64,000 bases of DNA from Pseudomonadota bacterium. Its GTDB lineage: Bacteria > Pseudomonadota > Gammaproteobacteria > Halothiobacillales > Halothiobacillaceae. Shown here one piece after another: positions 1 to 64,000 of this stretch (the stretch's first letter is position 1; every line of letters starts with the position of its first letter). Location: contig JBNJFM010000001.1 in the NCBI GenBank assembly GCA_051746865.1, positions 75,621 through 139,620 on the forward strand. Reading direction: 5' to 3'. The notes beneath the pieces are model-generated. The model had not been told where the DNA came from, did not search any database, and worked only from the letters and a program-made list of their open reading frames with translations. A program made the translations under genes and the position numbers.

Positions 1-74
1 GGGCCCCGGGAGCGGCGCCGGGCCGGCGTTTGCCCGTACCATGGGGGCACCCTCACACCCGACCGGCTTCATCC

Positions 75-1325
75 ATGTCCCTTGCCACCACCAACCTGCC
101 ATGGCTACTGATCCTCGCCGGGGCGCTGGGCATCGGCACGTGCTTCGGGCTGGTGGCGGCCGCCACGCGCTACTGCAACATGGGTGCGGTCTCGGACTGG
201 GTGCTGACCGGCGACAAGGGGCGCCTGCGCGCCTGGTTGCTGTCGATCGCGGTCGCCGTCGCGGCCGTCGGCGGACTCGAGGCCGCCGGCCTGCTCGACC
301 TCGACCACACCCGGGTGGGCTACCGCTCGGCGGACTTCCCCTGGCTGCGCTACCTTGCCGGCGGACTGATGTTCGGTATCGGGATGGTCCTAGCCGGTGG
401 CTGCACCACCCGTACGCTAGTCAATATCGGCCAGGGAGATCTCAAGTCGCTGTGGGCCTACGCGGTGGTCGGCCTCACCGCGGCCGCCCTCCTCTACGTG
501 CCGGCGCTTCGGATGTTCGTCGACAGCGGGCTTGCCTGGCCCGGACTAAACCTGGCCGATGCGGGGATCGACGGGCAGGATCCCGGCACGATCACCACCG
601 CCCTCGTGGGCGGCAATGCTGCCTTCTGGGGACTGACGGCCGCCACGCTCGTCACCATCGCGCTGTTGATCACCGTGCGCCGACTCGACGGGGCACGGCC
701 CATGCGACAGGCGGACATCATCGGCGGGCTGGGCATCGGCCTGGCCATCGCCGCGGCCTGGCTCTGGACCGGCACGCCCTTGGGGCAGCAGTGGACCGCC
801 GAGGCGACGCTGGCCTTCGAGCCGCCGAAGGGCGGCGGCACGCAGTCATTCAGCTTCGTCGCGCCGGCCGCCGAGGCCCTGCGGTGGTCGACGGGGCCGT
901 CGCTGTCGCTGCTCACCTTCGGGATGGTCGCCATGCTGGGCGTCGTTCTCGGCGCGGCGGGCTGGTTCCTCGCCCGGCGCGAGTTCCGCTTTCAGGGCTT
1001 TGGCTCGCTCGGGCAGTTCGCCGCCTATACCGCCGGCGGACTGCTGATGGGAACGGGGGGCATCGTGGCGATGGGCTGCTCCGTAGGCCAGGGCCTGTCC
1101 GGCAGTTCCACCCTGGCGCTGGGCAGCCTGCTGGCGCTGGGCGCGATCATCCTCGGCGCCTGGCTCGCACTCAAGACCATGCTCTACCGGGCGCTCCACC
1201 CGGAGACCCCGCGCCGCCACTGCGCGATGGCCATCCTCGCCGACCTGCACTTGCTGCCGGCGCGCTGCCATCCCTACCGCGAACGGGACGCAAACGGCGA
1301 ACCGCCTCGGGGCTGTTCCGGCTAA
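75..1325 (+). CDS. YeeE/YedE family inner-membrane sulfur-compound (thiosulfate-type) transporter
   Basis: ORF 30..1325, with an internal ATG at 75 (MSLATTNLPWLL...). Polytopic Gly/Ala/Leu-rich membrane protein. Two Cys-containing loops (LAGGCTTRT and AMGCSVGQG) are typical of the YeeE/YedE family. Confidence 0.8.
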   Translation: MSLATTNLPWLLILAGALGIGTCFGLVAAATRYCNMGAVSDWVLTGDKGRLRAWLLSIAVAVAAVGGLEAAGLLDLDHTRVGYRSADFPWLRYLAGGLMFGIGMVLAGGCTTRTLVNIGQGDLKSLWAYAVVGLTAAALLYVPALRMFVDSGLAWPGLNLADAGIDGQDPGTITTALVGGNAAFWGLTAATLVTIALLITVRRLDGARPMRQADIIGGLGIGLAIAAAWLWTGTPLGQQWTAEATLAFEPPKGGGTQSFSFVAPAAEALRWSTGPSLSLLTFGMVAMLGVVLGAAGWFLARREFRFQGFGSLGQFAAYTAGGLLMGTGGIVAMGCSVGQGLSGSSTLALGSLLALGAIILGAWLALKTMLYRALHPETPRRHCAMAILADLHLLPARCHPYRERDANGEPPRGCSG

Positions 1326-1984
1326 CCAGAAATCGAAAAGCGCAGCGCCGTCAGCGTCTCGCCGGCCAGCACGCGCTCGGCGAACGACTCGGGCAGTTCC
1401 ACCACACCCCGCTCGCCGGCATTCAGGAACACGGCTTCGGCAAAGCGCGGCCGGTCGCCGTCAAAGCCCGTGATCGGGCGGTACTCGAACGCCGCATCAC
1501 TGTCATTCACCAGCTCGATGGTTACCGTGATGGCCGGGGCATCGACCTCGCCCGTCTGGTCCCGTACGCGCTCGATATTGCCCTGCACGTAATCGGGAAT
1601 CGCGATCCGCAGCGCCTCCTCCGTAACTAGGAGATTCACGTGCGACTGCCCCCGGATCTCGTCCTCCGGCGCGCCATCGATCACCACCATGTTGCGGAAG
1701 CTAGCCCGTGCGGCCGACTCGCGCTCGACGCAGCCGCTGTAACGGGTATCCGGGAAGACGCCCGAGAGTGTCCACTGCGTCCGGTCGAGCGAGCCGGGAC
1801 GTTCCGAGCCACCGACCACCCGCTCGCAGCCATCCACCTCGACCTTCGAGGTAACGAACAGCGGCACGGTGGGTCGCTCGTGGAGAGTCGAGACATCGAT
1901 CTCCGCCTCGATCGAGGCCTTGCAGCCCGTCAGGCCGACGATCAGGGCAAGCAGGAATGCCGGGAGCGTGAGCGAACGAATCAT
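1322..1984 (-). CDS. hypothetical lipoprotein
   Basis: 220-aa ORF with a signal peptide ending in the lipobox LTGC (MIRSLTLPAFLLALIVGLTGCK). Balanced soluble-protein composition. No family recognised. Confidence 0.6.
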   Translation of the reverse strand: MIRSLTLPAFLLALIVGLTGCKASIEAEIDVSTLHERPTVPLFVTSKVEVDGCERVVGGSERPGSLDRTQWTLSGVFPDTRYSGCVERESAARASFRNMVVIDGAPEDEIRGQSHVNLLVTEEALRIAIPDYVQGNIERVRDQTGEVDAPAITVTIELVNDSDAAFEYRPITGFDGDRPRFAEAVFLNAGERGVVELPESFAERVLAGETLTALRFSISG

Positions 1985-2085
1985 GGTGGTCTTTTCGGGG
2001 GAATGCGGGTGGGAATGCCCAGTGTACTGCAGCGGAATGCCGGGTGGCGGGCAGACCGCGCGCTCGGGACACTATACTTGCGCGC

Positions 2086-3867
2086 ATGAACATCCAGATG
2101 ACCCTGACATTCCTCGGCGGAATCGGCCTGTTCCTGCTGGGGATGCGGCTGATGACCGACGGCCTCAAGGTGGCCGCGGGCGACGCCCTGCGGGAGATCC
2201 TCGCGCGCGGGACCGCCACCACGCCGCGCGGCATCCTCTCCGGGATCGGGATCACCGCCGTGGTGCAGTCCTCCTCGGCGGTGATCTTCGCCACCGTGGG
2301 CTTCGTCAACGCCGGCCTGCTCACCCTGTTCCAGGCCGTGGGCGTGATCATCGGCAGCAACATCGGCACCACCGCCACCTCCTGGCTGGTGGCACTGGTC
2401 GGCTTCAAGGTGAACCTGCAGGCGCTGGCCCTCCCCGCGGTGGCCATCGGCACGCTGCTGAGGGTGACCGGGCGCGGCCGGCGGCGCGCCTATCTCGGCG
2501 ACGCCCTGACCGGCTTCGGCATCTTCTTTCTGGGCCTGGACATCCTCAAGAGCACCTTCGGCGACTTCGGCGAGGGCTTCGATCTGGCCGATCACACCGG
2601 CAGCGGCGTCTGGAGCCTGCTGATGTTCGTCGGCATCGGCGTGATCATGACAGTGGTGATGAACTCGTCGAGCGCCTCGCTGGCAATCACCCTGACGGCC
2701 GCCGGCACGGGACTGATCCCGCTGACCGCTGGCGCGGCATTGGTGATCGGGGCGAACGTGGGCACCACCTCCACCGCCCTGTTCGCCGTTATCGGCGCCA
2801 CCTCAGCGGCCAAGCGCGCCGCCATGGCCCATGTGATGTTCAACGTCGTGGTCGGGGTGGTCGCCTTCATCCTGCTGCCGGCGCTGCTATGGCTGGTGAG
2901 CCACGCGGCCATGCTGCTGCGCCTGCAGCCGGGGCCGGCCACCTCGCTGGCGATCTTCCATACCGCGACCAAGCTGCTGGGCATGAGCATCTTCTGGCCG
3001 GCCACGCCACGGCTGGTGAAATTCCTGGAATCCCGCTTTCGCACTGCCGAGGAGGACGAGGGCCGCCCACGTCACCTCGACCGGCACATTGCCTCCACTC
3101 CGGATCTGGCCCTCGACGCGCTGGACATGGAACTCAAGCGCATCGGCGACATCGCCCGCCGCGGCGCGCGCGACGTGGTGAGCGCCGAGGGGGCGGCCCC
3201 GCTCGACCGGCTTTCCCGTGATCGGCAGATCGTCGAGCGGCTGATTTTGGCTACCGCCGAGTTCAGCAACCGCGCGCAGTTCGGCCAGATCCCCCCCTCG
3301 ATCGCCGAGGGCTTTCCGCTGGCCATGCGCATCAGCCGCTACTACGGCGACATCGCCGAACACGTCGAGGAAATCGCCCGTCTCGAGGCAAGCCTGCCCT
3401 CCCCCGACGACCCCGCCATCACCGAGGCACTGACCGAGTTCCGCCGCGAGACCTCCAACGTACTCGAGCTCTCCGACCCGGACGACGAGGACTTCTCCAT
3501 GAAGCGCCTCAAGCACGCGATCAGCGACTTCGCCGACGACTACCAGGCCCTGAAATCCCTGCTCCTGCGTGCCGGCGCCGACGACCGCATTCCGGTACGC
3601 CAGATGGTCACCCGCCTCGACGAACTCAGCCATGTCCGCCGGGTCATTGACCAGACCTACAAGGCGGCCAAGTACACCCGCAAGCTGCGCAAGCAACTTC
3701 ACCACTACCGCGACGGCGCCGCGGGCGACGAAGCGGACCGGGAGAGCGACCGCCATGACGGCGATGCCTACGACGACGATACGGTCATGCAGATGACCGA
3801 TGGCAGCAAGCCTGCCCGGGGGACGGAAGACACGGAAGACAACGAAACCAGAGAAAAGGATCGGTAA
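2086..3867 (+). CDS. Na+/phosphate cotransporter family protein with PhoU-like C-terminal region
   Basis: ORF 2044..3867, ATG at 2086 (MNIQMTLTFLGGIGLFLLGMRLMTDGL). Duplicated motifs of the type SSSA..ATVGFVNAG and SSSASLAITL are typical of the NptA/YjbB family. The helical acidic C-terminus resembles PhoU repeats. Confidence 0.8.
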   Translation: MNIQMTLTFLGGIGLFLLGMRLMTDGLKVAAGDALREILARGTATTPRGILSGIGITAVVQSSSAVIFATVGFVNAGLLTLFQAVGVIIGSNIGTTATSWLVALVGFKVNLQALALPAVAIGTLLRVTGRGRRRAYLGDALTGFGIFFLGLDILKSTFGDFGEGFDLADHTGSGVWSLLMFVGIGVIMTVVMNSSSASLAITLTAAGTGLIPLTAGAALVIGANVGTTSTALFAVIGATSAAKRAAMAHVMFNVVVGVVAFILLPALLWLVSHAAMLLRLQPGPATSLAIFHTATKLLGMSIFWPATPRLVKFLESRFRTAEEDEGRPRHLDRHIASTPDLALDALDMELKRIGDIARRGARDVVSAEGAAPLDRLSRDRQIVERLILATAEFSNRAQFGQIPPSIAEGFPLAMRISRYYGDIAEHVEEIARLEASLPSPDDPAITEALTEFRRETSNVLELSDPDDEDFSMKRLKHAISDFADDYQALKSLLLRAGADDRIPVRQMVTRLDELSHVRRVIDQTYKAAKYTRKLRKQLHHYRDGAAGDEADRESDRHDGDAYDDDTVMQMTDGSKPARGTEDTEDNETREKDR

Positions 3868-4111
3868 CCGGCGGACAGAGGTGCGAAAGAAAGGCTACCC
3901 CTTCGCGTCCGATCGGAATCCCGCTTCCGTGCTGGTGCCGGATGACCAGGATGACCACGACCTCTCCCTCGATCAGCAAGCGGGCACAACACCGCTTGCC
4001 GGAACTTCCTCCCGTAGCATCCACGGGCGCGCCACTTCCACCTTCGCAGTCCGGTGCCCCCCTGATGAACAGCGCCTCCCGGTGATGGCCAGGAAAGCGT
4101 CGACAGGACGC

Positions 4112-4143
4112 AAAAACGACGGCCGCCAGAGGGCGGCCGTCGT
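4112..4143 (-). terminator. Rho-independent terminator downstream of katG
   Basis: On the minus strand, a 12-bp GC-rich stem (ACGACGGCCGCC / GGCGGCCGTCGT) with a 4-nt loop is followed by TTTTT. It lies 28 nt after the katG stop. Confidence 0.7.
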
Positions 4144-4170
4144 GGTGGCACAAGGGGCAGCAATCAGTGA

Positions 4171-8056
<3,886 letters not shown>

Positions 8057-8063
8057 AGTCGGA

Positions 8064-8948
8064 TCAGGCCGGCTCGTAGAGGGCATCGAAGCCGCTGGCG
8101 TCGACCTGCGAGAGCCCCATGCGGTCGAATTCCCGCCACATGGGCCGCCAGCGTTCGGGGTCCGGCACCACCGGCGCGACCAGTCGGCGGCAGGTGTCCC
8201 GGACGATGGCATCCATCAGGTCGCTGCGCGTTTCCCCGCTATGTCCGTACCAGAGCTCCAGCGCCTCGGCGGGATGCTCCCGGCAGAGCTCGGCGCCCTC
8301 GGAAACCAGCCGGGTGAACTTGCGTACCACCTCGGGGTACTCGCGCTTGAAGGAATCGCCGGTGAACAATTCCAGCGCCGAGAAGTTGGGCAGCCCCACC
8401 TCCGTGCTGGTGATCAGGCGCACCTCGACGCCCAGGTGCGCGGCCTCGACGCCCTCGAAGTTGGCGAAGCAGAGCCACGCCCCATGGTAGCCGGCCTGCA
8501 GATTCGCCAGGTGCTCGAAGCCGGCGGCCTCGATATGCACGCGGGCCGGATCGAAGGCGATATCCCGGCTTTCGCACCAGCGCCGGACGATCAATCGCGC
8601 CAGATCGTCCGTCACCTCGCCGGCAACCGGCGAGGCCACGCGGATTACCTCCCCCCTGATCAATGCCTCCTCGCCCGCCGGAGTGAGCATCACCCCGCCT
8701 TCGGTCTCGAAGAAGCAGCCCAGCGCACGCAGGCCGGGGCGCGTCTCGTCGATCATGTGCAGGGGCTCGTTGCAGGCGAAGGCGATCCGCCCCTCGGACA
8801 CCGCCGCCAGGCCGTCGTAGTGCTCCGCCGGCTCGATCAGGGTGACGTCCAGGCCCGCCTCGCGGAACCAGCCCTTCTCCAGTGCGGCGATGAACGGCAG
8901 GTGGTCGGGGTTCAGGAACCATTCCAGGCCCACGTCGATACGTTTCAT
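8064..8948 (-). CDS. NMT1/THI5-like (ABC substrate-binding-fold) protein, no signal peptide
   Basis: MKRIDVGLEWFLNPDHLPFIAALEKGWFREAGLDV... is a typical NMT1/THI5 N-terminus. Its start is 9 nt downstream of the stop of the preceding gene on the same strand. Confidence 0.7.
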   Translation of the reverse strand: MKRIDVGLEWFLNPDHLPFIAALEKGWFREAGLDVTLIEPAEHYDGLAAVSEGRIAFACNEPLHMIDETRPGLRALGCFFETEGGVMLTPAGEEALIRGEVIRVASPVAGEVTDDLARLIVRRWCESRDIAFDPARVHIEAAGFEHLANLQAGYHGAWLCFANFEGVEAAHLGVEVRLITSTEVGLPNFSALELFTGDSFKREYPEVVRKFTRLVSEGAELCREHPAEALELWYGHSGETRSDLMDAIVRDTCRRLVAPVVPDPERWRPMWREFDRMGLSQVDASGFDALYEPA

Positions 8949-8957
8949 GCAACCTCC

Positions 8958-10961
8958 TCAGATGCCGAAGGGATAGGTGTCGGGCAAGTCGACCAGGGCC
9001 GCGGTGTCAAGGGGACGGACGGCCCGGGTCCGGTCGAACCAGACATATTCGTCGAACTGTCGCGACAGCTCGGCATGGAAATAGTGGCTCTGCCGCTCGG
9101 TTTCGGGACGGTAGATCACGCCGATGGCCCGTTCCAGCCGTTCCTCGCGCAAGCCGTCGCGAACCACCGGATCGGCACCGACTCCGAGCGGCAGCAGAAA
9201 GGCGTGCAGCCCCGTCTCGTGGCATAGCCGTTCGTAACTGCCGTGCAGCGAGGGGCGCACGGTCTTGACCTCCATGGGATCGTCCCAGTTGGAAGCGGCG
9301 GCCACCGTGCCGGTGTCGGTGCCGAAACCGATGGCGTAGACCTCATCGTGCCAGCGGGCCCGACACAGCCGGCCGATGTTGAATTCGTCCCGGCGCGCCA
9401 TGTCGGTGGCGTTCGAGTCGCCCACGTGGGAGTTGTGCGCCCAGACCACGCAGCGGCTGCCCTCGCCGTGATGACGCAGCAGGTGCTCGAGCGTCTCGAA
9501 CATGTGCGTGTCGCGCATGTTCCAGGCACTGCGCGAGCCATAGAACATGGTGCGGTAGTACTCCTCGGCGTTGGCCACCAGGCGGGCATTCTGCATGGCA
9601 TCGAGAAAGCGCTCGCCGTCGTGCTCGGCGTATTCCCGGTGACGGGTCTGCATCTCGCGAAGCATCGCCAGCACCGGCTCCTCGCAGGTCTCGATGTCCG
9701 GGTGAAGCGCGGCCCGCGCGTAGGTCCCCGGGTCGGACTGATACGGGGTCAGGCAGCCGTAGCGTTCCCGAGCGACGGCCGCCGCCCCGGGGTCGACCTC
9801 GTCGAGGTAGTCGAGTACCGCCCGGATCGAGTTGTAGAGGCTGTAGAGGTCCAGCCCGTGAAACGCCACGCGCCGTTCGGGTTCCAGGCCGGCGTTGTGC
9901 TCGCGCAGCCAGTCGACGAAGCCGCGCACTTCCTCGTTGCGCCACATCCAGGTGGGAAAACGGGCGAAGGCGGTCCATTCCGAGGGGGCGTACTCGGCAT
10001 GGCGCACGTAGTGGTCGATTCGGGCGGCATCCGGCCAGTCACCCTCGATGGCCACGAAATCGAAGCCCTTCTCCTCGATCAACGCCCGCGTGATGCGCTC
10101 CCGCGCGCGATAGAACTCCGAGGTGCCGTGCGAGGCCTCGCCGATCAGCACGATGCGCCGGTTACCGATGCGCGAGAGCAGACCGTCGAGCGGCAGCTCG
10201 TCGGCCGAGTCGAAGCGTTCGGCGACTTCCACGATGCCCTCGGCCAGGCGCCGGTCGGCCGGGGACTCGCGCCGCCGGCCGAATCCGCGCCGAGGCCGTG
10301 GCTCGGCCTGCTGCCAGCCCTCCTCCCCGATCAGGGGGACGAAACGCACGTCGGCCAGATCGCGATTGTCGTACTCCTCCTCGCCCAACCGCGTGACCAG
10401 CACCAGTTCCTGCGCCTCCTGGTCCTCGCCCACCGGCATCACCAGCCGCCCGCCGACGGCGAGCTGACGCTTGAGTGTCTCGGAGACGGCGGGGGCCGCC
10501 GCGGCGACCAGAATGGCATCGAAGGGGGCCTTCTCCGGCCAGCCCCGGCTGCCGTCGTCGACGCGGATCTCGACGTTGTCCAGCCCCTCGGCCCTGACGG
10601 CCCGTGCCGCCTGATCCGCCAGCTCCGCGATGCGTTCGACGCCAAACACCCGGTCGGCGACGTGCGCGAGCACCGCGGCGGCATAGCCCGAGCCCGTCCC
10701 CACCTCCAGCACCCGCTCGTCGCCGGTCAGCTCCAGCGCATCGACCATCATCGCCACGACCCACGGCTGGGTGATGGTCTGCCCGGCGGCGATGGGCAGC
10801 CCGGTGTCCTCGTAAGCGAACTCGGTCAGCTCCGCCGGCACGAAACGCTCGCGGCGCACCGAGCGCATGGCCTCCAGTACCCGCGGGGACTCGATCCCCC
10901 GCCCCCGGATCTGGCAGTCCACCATCGCCTCGCGCCTGGCCTCAAAATCCCCCGTATTCAT
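8958..10961 (-). CDS. fusion protein: protein-L-isoaspartate O-methyltransferase domain + erythromycin-esterase-family domain
   Basis: ATG at 10961, preceded by GGAGGG. The N-terminal ~215 aa carry PCMT motifs (VLEVGTGSGYAAAVLA, DAILVAAAAP, GGRLVMPVG). The C-terminal ~430 aa carry erythromycin-esterase-family motifs (IVLIGEASHGTSEFY, WAHNSHVGD). Single uninterrupted frame. Confidence 0.85.
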   Translation of the reverse strand: MNTGDFEARREAMVDCQIRGRGIESPRVLEAMRSVRRERFVPAELTEFAYEDTGLPIAAGQTITQPWVVAMMVDALELTGDERVLEVGTGSGYAAAVLAHVADRVFGVERIAELADQAARAVRAEGLDNVEIRVDDGSRGWPEKAPFDAILVAAAAPAVSETLKRQLAVGGRLVMPVGEDQEAQELVLVTRLGEEEYDNRDLADVRFVPLIGEEGWQQAEPRPRRGFGRRRESPADRRLAEGIVEVAERFDSADELPLDGLLSRIGNRRIVLIGEASHGTSEFYRARERITRALIEEKGFDFVAIEGDWPDAARIDHYVRHAEYAPSEWTAFARFPTWMWRNEEVRGFVDWLREHNAGLEPERRVAFHGLDLYSLYNSIRAVLDYLDEVDPGAAAVARERYGCLTPYQSDPGTYARAALHPDIETCEEPVLAMLREMQTRHREYAEHDGERFLDAMQNARLVANAEEYYRTMFYGSRSAWNMRDTHMFETLEHLLRHHGEGSRCVVWAHNSHVGDSNATDMARRDEFNIGRLCRARWHDEVYAIGFGTDTGTVAAASNWDDPMEVKTVRPSLHGSYERLCHETGLHAFLLPLGVGADPVVRDGLREERLERAIGVIYRPETERQSHYFHAELSRQFDEYVWFDRTRAVRPLDTAALVDLPDTYPFGI

Positions 10962-11149
10962 CCGACGGCCCTCCGTTGCTGTGCACAATCGGCATGTCAT
11001 TGCTTCAAGGATAGACAACCCGTGTCTCCCACCGGGGCCTCCATCCGGGGGCCGAAGACGGCACGACTGGCTTGGCAGCACTGGCCGGGCATTGGATGAT
11101 GCACAATCGAAAGAACACCAACGATAACAAGAGAGGAAAAAACGCATTC

Positions 11150-12343
11150 ATGTCCTACCTCAAGAACTTCCCCGACGCGAACGGCTACTTCGGTGAATTC
11201 GGCGGCGCCTTCCTGCCGCCGGAGCTTGAGCCCCACTTCGCCGAGATCGAGAAGGCCTATCATCGACTGATGCGGTCGGCCGACTTTCTCAACGAACTGC
11301 GCTACATCCGCAAGCACTATCAAGGCCGGCCGACGCCGGTCTACTACGCGCACAACCTGAGTGCCGAAATCGGCGCGCATATCTATCTCAAGCGCGAGGA
11401 TCTCAACCATTCCGGGGCGCACAAGCTCAACCACTGCATGGGCGAGGCACTGCTCGCCAAGCACATGGGCAAGAGCAAGCTGATCGCCGAGACCGGGGCC
11501 GGCCAGCACGGCGTGGCGCTGGCTACCGCCGCGGCCTACTTCGGCATGGAATGCGAGATCCACATGGGCGAGATCGACATCGCCAAGGAGGCGCCCAACG
11601 TCACGCGCATGAAGCTTCTGGGCGCAAACGTGGTGCCCGTGGACTTCGGCGGGCGCAGCCTCAAGGAGGCCGTCGACTCCGCGTTCAAGAGCTACCTCTC
11701 GCAGACCGACGAGGCGATCTTCGCCATCGGCTCGGTGGTCGGTCCCCACCCGTTCCCGGTGATGGTGCGCAACTTCCAGTCGGTGATGGGCCTCGAGGCG
11801 CGCGAGCAGTTCCTGGAAATGACCGGTGAGCTGCCCGACCACGTGGCCGCCTGCGTCGGCGGCGGCTCGAACGCGCTGGGGATATTCTCCGGCTTCATCG
11901 ACGACGAGGAGGTGCGGCTCCACGGCGTCGAGCCGCTGGGTACCGGCGAGCAACTCGGTCAGCACTCGGCAACGATGACCTTCGGCAAGCCCGGCATGAT
12001 CCACGGCTTCAAGTGCCTGCTGCTGGCCGACGAGGAAGGCAACCCCGCCCCGGTGCACTCGATCGCCTCGGGTCTGGACTACCCCGGTGTGGGCCCCGAG
12101 CACTCCTACCTGAAGACTTCCGGCCGGGTGGGCTATCATGCAGTCAGCGACGAGGAAACGCTGGACGCGTTCTACCGGCTCTCGCGCAAGGAGGGGATCA
12201 TCCCGGCACTGGAATCGGCCCACGCGGTGGCCTGGGCCACGCAGTTCGGTCGGGAGAACCCGGGTGCCACGATCCTGATCAACATGTCGGGGCGTGGCGA
12301 CAAGGACATCGATTACGTTACGGAGAACTTCGGCCATGGTTGA
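11150..12343 (+). CDS. trpB: tryptophan synthase beta chain-like PLP enzyme (no adjacent trpA)
   Basis: [35 protein letters not shown] (PLP lysine) and [34 protein letters not shown] lies upstream of the ATG at 11150. Confidence 0.9.
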
Positions 12344-13547
12344 TCACCGAGACATCGCGACCCGCAGCGCGGCCATCGGTCCGCCCGGATCGCCCGCCGC
12401 GCTGCGCCTGGTCCTGCTGGGGTCGGGAGAACTGGGCAAGGAAGTCGCCATCGAGGCACAACGGCTGGGGCTGGAGGTGATTGCCGTCGACCGCTATCCC
12501 AATGCCCCGGCAATGCAGGTCGCGCACCGCTCGCACGTCATCGACATGCTCGACGGCACCGCGATCAAGAGCGTGATCAACCAGGAGATGCCTGCGCTGA
12601 TCGTCCCGGAGATCGAGGCGATCGCCACCGATGCCCTGCTCGATCTGGAGCGCGACGGCTTTGTGGTTACCCCCAACGCCCGGGCGGCCCGCCTGACCAT
12701 GGACCGGGAGGGCATCCGCCGACTGGCCGCCGACGAGTTGGGGCTGCCGACCAGCCGCTTTGCCTTCGCCGGAAACGAGGAGGAATACCTCAAGGCCGTG
12801 GACGCCATCGGCCTGCCCTGCGTGATCAAGCCGGTGATGAGCTCCTCGGGCAAGGGGCAATCGCTGCTGCGCAAGCGCGACGACGCTCTCAAGGCCTGGC
12901 GGCACGCCCAATCGGGTGGGCGCGCCGGGCATGGACGGGTGATCGTCGAGTCGTTCATCGACTTCGACTACGAAATCACCATGCTGACGGTCCGCCATCG
13001 CGCCGGGATCACCCTCTGCCCGCCGGTGGGACACACCCAGATCGACGGCGACTACCGCGAGAGCTGGCAGCCGCACTCCATGTCGGAAACCGCCCTGGCG
13101 CGCGCCGGTGAAACCGCCCGCGCCATAGTCGAGGAACTGGAGGGATACGGCCTGTTCGGCGTGGAACTGTTCGTCAAGGATGACCAGGTCTGGTTCAGCG
13201 AGGTCTCGCCACGTCCCCACGATACCGGCATGGTCACGCTGATCTCGCAGGACCTTTCCGAGTTCGCGCTGCACCTGCGAGCCATGCTCGGTCTGCCCAT
13301 CCCGGCCATCCGTCAGCTCGGCCCGGCCGCCTCCTGCGCGGTGGTACAGCGGGGCGAGAGCAACGAGCCGGTGATCACCGGGCTGACCGCGGCGCTGACC
13401 GAGCCGGACACGCAGATCCGACTGTTCGGCAAGCCCGAGGTCCACGGCCAGCGCCGGCTCGGTGTGGCACTCGCCCGTGGAGAGGACATCGACGCCGCCC
13501 GTCGACGCGCTCGGCGCGCGGCTGCCTCGCTCCATCTCCAGTCCTGA
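12336..13547 (+). CDS. purT: formate-dependent phosphoribosylglycinamide formyltransferase (GAR transformylase 2)
   Basis: [32 protein letters not shown]..., an ATP-grasp fold typical of PurT. The ATG at 12336 overlaps the trpB stop by 8 nt. Confidence 0.9.
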
Positions 13548-13573
13548 AGGACAATGACGCTCCGGGGGAGATC

Positions 13574-14509
13574 ATGGCCTCGCGCAAGATGATCCGACTG
13601 GACGGCAGCGGGGGGCGTGGCACATCGACGCACGCTGTCGGTGACTGGATACGCCTCAACTGGGAGGATCCCGACGACCGCGCCTGGATCGAAGGTGAAT
13701 CCGGCCTGGACGAGCTGGTCGCCGAGGGTTTGCTCGCCGAGGACACCCGCCCCCGGGTGGTGGAGCACAAGAACGGGGTGCTGATCATCCTGCGCGGGGT
13801 AAACCGCAACGCGGGAGAACGGCCGGAGGACATGATCTCCCTACGGATCTGGTTCGACGGTCGTCGCCTGATCAGCGCCTCCCGGTCCCGGCTGCGCACG
13901 GTGGAGGCACTGACCCGGGCATTGGCGGAGGATCGCGGCCCACACGACCTCCCGGACCTGCTGCTCGACCTGATCACGGGGCTGACCGAGCAGACCGACG
14001 ACCTGATCGAGACGATCGAGGAGGCCCTCGACGCGATCGAGGGCGAGCTGCTCGAAGGCGCGGACCGCGATTTGCGTGAACGTATCGGCCAGATCCGGCG
14101 CTCGGTGATAGTGATCCGGCGCTATCTCGCCCCAGAACGCGACGCGCTGGCACGACTGGCAAATCTCTCCAGCCCCCTGCTCGAGAGACTGGACCGCGGT
14201 CGGGTCCGCGAACAGGCCGATGGCCTCACCCGGCTGGTCGAGGATCTCGACATGGCGCGGGAACGGGGCGCGATGCTCCACGAACAGTTGCTGGGCCGCC
14301 TCTCCGACCAGTTGAATACCCGCATGTACCTGCTGTCGATCGTGGCGGCCATCTTTCTGCCGCTGGGCTTTCTCACCGGACTTTTCGGCATCAACGTCGG
14401 CGGCATGCCCTGGGTGGAAGCCGCGATGGGCTTCTGGTGGGTCGTGCTGCTCAGCCTGGCGATCGGCATGGGGCTGGGGTGGTGGCTCAAGCGACGGCGG
14501 TGGTTCTGA
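13574..14509 (+). CDS. zntB: CorA-family divalent metal transporter, ZntB-like
   Basis: Two C-terminal TM helices with a GxN loop (FLTGLFGINVGGMPW). The cytoplasmic N-domain is CorA/ZntB-like. It starts 26 nt after purT. Confidence 0.75.
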   Translation: MASRKMIRLDGSGGRGTSTHAVGDWIRLNWEDPDDRAWIEGESGLDELVAEGLLAEDTRPRVVEHKNGVLIILRGVNRNAGERPEDMISLRIWFDGRRLISASRSRLRTVEALTRALAEDRGPHDLPDLLLDLITGLTEQTDDLIETIEEALDAIEGELLEGADRDLRERIGQIRRSVIVIRRYLAPERDALARLANLSSPLLERLDRGRVREQADGLTRLVEDLDMARERGAMLHEQLLGRLSDQLNTRMYLLSIVAAIFLPLGFLTGLFGINVGGMPWVEAAMGFWWVVLLSLAIGMGLGWWLKRRRWF

Positions 14510-14521
14510 CAAAGCCGGGCT

Positions 14522-15355
14522 TCACCCAAGCGCCACATCCAGCACCATCATCACCGTGAATCCGACCATCAGGCCCATGGTCGCGGAGTCGGCGTTACCG
14601 CTTCGCTGGGCCTCGGGGATGACCTCCTCGACCACGACGAAAATCATCGCCCCGGCAGCGAAGGCCAGCGCATAGGGCAGCACCGGCTCCCAGAACAGCA
14701 CCGCCGCCGCACCGATCACCCCGGCGATCGGCTCAACCACGCCGGAGAGCTGGCCGTACCAGAAGCTCTTGAGCCGGCTCATCCCCTCGCGTCGAAGCGG
14801 CATGGCCACTGCCATGCCTTCGGGAAAGTTCTGTATGCCGATACCCACGGCCAGCGCCACGGCCGCACCGAGACTGGCATTGTCGAAGCCGTAGGCCAGC
14901 GCACCGAAGGCCACACCGACCGCCAGCCCCTCAGGGATGTTGTGCAGGGTGATGGCCAGCACCAGTAGCGTGGTACGTCGCCACGGGGTGGTAACCCCTT
15001 CGGCCTCCTCCATCGGGGCATTCAGGTGCAGATGGGGCAGGATGACGTCTGCTAGGCGGAGAAAGACCGCCCCGAGCAGGAAACCCACCGCGGCGGGAAA
15101 CCAGTCGGGCACGTCCAGGTCGGCGGCCATCTCAATCGACGGGGCGAGCAGCGACCAGTAGCTGGCCGCGATCATGACCCCGCCGGTGAACCCCAGCAGC
15201 ACGTCCAGCAACCGCCGGTTCTCGCGGTCGGTGAAGAACACGGGCAGCGCGCCGGCGGCGGTCATGCCCCAGGTGAACAGGGTGGCGATCAGCGCCTGGA
15301 GCACCGGCGAGGCGCCGACGAACGCGTCGATGGGAGAGAGCAGCCATTCGGGCAT
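14522..15355 (-). CDS. ZIP-family zinc/metal permease
   Basis: Multi-TM protein with [10 protein letters not shown] and QNFPEGMAV motifs, which are ZIP signature helices. The ATG at 15355 overlaps the upstream stop (TGATG). A GTG at 15358 is also possible. Confidence 0.8.
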
Positions 15356-16020
15356 CACGTCGTGGTACCCCGTGCTGCCGGATCGAGCAGCCGACTGCCT
15401 GCCTCACCCAGGCCGATCACCGTGATGCCGCCCTCGATCTGCGCCTCGTAGTCGTGATGATGGTGTCCGTGCAGCACGGTGTGGACACCCATTGCCCGGG
15501 CCAGCTCCCCCAACACCCGGAACCCGTTCGGATGCGATTCGGGGGCCTCGTGGAGCACCAGGATGTCGGCCGACTGGTTCGACAGCGCCTCCCACTCCGC
15601 CGGCCAGATCGCATCGCGAAGGCGACGTGGAAGGCCGCCCCGCCAGCGGGATCCCTTCCCGGTCGCGGCCAGCCTCTCCTCGCGGCTGGCATGGATCGGC
15701 TCACCCCGTCCGGGGTACCACACCTTCTGCTTGAACACCCCGCCGAGCCCGGCGACCCGCAACCCGGCCATCGGAACCACCCGGCCATCGAGCGCAGGAT
15801 GAACACTGTCGAAGAGAAAATCGTAGGCGTCCTCCTCGATATCGTGATTGCCGTGAATCCAGTAGAGCGGCACGTCGACGCCGTCGAGCATCTCCTCAAG
15901 GGGGCGATCAAGCTCGTAGTCGCCCAGCAGGATCACGGCATCGGGAGATTCACGCTCGATGTCCGCACGCAAGGGCGCAAAATCCCCGTGCGGATCGGCA
16001 TGGAAAAGCAGCCTCGGCAT
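15355..16020 (-). CDS. metallophosphoesterase (calcineurin-like)
   Basis: [13 protein letters not shown]...VILLGDY...WIHGNHD...VLHGHHH, the ordered metallophosphoesterase motifs. Confidence 0.75.
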
Positions 16021-16034
16021 GGTTCGCTTGTCCT

Positions 16035-16382
16035 TCAGGTCTCGGCCGCCAGTCGATCGGTGCGCGCGGCCATGATGAAATCGTTGCGGTGCAGCCCGCG
16101 AATCTTGTGGCTCCACCAGGTCACGGTCACCCGGCCCCACTCGGTGTGCAGCGCGGGATGGTGCCCCTCGGCTTCGGCGATCTCGCCGACGCGATTGGTG
16201 AACGCCAGTGCATCGGCGAAATCGTCGAAGGTGAAGGTGCGCTCCAGTTGGCGCACACCGTCACGCGTGAGTACCTGCCATGCGGGATCGATCTCCGCAC
16301 GCAGTGCGTCGATCTGGTCGTCGTCCAACCGCGGTGCATCGGCGCGGCAGGCCTCGCATCGGTCGCTTGCCAGTCCGGTCAT
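16035..16382 (-). CDS. phhB: pterin-4-alpha-carbinolamine dehydratase
   Basis: 115 aa. F.F.DF..A..F...V...AE...HHP......W..V...W.TH pattern ([24 protein letters not shown]). Confidence 0.85.
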
Positions 16383-16507
16383 GGCGCAATCCCTGTGTTT
16401 ACGGTTCATATACTTCTAGCCTACGACAACTGTCCGCTCCGAACCGGAGATGTTAGCTTGATAGCCACCTATCGGGTGGTACGGGAAACATAATACCGGG
16501 AGGTCTG

Positions 16508-17404
16508 ATGAACGAACTGCAAGCCCACCGCCGCCAGGGCCTGATCCTGATGGCCGTGGCCGTGTTGACCATCCCGGTCGCCGACACGGCCGCCAAGTGG
16601 CTGTCGACCACCCTGTCGGTGGGCGAGATCGCCTGGTTCCGCTTCGTCTTCCAGACACTCTTCCTGCTGCCCATTCTCGCGGCCCAGCGATACATCGGTC
16701 GTCCGACGCGCGATCACCTGTGGCTCGGCGCGCTGATCGCCGGCGCGATCCTCTTCCTGTTCTGGGGACTGGCCCATCTGCCCCTGGCGAACAATATTGC
16801 GCTGTTCTTCGTCGAGCCGCTGATCCTGGTGATCTTCTCGGCGGTGTTCCTCGGCGAGCGCATCACGGCCCGGCGCTGGATCGGCGTGCTCGGCGGTCTT
16901 GTCGGCGCGATGGTGATCCTGCGCCCCAACTGGAGCGCCTACGGGCTGGCCTCGTTGTTCCCGCTGGCCTCGGCCACCTGCTTTGCAGCCTACCTGACCG
17001 TCACCCGTGCGCGCATTCGCACGCCCAGGCCCCGCGACGCCCTCGCCCTGCAATGCTGGGTGGGCGTGGCCGCCGCCATCGTGATGGGCGTGTTCCTGGT
17101 CGTCGGCGGCGCGGGCGACTGGCCCATTGCCGAGTGGCACCGACCCACGGGCTGGAACTGGGCCTGGCTGGCCGCCGCCGGCGGACTGGCGGCCTTCGCC
17201 CACGTCCTGATCGCCATGGCCTTCGCCCGGGCCGATGCCAGCCTGCTCGCCCCGCTCCAGTACCTGGAGATCTTCGGCGCGACGCTGCTCGGCTGGCTGG
17301 TGTTCGGGGACTGGCCCGACGCGCTCACCATCCTCGGCGGGCTGATCATCATCGCGGCCGGCATCGTGGTCGTCCGCGAGAAACCGGTCGACACGCACCC
17401 CTGA
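16508..17404 (+). CDS. DMT-superfamily (EamA-like) transporter
   Basis: 298 aa with about 10 TM helices in two EamA-like halves. RBS GGGAGG lies before the ATG. Confidence 0.8.
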   Translation: MNELQAHRRQGLILMAVAVLTIPVADTAAKWLSTTLSVGEIAWFRFVFQTLFLLPILAAQRYIGRPTRDHLWLGALIAGAILFLFWGLAHLPLANNIALFFVEPLILVIFSAVFLGERITARRWIGVLGGLVGAMVILRPNWSAYGLASLFPLASATCFAAYLTVTRARIRTPRPRDALALQCWVGVAAAIVMGVFLVVGGAGDWPIAEWHRPTGWNWAWLAAAGGLAAFAHVLIAMAFARADASLLAPLQYLEIFGATLLGWLVFGDWPDALTILGGLIIIAAGIVVVREKPVDTHP

Positions 17405-17433
17405 TCGAACCATGTCCCGGTTCCAGAAGCCGA

Positions 17434-17458
17434 GAACCCCGCCTGGGTGACGGGGTTC
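17434..17458. terminator. GC-rich hairpin between convergent genes (weak terminator candidate)
   Basis: GAACCCCG-N9-CGGGGTTC between the DMT transporter stop and the fba stop. There is no clear T-run. Confidence 0.3.
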
Positions 17459-17489
17459 CGTGCTCGAATCCTCGGAGGACGAAGCCGTT

Positions 17490-18533
17490 TCAGCCGGGTT
17501 CCATATCCGCGCTGTACTTGCCCAACGTGGCCAGACCGTTGAACTTCGCCCGGGTAAAGGCGAGTCGCTGCGCCTCCTCTGTGCGGCCGGAATCACCCTT
17601 CCAGTAATTCATGGCCGGCCCCTGGATGGCCCGGGCATAGGAAAAGGACAGCGGCCAGGGCAGCCGGTCCTCGTGGCGCTGGTGCATGGCGTTGAGGTGG
17701 GCCGTGGCCTCCTCAACGCCCTGCCCGCCGGAAAGGAACACCACCCCGCCGAGGGCGGCCGGCACGGCACGTCGCAAGGTCTCGACCGTACGGTCGGCGA
17801 CTTCCTCGACCCCGGCCCGGTCGGGTGCCTCCTTGCCGGAGATCACCATGCTGGTCTTGAGAATCGTGCCTTCGAGCATGACGTTCTGGTGGTAGAGCTG
17901 GTGGAAGACCTCGTCGAGCGTCTCCTCGGTAACCCGCTCGCAGGTGGCGATGTCATGGTCGCCGTCGATCAGAACCTCCGGCTCGATGACCGGGACCAGT
18001 CCGCCTTCCTGGCTGAGGGCCGCGTAGCGCGCCAGGGCGTGTGCGTTGGCCTCGATGCAGGCACGGGTCGGCCGGCCGTCGGCACCGATGGTGATCACTG
18101 CACGCCACTTGGCGAACCGCGCGCCCATCTCGTAGTACTCGGCGAAGCGATCACGCAGCCCGTCGAGGCCCTCGGTAACCTTTTCTCCCGTGGACCCCGC
18201 CAGCGGCTTGGCACCCTTGTCGACCTTGATGCCCACGATCTGGCCCCGCTCGCGCAGCACGTCGACAAACGGCTTGCCGTCGGTGGTCGACTGGCGAATG
18301 GTCTCGTCATAGAGGATCACGCCGCTGATGTACTGCTCCAGGTCCGGGATCGTCAGCAGCAATTCACGGTATTCCCGCCGCTTCTCGTCGGAGGGCTCGA
18401 TGCCTGCGGCCTTGAAACGCTTGTTGGCGGTGGGGGTGCTCTCGTCGGCCGCGAGAATCCCCCTCCCCGCGGCGACCATCGCCTGCGCAGTGCGGATCAG
18501 TTCGTCGGCATGGTCGGGTCGATACGTCGTCAT
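17490..18533 (-). CDS. fba: class I fructose-bisphosphate aldolase
   Basis: GILAADES..T..KRF and LEGT.LKTSMV-type motifs, with the Schiff-base Lys region. The ATG at 18533 is preceded by AGGAGG. Confidence 0.9.
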   Translation of the reverse strand: MTTYRPDHADELIRTAQAMVAAGRGILAADESTPTANKRFKAAGIEPSDEKRREYRELLLTIPDLEQYISGVILYDETIRQSTTDGKPFVDVLRERGQIVGIKVDKGAKPLAGSTGEKVTEGLDGLRDRFAEYYEMGARFAKWRAVITIGADGRPTRACIEANAHALARYAALSQEGGLVPVIEPEVLIDGDHDIATCERVTEETLDEVFHQLYHQNVMLEGTILKTSMVISGKEAPDRAGVEEVADRTVETLRRAVPAALGGVVFLSGGQGVEEATAHLNAMHQRHEDRLPWPLSFSYARAIQGPAMNYWKGDSGRTEEAQRLAFTRAKFNGLATLGKYSADMEPG

Positions 18534-18670
18534 CGGGCACCTCCTGTGGCTGTGATGCGTGCTGATGGGCACCCACTGAACATAGTCGGAAGATCCCCGC
18601 ACGTTCAAGCCGGTAGCCGGGGGCACCCTCGACGACGGGCGCATCGCCACGGATCGAGCAAGCGGTCGAT

Positions 18671-19456
18671 TCAGCCTCGACCCGCCTCCCGGGCCCGACG
18701 CACCGTCTCGTAGGCCTGCTGGATCTCCTGGCTGCGTTCCTTGGCGATCTCCACCATGGAGTCCGGCAGGCCCTTGGCGATGAGCTTGTCGGGATGGTGC
18801 TCGCTCATCAGCCGCCGATAGGCCCGCTTGACCTCGGCATCACTCGCCGAACGCTCCACCCCCAGTGCCTGGTAGGCGTTATCCAGTGCCTCGGCGGTCG
18901 ACGGCGCACCCGGCCCCTGGTGGTAGTGTCCTGCCAGCAGGGCCTCCAGCCGGGCGAAGTCGGACTCGGAGACCCCCAGCTGCCGGGCAATGCGCAGCAA
19001 CGCCTCGCGCTCGCCCGGATCGACGCGCCCGTCGGCGAAGGCCACCTGGATCTGGATCTCGAGAAACACGCGCAGCAACGCCGGCTGACTGCCACAGACC
19101 TGCCGGAAGCGCCGGATGGTGTGATCGGGGTCGAAATCCGCTGCCTTGCCCCGGTTGAATGCCCGGATCGCCTCGCGGCGACGCGCCTTGGTCAGGCGCA
19201 TCTGGGTCATCACCGCCTCGGTCGCACGGATCTCCGCCTCGGAGACACGCCCGTCCGCCTTGCTGACGAAGCCCAGCGTGCTGAAGGTGGTCTCGAAGAA
19301 GCTCTGCTGAACCTTCAGCAACTCTCCGCCAACCCGCTTGACCCGTCCCAGGAACCGGTCAACGAGGTGGCCGAGCACCAGACCGATACCGGCTCCGACC
19401 CAGCCGAACAGCCAGGCGCCCAGCCCCGCCCCGATGATCTTTCCGATCGGTAACAT
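18671..19456 (-). CDS. djlA: co-chaperone DjlA (TM helix + TerB-like domain + C-terminal J domain)
   Basis: N-terminal Gly-rich TM helix. C-terminal J domain AYQALGVERSASDAEVKRAYRRLMSEHHPDK. Confidence 0.85.
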   Translation of the reverse strand: MLPIGKIIGAGLGAWLFGWVGAGIGLVLGHLVDRFLGRVKRVGGELLKVQQSFFETTFSTLGFVSKADGRVSEAEIRATEAVMTQMRLTKARRREAIRAFNRGKAADFDPDHTIRRFRQVCGSQPALLRVFLEIQIQVAFADGRVDPGEREALLRIARQLGVSESDFARLEALLAGHYHQGPGAPSTAEALDNAYQALGVERSASDAEVKRAYRRLMSEHHPDKLIAKGLPDSMVEIAKERSQEIQQAYETVRRAREAGRG

Positions 19457-19496
19457 TCCTCAATCCTTCCGCATGACAAAAACGTCCGCGGCGCAA

Positions 19497-19772
19497 TCAG
19501 CCACGAACCAGCACCGCCCCGGCCGGCACCCGGTGCTGCAGGTAACGACAATCCCCGGGAGGCGGCTGGTCACCCGCCGAACGTTCCGGGTACCAGATCC
19601 GGCACTTACCCGGTGGCGGCATCTGCCCCTGCGGGATCGCCACCGCGCCTCGCGACGGGTCGCCTCCCGGATGGACGACCGTCACGGAGACGCCCCGGTC
19701 CGCTGCGGTCATGGCACAGCCGGCACTCACCAATGCCAGTGCGAGGACGGCGAGGATGCGCGCCGCTTTCAT
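19497..19772 (-). CDS. small lipoprotein, hypothetical
   Basis: MKAARILAVLALALVSAGC lipobox. Its ATG overlaps the stop of the upstream symporter gene (ATGA). 91 aa. Confidence 0.5.
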   Translation of the reverse strand: MKAARILAVLALALVSAGCAMTAADRGVSVTVVHPGGDPSRGAVAIPQGQMPPPGKCRIWYPERSAGDQPPPGDCRYLQHRVPAGAVLVRG

Positions 19773-21148
19773 CGCGTGCTGTCCTCCCTGTCGGCCCGGG
19801 CGAAATACTCGCGGGTAATCGCGAACACCGTACCCGACAGCGCGATCAACGCGATCAGGTTGGGAATCGCCATCAGGGCGTTGAGGATGTCCGCCATCAG
19901 CCAGATCAGCTCCAGGTTGGCGATCGCCCCGACGAACAGCGCGGCGACCCAGAGATACCGGTAGGGCAGGATCACCTTGACGCCGAACAGGTACTCGGCG
20001 GCCCGCTCGCCGTAGTAGCTCCAGGCAACGATGGTGGTGAAGGCGAACAGCACCAGTCCGACGGTGACCACCCAATTGCCGCCGCCGAGGCTGTCAGCGA
20101 AGGCCGCGGAGGTCAGTGCCGCCCCGCTCTCGCCGGTGGTCCACACCCCGGAGAGCACGATCACCAGCGCGGTCATGGTGCAGACGATGATGGTGTCGAT
20201 GAAGGTCCCGAGCATGGCAATGGTGCCCTGGCGGACGGGGTCGTTGGTGCGTGCGGCCGCGTGAGCGATCGGCGCCGAACCCAACCCGGCCTCGTTGGAG
20301 AAGATCCCGCGCGCGACACCGAAGCGGATCGCCGCCCAGACCGCCGCCCCGGCAAAGCCACCGGTCGCCGCCGTCCCGGTGAAGGCATCCGAGACGATCT
20401 GCGCCAGCGCCGCCGGCACGTCGGCAATGTTCATCAGGATGATGACCAGCGCCACGGCGACGTAGAGGATCGCCATCGACGGCACCAGGTACTCGGCCAG
20501 ATGCGCGATCCGGCGGATACCGCCGATGATGACGACGAACACCAGCACGGCGAGCACCAGGCCGGTAAGCCACGCCGGGATGGCGAGATTGGTCTGGAGC
20601 ACGTCGGCCACCGAGTTGGCCTGCACGGTATTGCCGATGCCGAAGGCGGCGATCATGGCGAACAGGGCGAAGGCCGCGCCCAGCCATTTCCACTTCGCGC
20701 CCATGCCGTTCTTGATGTAGTACATCGGCCCGCCGACGTACCGGCCTCGCTCGTCGACCTCGCGGTAGCGCACCGCCAGCACCGCCTCGGCGTACTTGGT
20801 CGCCATGCCCACCAGGGCCGTCAGCCACATCCAGAAAATGGCGCCGGGGCCGCCCAGAGCGATGGCGGTCGCCACCCCGGCTATATTGCCAGTGCCGATG
20901 GTGGCCGAGAGTGCCGTGGCCAGCGCCTGGAACGGCGTGATGTCACCCCGGTCCTCGGCATCCGCGTGCCGGCCGCGAAAGAGCTGGCGGAAACCATAGC
21001 CCAGCCGCCGGATCGGCATGCCACGCAACCCGGCGGTGAGATACAGGCCCGTACCCAGCAGCAGGGCCAGCATCACCGGCCCCCAGACGAAGCCACTGAT
21101 TCCCCCCAGGAAATCCTTGAGCCCCTCGATCGCTCCACTCGCTTCCAT
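19769..21148 (-). CDS. alanine/glycine:cation symporter (AGCS) family transporter, copy 1
   Basis: [41 protein letters not shown] is the AGCS signature. About 459 aa from the ATG at 21148. Confidence 0.9.
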   Translation of the reverse strand: MEASGAIEGLKDFLGGISGFVWGPVMLALLLGTGLYLTAGLRGMPIRRLGYGFRQLFRGRHADAEDRGDITPFQALATALSATIGTGNIAGVATAIALGGPGAIFWMWLTALVGMATKYAEAVLAVRYREVDERGRYVGGPMYYIKNGMGAKWKWLGAAFALFAMIAAFGIGNTVQANSVADVLQTNLAIPAWLTGLVLAVLVFVVIIGGIRRIAHLAEYLVPSMAILYVAVALVIILMNIADVPAALAQIVSDAFTGTAATGGFAGAAVWAAIRFGVARGIFSNEAGLGSAPIAHAAARTNDPVRQGTIAMLGTFIDTIIVCTMTALVIVLSGVWTTGESGAALTSAAFADSLGGGNWVVTVGLVLFAFTTIVAWSYYGERAAEYLFGVKVILPYRYLWVAALFVGAIANLELIWLMADILNALMAIPNLIALIALSGTVFAITREYFARADREDSTR

Positions 21149-21280
21149 CGTTGATCCTTCTTCGTGTTTCCGTGAATCGAACGTGACAGAGCATGCCACA
21201 GCCGCACCAAGAGCCACAGAGGGCCTCCGAACAACGTGCTAGTCTCGATTCATCGATCACAGGACGAGACGAGAGCAACG

Positions 21281-23662
21281 ATGCCGCTGCCATCCCCCCT
21301 TCCCGCAAACGAACTCTACCGCCCCTGCAAGACCGAACGGCTGGACTTCGAAACCACCGCCGAGCTCGAGCCGCCGGAGGCGCCGCCGGGACAGGACCGC
21401 GCCCTGGAGGCGCTGGAATTCGGCACCGAGATCGAGGACGGCGGCTTCAACGTCTTCGCCCTGGGCTCCGTGGGCACGGGCAAGTACCCGGTGGTGCGCG
21501 ACTTTCTCGAGCAGCGCGCCCGGCGCGTCGAGCCACCCTCGAGCTGGGCCTACGTCTACAACTTTGAGAACCCGGACCAGCCGACGCTGCTCGAATTGCC
21601 GACAAAGGCCGGCCGGGCGCTCAAGGAGGATCTCGAGACACTGGTCAACGAGTTCCGAACCGCCATCCCCGCGGTGTTCGAAAGCGACGAGTATCACAAC
21701 CGGGTCCAGGAACTGCGTGAAACCTTCAAGAACCGCCAGCAGAAGGCGATCGCCGAGGTGAGCAAGGAGGCCGAGGAGAAGGACGTCGCCATGGTGAGCA
21801 CACCCACCGGCTTCACCCTCGGCCCCTATCGCGACGGCAAGATCCTCGACCCGGACGAGTTCCACAAGCTCCCCGAGGAGGAGCGCAAGAAATGGCAGGA
21901 GGCAATCGACGAGCTCGAGGAAAAGCTCAAGCAGGCCCTCCAGCAGATCCCCAAGTGGCAGAAAGAGGCGCGCGAAAAGCTTCAGGAACTCAACGAGGAG
22001 ATGCTGCGGGTGGCCGTCGGCCAGCAATTGCAATCGCTCGAGGAGCACTGGCACCACCTGCCCGAGGTGTCGAAATACCTGACCGCCATCCGCGATGACA
22101 TCATCTCGCACGTCAACGACCTTGAGGACGAAGGCAGCACGGTCCCCGAGGAACTGCTCAACCAGTACCAGCTCAACCTGATCGTGGACAACGCCGATCT
22201 CGAGGGCGCACCGGTGGTCTACGAGGATTTCCCCACCCACGCGCGGCTGATCGGGCGGATCGAGCACTACTTCCGCGAGGGGGCGCTGCTGACCGACTTC
22301 CGACTGATCCGATCCGGGGCTCTGCACCGCGCCAACGGCGGCTACCTGATCATCCACGCCCGGCAGGTGCTGATGCAGCCGTTCGCCTGGGAGACGCTCA
22401 AGCGGGCGATCTACGGCAGGCAGGTCCGCATCGAGTCGCTCGAACAGATGTACGCGGTCTTCACCACCATCACGCTCGAACCCGATCCGATGCCGCTGGA
22501 CGTGAAGATCGTGCTGATCGGTGACCGGCTGCTCTACTACCTGCTCTCCGAGTACGATCCGGACTTCTCCAAGCTGTTCAAGGTGCAGGCGGACTTCGAG
22601 GACAGCCTCGACCGCTCGGCCAAACACGAGATGGACTACGCGCGCACGCTGGCCGCCCTGGCCAAACGTGACCGCCTGCGGCCGCTGGCTCGCTCGGCCG
22701 TGGGCCGCAGCATCGAGCACGCCAGCCGCCGTGCCGGCGACCAGGAAAAGCTGGATGCCGGCACGCGCCCCATGGCCGACCTTCTTGCCGAGGCGAACCA
22801 TCTGGCCGAGCGAGACGAGGCAGACACCATCGGCGAGGAGCACATCGAGCAGGCCATCCGGCGCCAGGAGCGCCGCGCCGAGCGTCTGCGCGAACGGGCG
22901 GTGGAGGCCATCCTGCGCGACACCATCCGCATCCCCAGCAGCGGCGAGCAGGTCGCCGCCGTCAACGGACTGGCCGTGACGCAGTTGGGCGACTTCCATT
23001 TCGGCCTGCCCACCCGCATCACGGCCACCGCCCGCCCCGGCCGCGGCCAGGTGGTGGACATCGAGCGGGAGGCCAAGCTCGGCGGCAACATCCACAGCAA
23101 GGCGGTGATGATCCTCTCGCGCTATCTCGGCAGCCGCTATGCCCCGGAAGGCGAACTCTCGCTGTCGGCCAGCCTGGCCTTCGAGCAGCTCTACGGCACG
23201 GTCGACGGCGACAGCGCCTCGGTGGCGGAACTCTGCGCACTGGTCTCCGCGATCGCCCGGATCCCGCTCCACCAGTCGCTCGCCGTGACCGGCTCGATGA
23301 ACCAGCTCGGCGAGGTCCAGGCGATCGGCGGGGTCAACGACAAGATCGAAGGCTTCTTCCGCATCTGCGAGAAACGCGGTCTCGACGGCGAACAGGGCGT
23401 GCTGGTGCCACGCAGCAATCTTCCCCACCTGATGCTCGCGGAGAACGTGCGCGACGCGGTGGCGGACGGCCGGTTCCACATCTACCCGGTCGAGCATGTC
23501 GACGAGGCCATCGCCCTGCTCACCGGAAGGCAAGCGGGGCAGGCCGATGTGCAGGGACAGTTCCCCGCCGGCAGCGTGAACCGCCTGGTCGTCGACCGGC
23601 TGGCAGCTTTCCATGCCGCCACCAGCCATCACGACGACAGCTCGCCGAACGGCCATGACTGA
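21281..23662 (+). CDS. Lon-like (S16) protease with AAA+-like module containing a long coiled-coil insertion
   Basis: N-terminal P-loop-like GSVGTGKY. A charged helical insertion of about 200 aa. ANGGYLIIHA region. C-terminal Lon protease domain with DGDSAS (Ser) and GGVNDKIEGF (Lys). Confidence 0.85.
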   Translation: MPLPSPLPANELYRPCKTERLDFETTAELEPPEAPPGQDRALEALEFGTEIEDGGFNVFALGSVGTGKYPVVRDFLEQRARRVEPPSSWAYVYNFENPDQPTLLELPTKAGRALKEDLETLVNEFRTAIPAVFESDEYHNRVQELRETFKNRQQKAIAEVSKEAEEKDVAMVSTPTGFTLGPYRDGKILDPDEFHKLPEEERKKWQEAIDELEEKLKQALQQIPKWQKEAREKLQELNEEMLRVAVGQQLQSLEEHWHHLPEVSKYLTAIRDDIISHVNDLEDEGSTVPEELLNQYQLNLIVDNADLEGAPVVYEDFPTHARLIGRIEHYFREGALLTDFRLIRSGALHRANGGYLIIHARQVLMQPFAWETLKRAIYGRQVRIESLEQMYAVFTTITLEPDPMPLDVKIVLIGDRLLYYLLSEYDPDFSKLFKVQADFEDSLDRSAKHEMDYARTLAALAKRDRLRPLARSAVGRSIEHASRRAGDQEKLDAGTRPMADLLAEANHLAERDEADTIGEEHIEQAIRRQERRAERLRERAVEAILRDTIRIPSSGEQVAAVNGLAVTQLGDFHFGLPTRITATARPGRGQVVDIEREAKLGGNIHSKAVMILSRYLGSRYAPEGELSLSASLAFEQLYGTVDGDSASVAELCALVSAIARIPLHQSLAVTGSMNQLGEVQAIGGVNDKIEGFFRICEKRGLDGEQGVLVPRSNLPHLMLAENVRDAVADGRFHIYPVEHVDEAIALLTGRQAGQADVQGQFPAGSVNRLVVDRLAAFHAATSHHDDSSPNGHD

Positions 23663-24497
23663 ACCGGGCGCCATCGTCGTCCTGCTGGATACCTCGCCGG
23701 CGAGCGAGGCCGCGCTCTCGGCCGCCGCCCGGATCGCCCGATTCCGCGGGCTGGAACTCGTGGGCCTGTTCATCGAGGAGCAGGATCTGATCCGCTCGGC
23801 CTCTTATCCCTTCGCCCGCGAAATCAGCTTTCTCTCCGGCACCAGTCGGCCGTTCGACAGCGAGATGCTGCGGGGACGACTCGACTGGCAACGGCGGCGG
23901 ATCGAACGGCGACTGGCGGAAGAAGCCGCCCGCCACGCGCTTTCCTGGCGACTGCAGGTGGAGACCGGCTCGGTTGCCGAGGCACTGGCCTCGGCCGGAC
24001 TCAATGCCGAACTCCTCCTGCTGGGCAAGGCCGGCTGGTCACATGGCCGGGGCGGACGGCTCGGCTCGACGGCCACGGGCCTCATCGGCGGCTCGGCAGC
24101 CACTCTCGTGCTCTGGGAGGGGGGCCCCGCGCCCGGCAGCGGCGCGATCACCGCGCTGATCACGGATGACGCCACAGCACCGGCGATCCTGGCCGTGGCC
24201 GACACCTTGGCCGCGGCAGCCGACCGCAGCCTGCATCTGCTGTTCATCCCCGGGGTCGATCCCGGCGTCGAGCGCGGACTGCTCGATGCCCGCCGTGAGG
24301 CAGCCACGGCGACCACGGTGGAATATCTCGACTCGAACCGCCTGACGACCCTCGCGCGCAGCCTGCGCCACCGACCCGGCGCCGAACTGGTGATCGCCCG
24401 GTCGGCCACCCGGGCCTTCGATTGCCGTCTCGAGGAATTGCTCGTTCTGAGCGAAGGGCCGGTGGTCATCGTCTCTACCGGGGAAAACACCGGCTGA
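23655..24497 (+). CDS. tandem universal-stress-protein-like (USP/adenine-nucleotide-alpha-hydrolase-like) protein
   Basis: IVVLLDTSPASEAALSAAARIA...LLLLGKAG...GSTATGLIGGSAATLVL resembles a UspA domain. The second half is a weaker repeat. Its ATG overlaps the Lon-like stop by 8 nt. Confidence 0.5.
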   Translation: MTEPGAIVVLLDTSPASEAALSAAARIARFRGLELVGLFIEEQDLIRSASYPFAREISFLSGTSRPFDSEMLRGRLDWQRRRIERRLAEEAARHALSWRLQVETGSVAEALASAGLNAELLLLGKAGWSHGRGGRLGSTATGLIGGSAATLVLWEGGPAPGSGAITALITDDATAPAILAVADTLAAAADRSLHLLFIPGVDPGVERGLLDARREAATATTVEYLDSNRLTTLARSLRHRPGAELVIARSATRAFDCRLEELLVLSEGPVVIVSTGENTG

Positions 24498-24605
24498 CCC
24501 GCCCCCCGCGGGATGCGGATGGCGCCATCCGATTCATCGCCGGATGCCGGATGGCGTAAGATGCCAGCTCATCGACTCCACGCCGAACGGCAACGAAAAC
24601 ACTCC

Positions 24606-25730
24606 ATGGATGCCATCAACGAGATTTCTCCGGGCTTTCTGACCGGCCACTGGGTATGGATCACCCAGGTCTTCCTCATCATCACGGTTTCCCTGTTGCT
24701 AAACTTCTCGCAGGGGCGCTTTCTGCGATGGTTGCACCGGCGGATGCGGGAGAAGGAAAACCGCTGGGCGGACTCGGTCGTCGACGCCCTCGCCCGGCCG
24801 CTGACACTGCTGATCTGGGTACTGGGCACCACGCTGGCCGCCGACGTGATCTTCCACGCCGCCCAGACGACCCTCTTCGAGTACGCCGGCGAGGCCCGCC
24901 GCGTGGGCGTAATCCTGTCCGTCGCTTGGTTCCTCACCCGCCTGATCCGCAACGGCGAGGAGACGATCCTGCAGACGGCTCGCGTCCGACCGGTGGAAGA
25001 ACAGCGCATCGACCAGCACACCGCCGAGGCGATCGGCAAGCTGTTGCGCGTGTCGGTGTTTGTCACCGCCACGCTGGTGATCCTGCAGACGCTGGGCTTC
25101 TCCATCTCCGGCGTGCTGGCCTTCGGTGGCCTGGGCGGCATCGTCATCGGCTGGGCGGCGCGGGATTTCGTCTCCAACTTCTTCGGCGGGCTGACCATCT
25201 ATCTCGATCGTCCCTTCCACGTGGGCGACTGGGTGCGCTCGCCCGACCGCGAGATCGAGGGCACCGTCGAGGAGATCGGCTGGCGCCAGACCCGCATCCG
25301 CAAGTTCGACAAGCGCCCCATCTACGTGCCCAACTCCACCTTCACCACCATCGCGCTGGAGAACCCCTCGCGGATGACGCATCGCCGCATCTACGAAAAC
25401 GTCGGCATCCGATACGCCGACATCGACGCCATGGAGGCGATCACTCGCGACGTGGAGGCGATGCTGTGGGAGCATCCGGACATCGCCGAGGATCAGACCA
25501 TGATCGTGAATTTCAATGCCTTCTCGGCCTCGTCGATCGACTTCATGCTCTACACCTTCACGAAGACCGTGAACTGGATCGAGTACCACCGCGTCAAGCA
25601 CGACGTGCTGCTCAAGGTCGCCGAGATCATCGCCTCGCACGGTGCCGAGATCGCCTACCCTACCCGCACGCTGCACATCGAGAACGATTCGGCCGGGACG
25701 GAGCCGATCACCCTGCCGGCCGATCGGTAG
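24606..25730 (+). CDS. MscS-family mechanosensitive channel
   Basis: TM helices followed by FRVGDWV-type beta domain (PFHVGDWVRSPDREIEGTVEEIGWRQTRIRKFDKRPIYVPNS). Confidence 0.8.
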   Translation: MDAINEISPGFLTGHWVWITQVFLIITVSLLLNFSQGRFLRWLHRRMREKENRWADSVVDALARPLTLLIWVLGTTLAADVIFHAAQTTLFEYAGEARRVGVILSVAWFLTRLIRNGEETILQTARVRPVEEQRIDQHTAEAIGKLLRVSVFVTATLVILQTLGFSISGVLAFGGLGGIVIGWAARDFVSNFFGGLTIYLDRPFHVGDWVRSPDREIEGTVEEIGWRQTRIRKFDKRPIYVPNSTFTTIALENPSRMTHRRIYENVGIRYADIDAMEAITRDVEAMLWEHPDIAEDQTMIVNFNAFSASSIDFMLYTFTKTVNWIEYHRVKHDVLLKVAEIIASHGAEIAYPTRTLHIENDSAGTEPITLPADR

Positions 25731-25806
25731 CCCGGCGCTGCATCCGTTTCTCGCCGCGTGCTAGGCTCTCGCGTCCGTCGCGTATTGCGGCGTTCCCCAC
25801 TTCACG

Positions 25807-26718
25807 ATGGAGAACACGATGACCTCCCGTCCGCACGTCGATCGCACACTGATTGCCCTGCTGGTCACCGCTCTGGTGGCCGCCATGTCCGTGGGCACCG
25901 CCGAGGCCAAGCGCTTTGGTGGCGGCAAGAGCTTCGGCTTCCAGGGCCAGAAAAGCTCGCAGACCACCAGTCAGCGCCAGTCCGCCACCGATCAGAAGGC
26001 CACCCGCAGCCCGGGCGCCGGCATGGGTGGCATGCTCGCCGGCCTGGCAGCCGGCGGCCTGCTGGCCTGGCTGTTCATGGGCGGCGCGTTCGAGGGCATC
26101 CAGCCGATGGACCTGCTGGTGCTGGTCCTGCTTGGCGTGGGCGTGTTCCTGCTGATCCGTCACCTGCGTGGCGGCGGGCGTCGCCCTGCCCTGGCAGGCA
26201 TCCCGGGCCAGGGCGGCGCGGCGCGCGATAACAGCCAGCAGCGCGAATCGCTGTTCCCGCAAGGGGGCTCGGGCCATGGCGCGCCGCGGCCCGGCTCGGT
26301 CATGGCCGAGCTCGGCTTTTCCGGTCAGGCGTCGTACCAGCCGCCGTCGTGGTTCGACGAGGAACGCTTCCTCGGCGCGGCCCGTACCCACTTCACCAAC
26401 CTGCAACTGGCTTGGGACGCCAATCGCATGGACGAGGTGCGCGAGTTCGTCACGCCGGATCTGTTCCGTGAACTGGTACGCGAGCGGGCGGCCATCGGGG
26501 ATGCCGAGAATGTCACCGAGGTGCTCGGCCTCGATGCCACGCTCGAAGACCTCGGCGAGGAAGACGGCGACATCGTCGCCTCCGTGCGCTTTGTCGGCCG
26601 GGTACGCGAGCAGGCCGGCAGCAAACCGACAGCGCTGGACGAGACCTGGCTGGTGCGTCGCAATCTTGCCGACGGGAACGCCAACTGGCTGATCGCCGGG
26701 ATCCGTCAGAACGGCTAA
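25807..26718 (+). CDS. Tim44-like domain membrane protein
   Basis: Signal/TM segment, Gly-rich linker, second TM, and a C-terminal Tim44-like domain (FLGAARTHFTNLQLAWD...WLIAGIRQ). An alternative ATG at 25819 lies behind GGAG. Confidence 0.7.
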   Translation: MENTMTSRPHVDRTLIALLVTALVAAMSVGTAEAKRFGGGKSFGFQGQKSSQTTSQRQSATDQKATRSPGAGMGGMLAGLAAGGLLAWLFMGGAFEGIQPMDLLVLVLLGVGVFLLIRHLRGGGRRPALAGIPGQGGAARDNSQQRESLFPQGGSGHGAPRPGSVMAELGFSGQASYQPPSWFDEERFLGAARTHFTNLQLAWDANRMDEVREFVTPDLFRELVRERAAIGDAENVTEVLGLDATLEDLGEEDGDIVASVRFVGRVREQAGSKPTALDETWLVRRNLADGNANWLIAGIRQNG

Positions 26719-26746
26719 CGGAAGCCGGAACCGACCGGGAAAAGAC

Positions 26747-26782
26747 GAACCCCGCGGATCCATCGATTCGCGGGGTTTATTC
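26747..26782 (+). terminator. Rho-independent terminator after the Tim44-like gene
   Basis: GAACCCCGCG-N12-CGCGGGGTT followed by TATT. Confidence 0.6.
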
Positions 26783-26969
26783 CATCTCCGGGCGGGGATG
26801 ACATGTCCGATGACGACCGGGAAAGGCCCGCAGGAACCACATGCCACTGACGGTCTGGCGGGTCGTTCGTGACAAGGGCCGAGGAATCATCCTTCCGCTG
26901 CGCACGCCCGCCTTGCATCTGCCCGGCTGACGGCGAGCCTGAGCGGTGGGCGGATTCGTGCAGGCCTTT

Positions 26970-27308
26970 TCAGGCAAAGAACGATTCCTGCGCCAGCGCT
27001 TTCATCACCTCGGTCAGGTTCGCCTGGGCATTGTCGACCACCGCCACCATGCTCGACACCCCGCATACCGTGCGCTGATCGCCATGGACGATCCAGCCGT
27101 TGGCCGGGGTCCAGCCCGGCTCGTTGACGAACATCGCCAGCTGATCGGCGTGCCCCTGGGTCATGCGTTTGAAATCCAGCGCCAGGCGGGTCAGCCGACG
27201 GGCGTCGGTGTCCGAAAGCTCGCCGTGTACCTGCCACGGCTCACCGGACTCCTCGCGAAAATGGGCGACGGCCTGCACGCCCCTGATATCGAGCAGTTGC
27301 TTGAGCAT
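26970..27308 (-). CDS. DUF2173-like small protein (Roadblock/LC7-like pattern), paralog a
   Basis: 112 aa. RBS GAGGAGG. Shares the pattern GV.A...F...G....G.L...........A.....M.......GF.P..GW...G....C.......V.DN with the two upstream paralogs. Confidence 0.7.
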   Translation of the reverse strand: MLKQLLDIRGVQAVAHFREESGEPWQVHGELSDTDARRLTRLALDFKRMTQGHADQLAMFVNEPGWTPANGWIVHGDQRTVCGVSSMVAVVDNAQANLTEVMKALAQESFFA

Positions 27309-27318
27309 GACATCCTCC

Positions 27319-27657
27319 TCACCCCGCCAGGGCCTCGTAGGCGGCGTCGAAATCGGCCTTGTCGTTGGACAGCACCACGCCCTGGCGGCCACGGGAAACC
27401 GCCGACCAATCCAGCCCAACGAAGGTGAATCCCTCCACGGGATAGAAGCCCTTGACGTCGCTCATGCTTTCCCAGCCACGCGCCTGCATGGCGCCGATGG
27501 CCGTGTTTGCCACACACAAGTGGCCGAGCAGATCGAGCGTATCCCGATCGATCACCACGTCGTCGGTGATCACCGCGTCCTCGAGTCGCCCTTGGTCATC
27601 GAACTGGAAGGCCGCGACGGCACCGGGCATCGAACTGAGTGTCTTGAGATCGGACAT
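27319..27657 (-). CDS. DUF2173-like small protein, paralog b
   Basis: 112 aa from the ATG at 27657, with AGGAGGA 6 nt upstream. Paralogous to the neighbouring genes. Confidence 0.7.
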   Translation of the reverse strand: MSDLKTLSSMPGAVAAFQFDDQGRLEDAVITDDVVIDRDTLDLLGHLCVANTAIGAMQARGWESMSDVKGFYPVEGFTFVGLDWSAVSRGRQGVVLSNDKADFDAAYEALAG

Positions 27658-27695
27658 GGTCATTCCTCCTCTGTGGGACGGATCGCCCGCAGGTG

Positions 27696-28076
27696 TCAAC
27701 TCAGAGCATCAGGCGCGTCGGCCAGACGTTCGCGCATCAGCCCCAGCACCTTCGTCAGCGAGGCCCGTTCATTGTCGAGCACGCAGTAGACGTTGGAGAT
27801 CACGCAGACACTGCGTGACGCGCCGTGCATCACCCACCCCTTGGTGGGCTCGAAACCACAACCACCTGCACCTGGTTGGCAGACACGAGAGAACAGCGCC
27901 AGCATGTCACCCTCCATCCGCATCGCGGCCGCATTCGCCCGACAGACAGACGAGATAAGCCGGGTTTCCGCTTCGGACAGATCGCCCTTGTGGTGGTAGT
28001 ACTGGTCACCCCGGTAGGCGAAGTCGCCCGCCGCCACGACCCCGGGCTGGCCCATCAGTTCGGATACGACACTCAT
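27696..28076 (-). CDS. DUF2173-like small protein, paralog c
   Basis: 126 aa and more Cys-rich (CRAN, CQPGAGGCGF, VCVISNVYC). Paralogous to a and b. Confidence 0.7.
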   Translation of the reverse strand: MSVVSELMGQPGVVAAGDFAYRGDQYYHHKGDLSEAETRLISSVCRANAAAMRMEGDMLALFSRVCQPGAGGCGFEPTKGWVMHGASRSVCVISNVYCVLDNERASLTKVLGLMRERLADAPDALS

Positions 28077-28094
28077 GATTCCTGCCCCCGAATC

Positions 28095-28123
28095 AATTAG
28101 CTTTCAGTACGTTGTTTAGTAAA
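28095..28123 (-). promoter_or_regulatory. candidate sigma70-type promoter for the DUF2173 trio
   Basis: Minus strand: TTTACT-N17-CTAATT in a locally AT-rich patch. The -10 element ends 18 nt before the ATG at 28076, so the leader would be very short. Confidence 0.3.
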
Positions 28124-28192
28124 CATCGGCGGACACGGCCATAGTGTTTTCTTGTCTCACCGACAACCAGTTTATGCACGCCGGGCGCCGGG

Positions 28193-30241
28193 TCACACCA
28201 GGTCCCGGGGTATCCGCCGGTTCCAGTTCTCCGAGAACACCCGCGTGTCGCCCTCCCAGGCGTCCAGTTCGGCCCGCAGGAGGAAATGCGTCGGCGTGGA
28301 ACTCAGGTACGTTGCGGTCCGGATAGTGGCCCGCCAGTCGCCGCGTGAGAACTCCTTGCGTGTCGCGGTCTCGCCGGAGACCGACTCGAATTCTCCTCCC
28401 TGGCTGCGGTACCACTCGTTGGTCACCGAGCCGATGGTCAGGTCGAGTTCGTCGATCCGCCAGCGTCCGTCGTCCTTGATCACCTCGAGCTCGGAGGCGT
28501 CCGCCGCCAGATCCCGATGCACCAGCCAGTTGTGGTGCTCCGGCTCGATCAGTGTCTTTTGCATCGCCGGTGTGCCCTCGGGAGGACCGAATTCGCACAG
28601 GCGTTCGTCATCGAGCGTGTCGCGCCGGCAGGGAAGAACCAGCCTGCTCTCGGTGGGCACCACGGCCAGTTCCACCGGCTCCGGGGGCGGCCAGGCCAAC
28701 GGCCAGTACGAGGTGCTGATAGCCAGACGGATCCGGTGTCCGGCGGGAAACGATTGCGCCACGTAGTTCATGGGTACGCTTGCCGTGTACCTCCCGCCGA
28801 CCTCCAGTGCCTCGGGTGACTCGTCGCCATCGCGATGCGTCAGGTTCAGCAGGCCATAGGCGATCCGTGTCGCACTGCCGTCCGGAAGCACGTCCTCCAG
28901 CCGCACGCAGACCTGGGCGACGGGCCGGTCCGCCGACAGCGTGAGTTCCACCCGCGGTGCCCCGAGAATATTCATGGACTCGGCCAGAGGCTCGGAGGTG
29001 TAGAGCAGCGCCCCACCGTCTTCTTCCCGCTGGTCGTGGGGGAGATCGGGAGCCGAGGCATAGGAGCACCACTTCCCGGCAAACAGCCCGACACTCAGGG
29101 GCGATTGCATGCGATCCACGGTCGGCTCGACATCGGCCCGGCGCTCATCGGGCATCAGGAGGCGATACCGCGCCATGGCAAGCGCGCGCTCACGGACATT
29201 GGCGGAAGGCCAGGTGTCCTCGACCACCCATCTCCCCGGACGGACCTTGTACTGGGTGGACGGCGGCACGCTGTCCTGCATCCAAGCCCGCAGCAGAGGA
29301 TCCTTCTCCACGCCGTTGTCCTTTCCCTTGAGCCAGTGATCGAACCAGCGCAACACGTGCTGCAGGAAACCGATTGCCGGGCCCGGCTCCCCCATGTGTG
29401 GGTACTTGTGGCCCCAGGGACCCACCAACCCCTGCCGGGGGACATCGAGGTGCTCGAGCAGGCGAAAGACCGCGTTGGTGTAGCCGTCGGTCCAGCCACT
29501 GACCGCCATGACCGGGCAACGGATGGCCGAGTAGTCCTCGCAGACGGACGCCCGCTTCCAGAATTCGTCCCGGTGCTGGTGTCGCAGCCAGATATCCAGC
29601 CATACCCCGCTTTCGGCCAGACGGCGCAACCACATCTCCCGCCAGTCGTCTCCAACGATGGCCGGGTCGGGAGGGCAACTGGTATGGCCGAACATTGTGG
29701 TCGACTCGGAGAGGTTGTCCGCGAGGAGACAGCCGCCCATGTAGTGCATGTTGTCGGCGTACAGGTCGTCGGTGGCACAGGCGGCCACGATGGCCTTGAG
29801 GGCCGGCGGCTGTCGAGCGGCGATCTGCAAGGCGTTGAAGCCGCCCCAGGAAATGCCAAACATGCCGACGTTGCCATCGCACCAGGTTTGGGCGGACGCC
29901 CAGGCAATCGCCGCGACACCGTCGTCCTGCTCCTGGTCGAGATACTGGTCGCGCAGCACGCCGTCCGAGTCCCCGCTCCCTCGCAGGTCCACCCGCAGGC
30001 AAGCGTACCCATGTCCAGCGAGATAGGGATGATTGATCTCGTCGCGTTCGCGCGTGATGTCGCGCTTTCGGTACGGAATGTACTCGATCAGCGCGGGGAC
30101 CGGGGCATCGTCGGCATCTTCGGGCAACCACAGGCGCGCCGCCAGGCGGTCGCCGTCAGGCAGCGGAATCCAGATGTTCTCGATGTGACGCACGGCACAA
30201 GGCAGCTGGTCGGGGTCGACGTGGTGCAAAGGAGCTGTCAT
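28193..30241 (-). CDS. CocE/NonD-family (peptidase S15, X-Pro dipeptidyl-peptidase-like) alpha/beta hydrolase, copy 1
   Basis: Starts at MTAPLHHVD... (ATG 30241), which aligns with the N-terminus of the paralog at 35349..37373. Nucleophile elbow GISWGG, DLRGSGDSDG, C-terminal beta-sandwich. It occupies the 3' two-thirds of the artefactual 1119-aa ORF. Confidence 0.85.
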   Translation of the reverse strand: MTAPLHHVDPDQLPCAVRHIENIWIPLPDGDRLAARLWLPEDADDAPVPALIEYIPYRKRDITRERDEINHPYLAGHGYACLRVDLRGSGDSDGVLRDQYLDQEQDDGVAAIAWASAQTWCDGNVGMFGISWGGFNALQIAARQPPALKAIVAACATDDLYADNMHYMGGCLLADNLSESTTMFGHTSCPPDPAIVGDDWREMWLRRLAESGVWLDIWLRHQHRDEFWKRASVCEDYSAIRCPVMAVSGWTDGYTNAVFRLLEHLDVPRQGLVGPWGHKYPHMGEPGPAIGFLQHVLRWFDHWLKGKDNGVEKDPLLRAWMQDSVPPSTQYKVRPGRWVVEDTWPSANVRERALAMARYRLLMPDERRADVEPTVDRMQSPLSVGLFAGKWCSYASAPDLPHDQREEDGGALLYTSEPLAESMNILGAPRVELTLSADRPVAQVCVRLEDVLPDGSATRIAYGLLNLTHRDGDESPEALEVGGRYTASVPMNYVAQSFPAGHRIRLAISTSYWPLAWPPPEPVELAVVPTESRLVLPCRRDTLDDERLCEFGPPEGTPAMQKTLIEPEHHNWLVHRDLAADASELEVIKDDGRWRIDELDLTIGSVTNEWYRSQGGEFESVSGETATRKEFSRGDWRATIRTATYLSSTPTHFLLRAELDAWEGDTRVFSENWNRRIPRDLV

Positions 30242-31552
30242 CAGTCGTGACCTCCCTGCTCTCGTTGGTGGGAAACGGGTTCGAAGCGGAACGGCAGCAG
30301 CCGTTTGGCCTGCTCGAACTTGCGATTGAGATCGGACACGTCGTCGCCACCGATGACCAACTCGGCCAGCACCCAGCTGTAGGCATCCTGGTCGACCGTC
30401 TCGCCCAGACGCATACCCTGGTGGATCTTGATCTCGACATGGGTGTCCGGCTGGCATTCGGCCAATCGCGCGAGGTCCGCCTCGTCGGGCGCCGACAGAC
30501 AGAGCGCATCGCTGACATCGAAACGGCGATAGAGATACTTGGCCGCCATATCGTAGGGGCCGCCCCCATGTTCGAAGGCCGGCTCGTCGTCCAGCGCCAC
30601 GTGAATGGCCACCTCGTAGTTCGACATGCCGTCGACCATCGCCATCATCGCGCTGTGGGACTGGGAAAGGCGGGCGTTGAACTCGATCAGCTGCAGCTCG
30701 TCCGTGTCCCGCGACATTGAAGCAGCCGTCGTCGTATCCGATGGCCTGGACGAACCGCTCGACCGCCTTCCCGGCCCGCTCCTGGACCCGGCGGGGATGG
30801 ATCGAGGGATAGCGGTAATCCTTGAAGCTCTTGTGGTTCGGGGCGCGCACCATGTCGATCACACCGTGGACGGCGACCTTGCCGTTGCGGACCGAGCCTT
30901 CCGGCGCGAACTCCACGCCTCCCATCAGCGCCTCGGCGATCATGTGATTGCCGCCCACGCCACCCAAATCCGAGGTATCGACACGCTCGAGCACGGCATT
31001 GAACGGCTTGCCGAACCGGGGAAGCCGCTCGCGCGCGAATCCGATGGCCTCGTGGAAATCGCGCTCGTCGTTGATGCGAAAGCCGAGGGTCGAGGAATAG
31101 CCACATACCGGCTTGATCCAGAAAGGAAAATCGATGCTGACCTCGCTGAGCGGATCGTCCGAGAAGGGATCCACCGCGCAGAACGGGGGCGTGAATTCGG
31201 GCAGGACACGTCGCTGTTCCAGGCGCCCCCAGTACTTGTGGGCACAGCGAAGCACGGCATTCAGGGATGGCGAGGGAAGTCCGAAGCGCTCGCAGAGAAT
31301 GGCGCCGACCGCCGTGACCGGGAAGTCCCAGTAGCCGATGATCGCGTCGATCGGCCCGTCGAACGCATCCAGGACAGCCTGAGCCTTGTCGATCATGACA
31401 TCCACGTCACGATCGACACTCACCTCCTCGCGCTCCAGCAGACCGTGAAAGCGGAACCGTTCCCGGTCGGGAATCATCTCGAGGTCGCGAAGATGCACCG
31501 CGTCCAGCCCGATGACGAAGACATTGCGACGTCGGCCGGCTCCGCCGGTCAT
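30241..31552 (-). pseudogene. ATP-grasp ligase, copy 1, interrupted by a +1 frameshift near 30708..30710
   Basis: The N-terminal ~280 aa are in the frame of ORF 28193..31552 (MTGGAGRRRNVFVIGLD...GYDDGCFNV). The C-terminal ~155 aa are in ORF 30241..30717 (..DTDELQLIEFNARLSQSHS...). Both halves align with the intact paralog at 37370..38683. The length is 1312 nt, which is not a multiple of 3. Confidence 0.7.
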
Positions 31553-31593
31553 GACGCCACGCCAACGGCCGGATGATTGAACCGAGCATCCAT
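31549..31593 (-). CDS. 14-codon upstream ORF (MDARFNHPAVGVAS) coupled to ATP-grasp copy 1
   Basis: Strong SD AAGGGAGG lies 7 nt before the ATG at 31593. Its TGA overlaps the ATP-grasp ATG (ATGA). The ATP-grasp gene itself lacks a good SD. Confidence 0.25.
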   Translation of the reverse strand: MDARFNHPAVGVAS

Positions 31594-31678
31594 CCCGAAA
31601 CCTCCCTTTCGACTGCTCACTCCATAGAGTAGGCCGGGGAGCGTCGGGGTGCAGAAACGCCCCGGTCGGCCGGATGGG

Positions 31679-32404
31679 TCAGCGAGCCTGGAGGCAGTCG
31701 ATCAGCCGTCGCGCATCGGCCGGTGCTTGGGCCTCGGCATCGTTGTCGAAGTAGCCGTAGACCGACTTCCCCTCGCGCTGCCAGGCGTCGATGGCGCTGG
31801 CCCATTCGTCCAGGGCGGCATGATCGTACCGGCCTCGATACGCTCCATCCGCCCCGTGCCAGCGCAGGTAGACGAAATCCGCCGTGGTCGTGAGCGGCGT
31901 CGTCCGGCGGTCGAGATCGAAGATGCAGAACGCGGCCCCGTGCTCGCGCAGAAGATCGGCCACCTCGTCGGTCCACCAGCTCTCGTCACGGAATTCGAAC
32001 ACGTAGCGGTAACCGGCCGGCAGGGCCTTCAGGAATCCGGCTAGCCGGTCGGGATCGGCGTGCCAGCGCGGCGGGAGCTGGAACAGCACTGGCCCGAGCC
32101 GGTCAGCCAGTCGGTCGATAGCCTCGAAGAACCGCCCGGCGCTCCGGTCGGGGTCCTTGAGCTTCTTCATGTGGGTAATGTAGCGACTGGCCTTGACCGC
32201 GAAGCGGAACGATTCCGGCACGGCATCCCGCCAGGCCTCCAGGGTGCCCTCCCCGGGCAGCCGGTAGAAGGTCGCGTTGATTTCCACGGTGGAGAAGCGC
32301 TCGGCGTAGTACGCCAGCCACTGGCTCGCGGGGAGCCCGTGCGGATAGAAGGCCTCCTTCCAGTGCGGGTAGTTCCAGCCCGATGTGCCGATCCGTACCG
32401 TCAT
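31679..32404 (-). CDS. DUF72 family protein
   Basis: MTVRIGTSGWNYPHWKEAFYP...YAERFSTVEINATFYRLP...FAVKASRYITH is the classic DUF72 signature. Confidence 0.85.
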   Translation of the reverse strand: MTVRIGTSGWNYPHWKEAFYPHGLPASQWLAYYAERFSTVEINATFYRLPGEGTLEAWRDAVPESFRFAVKASRYITHMKKLKDPDRSAGRFFEAIDRLADRLGPVLFQLPPRWHADPDRLAGFLKALPAGYRYVFEFRDESWWTDEVADLLREHGAAFCIFDLDRRTTPLTTTADFVYLRWHGADGAYRGRYDHAALDEWASAIDAWQREGKSVYGYFDNDAEAQAPADARRLIDCLQAR

Positions 32405-32557
32405 GATCTCTCCTCCGTCCCCGGTCGTGCCGAACCGCCTCCCGGGTTCGTCCCGATCTCACCGGAGACTAGCCCATGACCCGCGGCCTCCCTCTTGAAA
32501 CGGGCGGCCGGCAACCCTAATTCCCGATCCCCCGGCATCACGATGGAGGGTTCCCGA

Positions 32558-33130
32558 ATGAGCCGCATTCACCTGCGCCGTAGCCGACGCCAATCGGACC
32601 TGCGTCGCTACTGGGGCGTGATGAGCGTCTCGGAGCGCTTCGAGCAGATCATCGCGTCGATCCTCGGCGTCGTCATCGCCGGGGTGATCGTGCTGGCGCT
32701 GTGGGAACTCCTGCGGCTGGTCGCCGAGACACTGTTGCTGCAACACCGGAACGTGCTGGATCACCGGGTGTTCCAGAACCTGTTCGGCGCGATTCTCACC
32801 CTGCTGATCGCGATGGAATTCCAGCATTCGATCATCAAGGTCATTGAAAGGCGCGAACACATCATTCAGACCAAGATCGTGGTGCTGATCGCCCTGCTTG
32901 CCCTGGCACGGAAGTTCATCATCCTCGATACCGGGACCACCTCGCCGATGATGATCCTGTCGCTCTCCGTCGGCGTGCTGGTGCTCGGCCTCGTCTATTG
33001 GCTGATCGAACAGCGCGATGCCGTCGCCCGTGACGACGTAGCGCCGGCCCTACCCGAGGAGAAAGCGGGTTCCCGCCCATCACCCGCATCGGACACACCA
33101 CTGGAAGACAGGACGAATCCGGGACGCTGA
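32558..33130 (+). CDS. psiE: PsiE-like (phosphate-starvation-inducible E family) membrane protein
   Basis: Four TM helices with LLIAMEF...IVVLIALLALARKFIILD, typical of the PsiE family. The ATG at 32558 follows GGAGGG. Confidence 0.6.
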   Translation: MSRIHLRRSRRQSDLRRYWGVMSVSERFEQIIASILGVVIAGVIVLALWELLRLVAETLLLQHRNVLDHRVFQNLFGAILTLLIAMEFQHSIIKVIERREHIIQTKIVVLIALLALARKFIILDTGTTSPMMILSLSVGVLVLGLVYWLIEQRDAVARDDVAPALPEEKAGSRPSPASDTPLEDRTNPGR

Positions 33131-33133
33131 CCG

Positions 33134-34522
33134 TCAGCCCTCCGGGCTCCGGCCCGTGTGACCGCCGAAATATTGCCGAGTCATGCGAAGTACCAGCGGT
33201 GACAGCAGCAGGATCGCGATCAGGTTGGGGATCGCGAGCAGCCCGTTGGCAATGTCGCAAAGCGCCCAGATCAGCTCGAGGTTCATGATCGCCCCGAAGG
33301 GCAGCAGCAGGCTGAAAAGTCGCCGGTAATGCCGGATCGAACCACTGCCAAGAAGGTACTCGGTTCCCTTCTCCCCGTAATAGCTCCAGCCGATGACGCT
33401 GGAAATGGAAAAGAAGAGCAGTGTCACGGTCACCGCGAGCTTGCCTAGATCGGGCACGGCCGCGTTGAAGGCCATGGTGGTAAGCTCCGAGCCGCTCTTG
33501 CCCGTTTCCCAGACACCGGTCGTCAGGATGACCAGCGCGGTCAGCGTGCAGACGATCAGGGTGTCGAACAGCGGCGAGTTCATCGCCACCAGGCCCGCCT
33601 TGGCCGGATGATCCCCCCGGCTGGCGGCCAGAGCGATCGGCGTGGTTCCCAGTCCGGCCTCGTTACTGAATATGCCACGGGCTACGCCGAACTGGATCAC
33701 CGCCATCACGCTGGCCCCGGCGAATCCGCCCACGGCCGCCGTTCCGGTGAAGGCATCGTGCACGATGGTGAGCAGTGCCGCAGGAATGGCGGAAGCGTTT
33801 ATGCCGAGCACGATCAGCGCGCTGCCCACATAGATCAGGAACATCGCCGGCACCAGCCGGGCGACCACGTGGCCGATCCGCCGAATGCCGCCCACGATCA
33901 CCAGCCAGATCATCGCCGCATAAGCCACGCCGATCAGAAACTTCACTCCGAGGATGTACGTCGGATCGGGCGCGTATCCCGCCAGGTCCCGCAGGGAGAA
34001 TTCCAGTGTGTCGGCTACCGAATTGGCCTCGACCATGTTGCCGGTCCCCAGCGTGGCAACCACTAGGCATGCGGCGAAGAACTGCGCCATCGGTTTCCAG
34101 CGAGGCCCCAAGCCCTGCTCGATGTAGTACATGGGACCGCCGGCGTATTCCCCCGTCTCATTGCGAAACACGCGGTACTGCAGCGACAGCACCGTGGATG
34201 CGTAGACGGTGGCCATGCCGACTATGGCGGTGAGCCACATCCAGAGAATGGCCCCTGGCCCGCCCATCGCTATGGCAGTGGCGACCCCGGCGATATTGCC
34301 GTTGCCGATCGCCGCGGACAACGCCACGGTCAGCGAGCGGAAATAGCTGAGATCACCCTCGGTCTCTGCACCGCGCTGGCCGAGCAGCCGCAGCGACATC
34401 GAGAGTCTGAAGACCTGGATCAGCCGCAGCCGAATGGTGAAATAGACGCCGGTGCCAACCAGCAACACGATGGTGATCGGCCCCCAGACGAAGGCATTCA
34501 CGGCGTGTACGGCTTCCTGCAT
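33134..34522 (-). CDS. alanine/glycine:cation symporter (AGCS) family transporter, copy 2
   Basis: [41 protein letters not shown]. Paralog of 19769..21148. Confidence 0.9.
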
Positions 34523-34665
34523 GGTTCTCGGTCCTTTCCTGGGCAGATGCTGGTGAAACTAACAACTCGAGACGGTATCCGGCGACGACCGCCCCGCCAC
34601 CCGGCAGGCCGCCACTCGTTGGTCTACCCTTTTTGCCGATTCCTTCAGTTCGGCAGAGGTTCGAC

Positions 34666-35265
34666 ATGAGCAAGATTCTCGTCCTTTACTACTCCATGTA
34701 CGGCCATATCGAGACCATGGCGAGTGCCGTCGCCGCCGGCGCCCGGGAAGTGGACGGCGCCGAGGTCACGGTCAAGCGTGTGCCGGAGCTGATGGACGAG
34801 GAAACGGCGAAAAAGGCCGGGGCCAAGCTCGAGCAGAGCGCCCCCGTCGCCAACCCGAAGGAACTGGCCGACTACGATGCCGTCATCCTCGGCACGCCCA
34901 CCCGCTTCGGCAACATGGCCGCGCAGATGCGCAACTTCCTCGACCAGACCGGTAGCCTCTGGGCCGAGGGCAAGCTGATCGGAAAGGTTGGCAGCGTATT
35001 CACCTCCACCGGCACCGGGGCGGGCAACGAGACCACCATCACGTCGACCTGGAATACCCTGGCACACCTGGGAATGGTGATCGTGGGGACGCCCTACGGC
35101 ATCCCCGAGATGTTCGACATCTCCGAGCCGCGCGGCGGCGGCCCCTACGGTGCCGGGACGTTGGCCGGTGGCGACGGCAGCCGCCAGCCCAGCCAAAGAG
35201 AGCTGACCATCGCCCGCTACCAGGGGCAGCACGTCGCCGGGATCACGATGAAACTGCACGGCTGA
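34666..35265 (+). CDS. wrbA: NAD(P)H:quinone oxidoreductase WrbA (flavodoxin-like)
   Basis: [19 protein letters not shown]...[21 protein letters not shown]...GAGTLAG. Confidence 0.9.
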
Positions 35266-35276
35266 CACGCGCGCCT

Positions 35277-35295
35277 CCCCGGGCATCTCCCGGGG
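35277..35295. terminator. GC hairpin between convergent wrbA and hydrolase copy 2
   Basis: CCCCGGG-catct-CCCGGGG. No T-run. Confidence 0.3.
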
Positions 35296-35348
35296 CCCCC
35301 TGTTCCCCGCCCGGCATTCCGCCTCCGGAGCAGGCAGCCGTGATGGCA

Positions 35349-37373
35349 TCACACCAGGTCGCGGGGGATCTCCACGTCCCAGTTGTCCGAGTGGACCCGC
35401 TTGTCCCCTTCCCAGGCGTCGAGTTCGGCATGGATGACGAAGTGGGTCTTCGTCGCGGTCAGCCGGGTACGGGTCACGGTCCGCACCGACCAGTCGCCGC
35501 GCCGGTAGCCCCGTTCCCACAGCGTCTCGCCCCTGGGAGAGAGGTAGTCGTAGCCGCGGTAGCTGTACCACTCCAGCGCCTTGCGCTGCATTTCGAGGTC
35601 CGCCGGGCCGATATCGATGGTCCCGTCGTCGTTGATCACCTCCAGCGTGGTCTCGTCGGTCTCGAGGTCGCGGGTGACCAGCCACTTGTGACGGCCTGAC
35701 TCGACCGTCTCGGTGGGCGTGGGCCGGGCTCCCTCGGCCGGCGGAAAGTCGATCCGGGCGTCTTCCTCGTCCCGACGCGGGCGCTCGGGCAGCAGAAGCC
35801 GGCTGCTGCCGGTGAAGATCGTCAGGCGGGCCGGCTCCGGCGCGGGCCAAGCCAGGGGCCAGTAGGAAGTCGAAATCGACAGCCGCAGCCGGTGCCCGGC
35901 AGGGAACACGTGGGCGATGTGATTGAGCCTGACCGTCACCCGGTAGCGCTCGCCGGGCACCACGGGCTCGGGTGTCTCCGAGCCGTGGCGGTGGGTGAGG
36001 TTGAGCAGGCCGTAGGTCACGCGCGTGGCCTTGTCATCCGGCGCGACGTCCGAGAGCCGCACGGCCACCATGGCGACGGGCCGGTCGGAGGAGACGGCCA
36101 GTTCGAGCGCCGGGGCCCCGAGGATCTCCATCGGCTGGTCGAGACGACGCGTGTCGAACACCAGGGCACCGCCGTCCTCCTCGCGCTGGTCGTGCGGCAG
36201 GTCCGGCGTGGCGGCATACGAGCACCACTTCCCGGCGAACATGCCCACCGACAGCGGTGACTGGATGGACATGATCTTCTCTTCCACCGGGCCCTCGTCC
36301 GGTTCGAGCGTGCCGGGCCAGCCCAGCACGAACGGCGCTTTCCGGATGCCGGGCGATGGCCAGCTTTCCTCGCCGACCCAGCGCCCCTCACGCCGCTGGT
36401 AGAAGGTCGTCGGCGGCGCCGATTCCTGCATCCAGACACGCAGCATCGGCTCGTCCATGATGTCGGTCTCGATGTCCTTGAGCCATTTATCCCACCAGCG
36501 CAGGCATTCCTGGAGAAAGCCGATCGCCGGGCCGGGCACACCCTGGTGTGGGTACTTGTGACTCCAGGGGCCCACAAGCCCCAGCCTTGGCACCCGCAGG
36601 TTCTCCATCAGCCGGAAGACCGAGTTGGTGTAGCCGTCGGTCCAGCCGGAGACGGCCATGACGGGACAACGGATCGCGTCCCAGTCCTCGCAGACCGAGC
36701 CGTGCTGCCAGTACTCGTCGCGCCGCTGGTGCGTCAGCCACTTCTCCAGCCACAGGCCGCTGCCGTGCAGGCGCTCGAACCACATCTCGCGCCAGCGGTC
36801 GCCGACGATCGCCGGGTCGGGCGGCAGCGAGTTGAAGGCGAACATGGTCGAGGCCCACGAGAGATTATCCCCCAGCAGGCAGCCGCCCATGTGGTGCACG
36901 TCGTCGGCATAGCGATCGTCGGTCGAGGCGACGGTCACCACCGCCTGGAGCTCCGGCGGGCGCATGGCGGCGATCTGCAGGCCGTTGAACCCACCCCAGG
37001 AGATGCCGATCATGCCGACGCGACCGCTGCACCAGGGCTGCGCGGCGAGCCAGCGGATGATCTCCACGCCATCGTCGAGCTCCTGCTGCAGGTACTCGTC
37101 CTCGAGCACCCCTTCCGAATCGCCGCTGCCGCGGAGGTCCACGCGGACACAGGCGTAGCCGTGCGCGGCGAAATACGGATGCATCACGTCGTCACGCATG
37201 CGGGTGTTGTCCCGCCGGCGGTAGGGGATGTACTCGAGGATCGCCGGCACGGGCGCATTCTCGGCATCCTCGGGCATCCAGATCCGGGCGGCCAGCCGGG
37301 TGCCGTCGCTCATCGGGATCCAGACGTGCTCGATCTCGCGGACTGGCTGCGGAAGAGGATCGATGATTCTCAC
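35349..37373 (-). CDS. CocE/NonD-family (peptidase S15-like) alpha/beta hydrolase, copy 2
   Basis: 674 aa. The GTG start overlaps the ATP-grasp stop (GTGA). GISWGG nucleophile elbow. Roughly two-thirds identical by eye to copy 1 along the whole length. Confidence 0.85.
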   Translation of the reverse strand: MRIIDPLPQPVREIEHVWIPMSDGTRLAARIWMPEDAENAPVPAILEYIPYRRRDNTRMRDDVMHPYFAAHGYACVRVDLRGSGDSEGVLEDEYLQQELDDGVEIIRWLAAQPWCSGRVGMIGISWGGFNGLQIAAMRPPELQAVVTVASTDDRYADDVHHMGGCLLGDNLSWASTMFAFNSLPPDPAIVGDRWREMWFERLHGSGLWLEKWLTHQRRDEYWQHGSVCEDWDAIRCPVMAVSGWTDGYTNSVFRLMENLRVPRLGLVGPWSHKYPHQGVPGPAIGFLQECLRWWDKWLKDIETDIMDEPMLRVWMQESAPPTTFYQRREGRWVGEESWPSPGIRKAPFVLGWPGTLEPDEGPVEEKIMSIQSPLSVGMFAGKWCSYAATPDLPHDQREEDGGALVFDTRRLDQPMEILGAPALELAVSSDRPVAMVAVRLSDVAPDDKATRVTYGLLNLTHRHGSETPEPVVPGERYRVTVRLNHIAHVFPAGHRLRLSISTSYWPLAWPAPEPARLTIFTGSSRLLLPERPRRDEEDARIDFPPAEGARPTPTETVESGRHKWLVTRDLETDETTLEVINDDGTIDIGPADLEMQRKALEWYSYRGYDYLSPRGETLWERGYRRGDWSVRTVTRTRLTATKTHFVIHAELDAWEGDKRVHSDNWDVEIPRDLV

Positions 37374-38683
37374 GGCGCCTCCTTCGGTGCCCTTGCTCCG
37401 ATATCGTGGAATTCCAGCGGCAATCGTTCCAGCAGTTCGTCGTAACGGGCCATCAGGTGCTCATGCGACGGCCCACCCATGAAGATTGCCGCCACCTCGT
37501 AGCTGTAGACCTCCTGGCCGGGCATCTCGGACAGCCGCATGCCCTCCTCGACCTCGATCTGGATGCGGGTGCCGGGAAACTCGTGCTCCAGCGAGCGGAT
37601 CTCGCCGTCGGTGGGCACCCGGGTGACGACCGCATCCTCGAAATGCCGGAGCATGAACTTGATTGCCACTTGGTGAGGCCCTTCCCGGCGGGGAAAGGAC
37701 GGCTTGCGCCCCAGGGCGAGATCGATGGCCACTTCGTGGTGGGAGGCGCCGGCCACGTCCATGAACAGCGGCGAGTGCGACTGCGAGATCCGGGTGTTGA
37801 CCTCCAGCAGCCAGATGCGGTCGTGCTCCTGGTCCCAGAAGTACTCGATATTGAACGGCGTGTCGTCGAGTTCCATGGCCGGCACGGCCCGCCGAGTGAT
37901 CTCGATCATCCGCTCCTGGATCGACTCGGGCAGTTGCGAGGGAAACTCGTAGCGGGCGAACGACGAACCGATGCCGCCTTCGCGTACCGAATCGACCACC
38001 CCGTAGACGACAGTCTCCCCGTGGCGCACATAGCCCTCGAGGGTGCACTGCCAGCCGCCGATGGGCTTTTCCAGCGTGCAGTGGAAGGCATCGACGTCGA
38101 TGGGGATGTCCGAGGGAAGCGTGGCCCGTGCCACGAACCGATCGAACGGTGAGCCGAACAGCGGCAGGCCCGCCCGCAGGCCGGCCAGCGCGGCGTCCAG
38201 ATCGTCCCGGTTCTCGACGTAGTAGACCATCTGCGAGGAAAAGCCGATGTTGGGCTTGATCCAGAAGGGATAGGTCAACTCGAGCCGAGAAGCGGCGTCC
38301 GGATCGAAAGGATCGAGGCTCTGGAACCCGGGGATGTTCTCCGGAATGGCCAGCCCCTGCCGCAATCGCGACCAGTACTTGTGCTCCGCGATCAGGATGC
38401 TCTCCAGACTGGGCCCGGGCAGGCCCAGCGCGTCTCGGAACACCACGCGCAGCGCCGGGGTGGGAAAGTCCCAGTGCCCGATCACCGCATCCGGCCGCAC
38501 CCCGGAATCCCGGATCTCGTCCATCCCCAGTTCGATCATCTCGTCGATGGGATAACTGTCCGGATGGACCACCATCTCGTAGGGAAGCAGCCCGTGGAAC
38601 ACGTAATACTCGGCATGCCGAATGCTCTCGATCTGTTCCCTGTGAAAATCATCCAGACCGATGACAAATACGTGTTTCGCCAT
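37370..38683 (-). CDS. ATP-grasp ligase, copy 2 (intact)
   Basis: 437 aa. RBS GAGGAGGG. Pre-ATP-grasp N-domain and an ATP-grasp core ending in PFNIEYFWD...WLLEVNTRISQSHS. Confidence 0.8.
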   Translation of the reverse strand: MAKHVFVIGLDDFHREQIESIRHAEYYVFHGLLPYEMVVHPDSYPIDEMIELGMDEIRDSGVRPDAVIGHWDFPTPALRVVFRDALGLPGPSLESILIAEHKYWSRLRQGLAIPENIPGFQSLDPFDPDAASRLELTYPFWIKPNIGFSSQMVYYVENRDDLDAALAGLRAGLPLFGSPFDRFVARATLPSDIPIDVDAFHCTLEKPIGGWQCTLEGYVRHGETVVYGVVDSVREGGIGSSFARYEFPSQLPESIQERMIEITRRAVPAMELDDTPFNIEYFWDQEHDRIWLLEVNTRISQSHSPLFMDVAGASHHEVAIDLALGRKPSFPRREGPHQVAIKFMLRHFEDAVVTRVPTDGEIRSLEHEFPGTRIQIEVEEGMRLSEMPGQEVYSYEVAAIFMGGPSHEHLMARYDELLERLPLEFHDIGARAPKEAP

Positions 38684-38867
38684 GTCGAACCCTCCTCAGA
38701 GGGGGCAGGTTGCAATGGATGCCCCTGTATGAGGGTAGATGCTCGGCGACCGGTTTGAGACCCGGAATCAATCGGAACCGATCCGGGCTTGCCGCCCGAG
38801 GACCGCCGGCACTAGGATCAAAAGGGATGCCGGACCCGGCAAGCGGGCCAGAACGGGGGATACGACA

Positions 38868-39983
38868 GTGGACAAGGAAACGGATCTGACCCTGCTGCTC
38901 ATCGGCGACGTGATGACCGGACGGGGCGTCGACCAGGTCCAGCCGCAGCCCTCCGACCCGGCGCTATACGAATCATGGATACTCGACGCCCGGGGCTACG
39001 TGCGCCTGGCGGAACGGGCCAACGGTCCGGTTCCGCGGGACGTGCCGGCCGACTACATCTGGGGCGACGCCCTGACCGCCATCGCCGATTCCCGGCCGGA
39101 CCGGCGGATCCTCAACCTGGAGACGGCAGTCACCACCGCCGACACCCCCTGGCCGAACAAGGGCATCAATTACCGCATGCACCCGGCGAACCTGGCCTGC
39201 CTGAAGGCCCTCGCGCCGGATTGTTGCGTGCTGGCCAACAACCACGTACTCGACTGGGGACGGGAGGGACTGGACGAGACGCTCGACACGCTCGGGAACG
39301 CCGGCATCCCCACGGCCGGTGCCGGCCGGGACATCGACCGGGCATCGAGCCCGGCGACCCTGCCCCGCCCCGACGGCGGGCGGTTGCTCGTCTTCGCCGT
39401 GGGGCTGCCCGACAGCGGGATACCCGCCGACTGGGCCGCCGGACCGGGACTGGCCGGGGTGAACTGGTTGCCGGATTGCGGCCCGGACAGTGTCGCCCGC
39501 CTCGCGGAACACATCCACACGGTTCGCCGTCCCGGCGACCAGGTGCTGCTGTCGATTCACTGGGGCGGGAACTGGGGCTGGGAGATTCCCGAGGCGCATC
39601 GCACCTTCGCCCACGCCCTGATCGACCGGGGGGTGGTCGACCTGATCCACGGACACTCCTCGCATCACCCGAAAGCGATGGAAGTCCATCGCGGACGCCT
39701 GATCCTCTACGGTTGCGGGGACTTCATCAACGACTACGAGGGCATCGGCGGCCACGACCCCTTTCGGGGCGAGCTCTCGCTCGCCTGGTTGCCGACGCTG
39801 CGGGACGGCCGGCTCACCGCCCTGCGCATGCTGCCGTTTCGCATGCGCCGGTTCCGCCTGAATCACCCGTCGGAAGAGGAAATCGACTGGCTGAGCGACA
39901 CCCTGAACCGAGAAGCCGGTCGCTTCGGGGCCGCTGTGCGCCGGCACGATAGCGTGCTGGAACTCGACTGGGCCGGCGACTGA
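38868..39983 (+). CDS. CapA/PGA_cap-family (metallophosphatase-fold) protein, cytoplasmic
   Basis: LLLIGDVMTGRGVD, NLETAVT, LANNHVLDWG and AGAG motifs of the CapA family. The proposed GTG start at 38868 follows GGGGGA. The upstream part of ORF 38739.. looks non-coding. No signal peptide. Confidence 0.7.
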   Translation: MDKETDLTLLLIGDVMTGRGVDQVQPQPSDPALYESWILDARGYVRLAERANGPVPRDVPADYIWGDALTAIADSRPDRRILNLETAVTTADTPWPNKGINYRMHPANLACLKALAPDCCVLANNHVLDWGREGLDETLDTLGNAGIPTAGAGRDIDRASSPATLPRPDGGRLLVFAVGLPDSGIPADWAAGPGLAGVNWLPDCGPDSVARLAEHIHTVRRPGDQVLLSIHWGGNWGWEIPEAHRTFAHALIDRGVVDLIHGHSSHHPKAMEVHRGRLILYGCGDFINDYEGIGGHDPFRGELSLAWLPTLRDGRLTALRMLPFRMRRFRLNHPSEEEIDWLSDTLNREAGRFGAAVRRHDSVLELDWAGD

Positions 39984-40001
39984 TCGAAGCCCGGGCCTGG
40001 A

Positions 40002-40241
40002 TCAGCCTCCGGCGAGCCAATCCCTGACCTGCTGTGGCGTCGGCATCGAGCCGCTGTGAACCACCTCGCCGTCGATTGCCACCCCGGGGGTGGACATCAC
40101 CCCCATGGCGAGGATATCGGCGATGTCCTCCACCTTCTGCAGCTCGACCGCCACGCCCTGCTCCTCGGCGATTTCCGCGATCAGGTCATAGGTACGCTGG
40201 CAGTTGGCACAGCCACTGCCCAGGATCTGGATCGTCTTCAT
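40002..40241 (-). CDS. thioredoxin-fold protein (redox-active disulfide protein 2 type)
   Basis: 79 aa. MKTIQILGSGCANCQ CxxC motif, ...MSTPGVAIDGEVV. Confidence 0.75.
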   Translation of the reverse strand: MKTIQILGSGCANCQRTYDLIAEIAEEQGVAVELQKVEDIADILAMGVMSTPGVAIDGEVVHSGSMPTPQQVRDWLAGG

Positions 40242-40258
40242 CTCTTTTCTCCCTTCAG

Positions 40259-40579
40259 TCAGCAACAGCTTGACTTTTCGGATGTTTCTCCGCAGCAGCC
40301 TCCCTGCTCGCCACCGGAGCCACGCATCGCACGTGACATGCAGCTATCCAGCGGCTCGCCCTCGAGCACCGCGTCGATCATCCCCGACGCCCGTTCCCAT
40401 GATTCGCCGGCCACGGTCCGTGCGAGATCGACGGTCTCCCGGATCTGGTGATCGGGCACGCCGCGCTCGGCGAGCCGCCCGATCATTTCCGCGGTTCCGG
40501 ACGGGCAACGTGCCGCCACGGCGGCCGACAGGGCCGCGATATCGAGAATGACGGGATTGAGTCCCTTTTCTTCGCTCAT
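40259..40579 (-). CDS. small hypothetical protein with Cys-rich tail (..GGCCGETSEKSSCC)
   Basis: 106 aa and helical. The C-terminal CC...CC cluster suggests metal/metalloid binding. It sits between the permease and thioredoxin-like genes of the ArsR-linked operon. Confidence 0.5.
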   Translation of the reverse strand: MSEEKGLNPVILDIAALSAAVAARCPSGTAEMIGRLAERGVPDHQIRETVDLARTVAGESWERASGMIDAVLEGEPLDSCMSRAMRGSGGEQGGCCGETSEKSSCC

Positions 40580-40589
40580 CAGTTGCTCC

Positions 40590-41546
40590 TCAGGCAATCA
40601 GGTTGAATGTCCAGCCGACCAGGATGAAGGCCACGGCCAGAACGACGGCGAACAGCGCGAGCGCGGGCCAGCGGATCACCTTTCTCAGGATCAGCATCTC
40701 GGGCAGGGAAAGCGCGGCGACGCTCATCATGAACGCCAGCGTGGTGCCGACGGCCGCGCCCTTGCCCAGCATCGCCTCGGCGACCGGAATGATGCCGGTG
40801 GCATTGGCATACAGCGGGATACCCAGCAGCACCGCGCCCGGCACCGCCAGCCAACTGCCCTGCGTACCCAGATAGTCGGTGACCCAGTCCCCGGGAACGA
40901 AGCCGTGGAAGACCGCGCCAACGGCGATACCGATGACCACCCACTTCCAGATACGCCGCACGATCTCCTTGACCTCGGCGACGGCGAAACGATGTCGCCC
41001 CGACCAGCTCCGATCGGGCTCCTGCGGCTGGGTCTCGCCCATCTGGATCTTCCAGACGTAGTCCTCGACCCAGCGCTCGGCCCGGAGCCACTGCATGACC
41101 ACGCCGCCCACCCAGGCGACCGTCACGCCGGCGGCGACGTACAACAGGGCCAGTTCCCAGCCGAGAATCCCGATCAGCAACACCACCGCGATCTCGTTGA
41201 TCATGGGACTGGCGATCAGAAACGAGAAGGTCACGCCCAGCGGAATGCCCGCCTCGACGAATCCGATGAACAACGGCACCGAGGAGCAGGAACAGAACGG
41301 CGTCACCGCCCCAAGGGTGATCGCAAGTAGCCGTGCCAGCCAGCGGGGCTTGCCGCGCACATAGGCCCGCACCCGCTCGGGGCTCATCAGAGCGCGCAGC
41401 AGTCCCATCACGTAGATGACCACCACCAGCAGGAAGAAGATCTTCGTCGTGTCCATGACGAAGAAATGCAGCGCGTCGGCGAAGCGCTCGCCTTCGGTCA
41501 GGCCGGGGACGCCGTAGACAAGGGTGTCGGCCAGCCAGTCGAACAT
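40590..41546 (-). CDS. UPF0718/ArsP-like permease
   Basis: 318 aa, multi-TM, with the TPFCSCSSVP motif characteristic of this permease family. Confidence 0.8.
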   Translation of the reverse strand: MFDWLADTLVYGVPGLTEGERFADALHFFVMDTTKIFFLLVVVIYVMGLLRALMSPERVRAYVRGKPRWLARLLAITLGAVTPFCSCSSVPLFIGFVEAGIPLGVTFSFLIASPMINEIAVVLLIGILGWELALLYVAAGVTVAWVGGVVMQWLRAERWVEDYVWKIQMGETQPQEPDRSWSGRHRFAVAEVKEIVRRIWKWVVIGIAVGAVFHGFVPGDWVTDYLGTQGSWLAVPGAVLLGIPLYANATGIIPVAEAMLGKGAAVGTTLAFMMSVAALSLPEMLILRKVIRWPALALFAVVLAVAFILVGWTFNLIA

Positions 41547-41549
41547 GGC

Positions 41550-42488
41550 TTATTGCATCGCCGCCGCTTCGATCTGGGTAAACGCGCGGCTGATGTTGGT
41601 GCGGTGCCAGTTGTCGAAATGCTCGAGGTGTTCGAAGCGCGGCGCGTCGGACAGGCGGTCCACGGTGGACTGCAACCCCTCGAAGTTGTCGACCGCGGCA
41701 CCGATCTCGGTCACCAGGAAGTCGAGGTAGTCACCGGTCTCGGCGCGGGCCTGGGTCAGGTCGGTCACCTGCCCGTGGCCGGGCACCACGTGTTCGGGGT
41801 CGAGTTTTTCCATCGCGTGGAAGGCCTTCTGCCAGGAAAGCACGTCCGACCAGGGGTGGATGCCCAGCATCCGGTCGACGTAGACCATGTCGCCGGTGAA
41901 GACCGTCTCCTGTTCGGGCAGCCAGACCACGATGTCGCCGGGGAAGTGGGCATCGCCGAACCAGATGAGCTGGAATTCGGTCCCGCCGATTTCCAGGGTC
42001 TGGCGATCAGCATCGATCGGATCGGCCGCGCACGTCGGCTCCGTGCCCTCGAACCGCTCACCCAGCACCTCCTCCAGACGGCGGACGTGCTGGTCGGCGT
42101 ATTCCTTCTGCGTGGCGACCGTGCGAGCCAGGGCGACGATCTCCGCGCCCTGCTCGGCGAAATGACCGTTGCCCAGCCAGCGATGGTCCTGGCTGCCGGT
42201 GTTGATCACATGCGTGACCGGCTTGTCGGTGATCGTGTCGATGGCCGCGTCGATCTTCTCGGCACCCAGACGCGAGGCGCCCGAATCGATCAGCACCACG
42301 CCATCACGGGTGACCACGAAACCGAGGTTGTTGTTCAGCGCGTCGTTCTCCGCCGTCCGGCCCGTGATCGGCCCGACGATGGCGTAGACGTCATCGGCCA
42401 CCGGGGTGGCCTTCGGCTCGTAGGCCTGCACGAGCCCGGCGAGGCCGAGGCCCAGCAGGGCCACCAGGGAAACAAGGGGCTTTTTCAT
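41550..42488 (-). CDS. secreted MBL-fold metallo-hydrolase
   Basis: Signal peptide MKKPLVSLVALLGLGLAGLVQA. VINTGSQDHRWLGNGHF is a variant of the HxHxDH region, and GHG occurs later. Confidence 0.75.
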   Translation of the reverse strand: MKKPLVSLVALLGLGLAGLVQAYEPKATPVADDVYAIVGPITGRTAENDALNNNLGFVVTRDGVVLIDSGASRLGAEKIDAAIDTITDKPVTHVINTGSQDHRWLGNGHFAEQGAEIVALARTVATQKEYADQHVRRLEEVLGERFEGTEPTCAADPIDADRQTLEIGGTEFQLIWFGDAHFPGDIVVWLPEQETVFTGDMVYVDRMLGIHPWSDVLSWQKAFHAMEKLDPEHVVPGHGQVTDLTQARAETGDYLDFLVTEIGAAVDNFEGLQSTVDRLSDAPRFEHLEHFDNWHRTNISRAFTQIEAAAMQ

Positions 42489-42513
42489 GGTTGATTCTCC
42501 TTCCGGGAAAAGG

Positions 42514-42861
42514 TCAGGCCGAACAGGCCGCTCCGGGGCGTTCGGTCATGGAAACGAGCCGCTCGCGATCCTCGCGGAACGGTGACTGATCTCGGACACC
42601 GGCAAGCGTCTCTTCAAGAACCGCTCGCGCCCATTCGGGCAAATCCGGCGAGAGGCGGTAATGGACCCACTGGGCCCGTCGCTCCCCCACGATGACACCC
42701 GCCTGGCGCAGGTTGGCGAGATGACGGGAGACCCGTGGCTGATCCTCGTCGACCACGTGCTGCAACTCGCAGACGCACAAAGTGCCGTGATCGGCCATCA
42801 GCATGGCCAAACGCAGGCGTGTCGGGTGGGACAGGACCCGGTAGAAATCGATTGGCGACAT
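42514..42861 (-). CDS. arsR: ArsR/SmtB-family metalloregulator
   Basis: HPTRLRLAMLM...LCVCELQHVV...VSRHLANLRQAGVI. Winged HTH with a CVC metalloid-binding motif. Confidence 0.85.
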   Translation of the reverse strand: MSPIDFYRVLSHPTRLRLAMLMADHGTLCVCELQHVVDEDQPRVSRHLANLRQAGVIVGERRAQWVHYRLSPDLPEWARAVLEETLAGVRDQSPFREDRERLVSMTERPGAACSA

Positions 42862-42865
42862 GGTT

Positions 42866-42899
42866 TATTCCACCGCTGTCATATGTCTTTAATGGAATA
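42866..42899. promoter_or_regulatory. candidate ArsR operator in the arsR/arsC divergent spacer
   Basis: TATTCCA-N20-TGGAATA inverted repeat in an AT-rich 93-bp spacer, with an internal CATATG core. Confidence 0.35.
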
Positions 42900-42954
42900 T
42901 GCCATACAGTGCATGCAAACATCCACCCGGTCAACCCATTCGAAGGAATCCCCC

Positions 42955-43401
42955 ATGCAGCAATCCCGTCGCGTCCTGTTCGTCTGCATCCGCAACAGCG
43001 GCCGCAGCCAGATGGCCGAGGCCTTTCTCAACGATCTCGGCGCACCCGAATTCGTGGCGGAAAGCGCCGGCGTCGACCCCCACCCGATCGACCCGGGCGT
43101 CATCCGGGTCATGCAGGAGGCGGGCTACGACCTGTCGAAGGCGCAGTCCGACCGCATCGTCGACTTCTTCCGGGAAGGACGGCTGTACGAACAGGTCATC
43201 TACGTCTGCGAGCGCGGCGTGGAGGCTGGCTGTCCCGTGTTTCCCGGCGTGCGGCGGACCCTGCACTGGCCCTACCCCGACCCAGCGGAACTGGCGGGAA
43301 GCGAAGCAGAAAGGCTCCGGGAACTGCGGCGGATCCGGGACCGGATCCGCGCAAGGGTCGAGCAGTGGCTCGAGGAGAATGCCACCAGGCCGGGTAACTG
43401 A
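42955..43401 (+). CDS. arsC: arsenate reductase / low-molecular-weight phosphotyrosine phosphatase family
   Basis: VLFVCIRNSGRSQMAEAF (CX5R-S P-loop) and a downstream Cys pair (VCERGVEAGC). Confidence 0.8.
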   Translation: MQQSRRVLFVCIRNSGRSQMAEAFLNDLGAPEFVAESAGVDPHPIDPGVIRVMQEAGYDLSKAQSDRIVDFFREGRLYEQVIYVCERGVEAGCPVFPGVRRTLHWPYPDPAELAGSEAERLRELRRIRDRIRARVEQWLEENATRPGN

Positions 43402-43415
43402 TCCGCCCGCCCCGG

Positions 43416-45212
43416 TCAGTCGGCTTCCCGGTCGATCCCGCAACAGGGCGTCGCTGTCTCCACGCCCTGCAACACCGCACCGGTGACCGGGTTGGGCCGG
43501 TAGGTCGTGCAGCCCTTCAGCCCCAGTTCGAAGGCGCGCCGGTAGATGCCCTCGAAACGACCGAACGGCAGTTCCTCGGGCACGTTGATGGTCTTGGAGA
43601 TCGCGCTGTCGACGAACGGCTGCAGCGCGGCCTGCATGGCCAGGTGGGCCTCGGGCGCCAGGTCCTCGGCCTCGACGAACGCCGATGGCAGGTCTCGACC
43701 CGGATGCCGTTCCTGCCACAGCGCACAGGCGCGATCGGCCATTTCCCGCTCCCGCGGCTCGCCCCGGGCATCGAGTATTCGCCGGCCGACACGAAAACGG
43801 AACACCGGCTCGATCCCGGAGGAGACGTTGTCCGCCAGCAGGCTGATCGTCCCGGTCGGAGCGATGGCCGTCAGGTGGCTGTTGCGGATGCCGTGCCGGG
43901 CGATGCCGTCGCGGATGTCGGCCGGCAGGGAACGGACGAACGGGGCGTCCAGGTACGGCTCGCGATCGAGGAAGGGAAACCCGCCCTTCTCCCTGGCCAG
44001 GCCAACCGACGCACGATAGGCCGCGTGAGTGATGGTGCGCATGACGGTCGCGGCGGTTTCGCGGGCAGCCTCCGAATCGTAGCGCTGGCCGAGCAGGATC
44101 AGGGCATCAGCCAGGCCGGTGATTCCCAACCCGACGCGGCGGCTGCCCCGGGCCTGCTCGGCCTGGGCGGTCAGCGGGAACCGGGAGACGTCGATCACGT
44201 TGTCCAGCATGCGCACCGCGACCGTGGCGGTCTCGGTGATCGCCGCGAGATCGATGGCGGCCTCGGGCTCGAAGGGATGGCGCACGAAGGTGGCGAGGTT
44301 GATCGAGCCCAGGTCGCAGGCGCCGTAGGGCGGCAGGGGAATCTCGCCGCAAGGGTTGGTGGCGGTGATCCGCTCCCGGTAGCCAAGGTTGTTGGACTGG
44401 TTGATGCGGTCGACGAACAGAACGCCGGGCTCGGCGTGGTCATAGGTCGCCCGCATGATCCGCTCCCACAGCCGACGGGCCGGCACTCGTCGCAACACCC
44501 GGCAGGACACCGGGGAGTCGAAGCCCGGCCAGCGCCGCTCCACGGTATCGCCATCGTTTCCGTCCAGCCTGCCGGCCGGGAACACCAATGGCCAGTCGTC
44601 GTCGGCATCCACCGCCGCCATGAAGGCATCATCCACGAGTACCGAGAGATTGAAGCGAGTCAGCTCTCCGGGCTGGCGCTTGGCCTCGATAAAGGTCTCG
44701 ATATCGGGATGGTCGACGCGCAGCGTCGCCATCATCGCGCCACGGCGGGCGCCGGTGGAGAGGATGGTGGCGCAGGCCGCGTCCCAGATGCGCATGAACG
44801 ACACCGGGCCCGAGGCGATGGTGCCGCTGTGCCGGGCCGGCGTGCCCGCCGGGCGCAGGGTGGAGAAATCGTAGCCGACGCCGCCGCCCTGCTGCATGGT
44901 CAGGGCGCCCTCCTTCAGGCCATCGAAGATCCCGTCGAGGGAGTCCTCGATCGTTCCCATCACGAAGCAATTGAACAGCGTTACCTGCCGCTCCGTGCCC
45001 GCCCCGGCCAGGATCCGCCCGCCGGGCAGGAAGCAAAAGTCGTGGAGGATCTCGGCAAACCGCGACTCCCAGTCGTCGGGGACGGCCTCCACGGCGGCCA
45101 AGGCCCGGGCGACCCGCTCACGGGACGCAACCAGGTCCCGCTCGCCCGGCTGGCGGTAGCGGGATTCCCAGATCGTCCGGCCGATCTCGCTGGAAAAGGT
45201 GTCGCCTGCCAT
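43416..45212 (-). CDS. nrdJ: adenosylcobalamin-dependent (class II) ribonucleotide reductase
   Basis: 598 aa. LPGGRIL..AG, NCFV, GGGVGYDFS.LRP, NPCGEIPLPPYGACDLGSINL, TISKTIN-type motifs. Confidence 0.9.
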   Translation of the reverse strand: MAGDTFSSEIGRTIWESRYRQPGERDLVASRERVARALAAVEAVPDDWESRFAEILHDFCFLPGGRILAGAGTERQVTLFNCFVMGTIEDSLDGIFDGLKEGALTMQQGGGVGYDFSTLRPAGTPARHSGTIASGPVSFMRIWDAACATILSTGARRGAMMATLRVDHPDIETFIEAKRQPGELTRFNLSVLVDDAFMAAVDADDDWPLVFPAGRLDGNDGDTVERRWPGFDSPVSCRVLRRVPARRLWERIMRATYDHAEPGVLFVDRINQSNNLGYRERITATNPCGEIPLPPYGACDLGSINLATFVRHPFEPEAAIDLAAITETATVAVRMLDNVIDVSRFPLTAQAEQARGSRRVGLGITGLADALILLGQRYDSEAARETAATVMRTITHAAYRASVGLAREKGGFPFLDREPYLDAPFVRSLPADIRDGIARHGIRNSHLTAIAPTGTISLLADNVSSGIEPVFRFRVGRRILDARGEPREREMADRACALWQERHPGRDLPSAFVEAEDLAPEAHLAMQAALQPFVDSAISKTINVPEELPFGRFEGIYRRAFELGLKGCTTYRPNPVTGAVLQGVETATPCCGIDREAD

Positions 45213-45251
45213 GCCCCGAGGATAGGAGACGGCAGGCAGAACCGCAGGGGG

Positions 45252-45773
45252 TCAGACGTAGCGCATCACCAGGTCGTGCAGGCTCTTCGCGCCACTCTTG
45301 CGGACGTGCTTGACGATCGCCTCGTAGCCGGCGGCGACCTGCTGGTCGCGCGGCAGCGCCTGCTCGACCTTGACCACGCGCTCGTAGACCTTCGACCACT
45401 CGGCGACCGCCTCGCGCTTGGGCATCATGCGCACCGAGCTGTAGGCATCGATCACGCCCTTGCTGTTGCGATGAGGCGCGACCCGGGCAAGCACCCAATA
45501 GTTGTCGCCGTTCTTGCAGCGGTTGTTGACGAAGCCGTAGAACTCCTCGCCGCCTTCGATGATTTGCCACATGGCGTAGAACACCGCACGCGGCATGCCG
45601 GGATGCCGGATAATGCTGTGCGGCGCACCGACCAGCTCGTCACGGGTGTAGCCGGAGATCCGGGCGAAGGTGGGATTGGCGAAGGTGATTACCCCCCGGG
45701 CGTCGGTGCGCGACTGGATGGTGTCGTGCGGCGAGAGGAGGACCTCGTGGCCGGTGACCGTGCGATCGATCAT
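45252..45773 (-). CDS. stand-alone PAS-domain protein (Aer-type PAS)
   Basis: TDARGVITFANPTFARISGYTRDELVGAPHSIIRHPGMPRAVF..MW...NRCKNGDNYWV resembles the FAD-type PAS of Aer. 173 aa from the ATG at 45773. Confidence 0.75.
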   Translation of the reverse strand: MIDRTVTGHEVLLSPHDTIQSRTDARGVITFANPTFARISGYTRDELVGAPHSIIRHPGMPRAVFYAMWQIIEGGEEFYGFVNNRCKNGDNYWVLARVAPHRNSKGVIDAYSSVRMMPKREAVAEWSKVYERVVKVEQALPRDQQVAAGYEAIVKHVRKSGAKSLHDLVMRYV

Positions 45774-45971
45774 GCAAAGCTCCTTGGCAAGCCGGCGCAT
45801 CCGCCGCGCCGGTGGGTTACCGATGCATCCTACGACCCGACTCGGGTCGCCCACAAGGGCGAGGAAAGGTCACGCATTGTACAAACCTTCGGCAATGAGC
45901 GGCGAATCGCGGACATCATCCGGACACCTGACAAACTCCCGGGAACATGGCCGCGCTGGTAGAACGCCGCT

Positions 45972-46319
45972 TCAGTGCCCACCGTCGGCATGCCCTGCCC
46001 CCTCTTCCAGGGCCCCGTCGAGTAGCAAACGGACCGCCTGGTCGGGATCGGATTCACTGGTCAGATAGCCCCGAGCCCCCATGCCCGCCAGGCGATCGAT
46101 CAGTCCTTCGCCAAGGCCCTGGCTGATCAGCGCATCGATACCGTCGAGCGGATGCGGTTCGCGGCCCCGGGACTCGTGGAACGACTGCTCGCGTGGCAGC
46201 TCCAGCATCTCGCGCCCGAGGATGTCCCCGCCGTCGACTTCGTAGATCCAGAAGCGGCGGCAACGCCCGGCATGCGAGGTAACGGTGCGGCGATTCTGGC
46301 TGGTGACGGCAATCTTCAT
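45972..46319 (-). CDS. NifB/NifX-like (dinitrogenase FeMo-cofactor-binding fold) small protein
   Basis: MKIAVTSQN...SHAGRCRRFWIYEV...IDALISQGLGEGLIDRLAGMG. RBS GGAGGA. ATGA overlap with the upstream MBL gene. Confidence 0.7.
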   Translation of the reverse strand: MKIAVTSQNRRTVTSHAGRCRRFWIYEVDGGDILGREMLELPREQSFHESRGREPHPLDGIDALISQGLGEGLIDRLAGMGARGYLTSESDPDQAVRLLLDGALEEGAGHADGGH

Positions 46320-47164
46320 CGGTTGTCCTCCCGGATTTCCAGGACATCGCCGACTCCCATCGAGATGACCCGTCCGGGGAAGCAACGCCGGAAATGGCAG
46401 ACGGCCTCGATGCCCGTGCAGTGATTGGCGCCGAGGATCTGCACATCGACACGCGACAGGATCTCGGCGGTTTTCTCCATCCGCTCCGGGCCGGAGCGCA
46501 GCAGGTGCATGCCCCCGACCAGCGCGTGAACACGCGACTCGCCGGTAAGCTCGGCGACTCGTTCGAGCGTGTTGACCACCCCGGAATGCCCGCATCCGAG
46601 AATCACCACCACCCCCTTGACCGTGCGCAAGAACAGCGCCTGGTCGTCGGGAATCGTGTCCTCCTCGCGGCATGCACTGTCGCGGAAGAACGGGCCGCCG
46701 GTGTCCTCGTAGTCGTTGCGGCGGGGAATGCGACCGGTCACCGACAGGCCGGGGACGATCTCGGTCGCCTCGTCGGTGAAGATCATCTCGCCCACCCGGG
46801 CGGAAAGCTCCTCGGCCGGCGGCAGCCCGGAACTGATGTCCTTGCCGTTGCGGTTGAACTTGGCATCGAGTGCGGCGGGGTGCAGGTACAAACGCGTGTC
46901 CGGGTTGCGCGCCAGCACCGGCATGAGTCCGCCGGTATGATCGTAGTGACCGTGGCTGAGCACGATCGCGTCCAGGCCGTCCAGCGAGATGCCCAGCCGC
47001 TCGGCGTTGGACTCCAGCACGAGGCCCTGCCCGGTATCGAACAGGACCCGCCTGCCATCCGCCTCGACGAGAAACGACAAGCCGTGTTCACCCAGCAGGC
47101 CTCGCCCGGCCGCGGTGTTCTCTACCAGTGTGGTGACTTTCAGGTACTCGATCATGGGGGACAT
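46316..47164 (-). CDS. MBL-fold metallo-hydrolase
   Basis: GLSFLVE...VLFDTG...IVLSHGHYDHTGGL...GCGHSG. Confidence 0.8.
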   Translation of the reverse strand: MSPMIEYLKVTTLVENTAAGRGLLGEHGLSFLVEADGRRVLFDTGQGLVLESNAERLGISLDGLDAIVLSHGHYDHTGGLMPVLARNPDTRLYLHPAALDAKFNRNGKDISSGLPPAEELSARVGEMIFTDEATEIVPGLSVTGRIPRRNDYEDTGGPFFRDSACREEDTIPDDQALFLRTVKGVVVILGCGHSGVVNTLERVAELTGESRVHALVGGMHLLRSGPERMEKTAEILSRVDVQILGANHCTGIEAVCHFRRCFPGRVISMGVGDVLEIREDNR

Positions 47165-47231
47165 CCAATTTGTTTATACGTTATAAGGTAACACTCACGC
47201 ACAATCATGCAATACCTTCCGGAACCCGGCG

Positions 47232-47897
47232 CTACCTGAGTCCCCCCTCCTCCACCAGCCTGGCATGGATCCGCTCGGCCATCTCCCGGTAGCCCGCGGC
47301 ATTCAGATGCACCTGGTCGGACTTGTACTTCGGCGTTCTCAGCAGGCTCGCAACCATGCCGTCCATCAGGACGACACCATGCTCTTCGGCCAGTTCGTCG
47401 TAGAAGGGCGCGGAGTTGGAGAACAGCGACTTCTCCGGCACGCTCAGCAGCAACACTTGCACGTCGCGATCCTGCGCCATCTCGATCATCCGGGAGAGGT
47501 TGCGCTTTGCCTCGGCCGGACTGCCGTTGCGCAGGATGTCGTTGCCGCCGAGCAGCAGGATCATCAGACCCGGATCGGTCTCGTCGAGCACCGCGGGCAA
47601 TCGCTCCATCCCCTCGGCAGTCATCTCGCCGGAAACCCCCGCATTGACCACCGGATGACCGGACAATTCGGCCAACCGCGCCGGGTAGCTATCCTCAGGG
47701 GGCGCTCCCACTCCCTTGGTCAGACTGTCGCCGAAGGCCAGGATCACTTCATCCGATCCCAGCGGTTCCAGGGACCCGCTGCCGCACCCCGTCACGAGCA
47801 GCGCGACCAAGAGAGCCACCGACCAACCAGCACCGAGCCTCGATCGAGTCCCCTTCCATCCAACGGCGTCGTTCGACCAGAGGATAAATTTCATCAT
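47232..47897 (-). CDS. SGNH/GDSL arylesterase-lysophospholipase-like lipoprotein
   Basis: Lipobox LVTGC. The four SGNH blocks are present: ILAFGDSLT, NAGVSGE, LLLGGNDIL and DQVHLN. Confidence 0.8.
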   Translation of the reverse strand: MMKFILWSNDAVGWKGTRSRLGAGWSVALLVALLVTGCGSGSLEPLGSDEVILAFGDSLTKGVGAPPEDSYPARLAELSGHPVVNAGVSGEMTAEGMERLPAVLDETDPGLMILLLGGNDILRNGSPAEAKRNLSRMIEMAQDRDVQVLLLSVPEKSLFSNSAPFYDELAEEHGVVLMDGMVASLLRTPKYKSDQVHLNAAGYREMAERIHARLVEEGGLR

Positions 47898-48031
47898 TTT
47901 TCCCTCGCTGTTCGCTTGGGGTCCCGGCGGAGCCCGCCTCACCCTTGCCAGCCCCCGGGGTGCACGGAAGTTGTTGTCTTTCTGTGCTATTACCCATGTC
48001 TGGGATAAACGGTTTCCGTCCGCATGGCTTC

Positions 48032-48083
48032 GCTCACATGTGAGCAGAAATCACCCAGAAGCATCTGTCTCGTTCGACAGATG
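48032..48083. promoter_or_regulatory. two palindromes upstream of the Met-rich CpxP-like gene (candidate operators)
   Basis: Perfect 14-bp palindrome GCTCACATGTGAGC (48032..48045) and an 8-6-8 inverted repeat CATCTGTC-N6-GACAGATG (48062..48083). They lie 45-96 bp before the ATG at 48128. Confidence 0.3.
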
Positions 48084-48127
48084 GAATCCGATTATCCAGC
48101 CTTCCAACACCTTGGAGGAAGCGCACC

Positions 48128-48991
48128 ATGACACAGACAAGACACTTTCGAGACCTCGCTGCCTGCACACTGGCTGTCGCCCTGGCCGGCGCCACCTCGG
48201 CAACACTCGCCGCCGAATCCGAAACCGAAAAGCAGCCCCGCTCCGGCCCCGGAATGATGCAGAACGGTGGCCCCGGTGGCGCCTATGGACCTGGCCATGG
48301 TTACGGACCGGGCATGATGCAAGGCTACAATCCCCGCGGTGCCCAGGGACCGGGCATGGCGCCCGGCTACGGACCCCGCGGTGGCCAGGGACCGGGCATG
48401 ATGCCCGGCTACGGACCTGGCGGGAGCTATGGCCCAGGCATGATGCAGGGCTATGGGCCCGGCGGTAACTACGGACCGGGCATGATGCAGGGCTACGGGC
48501 CCGGCGGTAACTACGGACCGGGCATGATGCAGGGCTACGGACCCGGCGGTAACTACGGACCCGGCATGATGCAGGGCTACGGACCCGGCGGTAACTACGG
48601 ACCCGGCATGATGCAGGGCTATGGGCCCGGCGGTAACTACGGACCCGGCATGATGCAGGGCTACGGACCCCACGGCCAGGGACCAGGCATGATGCAGGGC
48701 CAAGGCTATGGGCCCGGCGGCGGTTACGGCCCGAACGGAAGCAATCTCACCGAGCGGCAACGCCAGCGCCTGCAGGACATCCAGCAGGAGCACCAGGAAA
48801 AGAACTGGAAGCTCATGGAAAAGATGCAGGAAGAGCAGCAGCGCCTCTACCGGCTCAACCAGGCCCCGGAGCCCGATTACGACGCCATCGAGAAGTCCAC
48901 CAGGACACTCGGCGAGCTTCGCCAACAGATGGCCGAGCAGCAGATCCAGATGAGAAGGCGCATCCAGGAGGCTCTCAACGAGGGGGAATGA
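48128..48991 (+). CDS. periplasmic CpxP/Spy/ZraP-family (LTxxQ) protein with long N-terminal Gly/Pro/Met-rich repeat region
   Basis: Signal peptide (..ATSATLAAE). About 150 aa of GPGMMQGYGPGGNY-type repeats. C-terminal helical LTERQRQRLQDIQQEH... domain. Confidence 0.75.
   Translation: MTQTRHFRDLAACTLAVALAGATSATLAAESETEKQPRSGPGMMQNGGPGGAYGPGHGYGPGMMQGYNPRGAQGPGMAPGYGPRGGQGPGMMPGYGPGGSYGPGMMQGYGPGGNYGPGMMQGYGPGGNYGPGMMQGYGPGGNYGPGMMQGYGPGGNYGPGMMQGYGPGGNYGPGMMQGYGPHGQGPGMMQGQGYGPGGGYGPNGSNLTERQRQRLQDIQQEHQEKNWKLMEKMQEEQQRLYRLNQAPEPDYDAIEKSTRTLGELRQQMAEQQIQMRRRIQEALNEGE
48449..48658 (+). repeat. five near-identical in-frame 42-bp tandem repeats (GYGPGGNYGPGMMQ), flanked by degenerate copies from about 48250 to 48730
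   Basis: The units start at 48449, 48491, 48533, 48575 and 48617. They differ only at synonymous third positions (tat/tac, ggg/gga, ccg/ccc). Confidence 0.9.
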
Positions 48992-49113
48992 ACCGTCCGG
49001 CACAGGTCGACACCAATACTGATCGGCCGGTGAAGTAGCCTTCCATGCGAACCGGAGAGCCGCCCATGATGAGGCGACTCTTCTGGGTTTGGTCTAGCGA
49101 AAAACCTGCCCGA

Positions 49114-49380
49114 TCAGCTCTCGAGCCGGCGTTTGCGCTCCTCGAACTCCTCGTGATCGATTTCCCCCCGGGCGTAACGCTCGCGCAGCAAGTCCAGCGC
49201 ACTATGCCGAGATGGCGACGAGGCATCCGATCTCGAATGTGATCCGGACGGCGTAATCAGCCACTTGATCAGCACGGCAATCGCAACGATCAGTAGCACC
49301 CAGAGCAGCACCATCAGAATCCAGCCGACTCCGTAACCCATGCCGGCATGCGGCATCCCGTTGTAACCCCATTCATACAT
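49114..49380 (-). CDS. SHOCT-domain small membrane protein
   Basis: 88 aa. RBS AAGGAGA. Met/Gly/His-rich N-terminus (GMPHAGMGYG), one TM helix, and a C-terminal SHOCT motif LLRERYARGEIDHEEFEERKRRL. Confidence 0.7.
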   Translation of the reverse strand: MYEWGYNGMPHAGMGYGVGWILMVLLWVLLIVAIAVLIKWLITPSGSHSRSDASSPSRHSALDLLRERYARGEIDHEEFEERKRRLES

Positions 49381-49908
49381 GCTCTGTCTCCTTTGTTGGT
49401 TTATAGCGACACCGCGGCGGGTGACGCCGGTTCGAAAGCCCTGTTGCGTCAATCCCGGCACACCCGGAAAGATGAGACAGACCCCACGATTTGATTCAAC
49501 GACGTGAGGAAAGTGGATACCGCGATCACCACACACAGGAAGTCAATGGCGCGAGCTTCATGGACAGCATCATGAAGACTCCCCACAAAGGTAGTTCAAT
49601 TCAAACGAGCCCGGTGCGGCCGGGACCTACAGCGCGGGCACGAGGAGAAAAACCCGAGGCTCATGGAGCAGGTGCCGGAAAAGCAACAGGCCTTATCCCG
49701 GACAATCAGACTAGGCGCCCCGGCCGGAATACACTCGAGCCGCCCCATTCGGCGGCGCGAGCAATTTGTGCCAGGCAAATGAGAGAGCTCCGGTTGCAGA
49801 CCCCGCGTCGCTTGCATAAATGGCCAAAGAACCGAATCGCTGCGCCGCATCATGAAAACCCGCTATGATGCTGCGGTCTTTCAATACCATTCAACAGGGA
49901 AGTGACAA

Positions 49909-51411
49909 ATGATGAAGGCATATCCAGGAGTCTCTATCGCCGCAGGCGTGTTCTCGATGGCGACGCTGCTCGGAGGCACCCTCACCGCTCCCGTCGTTCT
50001 GGGCGCGGACAGTCTCACTCACCCGCTGGTCGACAACCCGTCGTCCTTCCTGGTACGTGACTCGAGAGTCCTCGAGCGCGGCGAGACTCTCCGGGACATG
50101 CTTGGCCGCCTCGACCCGATCAACGCGCTCGACGGCACGTCCTACCGGGTCTACCTCCTGGAGATGGACACCGGGAAGAACACCCACCTGCAGGTACGCA
50201 GCGACAACTTCGCCCCGTCGATGGCCCTCTACGCCCCGGACGGCACCCTGCTGGAACACGCCCGCACCGACGGCCCCGATGCACGCGAGCTGCACCTGCT
50301 CCACCAGGCGGTCCGGAAGGGCTCCTACCTGGTCGTGGTGGGCAACAGCCGCAGCGGCCGCTTCGGCTCGTTCGAGCTCTCCGCGGGTGAACTGGCCGGC
50401 GTCACCGCGCTCGACTTCCCGGACGAGACGAGCGGACAACTGATCGCTGCCGGCCCGCGCCACCCCGGCACGGGAGCCGCCGTGACCCGTTACACGCTCG
50501 ATCTGGCGGAGCCGACCGTCATCGATCTGCGCGTGGACAGCCACGACTTCGATACCTTCCTCACGCTCTCGGCACAGAACAGCCCGCGGACCCTCGCCGA
50601 AAGCGACGATTGGCGCGGCTCGACCTCCGGAACCGGCTCACGGATCATCCGCCCGCTCGAGGCCGGCACCTACGACATCGCGGTCACCGGCTACGAGACG
50701 GACAGCCAGGGCGTGTTCTCGCTCCAAGTCGGTGAAAGCCATATTGCGGAATCGGCCGACTTCCGCCCCGGCAACCCCTACGACGGCCTGATGACCGCGG
50801 ACCTCGAACCGATCGCGGCCACGGGGCGCACCGGCAAGCCCCTGCCTTTCACGGTAAGCGAGCCGAGCCTGCTCGATGCCACCATGCGCTCCGACGACGT
50901 CGATTCGATCCTGGTGATCACCGACGAGCAGGGGCGCGTGCGCGCCGAAGACGACGACTCCGGCGGCAACCTGGACGCCCGGGTGCTGGTCAACCTCGAA
51001 CCGGGCGACTACACGCTCTGGGCCAGTGGCTACGCCGAAAACGGCGTCGGCCCTTTCCGCCTGGAAACCCAGCTCGTCCCCGCATCCGATGTCACGGTTC
51101 ATAAAGAGCGACTCTCGAGCACGGACCCGGTCGACGAGCGCCGCCAGACCCCGTCGCGCGAGCACCTGTTCGAGGTGGAGGATCGCTCGCAGTTCGTGCT
51201 CGAACTCCAGTCCACGGCCTTCGACGCCTACCTGGTGCTCGAGGACGACTCCGGCAACGTGGTGGCCGAGAACGACGACTTCGCCGATTACACCACCGAT
51301 GCCCGTATCGCCCGGGAACTGGCGACGGGAACCTACCGCGCCATCGCCACCAGCTACGCCCCGCAGGAATCCGGCGAGTACACGCTGTCCATTCGGCGCG
51401 TGACTCCCTGA
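49909..51411 (+). CDS. secreted protein with four PPC-like (pre-peptidase C-terminal type) beta-sandwich repeats
   Basis: Signal peptide, then four units of about 110 aa. Each unit ends in a G.Y...V.........G.F.L pattern (e.g. GTYRAIATSYAPQESGEYTLSI) with DDxxG/ENDD acidic loops. Confidence 0.65.
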   Translation: MMKAYPGVSIAAGVFSMATLLGGTLTAPVVLGADSLTHPLVDNPSSFLVRDSRVLERGETLRDMLGRLDPINALDGTSYRVYLLEMDTGKNTHLQVRSDNFAPSMALYAPDGTLLEHARTDGPDARELHLLHQAVRKGSYLVVVGNSRSGRFGSFELSAGELAGVTALDFPDETSGQLIAAGPRHPGTGAAVTRYTLDLAEPTVIDLRVDSHDFDTFLTLSAQNSPRTLAESDDWRGSTSGTGSRIIRPLEAGTYDIAVTGYETDSQGVFSLQVGESHIAESADFRPGNPYDGLMTADLEPIAATGRTGKPLPFTVSEPSLLDATMRSDDVDSILVITDEQGRVRAEDDDSGGNLDARVLVNLEPGDYTLWASGYAENGVGPFRLETQLVPASDVTVHKERLSSTDPVDERRQTPSREHLFEVEDRSQFVLELQSTAFDAYLVLEDDSGNVVAENDDFADYTTDARIARELATGTYRAIATSYAPQESGEYTLSIRRVTP

Positions 51412-51441
51412 CCGACCTCTGCACGGGTTCAGGCCTTGCGA

Positions 51442-51476
51442 AAACGCCCGGTCACGCAATGCGCGACCGGGCGTTT
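51442..51476. terminator. bidirectional Rho-independent terminator
   Basis: AAACGCCCGGTC-N11-GACCGGGCGTTT between convergent genes. There is an A/T run on both sides, TTTT when read on the minus strand. Confidence 0.6.
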
Positions 51477-51516
51477 ACTTGCATAGACCCGTTTCCCGGG
51501 CGGAAATGCGGCCGTG

Positions 51517-51741
51517 TCAGCCGGCGCGAGCCAGATCCCGGGCGTGGGACACCGCGTCATCGAACACCGCGGTCTCGTAGAGCGTCTCCGACTCGCCCGG
51601 GAAGGCCATTCGTCCGTTCGACGAACCCTTCCTGGGCCGGACCGAGGGCCTCTGCACCAGGAACATCCCGTCGGCGGCCTGCTCGACGGTGATCTTGCCG
51701 TTACGGTAGTAGCCCCGATCTGCGTCCATCATCTCTGCCAT
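51517..51741 (-). CDS. small hypothetical protein (74 aa)
   Basis: MAEMMDADRGYYRNGKITVEQAADGMFLVQ... has plausible composition and a terminator downstream. No family recognised, and the start is uncertain. Confidence 0.3.
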   Translation of the reverse strand: MAEMMDADRGYYRNGKITVEQAADGMFLVQRPSVRPRKGSSNGRMAFPGESETLYETAVFDDAVSHARDLARAG

Positions 51742-52056
51742 GGCTGAAGTACCTCTCGATTGTCGACATGGCGCCGCCGAAACAGGCAACGCATCGTCAT
51801 GCGCGGGAAACGTCCCGACCCGCCATTGCCCGATCGGGCCCCGCACACCCACCTTATGACAAACCGCTCGGGCACGTTATCCCCCTGTCAGACCACCAAC
51901 GTCCTGCCGAGGCCCCGAAAACCGCGTCATCGCGCTGTTTGAGGGCCGGCATGAACGTATCTAATCTAGTTGCCGGGCAAAAGGGAACACGGCTTCGTTC
52001 ACCCGGCAAGGCGCCCGCTGTCACGCCATGAGGACCGCCTGCGGTCTCAGGAAACC

Positions 52057-54663
52057 TCAATCGATCACCACCGTGCGGTAGCCAATCGGGCGGATCTGTC
52101 CACCATGACGATTCGGGGCCGAGAAGCTGCCCTCGACAGAAACCGGGCCACTCTGCCGACGGGTCGTCTTGCGGTCACCGTCGATCACGCCCCGACGCTC
52201 GTCGCGGATCAGCTCCCAGTCGGTGACATGCAGCTGCGCGCGGCCGGAAAGCTCGAACTCGCCCACGACCTCGGCTCCGGTGAGCTCATGGACGGTCACC
52301 GTGCCTTCCAGATCCCCGGTAAGAAGGCGGGTCTGTCCGCGGAATGCCGTGCCCTTAACCGAACAGTCCACCTGATCGGCCACCTGCGCGAGAATCGGCA
52401 TGGCCTGCCCCGTCGCACCGCTGACCCCGATGCGCTCCATCAGGCGAGGAAGCTCCCGTCGACGGCGCTCGCAGGCCTGTTTTTCCTGCGCCTGCCGGCG
52501 CGTCTCGGCGGTCGTGCGCGGTGGCGGATAGGGGATGTCATGAAACGTCCCTTCCCAGCTCGTGTGGAACCCGGCGATCGTCGGCACGGGGTCCGATGGG
52601 TCGTGCCCGTCGCCGGGTGGACTCGCGAACGCCCGAGCGGGATAGACACCGCCCTCCTCCAGATCCTCGGCCGTCGTGCCGGGCAATTGGATGACCAGGG
52701 CGGCGGCACTGTTCTCCCCCCAGCCCACCAGGCCGCGGTGCCGCGTCAGACGTGGCGGCGGCAGGATTCCGCTCTGCCACGTGAATGCCTGCGGCGAGTA
52801 CAGATTGAGCACCACGTCGGCCGGGGTATCGTCAGGCGGGCGCATGATGTCGCCCATGCCCTGCATGGCTCCCGCCAGTTCCATCAGCTCCCGGCGCTGC
52901 TCGGGCGACATCTCGGCCGGGTCCACCCCGCCCTGCCCGGCCAGCCGGTCGAGCCCGCTTTCCTCGATACGACGTTTCATCGCCTCGGCGCGTGCGCGCA
53001 TGTCCCGCTCGATCTGATCCCGATCGGCCCGGCCGGTCATCCACGCGCCGGTCATGTCCAGTGCCGCAATGTGATGACTGCAGGCGTCTCCACCATCGGA
53101 GACCAGCCCATTGAACCGCATGCTCGCCTGCCCCGGGCGACGCAGCCGGTCGGGATCGATCCGGTCGGGATGGAAGCGATCGGCCGCCGGGAAGTGCTCC
53201 TGATCCAGCGCCGCCATCATGGTGCGAGCGGTACAGGAATCGACGGGATCAAGAGTGATGGTCAGCGTGTAGTCGCGCCGCTCGGTCTTCACCGGGTCCG
53301 GCGCGACATTGGCCACCCGGACAGCCAGCCGGTAGGGCTCGTCCCGGCCGGACAAGGCGGTGCGATAGACGTTGCGCTTGCCACCGGCATCCACACGCCG
53401 GTCCAGCCGCTGCCCGTCGACGACCAGATGCAGGTCCTCGTGGTCCTCCTCGAAATCGATCCTCACCCCGGCGGTCTCACCGGGCGGTACGCGGATCTCG
53501 ATCTTCTTAAGCCGGGTCGCCATCGGCGGCAGGCGGCCATCATTTGATCGCTCCAGCCGCTCACCGGTGAACCGCAGTTCCAGGCGCGAGACACCGTCGG
53601 CGGAGAAGAACCTCGGGCCGTCCAGCCGCTGGCGAACGAACTCGGGGTAGGCGTCGTACAGTCCGTCCTCGTGCCATTGGGTCAGCGCCCGATGCACTCC
53701 CTCGAGTCCGTTGTGGGCCGAAAGATCCTCGCTGAGGACGGCATCCAGGTAAGCCACCCCGTCGGTCGTGCCGGTGTAGTCGCCGAGAAAGTCCCAGAAG
53801 TACCAGCTGCCGTACTTCCATGAGGGTTCCTCGCCACAGTCCTCGTCCGGCTTCCGGTGCAGCGTCCGATCGTAATACCGATGTTCGACACCCGGCTCCA
53901 GCATGCTTCCCCACTTGCGCGCCGCGGTCAGATGCACGTGGGTGGCCGAACCCTCGGTAAACCAGTCCAGCCCATCCGAAGTCGTCATACCCTCGTACCC
54001 GTGCTGGATGGCATGGAACATCTCGTGAACGGCCACGTAGGGACTGGATGCTCCTCGCGGAGTCATCCCTCGCACCGGTGCCAGTTCCCGGTCCCAGGAA
54101 AGATTCAGGCGCAGGAGATAATGCCGCGGTGAATAGTAGCCATGCGCGAAGAGGATGCTGTCGAGACCGGCACAGTAACCCGGACCGCAACCCGCCGGGA
54201 CACCGAGTCCCATGGTGTCGACTTCGTCGTCCAGCGGCGTGATGACGGGACCACCGAAGCCCATGCCCTTGAGCCAGACGCTGGCCTTCTCCAGCAGGGC
54301 CGCGGTGCGCCCCCGCAGCGATTCCGGGCCGACTTGATCGCAGACATCCCATCCCCGATCGATCTCTCCGGCCAGCTTGTCGCGAAGGTGGTCCCGGTAT
54401 GCCTGCGACCCGCCGTGTCGAGACACCTGACGTTTCAGGTAGCAGTCCGGAACCATGTCGAGCATCGAGTCGATATGGGCTTCCCGACCCGCCGCATCGG
54501 CAACCAGCAAGTCCTGAAGCGAGCGGGTGCAACCAGCCGACCACTCCGTGCCCATCCAGCCTGTCCGCGCCTGTCCCTCGGTAATGGGCAACAGGCCAAG
54601 CAGCGACGCGGCCAGCAGAATCGACACCCCCCGACGCCCGATAGTGCTCGAAAGATCCTTCAT
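52057..54663 (-). CDS. large secreted protein with gluzincin-type HExxH motif (putative metallopeptidase)
   Basis: The ATG at 54663 follows GGGAGGGAAG. Signal peptide (ILLAASLLGLLPITEGQA). VAVHEMFHAIQHGYEG...WFTEGSATH, i.e. HExxH plus a Glu about 24 residues downstream. About 600 further residues have no recognised domain. Confidence 0.65.
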   Translation of the reverse strand: MKDLSSTIGRRGVSILLAASLLGLLPITEGQARTGWMGTEWSAGCTRSLQDLLVADAAGREAHIDSMLDMVPDCYLKRQVSRHGGSQAYRDHLRDKLAGEIDRGWDVCDQVGPESLRGRTAALLEKASVWLKGMGFGGPVITPLDDEVDTMGLGVPAGCGPGYCAGLDSILFAHGYYSPRHYLLRLNLSWDRELAPVRGMTPRGASSPYVAVHEMFHAIQHGYEGMTTSDGLDWFTEGSATHVHLTAARKWGSMLEPGVEHRYYDRTLHRKPDEDCGEEPSWKYGSWYFWDFLGDYTGTTDGVAYLDAVLSEDLSAHNGLEGVHRALTQWHEDGLYDAYPEFVRQRLDGPRFFSADGVSRLELRFTGERLERSNDGRLPPMATRLKKIEIRVPPGETAGVRIDFEEDHEDLHLVVDGQRLDRRVDAGGKRNVYRTALSGRDEPYRLAVRVANVAPDPVKTERRDYTLTITLDPVDSCTARTMMAALDQEHFPAADRFHPDRIDPDRLRRPGQASMRFNGLVSDGGDACSHHIAALDMTGAWMTGRADRDQIERDMRARAEAMKRRIEESGLDRLAGQGGVDPAEMSPEQRRELMELAGAMQGMGDIMRPPDDTPADVVLNLYSPQAFTWQSGILPPPRLTRHRGLVGWGENSAAALVIQLPGTTAEDLEEGGVYPARAFASPPGDGHDPSDPVPTIAGFHTSWEGTFHDIPYPPPRTTAETRRQAQEKQACERRRRELPRLMERIGVSGATGQAMPILAQVADQVDCSVKGTAFRGQTRLLTGDLEGTVTVHELTGAEVVGEFELSGRAQLHVTDWELIRDERRGVIDGDRKTTRRQSGPVSVEGSFSAPNRHGGQIRPIGYRTVVID

Positions 54664-54821
54664 CCCACGCTTCCCTCCCTGAAATGGGGCGTCGTACCTG
54701 CCATGATGCATAAACGCATCTTGACGGGCATTCCCCTGAATGAGGGATAGCATCCGCCGTAGAACCTGTCAGCCTGAAACCTCGACCGTCGTCACGTGAA
54801 TCCGCAGGGAGGCAACCGATC

Positions 54822-55784
54822 ATGCTTCGACTATCCGCGATTTCCACACAGCCGATACGACGTTGGCTTGTGGTGCTGGCCGTCGTCGTTCTGCCCACGG
54901 CCACGGCCCTGTCGGGAGAAAGTGCAGACGGCTTCCGCTACGTGCTGCACAGCGCCTCGCCCTCACCGAGCCGGCTGAGCGCCGACCCGACGACATTCGA
55001 TCGCGTGGTCGAGAGATGGATCGCCCAAGGCCCCGGGCAGAGCCTGATGTTCCGCGAGGAGAACGAGCAGGATCCCGAGCGGGCGACGCTCGCCCTGGGT
55101 GAACGACGCATGGGCCTGACGGTCCCGCACTGGGATCTCGACAAGTCACCCGGCGACAAGTCGGGATGGACCAGTTACGGCAAGGCGATCGATTATGAGG
55201 TCTTCGACGTGGAGATCGAGCGCGGCGAGAAGGACCGGCCGATCGCCGGCAGCACGGCCTCTCATTACCGGCTGAACGCGTCGGTCGTGAGCAAGGACGA
55301 GCGCTCCATGGTCCCCACCCGGCAGACACTCGAGAGCGACCTGTGGGTGCACGAGGACAAACCGTTCGGCTTCGCCCCCTTCGCCACCCAGGGCATGTAC
55401 GGCGACCCGCGCCTGTCCGCCGCCTTGCGGGAACGGCTGGGCGACTTGGGCTTGGTGGTGCGTGTGGAGAGCCGTCACACCAGCCAGCCGATCGACGAGA
55501 ACGGCGAACCGCTACGCGATCCGCGCGAAGACGGGCACGTGGCCTGGGTGAGCGACCTCGAGCCCGCACCGGTACCGCAGATCGACCTGCCGCGGATCGA
55601 CCCGACGACGTTCCGCGAACTGCGCCGCATCTCGCGCGAGCAATCCGACTCGATCTGCAAGACGGTGGACGCCGGCAAAACCCCGGCAGTCTTTCGAAGG
55701 CGACTGGACGACGAGCAGCTCGCCGCCTTCATGCCCGCCGTGCGCGAACAGTGCGTGAGCTACCGAAAACGGCAGGGCAACTGA
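54822..55784 (+). CDS. hypothetical secreted protein
   Basis: 320 aa. Signal peptide (WLVVLAVVVLPTATALSG). Balanced composition. Divergent from the HExxH gene. Confidence 0.55.
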   Translation: MLRLSAISTQPIRRWLVVLAVVVLPTATALSGESADGFRYVLHSASPSPSRLSADPTTFDRVVERWIAQGPGQSLMFREENEQDPERATLALGERRMGLTVPHWDLDKSPGDKSGWTSYGKAIDYEVFDVEIERGEKDRPIAGSTASHYRLNASVVSKDERSMVPTRQTLESDLWVHEDKPFGFAPFATQGMYGDPRLSAALRERLGDLGLVVRVESRHTSQPIDENGEPLRDPREDGHVAWVSDLEPAPVPQIDLPRIDPTTFRELRRISREQSDSICKTVDAGKTPAVFRRRLDDEQLAAFMPAVREQCVSYRKRQGN

Positions 55785-55813
55785 ATGGTATCGCCGGAGC
55801 CGGCAACGACCGG

Positions 55814-55957
55814 TCAGAAACCGTAGCCGAACAATCCCAGGACGCCCAGCACTATCAGGTAGCCGGCCACGATGTAGTTGAGCAGCTTCGGCAGAATCAG
55901 AATCGCGATACCGGCGATCAGGGTGAGCAGCGGGGCAATCTCGATGTGAAACGTCAT
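55814..55957 (-). CDS. DUF3096-like small membrane protein
   Basis: 47 aa. MTFHIEIAPLLTLIAGIAILILPKLLNYIVAGYLIVLGVLGLFGYGF (two TM helices). GGAGA lies 9 nt upstream. Confidence 0.55.
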   Translation of the reverse strand: MTFHIEIAPLLTLIAGIAILILPKLLNYIVAGYLIVLGVLGLFGYGF

Positions 55958-56200
55958 GAGTGACATTCTCCAGGTCGATGAAGGCAAGAGCCGGGGGAAC
56001 GCGGTTCGGCACCGGTTCGAGCGATACACTTCGAGCGGTTCGTGCATGTTCCAGAGTGAGACTAGCACCCGCCGGCAAATTCGCCCCGAGACGGGTGAAT
56101 GATCAACGCCCCCCACCGACACCGGGGCATGGCGGCCCTTGACCCCGAAACCTGCCCAACTGAGACTCGGGATGGCAGCAGCGGGAAAAGGAAAATATCG

Positions 56201-57031
56201 GTGTTTTGCTACTTTGGCTTCGGGTCGAATCTCGATCTGGTTTCCCTGCAGGCAAAGGGGGTCCGTCCGATCCGGTCGCGACTGGCGGTGCTGCCGGGCT
56301 GGCGCCTGGCGTTCAACGTCAGGCACTTCTTCCGCCACGAGGGCGGCGTGGGCAACATCGAGCGTTCAAGCGAGCCGGGGGCGCGCGTGCTCGGCGTCCT
56401 GCACGACTGCGACGACGCGGACCTGCCCGCGCTCGACGAGGCCGAGGCCTGCGGGGTCGGCTACGATCGCATCGAGGTGGCGGTCGAGACGGCCGACGGT
56501 GCAGAGACAGCGTTCGCCTATGTAGGGCGACCGGCCTTCATCGACGGCGACTGCCTGCCCAGTCGTCGCTACCTCAACATTCTGATTCGCGGCGCCCGCC
56601 GAGCCGGACTCGACCCGGCATACATCCAGATGCTGGAGCGACAACCGACCCTCGATTGGCCAATCGCCCCGCCATTCGAACATCCGCCCGGCCCGCAACC
56701 CCGCTTCGACGCCGAATCCCTGGCCGACCACCCGAACCTGACGGCGCTCTACGGTGCGGTCTTCGACATGACTGACGCACGCCCGGCCCACGACTACCTC
56801 AAGGGCGTCTTCGGAGGGCGGGACATGACGCTGTTCCATCTCAAGCGCATGGACAGCAGTGACGGCACGGAGACCCTCGAGGATATCCGCCACGACCGTC
56901 TCGATGCCGACCAGCGACGCTATCTCGACAACTACCTGCGCGAGTACACCCGGGAGTACCGGTACGTCGGTCGGTTCGACTACCATGACCCCACGGACGA
57001 CAAGGACAGACAGGAAGGAACCCCGCGATGA
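56201..57031 (+). CDS. gamma-glutamylcyclotransferase-like (AIG2/GGCT fold) protein with C-terminal extension
   Basis: The proposed GTG start follows AAGGAAA (VFCYFGFGSNLDL...), which is a typical YF.YGSN N-terminus. An upstream in-frame ATG at 56129 is also possible. Confidence 0.65.
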   Translation: MFCYFGFGSNLDLVSLQAKGVRPIRSRLAVLPGWRLAFNVRHFFRHEGGVGNIERSSEPGARVLGVLHDCDDADLPALDEAEACGVGYDRIEVAVETADGAETAFAYVGRPAFIDGDCLPSRRYLNILIRGARRAGLDPAYIQMLERQPTLDWPIAPPFEHPPGPQPRFDAESLADHPNLTALYGAVFDMTDARPAHDYLKGVFGGRDMTLFHLKRMDSSDGTETLEDIRHDRLDADQRRYLDNYLREYTREYRYVGRFDYHDPTDDKDRQEGTPR

Positions 57032-57744
57032 ACACATTCCCCGCCGCCCTGCCTCACGGCGCCGTCGAAGAAGTATTCCCAGACGTGTTCTTCGTCACCG
57101 GGGCGATGGAAACCCGTCTTCTGGATGCCGACTGGCGTTTCAGTCGCAACATGACGGTCATCCGGGACGGAGAGCGGCTGGTGGTGGTCAACAGCGTCCG
57201 GCTGGACGAGTCGGGACTCGAGGCCCTCGACCGGCTGGGGCGGATCACCGACGTGGTCCGCCTCGGCGCCCTCCACGGCCGTGACGATCCCTTCTACGTG
57301 CAGCACTACGGGGCACGCTACTGGGCGATGCCGGGCATGACCCACGACAGCGGCCTGGCGGTCGACCAGCACCTGGCAGCCGATGCACCGCTGCCGGTAT
57401 CCGACGCCGGGCTGTTCGCCTTCCGGACCACGAAGATACCGGAGGGCATTCTGCGTCTCGACCGCGCCGGGGGCATCCTGGTGGCCTGCGACGCCTTGCA
57501 GAACTGGGTGGCCCCGGACGAGTTCTTTTCCGAGGACTCCATCGCACGCATGCAGGAAATGGGCTTCTTCACCCCGGCGAACTTCGGTCCGCTGTGGATG
57601 CAGCGGGCCGAACCGCAGGCGGAGGACTTCCGCCGGCTGCTCGAACTCGATTTCCGCCACACCCTCTGTGGTCACGGCGCTCCGCTCAGAGAAACCGCCC
57701 GCGAGGACTTCGCCACCACGGTCAACCGGGTTTTCGGAGGCTAG
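57028..57744 (+). CDS. hypothetical protein (possibly a degenerate MBL-like fold)
   Basis: 238 aa. ATGA overlap with the GGCT-like gene. It ends 5 nt before the next ATG. No canonical HxHxDH motif. Confidence 0.55.
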   Translation: MNTFPAALPHGAVEEVFPDVFFVTGAMETRLLDADWRFSRNMTVIRDGERLVVVNSVRLDESGLEALDRLGRITDVVRLGALHGRDDPFYVQHYGARYWAMPGMTHDSGLAVDQHLAADAPLPVSDAGLFAFRTTKIPEGILRLDRAGGILVACDALQNWVAPDEFFSEDSIARMQEMGFFTPANFGPLWMQRAEPQAEDFRRLLELDFRHTLCGHGAPLRETAREDFATTVNRVFGG

Positions 57745-57749
57745 CCCTC

Positions 57750-60700
57750 ATGCCCGGCACGGGACCGACACTGCCGGGCTATCAGCTTGGCCCCGTCCTC
57801 CGCCGCGGCCGGGAACGGATCATCTACCGCGCCATCCGGCAGGGGCAGGAACGCCCGCTGGCCGTCGAAACCCTGGCCACGGACTATCCCGGCCGCCGCC
57901 AGGCCGCGGAAATTCGGCGCGACGGCCGCATCGCCCGCGAGCTGGAGTCGCTGGAAGGCGTGCTGACCGTGCAAGACATACTTCCCCACGGCAGCGGCAA
58001 CATCGCGCTGGTCACCGAACCGGTGATCGACACGCTGGCCGACCGACTGGCGCGGGCCGAAGAGAGACGCCTGCCACTTGCCGAAGTGCTGGACATCGGC
58101 ATTCGCCTGGCCGACCTGCTCGACGAGATCCATGCCCGTCACATCATCCACAAGGCCATCACGCCGGAGACCGTCCGGCTGGACGACGGACGGCTGCGAC
58201 TGGCCGGATTCGGCATCGCCTCGGAGCTCGACCGCGAGCGGCAGAGCACGATGACCACCGGCATGGAAGACCCGCTCCCCTACCTGTCGCCGGAACAGAC
58301 CGGGCGCATGAACCGGGAACTGGACTATCGCAGCGACTACTACTCCCTCGGCGTGACCCTGTTCGAACTGCTCACCGGACAACGCCCCTTCGAGGCAGAT
58401 CACGTGCTCGAATGGGCACACCGACACATCAGCCGCCTGCCGCCCGTACCCGGTGACCTTGTCGCCGAGATTCCCGAACCGGTCTCGCGCATCGTCCTCA
58501 AGCTGCTGGCCAAGAACCCCGAGGACCGCTACCAGAGCGGGCACGGCCTGGCCACGGACCTGCGCCGCTGCATTGATTCGATCGACGGCGGCATCCCGCT
58601 GGACGACTTCGAACCGGGGCAAGACGACCGATCCGCCCGATTCCTGCTTCCCCAGACCCTGTACGGCCGGGAGCGGGAACTGCAGGAACTGATGGCCTGT
58701 TTCGAATCCGCCGCGGGCGGCGGCGTCGAGGTCTGCTCCGTGCACGGTTTCTCGGGCGTGGGCAAGTCCGCCCTGGTCAACGAGCTCGACCGCTCTCTGG
58801 TCCGCAAACGGGGCTTCTTCGCCCAGGGAAAGTTCGACCAGTTCCGGCGCGGCAGCTACGGTGCACTGGCCGACGCCTTTCGCGGTCTGGTCCAGCAGTT
58901 GCTCACCGAACCGGAATCGCGGCTGGCCGAGTGGCGCGGGAAACTCAGCGAGGCACTCGCACCCAACGGTCGACTGGTGCTCGAACTGGTCCCCGAGCTC
59001 GAACTGGTGATCGGCCCGCAACCCCCCGTGGCCGAGCTGCCACCGGCCGAGGCCCGCAACCGGCGGCAGTTCGTGCTCACGAACTTCGTCGGCGTGTTCG
59101 CCGGGACCGATCATCCACTGGTGCTTTTCCTCGACGACCTGCAGTGGAGCGACGCCCCGACGAGGGATCTGCTCGCCCAACTTGCCACGACCCGGGAGAT
59201 CGACCACCTGCTGCTTATCGGTGCCTGGCGCAGCAACGAGGTCGGGCCCGGCCACCCGCTGAAGCTAATGCTCGACGCACTGAGTGCGGCCCGCCCGATC
59301 CGCGAGCTGGCCGTCGAGCCGCTCGACCGCCCCTCCATTCGGCGACTGGTGGCCGATACCCTTCAGACCGACGTCGAAGCGGTCCGCCCGCTCGCCGATC
59401 TCGTCTACGACAAGGCCCAGGGCAACCCCTTCTTCACCAACGAGCTGCTGCAGACGCTTCACGACGAGGGAGTCATCCGGGCAGACGACAACGGCTGGAG
59501 TTGGGACCTGGACGCCGCGATCTGGGCAGGGCTGAGCGACGACATCGTCTCCTTCATGGTGAACAACCTGCGCAAGCTGCCGGAAGAAACGCAACGGGTA
59601 CTCCAGCTTGCCGCCTGCATCGGCGGGACCTTCGACCTGGATACGCTTGCTGTCATCTCCGACTGCACCGCCGGGCAAACGGCCTGCGCCCTGTTGCCCG
59701 CGCTGCGCCAGCACAGCATCGTTCCGTTACAGGCCGAATACCGCCTGATCGGCGCCACGGGCAGCGAGGCCGACGAGCCACGTGACCCAAACTGGAATCC
59801 CAGCTACCGCTTCGTCCACGACCGGGTCCAGCAGGCCGCCTACACCCTCTCCGACGGGCGCCGGATGGAAGCGGTGCACCTGTCGATCGGTCGCCTGATG
59901 CGTCGGCACGCCGGGGACGAGCCGGAAGGCGAGCGCCTGATGGCGATCGTCAGCCATCTCGACGCCGGTCGCACCCTGATCGACGACCCCGAAGAGCGAC
60001 TGGCGCTTGCCCGCCTCAACCTGCGGGCCGGCATCCACGCCCGCGAGGTGGCCGCCTACGAATCCGCCCTGGAGCTGTTGCGGATCGGCCATGAACTGCT
60101 GCCGGAGGATGCCTGGTCGACGCAGCCCGACCTGTTTCTGGCGCTGGGGCGGGAAATCCAGCTGTGCGCCTACCTCACCGGCCGGCAGGAAGAAGCCGAA
60201 CGCTGGACCGACCTCCTGCTAGAAAGGGCCGAAACCGACCTGGAACGCGTCGAGTTTCTCTCCACCCGCACCCGCCAGTTCGCCACGCTTGGGCGCATGG
60301 AGGATTCCATCCTTGCGGCCATCGAGGGCCTGGCCCGGCTGGGCATGGAGATAGAACGCGAGCCGGGACCGGAAGCCGTGGCCCGGGAACGCGAACTGGT
60401 CAGCACGAACCTCTCCGGCAGACAGATCGCCGAGCTGGTCGACGCCCCCCTGCTGCAGGACCGCCGCACGCTGCTAGCCATGCGCCTGCTGATGGAGATC
60501 TTCCCGGCCGCGTTTCTTTCCGGCAGCGGCAACCTGTTCCCCTACCTGGTGATCAAGGCCGTGAACCTGTCGCTGCGCCATGGCAACTGCCCGGAATCGG
60601 CTTTCGCCTTCGCTGCCTACGGCATGCTGCTCTGCGGGGAGCTGGACGACCCGGCACTGGGCCACGAATACGGCCGCGTGGGACTGGCGATCAACGAGCG

Positions 60701-62834
60701 CTTCGACGATCTGGCCCTCAAGGCCCGGGTCATCTACGTCTCCGCGATGTTCGTCCACCACTGGAACCACCACTGGTCCACGCTCACACCGCTGTTCCGG
60801 CAGGGCATCGAGGCCGGATACCAGTCCGGCGACCTGCTCTATCTGGCCTACAGCGCCCAGGACTGCGTCATCTGGGACCCGACGCTCGACCTGCCCGAGG
60901 CCACCCGGCGGCACGAGGAGAACCTGGAAATCGTTCGAGAATGCGACTACCGGGACTCCCTCGACTCGGCCACGCTGTTCCTGCAGATGCAGTATGCCTT
61001 CCAGGGCCACACGCGCGACCCACTGTCGCTGAGCGACGAGCAGTTCGACGAGATCGCCTGCCTCGACGGCATGCACGAGCGCCGTTTCATGACCGGCGTA
61101 GCCAACTACCACATCTACAAGGCCGAGATCTGCTTTTTGCACGAGGCCCCCGAACGGGCCCTGGAACACCTGGCAGACAGGGGTCGGCTGATCCGCTCGG
61201 CCATGTCGCTGCCGCAACTGGTGCGATTCCACCTGATCGAGTATCTCGCCCACCTCAGTTGCCACCCGAAACGGGCCGTCGACCCGGAGGATTCCGTGCA
61301 CCGCCTGGTCCACGAGGATCTCGACCGCATGCGTCGCTGGGCCCACAACTGCGAGGCCAACTTCCACCACCTGCACTGCCTGATGCAGGCCGAGATGCTT
61401 GCTGCCGCCGGCAAATCCGCCGAGGCGATCGAACGCTTCGAAGCCGCCATTCGGGCCGCGAGCGCCAGCGGTTTCATGCGCGACGAGGCCATCGCCTGCG
61501 AACGGGCCGCCGACCATCTCCTAGGCCAGGGGCTCTACCGGGCCGCCGAGGGCTACCTCAGGGCCGCCCACCGCATCTATTCACGCTGGGGCGCCCGGCG
61601 AAAGATTCGCCTGCTGGAAGAGCGTCACCCGGTACTCCACGAGATCGCGGGAGCAGCCGATGACATCGATCCCACCGGGATGGACGGCTGCAATCTGGAC
61701 CTGGCCTCCATCATGAAAGCATCGCGCGCCATCTCCGGCGAGATGCAGACCGAAAGCCTGCTGCGCACCACCATGGAAATCCTGCTGGAGAATGCCGGCG
61801 CGCAATGGGGCTGTCTCATCCGGCATGACGACCGCGGCACACGCGTCGAGACCACCGGCGGCGAAGTCCCCCGCACCGGCGACCACATCCCGCCGCATCT
61901 GCGCCTGGTCGACGAGAACGGACGCATGGTCCCGGTGCCGATGACGCTGGTCAGTCACGTGCTGGCCGCGGGCGAGACCGTAGTTCTCGACGACGCGACC
62001 GAAAGCGCCGACTACGCCGGGGATCCAAGCATCACGGCCCGGCACCCGCTATCCATCCTCTGCGTTCCGGTGCGCCACAAGGACTTCGTCGGCGCGCTTT
62101 ACCTCGAGAACAACCTGGCAACCGGCGCCTTCACGCGTGATCGCGCCGAGGTCGTCCGCCTGCTGGCCGCCCAGGCGACCGTCGCGCGGGAGAACGCACG
62201 CCTCTACGAGCAGGTCCGGGAATATTCGCACACCCTGGAAGCCCGGGTGGCCAAACGCACCCAACAGCTCGAACGACTCAACCGCGAATTGCAGAACCTC
62301 GCCGAACAGGACGGCCTGACCGGCCTGGCGAACCGTCGCCGTGGCGACGACTACCTCCAGGAGACCTGGGATGCCCTGCGCCGCGAGCGCCGCCCCCTGT
62401 CGGTGATCATGTTCGACGTCGACCATTTCAAGGCCTACAACGACAACTACGGTCACCCGACGGGAGATCAATGTCTGAAGACCATCAGCGAGGCCGTCGA
62501 CGAAACGCTCAACCGGCCGGCCGACCTGGCCGCGCGTTACGGGGGCGAGGAGTTCATGATCATCCTGCCCGACACCGAGGCGGACGGCGCGTTCACCATC
62601 GCCGAGCGGCTCCGACAGGCGGTCGAGGGCAGACGACTGCCCCACGCCTACTCCTCGACTGCCCCGGTCGTGACGATAAGCGTCGGCACGGCTACCGGGA
62701 CCCCCTCGATGGACAGCCGCCCCCAGGAGCTGCTCGACCGGTCCGACGAGGCGCTCTATCGCGCCAAGCACGCCGGGCGCAACCGGGTAATGTCGGCCGA
62801 GCAGACGTCCACCGCGACACAAGAAAGCGATTGA
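57750..62834 (+). CDS. multidomain signalling protein: kinase-like (predicted inactive) domain + AAA_16/STAND-type P-loop NTPase + helical repeats + GAF + GGDEF (GGEEF) diguanylate cyclase
   Basis: Start at the internal ATG 57750 within ORF 57594..62834. Kinase fold with YLSPEQTGRMNR, but HKA replaces HxD, GFG replaces DFG and AVE replaces AxK. Walker A GFSGVGKS and Walker B LVLFLDDLQWSD. GAF (..LCVPV..GALYLEN). RPAD-x5-GGEEF. Confidence 0.9.
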   Translation: MPGTGPTLPGYQLGPVLRRGRERIIYRAIRQGQERPLAVETLATDYPGRRQAAEIRRDGRIARELESLEGVLTVQDILPHGSGNIALVTEPVIDTLADRLARAEERRLPLAEVLDIGIRLADLLDEIHARHIIHKAITPETVRLDDGRLRLAGFGIASELDRERQSTMTTGMEDPLPYLSPEQTGRMNRELDYRSDYYSLGVTLFELLTGQRPFEADHVLEWAHRHISRLPPVPGDLVAEIPEPVSRIVLKLLAKNPEDRYQSGHGLATDLRRCIDSIDGGIPLDDFEPGQDDRSARFLLPQTLYGRERELQELMACFESAAGGGVEVCSVHGFSGVGKSALVNELDRSLVRKRGFFAQGKFDQFRRGSYGALADAFRGLVQQLLTEPESRLAEWRGKLSEALAPNGRLVLELVPELELVIGPQPPVAELPPAEARNRRQFVLTNFVGVFAGTDHPLVLFLDDLQWSDAPTRDLLAQLATTREIDHLLLIGAWRSNEVGPGHPLKLMLDALSAARPIRELAVEPLDRPSIRRLVADTLQTDVEAVRPLADLVYDKAQGNPFFTNELLQTLHDEGVIRADDNGWSWDLDAAIWAGLSDDIVSFMVNNLRKLPEETQRVLQLAACIGGTFDLDTLAVISDCTAGQTACALLPALRQHSIVPLQAEYRLIGATGSEADEPRDPNWNPSYRFVHDRVQQAAYTLSDGRRMEAVHLSIGRLMRRHAGDEPEGERLMAIVSHLDAGRTLIDDPEERLALARLNLRAGIHAREVAAYESALELLRIGHELLPEDAWSTQPDLFLALGREIQLCAYLTGRQEEAERWTDLLLERAETDLERVEFLSTRTRQFATLGRMEDSILAAIEGLARLGMEIEREPGPEAVARERELVSTNLSGRQIAELVDAPLLQDRRTLLAMRLLMEIFPAAFLSGSGNLFPYLVIKAVNLSLRHGNCPESAFAFAAYGMLLCGELDDPALGHEYGRVGLAINERFDDLALKARVIYVSAMFVHHWNHHWSTLTPLFRQGIEAGYQSGDLLYLAYSAQDCVIWDPTLDLPEATRRHEENLEIVRECDYRDSLDSATLFLQMQYAFQGHTRDPLSLSDEQFDEIACLDGMHERRFMTGVANYHIYKAEICFLHEAPERALEHLADRGRLIRSAMSLPQLVRFHLIEYLAHLSCHPKRAVDPEDSVHRLVHEDLDRMRRWAHNCEANFHHLHCLMQAEMLAAAGKSAEAIERFEAAIRAASASGFMRDEAIACERAADHLLGQGLYRAAEGYLRAAHRIYSRWGARRKIRLLEERHPVLHEIAGAADDIDPTGMDGCNLDLASIMKASRAISGEMQTESLLRTTMEILLENAGAQWGCLIRHDDRGTRVETTGGEVPRTGDHIPPHLRLVDENGRMVPVPMTLVSHVLAAGETVVLDDATESADYAGDPSITARHPLSILCVPVRHKDFVGALYLENNLATGAFTRDRAEVVRLLAAQATVARENARLYEQVREYSHTLEARVAKRTQQLERLNRELQNLAEQDGLTGLANRRRGDDYLQETWDALRRERRPLSVIMFDVDHFKAYNDNYGHPTGDQCLKTISEAVDETLNRPADLAARYGGEEFMIILPDTEADGAFTIAERLRQAVEGRRLPHAYSSTAPVVTISVGTATGTPSMDSRPQELLDRSDEALYRAKHAGRNRVMSAEQTSTATQESD

Positions 62835-62977
62835 GAACCCGATTGACGAGACGGGCTCGACCTCGGGGCGTTAGCGCGGCATTCTTGTGGATGTCCACGG
62901 GATCCTCCTGTCATGGATTGCTTGGTCGGCAAATTCAGCATCCATTGGATGGGTTCCGTGGCCAACCTATTGAGAGA

Positions 62978-63352
62978 TCACACCAGGGGCAGGAGATCCA
63001 GTTCGCGGCCCTCGTCGGGATCGTCGCTGTAATACGCCCGATAACCCCAGAACTTCTTCTGCTGCCAGAAGCCGCTCTGGACCACCGGTCCACCACGCGG
63101 ATCCGAGGATCGCGGGTCGACCTGGCGCAGCGCGTAGCGGTAACCGGGAATGCCGTCGATCTTGGTGCGGGGTCCCCACTGCAGCAGGTACCCACCCACC
63201 TGCGCCATCCGGTCGCGGTGATCGATCTTTGCGCCCGACGAGACCGGCACCTCGAGGAAGAGGTTTTCGGCTGCCGGATCCACCCGGTAGAGGCGGTAGG
63301 CGTCGTCATGCCGTGAGCGGCAGACAAGCAAGTCCCGGAATTGATCTGTCAT
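62978..63352 (-). CDS. hypothetical protein
   Basis: 124 aa with protein-like composition, rich in W/Y/D. Weak RBS. No family recognised. Confidence 0.4.
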   Translation of the reverse strand: MTDQFRDLLVCRSRHDDAYRLYRVDPAAENLFLEVPVSSGAKIDHRDRMAQVGGYLLQWGPRTKIDGIPGYRYALRQVDPRSSDPRGGPVVQSGFWQQKKFWGYRAYYSDDPDEGRELDLLPLV

Positions 63353-63608
63353 GGTTCACCGGTTCCCTGTGGTTCGAAAAAGGCGGCCGGCCGACAAAGT
63401 GTCGAGCGTAGCGCGCATCCCGGCAGGCTAGGAGCGCGTCGCGTGGAGCGATAGCCAAACGCACCGTTTTGCGCCCTGCGGCCGGCGGCGATAGCCTTTC
63501 CTGAACCGACAAGGGAAGGGATCCTGTCCGGGGCACCACTCCCATGAGCCGACCGTTCGGTCCCGGACTTGCCGCGGGACCCACCTGACAATCGCTACGG
63601 ACAGCGCC

Positions 63609-64000
63609 ATGCCAACACATGCTCCCGATCGACTCACCCTCGTCCTGGCCACGCTGGCGGTCCTCATGATGATCGCTGGCGTTGCGGCCATCGCGGTCGC
63701 CACGGTGCCCGCCGCCCCCACGGAGGTGACGGGCACCGCAGCGGTCGCCAGCCAATCGACGCCCCCTGCCGACTGGTACTCGATCGGCCGGCTACTGCTG
63801 GCAGGCGGCCTGGTCTTGGGCATGCTCGCCGCGGGCCTGCGGCTCCGCGCCCGCCGGGAGGAACGTGAACGGACAGCCCTTTTCGACGGGCTGGAGTCAT
63901 CCATCGGCCGGCGCGACTCGGATGCATTGCCTCCCAACAGCAACCCGAAGGCTCTTGACGCCGACTCGGTCGAGGTGGACGCCGCCGGCATCGAGTGGCT
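63609..64000 (+). CDS. hypothetical membrane protein, 5' partial (runs off the window)
   Basis: Not in the ORF track because no stop is reached. ATG at 63609, MPTHAPDRLTLVLATLAVLMMIAGVAAIAVATV.. plus a second hydrophobic segment. The frame is open to the window end. Confidence 0.35.
   Translation, partial: MPTHAPDRLTLVLATLAVLMMIAGVAAIAVATVPAAPTEVTGTAAVASQSTPPADWYSIGRLLLAGGLVLGMLAAGLRLRARREERERTALFDGLESSIGRRDSDALPPNSNPKALDADSVEVDAAGIEW

Follow-up and report, generated by a model that had tools for sequence, protein, structure and literature searches.

Couples of a ligase and a hydrolase set the levels of small amides and polymers such as glutathionylspermidine, cyanophycin and carnosine. In Escherichia coli Gss, as one fused protein, and in the operonic cphA/cphB, an ATP-dependent amide synthetase of the ATP-grasp type is encoded together with a hydrolase of the same bond. 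To our knowledge, the L-amino-acid ligases BacD, BL00235 and RizA are not paired with S15 hydrolases. In Staphylococcus aureus, the characterised hmrA/ldmS operon encodes the M20D carboxypeptidase HmrA and the L-Asp-L-Met ligase LdmS, with the peptidase gene first; its physiological purpose is obscure, the authors term the activity a 'paradox', and a role in methionine recycling and acquisition has been speculated (PMC9486568).

We analysed a stretch of 64,000 nucleotides from a bacterium of the Halothiobacillaceae (hereafter the window) that carries two modules, each consisting of a gene for an ATP-grasp ligase and a gene for a CocE/NonD (S15) serine hydrolase (Table 1). By analogy, the closest characterised counterpart of this pair appears to be hmrA/ldmS, which is likewise a two-gene operon for an ATP-grasp enzyme of the L-amino-acid-ligase type and a peptidase; moreover, an M20-family deacylase joins the ligase in four loci of the present family. 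By contrast, the partner is an M20D metallopeptidase in hmrA/ldmS and an S15 serine hydrolase here, where the M20 proteins are of the ArgE/DapE type; the peptidase gene comes first there while the ligase gene comes first here; and hmrA/ldmS is known from few Firmicutes families while the present pair occurs in many phyla and as fusions. LdmS was absent from the sequence matches of the ligase at E<=1 and from its Foldseek top 50. Ligase-hydrolase fusions mirror the layout of Gss in principle but differ from it in domain order. The hydrolase parts of Gss (a CHAP amidase) and of the cph system (an S51 peptidase) are not homologous to the S15 enzyme, and we found no evidence in the present pair for any of their substrates (glutathione, polyamine, polymer).

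Table 1. Features of the two modules and their surroundings (positions in the window).
Feature	Positions	Strand	Description or basis
Ligase 2	37370..38683	-	Intact 437-aa ATP-grasp amide ligase (predicted), L-amino-acid-ligase-like fold
Hydrolase 2	35349..37373	-	Intact 674-aa CocE/NonD (S15) serine hydrolase, GTG start
Ligase 1	30241..31552	-	Disrupted paralogous ATP-grasp ligase gene
Hydrolase 1	28193..30241	-	Intact 682-aa CocE/NonD (S15) hydrolase, ATG start
14-bp deletion site in ligase 1	30711..30712	-	DNA alignment with L082:8676-10001
Chimeric 1119-aa ORF	28193..31552	-	ORF list and translation
DUF72	31679..32404	-	Family assignment; between modules
PsiE	32495..33130	+	Family assignment; between modules
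AgcS	33134..34522	-	Family assignment; between modules
WrbA	34633..35265	+	Family assignment; between modules
CapA/PGA_cap	38739..39983	+	Family assignment; outside modules
Three DUF2173 genes	26970..28076	-	Outside modules

An earlier note on this DNA had described both modules in the same orientation; we found them on the (-) strand where it had placed them, and family assignment recovered all of its context genes (DUF72, PsiE, AgcS, WrbA, CapA and the DUF2173 trio). The junctions it had reported were also read in the sequence: in copy 1 (TGATG) the ATG of hydrolase 1 overlaps the ligase-1 stop, and in copy 2 (GTGA) the GTG start of hydrolase 2 overlaps the ligase-2 stop. Shine-Dalgarno-like GGAGG/GGGAGG sequences lie ahead of both hydrolase starts. 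The genes for DUF72, PsiE, AgcS and WrbA (31679..35265) are context only and lie outside the module; they are not conserved beside the pair in other genomes.

Over 672 aa, hydrolases 1 and 2 share 60% identity and 72% similarity (E=0), and the ligases are about 36% identical and thus, as had been claimed, homologous yet more diverged. Both hydrolases are intact and contain the GISWGG motif; the description 'two-thirds identical' holds for their genes (67.7% DNA identity) but not for the proteins. Exact matches between the hydrolase genes reach at most 24 nt, and no DNA-level alignment was found between the two ligase genes. Because the DNA identity is this low, the longest exact run this short and the ligases unalignable, recombination between the copies is unlikely, which speaks against the suggested repeat-mediated deletion or amplification of the 5-kb island. 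Judged from their sequences, the two copies appear to be anciently diverged.

The ligase-1 interval comprises 1312 nt, which is no multiple of 3, and the reading frame of its first 280 codons differs from that of its last 156. Compared with the close relative L082 (90.7% DNA identity), the window is without the 14 bp AGTTTTACTGGGAT between positions 30712 and 30711, which in L082 sit within TCG...TCG. As a result, 'EFYWD', including the family-invariant Glu at the E280 position, is lost and the frame is shifted, while the L082 orthologue is intact (441 aa). The N-terminal fragment of ligase 1 scores 22.9 bits against PF13535 (cut-off 27). As a side effect of the deletion, a chimeric 1119-aa ORF arises, made up of the N-terminal 280 aa of ligase 1, 158 out-of-frame codons and then hydrolase 1 in frame. 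Ligase 1 shows no trace of long decay, because its dN/dS relative to L082 (0.23 in the N-terminal and 0.12 in the C-terminal part) is similar to that of ligase 2 (0.25). The position and homology of ligase 1 given in the earlier note therefore stand, but the gene is not intact, a frameshift that the note had missed; it is probably a recent pseudogene, or else the disruption could be an assembly error. For hydrolase 1, dN/dS is 0.09, and its closest relatives (96% identity in L082, 81% in Guyparkeria sp. 1SP6A2 and 74% in Marinobacter sp. HL-58) each adjoin an intact ligase of their own. Copy 1 has kept its hydrolase and would have lost ligase function through the recent 14-bp deletion; copy 2 is complete.

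Ligase 2 passed the ATP-grasp superfamily model PF13535 (43 bits; cut-off 27), and its AF2 model (pLDDT 92.5) has the three-domain ATP-grasp fold. Foldseek returned 543 PDB matches for this model at E<=0.001, the best 50 of which were all ATP-grasp enzymes, with BacD (3VMM; 8.6e-23) and BL00235 (3VOT; TM 0.72-0.80) as the best matches; the profile E-value to 3VOT was 2e-9. Thus, the modelled fold appears closest to those of the L-amino-acid ligases BacD and BL00235, at about 17% identity to the characterised enzymes and with biotin carboxylases nearly equal in score (TM about 0.6). In the family alignment, K143, E280, E294, N296 and R298 are invariant and all present in ligase 2; we take them to be the ATP/Mg-binding Lys, the acidic pair plus Asn, and the catalytic Arg of E-x-N-x-R. 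This metal/phosphate motif is common to the ligase and its best fold and sequence matches, BacD/YwfE (3VMM), BL00235 (3VOT) and RizA (4WD3), whereas HWDFP, KYW.R and the SQSH that follows E-x-N-x-R are invariants of the ligase family's own.

Some database names label homologues of the ligase Ddl. An assignment as D-Ala-D-Ala ligase was rejected (TIGR01205, 21.8 bits versus 245.65; PF07478, 18.7 bits versus 24), as was one to the biotin carboxylase or carbamoyl-phosphate synthase type (NCBIfam, 15-28 bits versus cut-offs of ~600-1300). Neighbour surveys around the ligase found no conserved BCCP or carboxyltransferase partners, and the position of the catalytic Glu296 of E. coli AccC is presumably Ser302 in the ligase ('EMNTRIQVEH' versus 'EVNTRISQSH'). 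The ligase had no Pfam RimK or graspetide-type match. The classification that the earlier note had called for thus puts the ligase outside Ddl, carboxylases, RimK and CphA, with L-amino-acid ligases as the nearest solved relatives.

Both hydrolases matched Peptidase_S15 (PF02129) and PepX_C (PF08530) and exceeded the TIGR00976 cut-off of 66.3 bits (245.8 bits for hydrolase 2 and 236.6 bits for hydrolase 1). Model matches, fold, triad and oxyanion Tyr place them in the CocE/NonD family (MEROPS S15), which includes alpha-amino-acid ester hydrolases and PepX. S125, D246, H272 and Y51 of hydrolase 2 align with Ser117, Asp259, His287 and Tyr44 of CocE and are invariant in hydrolase alignments A2 and A4. 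The fold is CocE-like (Foldseek 7.5e-38, TMt 0.73) at 22-23% identity to CocE, and overall similarity to the alpha-amino-acid ester hydrolase structure 1MPX gave E=2e-19. The Xaa-Pro dipeptidyl peptidase PepX was rejected as an identity (NF003780, 104 bits versus a cut-off of 642). Unlike CocE, the hydrolases carry an extra C-terminal beta domain of ~130 aa (residues ~545 to 674 of hydrolase 2) that is conserved throughout the family, including R625 and R671. Mean column identity of the hydrolase across phyla is very high, at 61-73%; in the model, pLDDT is <50 in some of its most conserved loops.

Among 185,579 species genomes, at least 589 stretches encode a relative of the ligase, and 374 ligase cluster representatives scored at E<=1e-30. 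Of 78 genome loci that could be assessed, 64 have the hydrolase gene directly downstream of the ligase gene (median gap ~9 nt); these 64 loci cover Gamma-, Beta- and Alphaproteobacteria, Desulfobacterota, Campylobacterales, Acidimicrobiales and Gemmatimonadota, and the pair is also present in Streptomyces rimosus (ligase identity 37%). In 11 of the 78 loci there is no partner nearby. Conversely, when metagenome loci were seeded with the hydrolase, a ligase lay within 3.5 kb in 43 of 69 and was missing there in 26; here the gene orders included ligase-hydrolase, hydrolase-ligase, divergent and hydrolase-ligase-hydrolase. Overall, the ligase comes first in most loci and in all fusions. The latter form at least 10 clusters (at 90% identity) of 978-1118 aa that combine ATP-grasp_4, Peptidase_S15 and PepX_C in one protein and share 47-73% identity with the query fusion P0279; one of these natural fusions was found on 4 contigs from ENA and JGI places. 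Ligase-ligase fusions of 882 aa, both halves of which retain the catalytic residues, had the hydrolase downstream of them in every place examined. In four loci, an M20 deacylase of the ArgE/DapE type (TIGR01910, 243.9 bits; cut-off 217.6) accompanies the hydrolase or, in locus L037, substitutes for it. Moreover, the identity matrices of ligase and hydrolase correlate (r=0.88; 0 of 999 permutations as high), with a mean pairwise identity of 66.5% for the hydrolase and 51% for the ligase. The adjacency, for which the earlier note had proposed a genome search, thus reaches far beyond close relatives and even into single fused proteins.

Neither the symporter, WrbA, DUF72, PsiE nor CapA is conserved with the pair. 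AgcS was found near it in no taxa other than relatives of Guyparkeria and one Campylobacterales MAG, where it lies directly downstream, so that the idea of a system fed by the symporter is poorly founded. Within 600 nt on either side, the module has no small ORF that is conserved across taxa, and so no candidate for the adjacent precursor peptide gene of graspetide/RiPP systems; no riboswitch or osmoregulated element conserved with the pair and no regulator or regulatory feature for it was found, and neither protein matched PADLOC anti-phage defence models. The pair is self-contained, as neither a further neighbouring gene nor a small ORF or riboswitch is conserved with it. No publication on it was found in a literature search. 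With its conserved pairing and L-amino-acid-ligase-like ligase, an uncharacterised peptide or aminoacyl system linking synthesis and hydrolysis is a fair reading.

We consider it probable that the window holds two ancient copies of a self-contained operon whose enzymes act as a single unit on one small amide derived from amino acids, with the ligase of copy 1 lost. By the general ATP-grasp mechanism, the cytoplasmic ligase would activate a carboxylate as acyl-phosphate and couple it to an amine. The hydrolase, with its Ser125-Asp246-His272 triad, the oxyanion residue Tyr51 and the family-specific C-terminal beta domain, would act second. Both would share one metabolite, probably within a physical 1:1 complex, and the product would most likely be a di- or tripeptide-like compound. 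In this direction, the ligase would form the bond and the hydrolase would cleave, trim or pass on the acyl or aminoacyl bond and so set the product level, comparable to glutathionylspermidine synthetase/amidase, cyanophycin synthetase/cyanophycinase and staphylococcal hmrA/ldmS. Against the one-unit view, co-expression of a synthetase with an enzyme that hydrolyses its product amounts to futile cycling if neither is regulated. More tentatively, the pair, including the fusions and the double-ligase variants, may make and regulate an undescribed small peptide-like metabolite, with turnover or maturation by the S15 enzyme as an integral step and a different product for each of the two copies.

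The futile cycle would be avoided in a two-step biosynthesis, in which an activated or intermediate amide comes from the ligase and the final product from the S15 enzyme, as an acyl- or aminoacyl-transferase, cyclase or trimmer rather than a degrader. Some S15 enzymes, e.g. alpha-amino-acid ester acyltransferases, catalyse aminolysis. One-polypeptide fusions and 1:1 coupled translation fit substrate channelling, and the stronger conservation of the hydrolase is consistent with this order. However, the hydrolase is nearest to CocE, a plain hydrolase, rather than to ester hydrolases/acyltransferases, and the deacylase that can replace it is hydrolytic by family name; we regard this alternative as unlikely.

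Another alternative builds on the earlier note, which had named an osmolyte or a storage compound as examples of the product: the pair would make and degrade such a compound as salt adaptation. Marine, saline or soda-lake taxa, including Halomonas, Thioalkalivibrio, Microbulbifer, Marinobacter, Halorhodospira and Nitrosomonas marina, make up most of the best 80 of the at least 589 genome matches, but with a halophile as query, this list is biased to its relatives. There are MscS and Usp genes in the vicinity of copy 1, 2 loci have OpuAC beside the pair, and in Marinobacter HL-58 the pair lies among glycosyltransferase and alpha-amylase genes; however, the pair has neither an osmoregulated element nor an osmolyte transporter as a conserved companion, S. 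rimosus carries it, and metagenome records that are from soil by accession name hold hydrolase homologues, mostly unpaired. We know of no compatible solute with a documented route through the ATP-grasp ligase and S15 families, and find salt adaptation quite unlikely.

A salvage order, in which imported peptides or esters are first cleaved by the hydrolase to give an amino acid or an acid and the ligase traps or re-routes this product, would fit the occurrences of AgcS as well as the leading peptidase gene and speculated methionine recycling or acquisition in hmrA/ldmS (PMC9486568). It is distinctly improbable, since no transporter is conserved with the pair, the ligase gene leads in most loci and all fusions, and the benefit of spending ATP on catabolic re-ligation is not obvious. 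ATP-grasp enzymes include protein- and peptide-modifying ligases, but a RimK-, TTL- or graspetide-like modification of a protein or ribosomal peptide that the hydrolase reverses or processes has very little chance, as no conserved small ORF or target gene adjoins the pair, RimK or graspetide-type Pfam matches are missing and the nearest folds are free-amino-acid ligases. Finally, although some ligases and many more distant hydrolases were found alone, a meaningless adjacency of enzymes with unrelated roles is very unlikely, to the point of being negligible, given pairing across phyla that persists despite gene-order shuffling, independent fusion proteins and correlated divergence.

In total, the pairing of ligase and hydrolase is widespread; of the two modules in this genome, no more than one can be complete. 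The pair occurs in hundreds of bacterial species, ranging from Proteobacteria of marine habitats and soda lakes to Streptomyces, and if the proposed function is true, these would contain an undescribed metabolite. The natural single-chain fusions and double-ligase forms are ready-made reagents that make this part of bacterial small-molecule metabolism directly testable.

The window holds two modules on the minus strand, each an ATP-grasp ligase gene followed by a CocE/NonD (S15) hydrolase gene, at the places where an earlier note had put them; a search for a third copy within the window found none. The junctions it described are likewise readable in the sequence: in copy 2, the GTG start of hydrolase 2 overlaps the stop codon of ligase 2 (GTGA) and is preceded by an AAGGAGG box, and in copy 1, the ATG of hydrolase 1 overlaps a TGA (TGATG) and is preceded by GGGAGG. 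Both hydrolase genes are intact, as the earlier note had judged. The hydrolases are indeed homologous; the identity put at two-thirds is 60% across 672 aa for the proteins, and 67.7% for the DNA. Ligase 1 and ligase 2 are about 36% identical.

Features of the two ligase-hydrolase modules
Feature	Coordinates	Strand	Description
Ligase 2	37370..38683	-	intact, 437 aa
Hydrolase 2	35349..37373	-	intact, 674 aa; GTG start
Hydrolase 1	28193..30241	-	intact, 682 aa; ATG start
Ligase 1 interval	30241..31552	-	1312 nt, two reading frames

One of the two ligases, ligase 1, is broken in the window: codons 1-280 lie in one frame and the final 156 codons in another. Consequently, an ORF listing gives a single 1119-aa chimera, 28193-31552 (-), consisting of the N-terminal 280 codons of ligase 1, 158 nonsense-free out-of-frame codons, and hydrolase 1. 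Gene callers may have chosen this chimeric ORF, since no 100% match to hydrolase 1 was among the homology-search matches listed. The metagenome contig L082, from a close relative, encodes hydrolase 1 at 96% identity in the same layout as the window (CapA, ligase 2, hydrolase 2, WrbA, AgcS, PsiE, DUF72, ligase 1, hydrolase 1, MscS, Usp, Lon); in this contig, ligase 1 is intact (441 aa). When the two ligase 1 DNA sequences were aligned (90.7% identity), they showed a single length difference, i.e. 14 bp (AGTTTTACTGGGAT, with TCG on either side) that are missing from the window between 30712 and 30711. This loss takes out 'EFYWD', including a family-invariant Glu (E280, ligase 2 numbering), and shifts the frame. 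Relative to L082, dN/dS was 0.23 and 0.12 for the two parts of ligase 1 and 0.25 for ligase 2; the hydrolases gave 0.09 and 0.14. Because both parts of ligase 1 resemble the intact ligase 2, we reject a long-decaying pseudogene, and the lesion is either recent or an assembly error. Moreover, the copy 1 orthologues in Guyparkeria sp. 1SP6A2 and Marinobacter sp. HL-58 have intact ligases that overlap or abut the hydrolase gene. The DNA of the window is high in GC, and long antisense ORFs run across the ligase genes. Similarly, a 133-aa ORF, 32459..32860(-), looks conserved by tblastn and was rejected as a gene; it is the antisense shadow of PsiE (32495..33130, +).

The pairing, whose conservation the earlier note had proposed to check, extends well beyond close relatives. 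When genomes, one for each GTDB species, were scanned with the ligase as seed, at least 589 relatives came up. The best 80 loci were retained, and 78 of these extended far enough downstream to be assessed. The hydrolase gene lies immediately downstream on the same strand in 64/78 loci (median estimated gap 9 nt) and further downstream in three (one intervening gene in two loci, a 413-nt gap in the third, L079), while a lone ligase is followed by unrelated genes in the other 11. In an independent hydrolase-seeded scan of metagenome contigs, a ligase was present within 3.5 kb in 43 of the 69 assessable loci, in the orders ligase-hydrolase (32), hydrolase-ligase (3), hydrolase-ligase-ligase (1), divergent (2) and hydrolase-ligase-hydrolase (1), and in two further arrangements that include an M20 gene. 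The 26 hydrolases that lack a ligase there are more distant (median identity 54% versus 62%). Carriers in the ligase-seeded scan include Gamma-, Beta- and Alphaproteobacteria, Desulfobacterota, Campylobacterales, Acidimicrobiales and Gemmatimonadota, and Streptomyces rimosus has an annotated pair of an 'ATP-grasp domain-containing protein' (37% identity to the ligase) and a 'CocE/NonD family hydrolase'; on plasmids and megaplasmids, only distant homologues were found. Across 44 loci, ligase and hydrolase divergence are correlated (r=0.88; 0/999 permutations as high), a co-divergence that common descent alone could partly produce. Among the metagenome contigs, L114:21-5516 has the order hydrolase-ligase-hydrolase, and L146:1-5161 has no ligase but three S15 hydrolase paralogues in tandem.

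The two proteins also occur as natural fusions. An exhaustive search of representative proteins returned a 1115-aa protein in which the ligase (residues 1-411) is followed by a short acidic linker and a complete hydrolase. A follow-up search gave ten fusion clusters with both domain sets (978-1118 aa) that are 47-73% identical to the query fusion P0279; thus, the fusion is old and maintained. One fusion is a stand-alone gene on 4 contigs, with its places shown in ENA and JGI. In total, the conservation of the pairing is strong, and the two genes have been held together through shuffling of their order, lateral spread and fusion.

Variant modules carry additional enzymes. Ligase-ligase fusions (881-882 aa) are followed by the hydrolase in every place examined, as also at the locus L075. 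Both halves retain the catalytic residues; in the C-terminal half, the SQSH motif is replaced by A.HH and K342 by Ala, which suggests that this half would perform a second, different ligation. An ArgE/DapE-type M20 deacylase gene lies between ligase and hydrolase in L022, after the hydrolase in L138, beside the ligase in L140, and in place of the hydrolase in L037.

Neither homology clustering of 715 ORFs nor Pfam searches of 111 flanking ORFs found a third conserved gene beside the pair; Aminotran_3 was counted 7 times, probably owing to synteny within Halomonas and relatives. The symporter, suggested earlier to feed the system, does not hold up as a partner: AgcS is near the pair solely in Guyparkeria relatives and one Campylobacterales MAG. 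CapA, listed earlier in the gene context, adjoins the pair in Guyparkeria relatives only and was rejected as a partner. A defence system was rejected because PADLOC gave no match, and a riboswitch or other RNA clue because the sequences upstream of the ligase, both in the window and at 11 diverse loci, contained no Rfam element. Promoter and terminator scans gave counts at chance level. Several neighbouring features were recorded in addition. The CapA/PGA_cap protein (38739-39983, +), divergent from ligase 2, has a partial similarity, far below threshold, to the lasso-peptide Trp epimerase MslH (NF038314; 66.6 bits, cut-off 700). A second AgcS-type Na+/alanine symporter paralogue at 19802-21121 (-) is 51% identical to the inter-module AgcS. 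Three tandem DUF2173 genes and a 379-aa ORF without a Pfam or NCBIfam match occupy 25708-28076 (-), with hydrolase 1 on one side and the MscS/Usp genes on the other. L082 lacks this block at the equivalent site, and other genes are found there in Guyparkeria sp. 1SP6A2. In Marinobacter sp. HL-58 (L084:1237-4903 and 10146-16756), a copy-1-type pair lies amid genes for alpha-amylase-family, DUF5752 and TreT-like/GT4 glycosyltransferase proteins, together with VTT-domain and phosphodiesterase genes and Crp-family regulators on either side. A small metallophosphoesterase follows the hydrolase in S. rimosus. In Photobacterium obscurum, a DABA-DC-AT RNA motif (RF02951, 83.8 bits; L021:10972-11136, +) begins some 1.6 kb downstream from the pair and probably has nothing to do with the module.

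The earlier note had described an old duplication. A recent local duplication is indeed not what is seen, and two origins are left: hydrolase 1 is 74% identical to a Marinobacter protein versus 60% to hydrolase 2, and hydrolase 2 is nearer to Microbulbifer (79%) and Thioalkalivibrio (72%) proteins; therefore, the copies are either ancient paralogues or separate acquisitions. One other Guyparkeria genome has copy 2 at a different place, and another has copy 1 alone at the equivalent site. RecA-dependent recombination requires sufficient sequence identity. Because the hydrolase genes, at their 67.7% DNA identity, share no exact run longer than 24 nt and DNA comparison of the ligase genes gives no alignment, the proposed deletion or amplification of the island between the copies should be rare.

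Ligase 2 scores above the Pfam ATP-grasp_4 cut-off; against the NCBIfam models for Ddl, carboxylases and CPSase, it falls far short in every case. By family profile, the best solved relative is the L-amino-acid ligase BL00235 (3VOT; 2e-9). By E-value, the best match of the AF2 model of ligase 2 (pLDDT 92.5) was BacD/YwfE (8.6e-23); by TM-score, it was BL00235 (0.72-0.80). RizA was also among the matches, and biotin carboxylases reached a TM-score of about 0.6. Identity to all of these is about 17%, and the ligase is only a remote relative of the known L-amino-acid ligases. Its catalytic set, K143, E280, E294, N296 and R298, is invariant in the family.

The hydrolases pass TIGR00976 (CocE/NonD), Peptidase_S15 and PepX_C, and neither passes the PepX models. 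Profile alignment equates S125 (in GISWGG), D246, H272 and Y51 with Ser117, Asp259, His287 and Tyr44 of CocE, and these residues remain invariant when the alignment is broadened to take in Streptomyces, Firmicutes, Myxococcota and one fusion protein. The fold resembles CocE, except that CocE lacks a counterpart to an all-beta C-terminal domain (about residues 545 to 674) that is conserved throughout the family. A redox-regulated cysteine cluster was rejected: of four Cys that the narrow alignment shows as invariant or almost invariant, only C115 remains invariant in the broad one. Some highly conserved segments have the lowest confidence in the AF2 model of hydrolase 2 (pLDDT below 50; residues 151-165, 245-247, 271-277 and 374-401), among them the invariant 'PDLPHDQREEDGG' stretch and the catalytic Asp and His loops. 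The reason may be that the alignment was shallow, at 18 sequences, or that loops become ordered only with a partner or ligand. Read by eye, the N-terminus of neither protein resembles a signal peptide.

The pair encodes a predicted competent ATP-grasp amide ligase and a predicted competent serine hydrolase. The two enzymes would share one metabolite and probably form a complex. The ligase would form an amide via an acyl-phosphate, the general ATP-grasp route. Its fold, which resembles that of L-amino-acid ligases, the repeated presence of a deacylase partner and the absence of a precursor or carrier gene make amino acids, or small acids and amines like them, its likely substrates. The hydrolase would then cleave or hand on an acyl bond of the ligase product. 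We favour a make-and-break unit that controls how much of a small compound, similar to a di- or tripeptide, is present. The main weakness of this model is the waste of ATP that results when a synthetase and a hydrolase of the same bond are expressed together and neither is regulated; no regulatory feature of the pair was found. Two-step biosynthesis, with the S15 enzyme as a transferase or cyclase, is the first rival; in a second, salvage, the hydrolase would act first. The osmolyte raised earlier is a more specific reading. Finally, the enzymes might modify a protein or peptide; no small ORF that could be a precursor peptide is conserved across taxa beside the module.

Glutathionylspermidine synthetase/amidase and cphA/cphB are established comparisons that the pair resembles in its presumed working, with a different hydrolase family in each case; it is a member of neither. 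In architecture, the closest characterised system is the S. aureus hmrA/ldmS operon, which encodes an M20D carboxypeptidase and the L-Asp-L-Met ligase LdmS, and for which the physiological role is still open and the authors raise the same paradox (PMC9486568). Its hydrolase is also of a different family, and the pair does not belong to it.

The names that databases give to homologues are either unspecific or incorrect ('ATP-grasp domain-containing protein', 'D-alanine--D-alanine ligase', 'biotin carboxylase', 'CocE/NonD family hydrolase'). We found no literature on the pairing in a search whose coverage leaves out most subscription journals, so an earlier description is possible. We conclude that the module is real and more general than is visible from the window, i.e. 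a widespread, uncharacterised ligase-hydrolase unit of which natural fusions exist.
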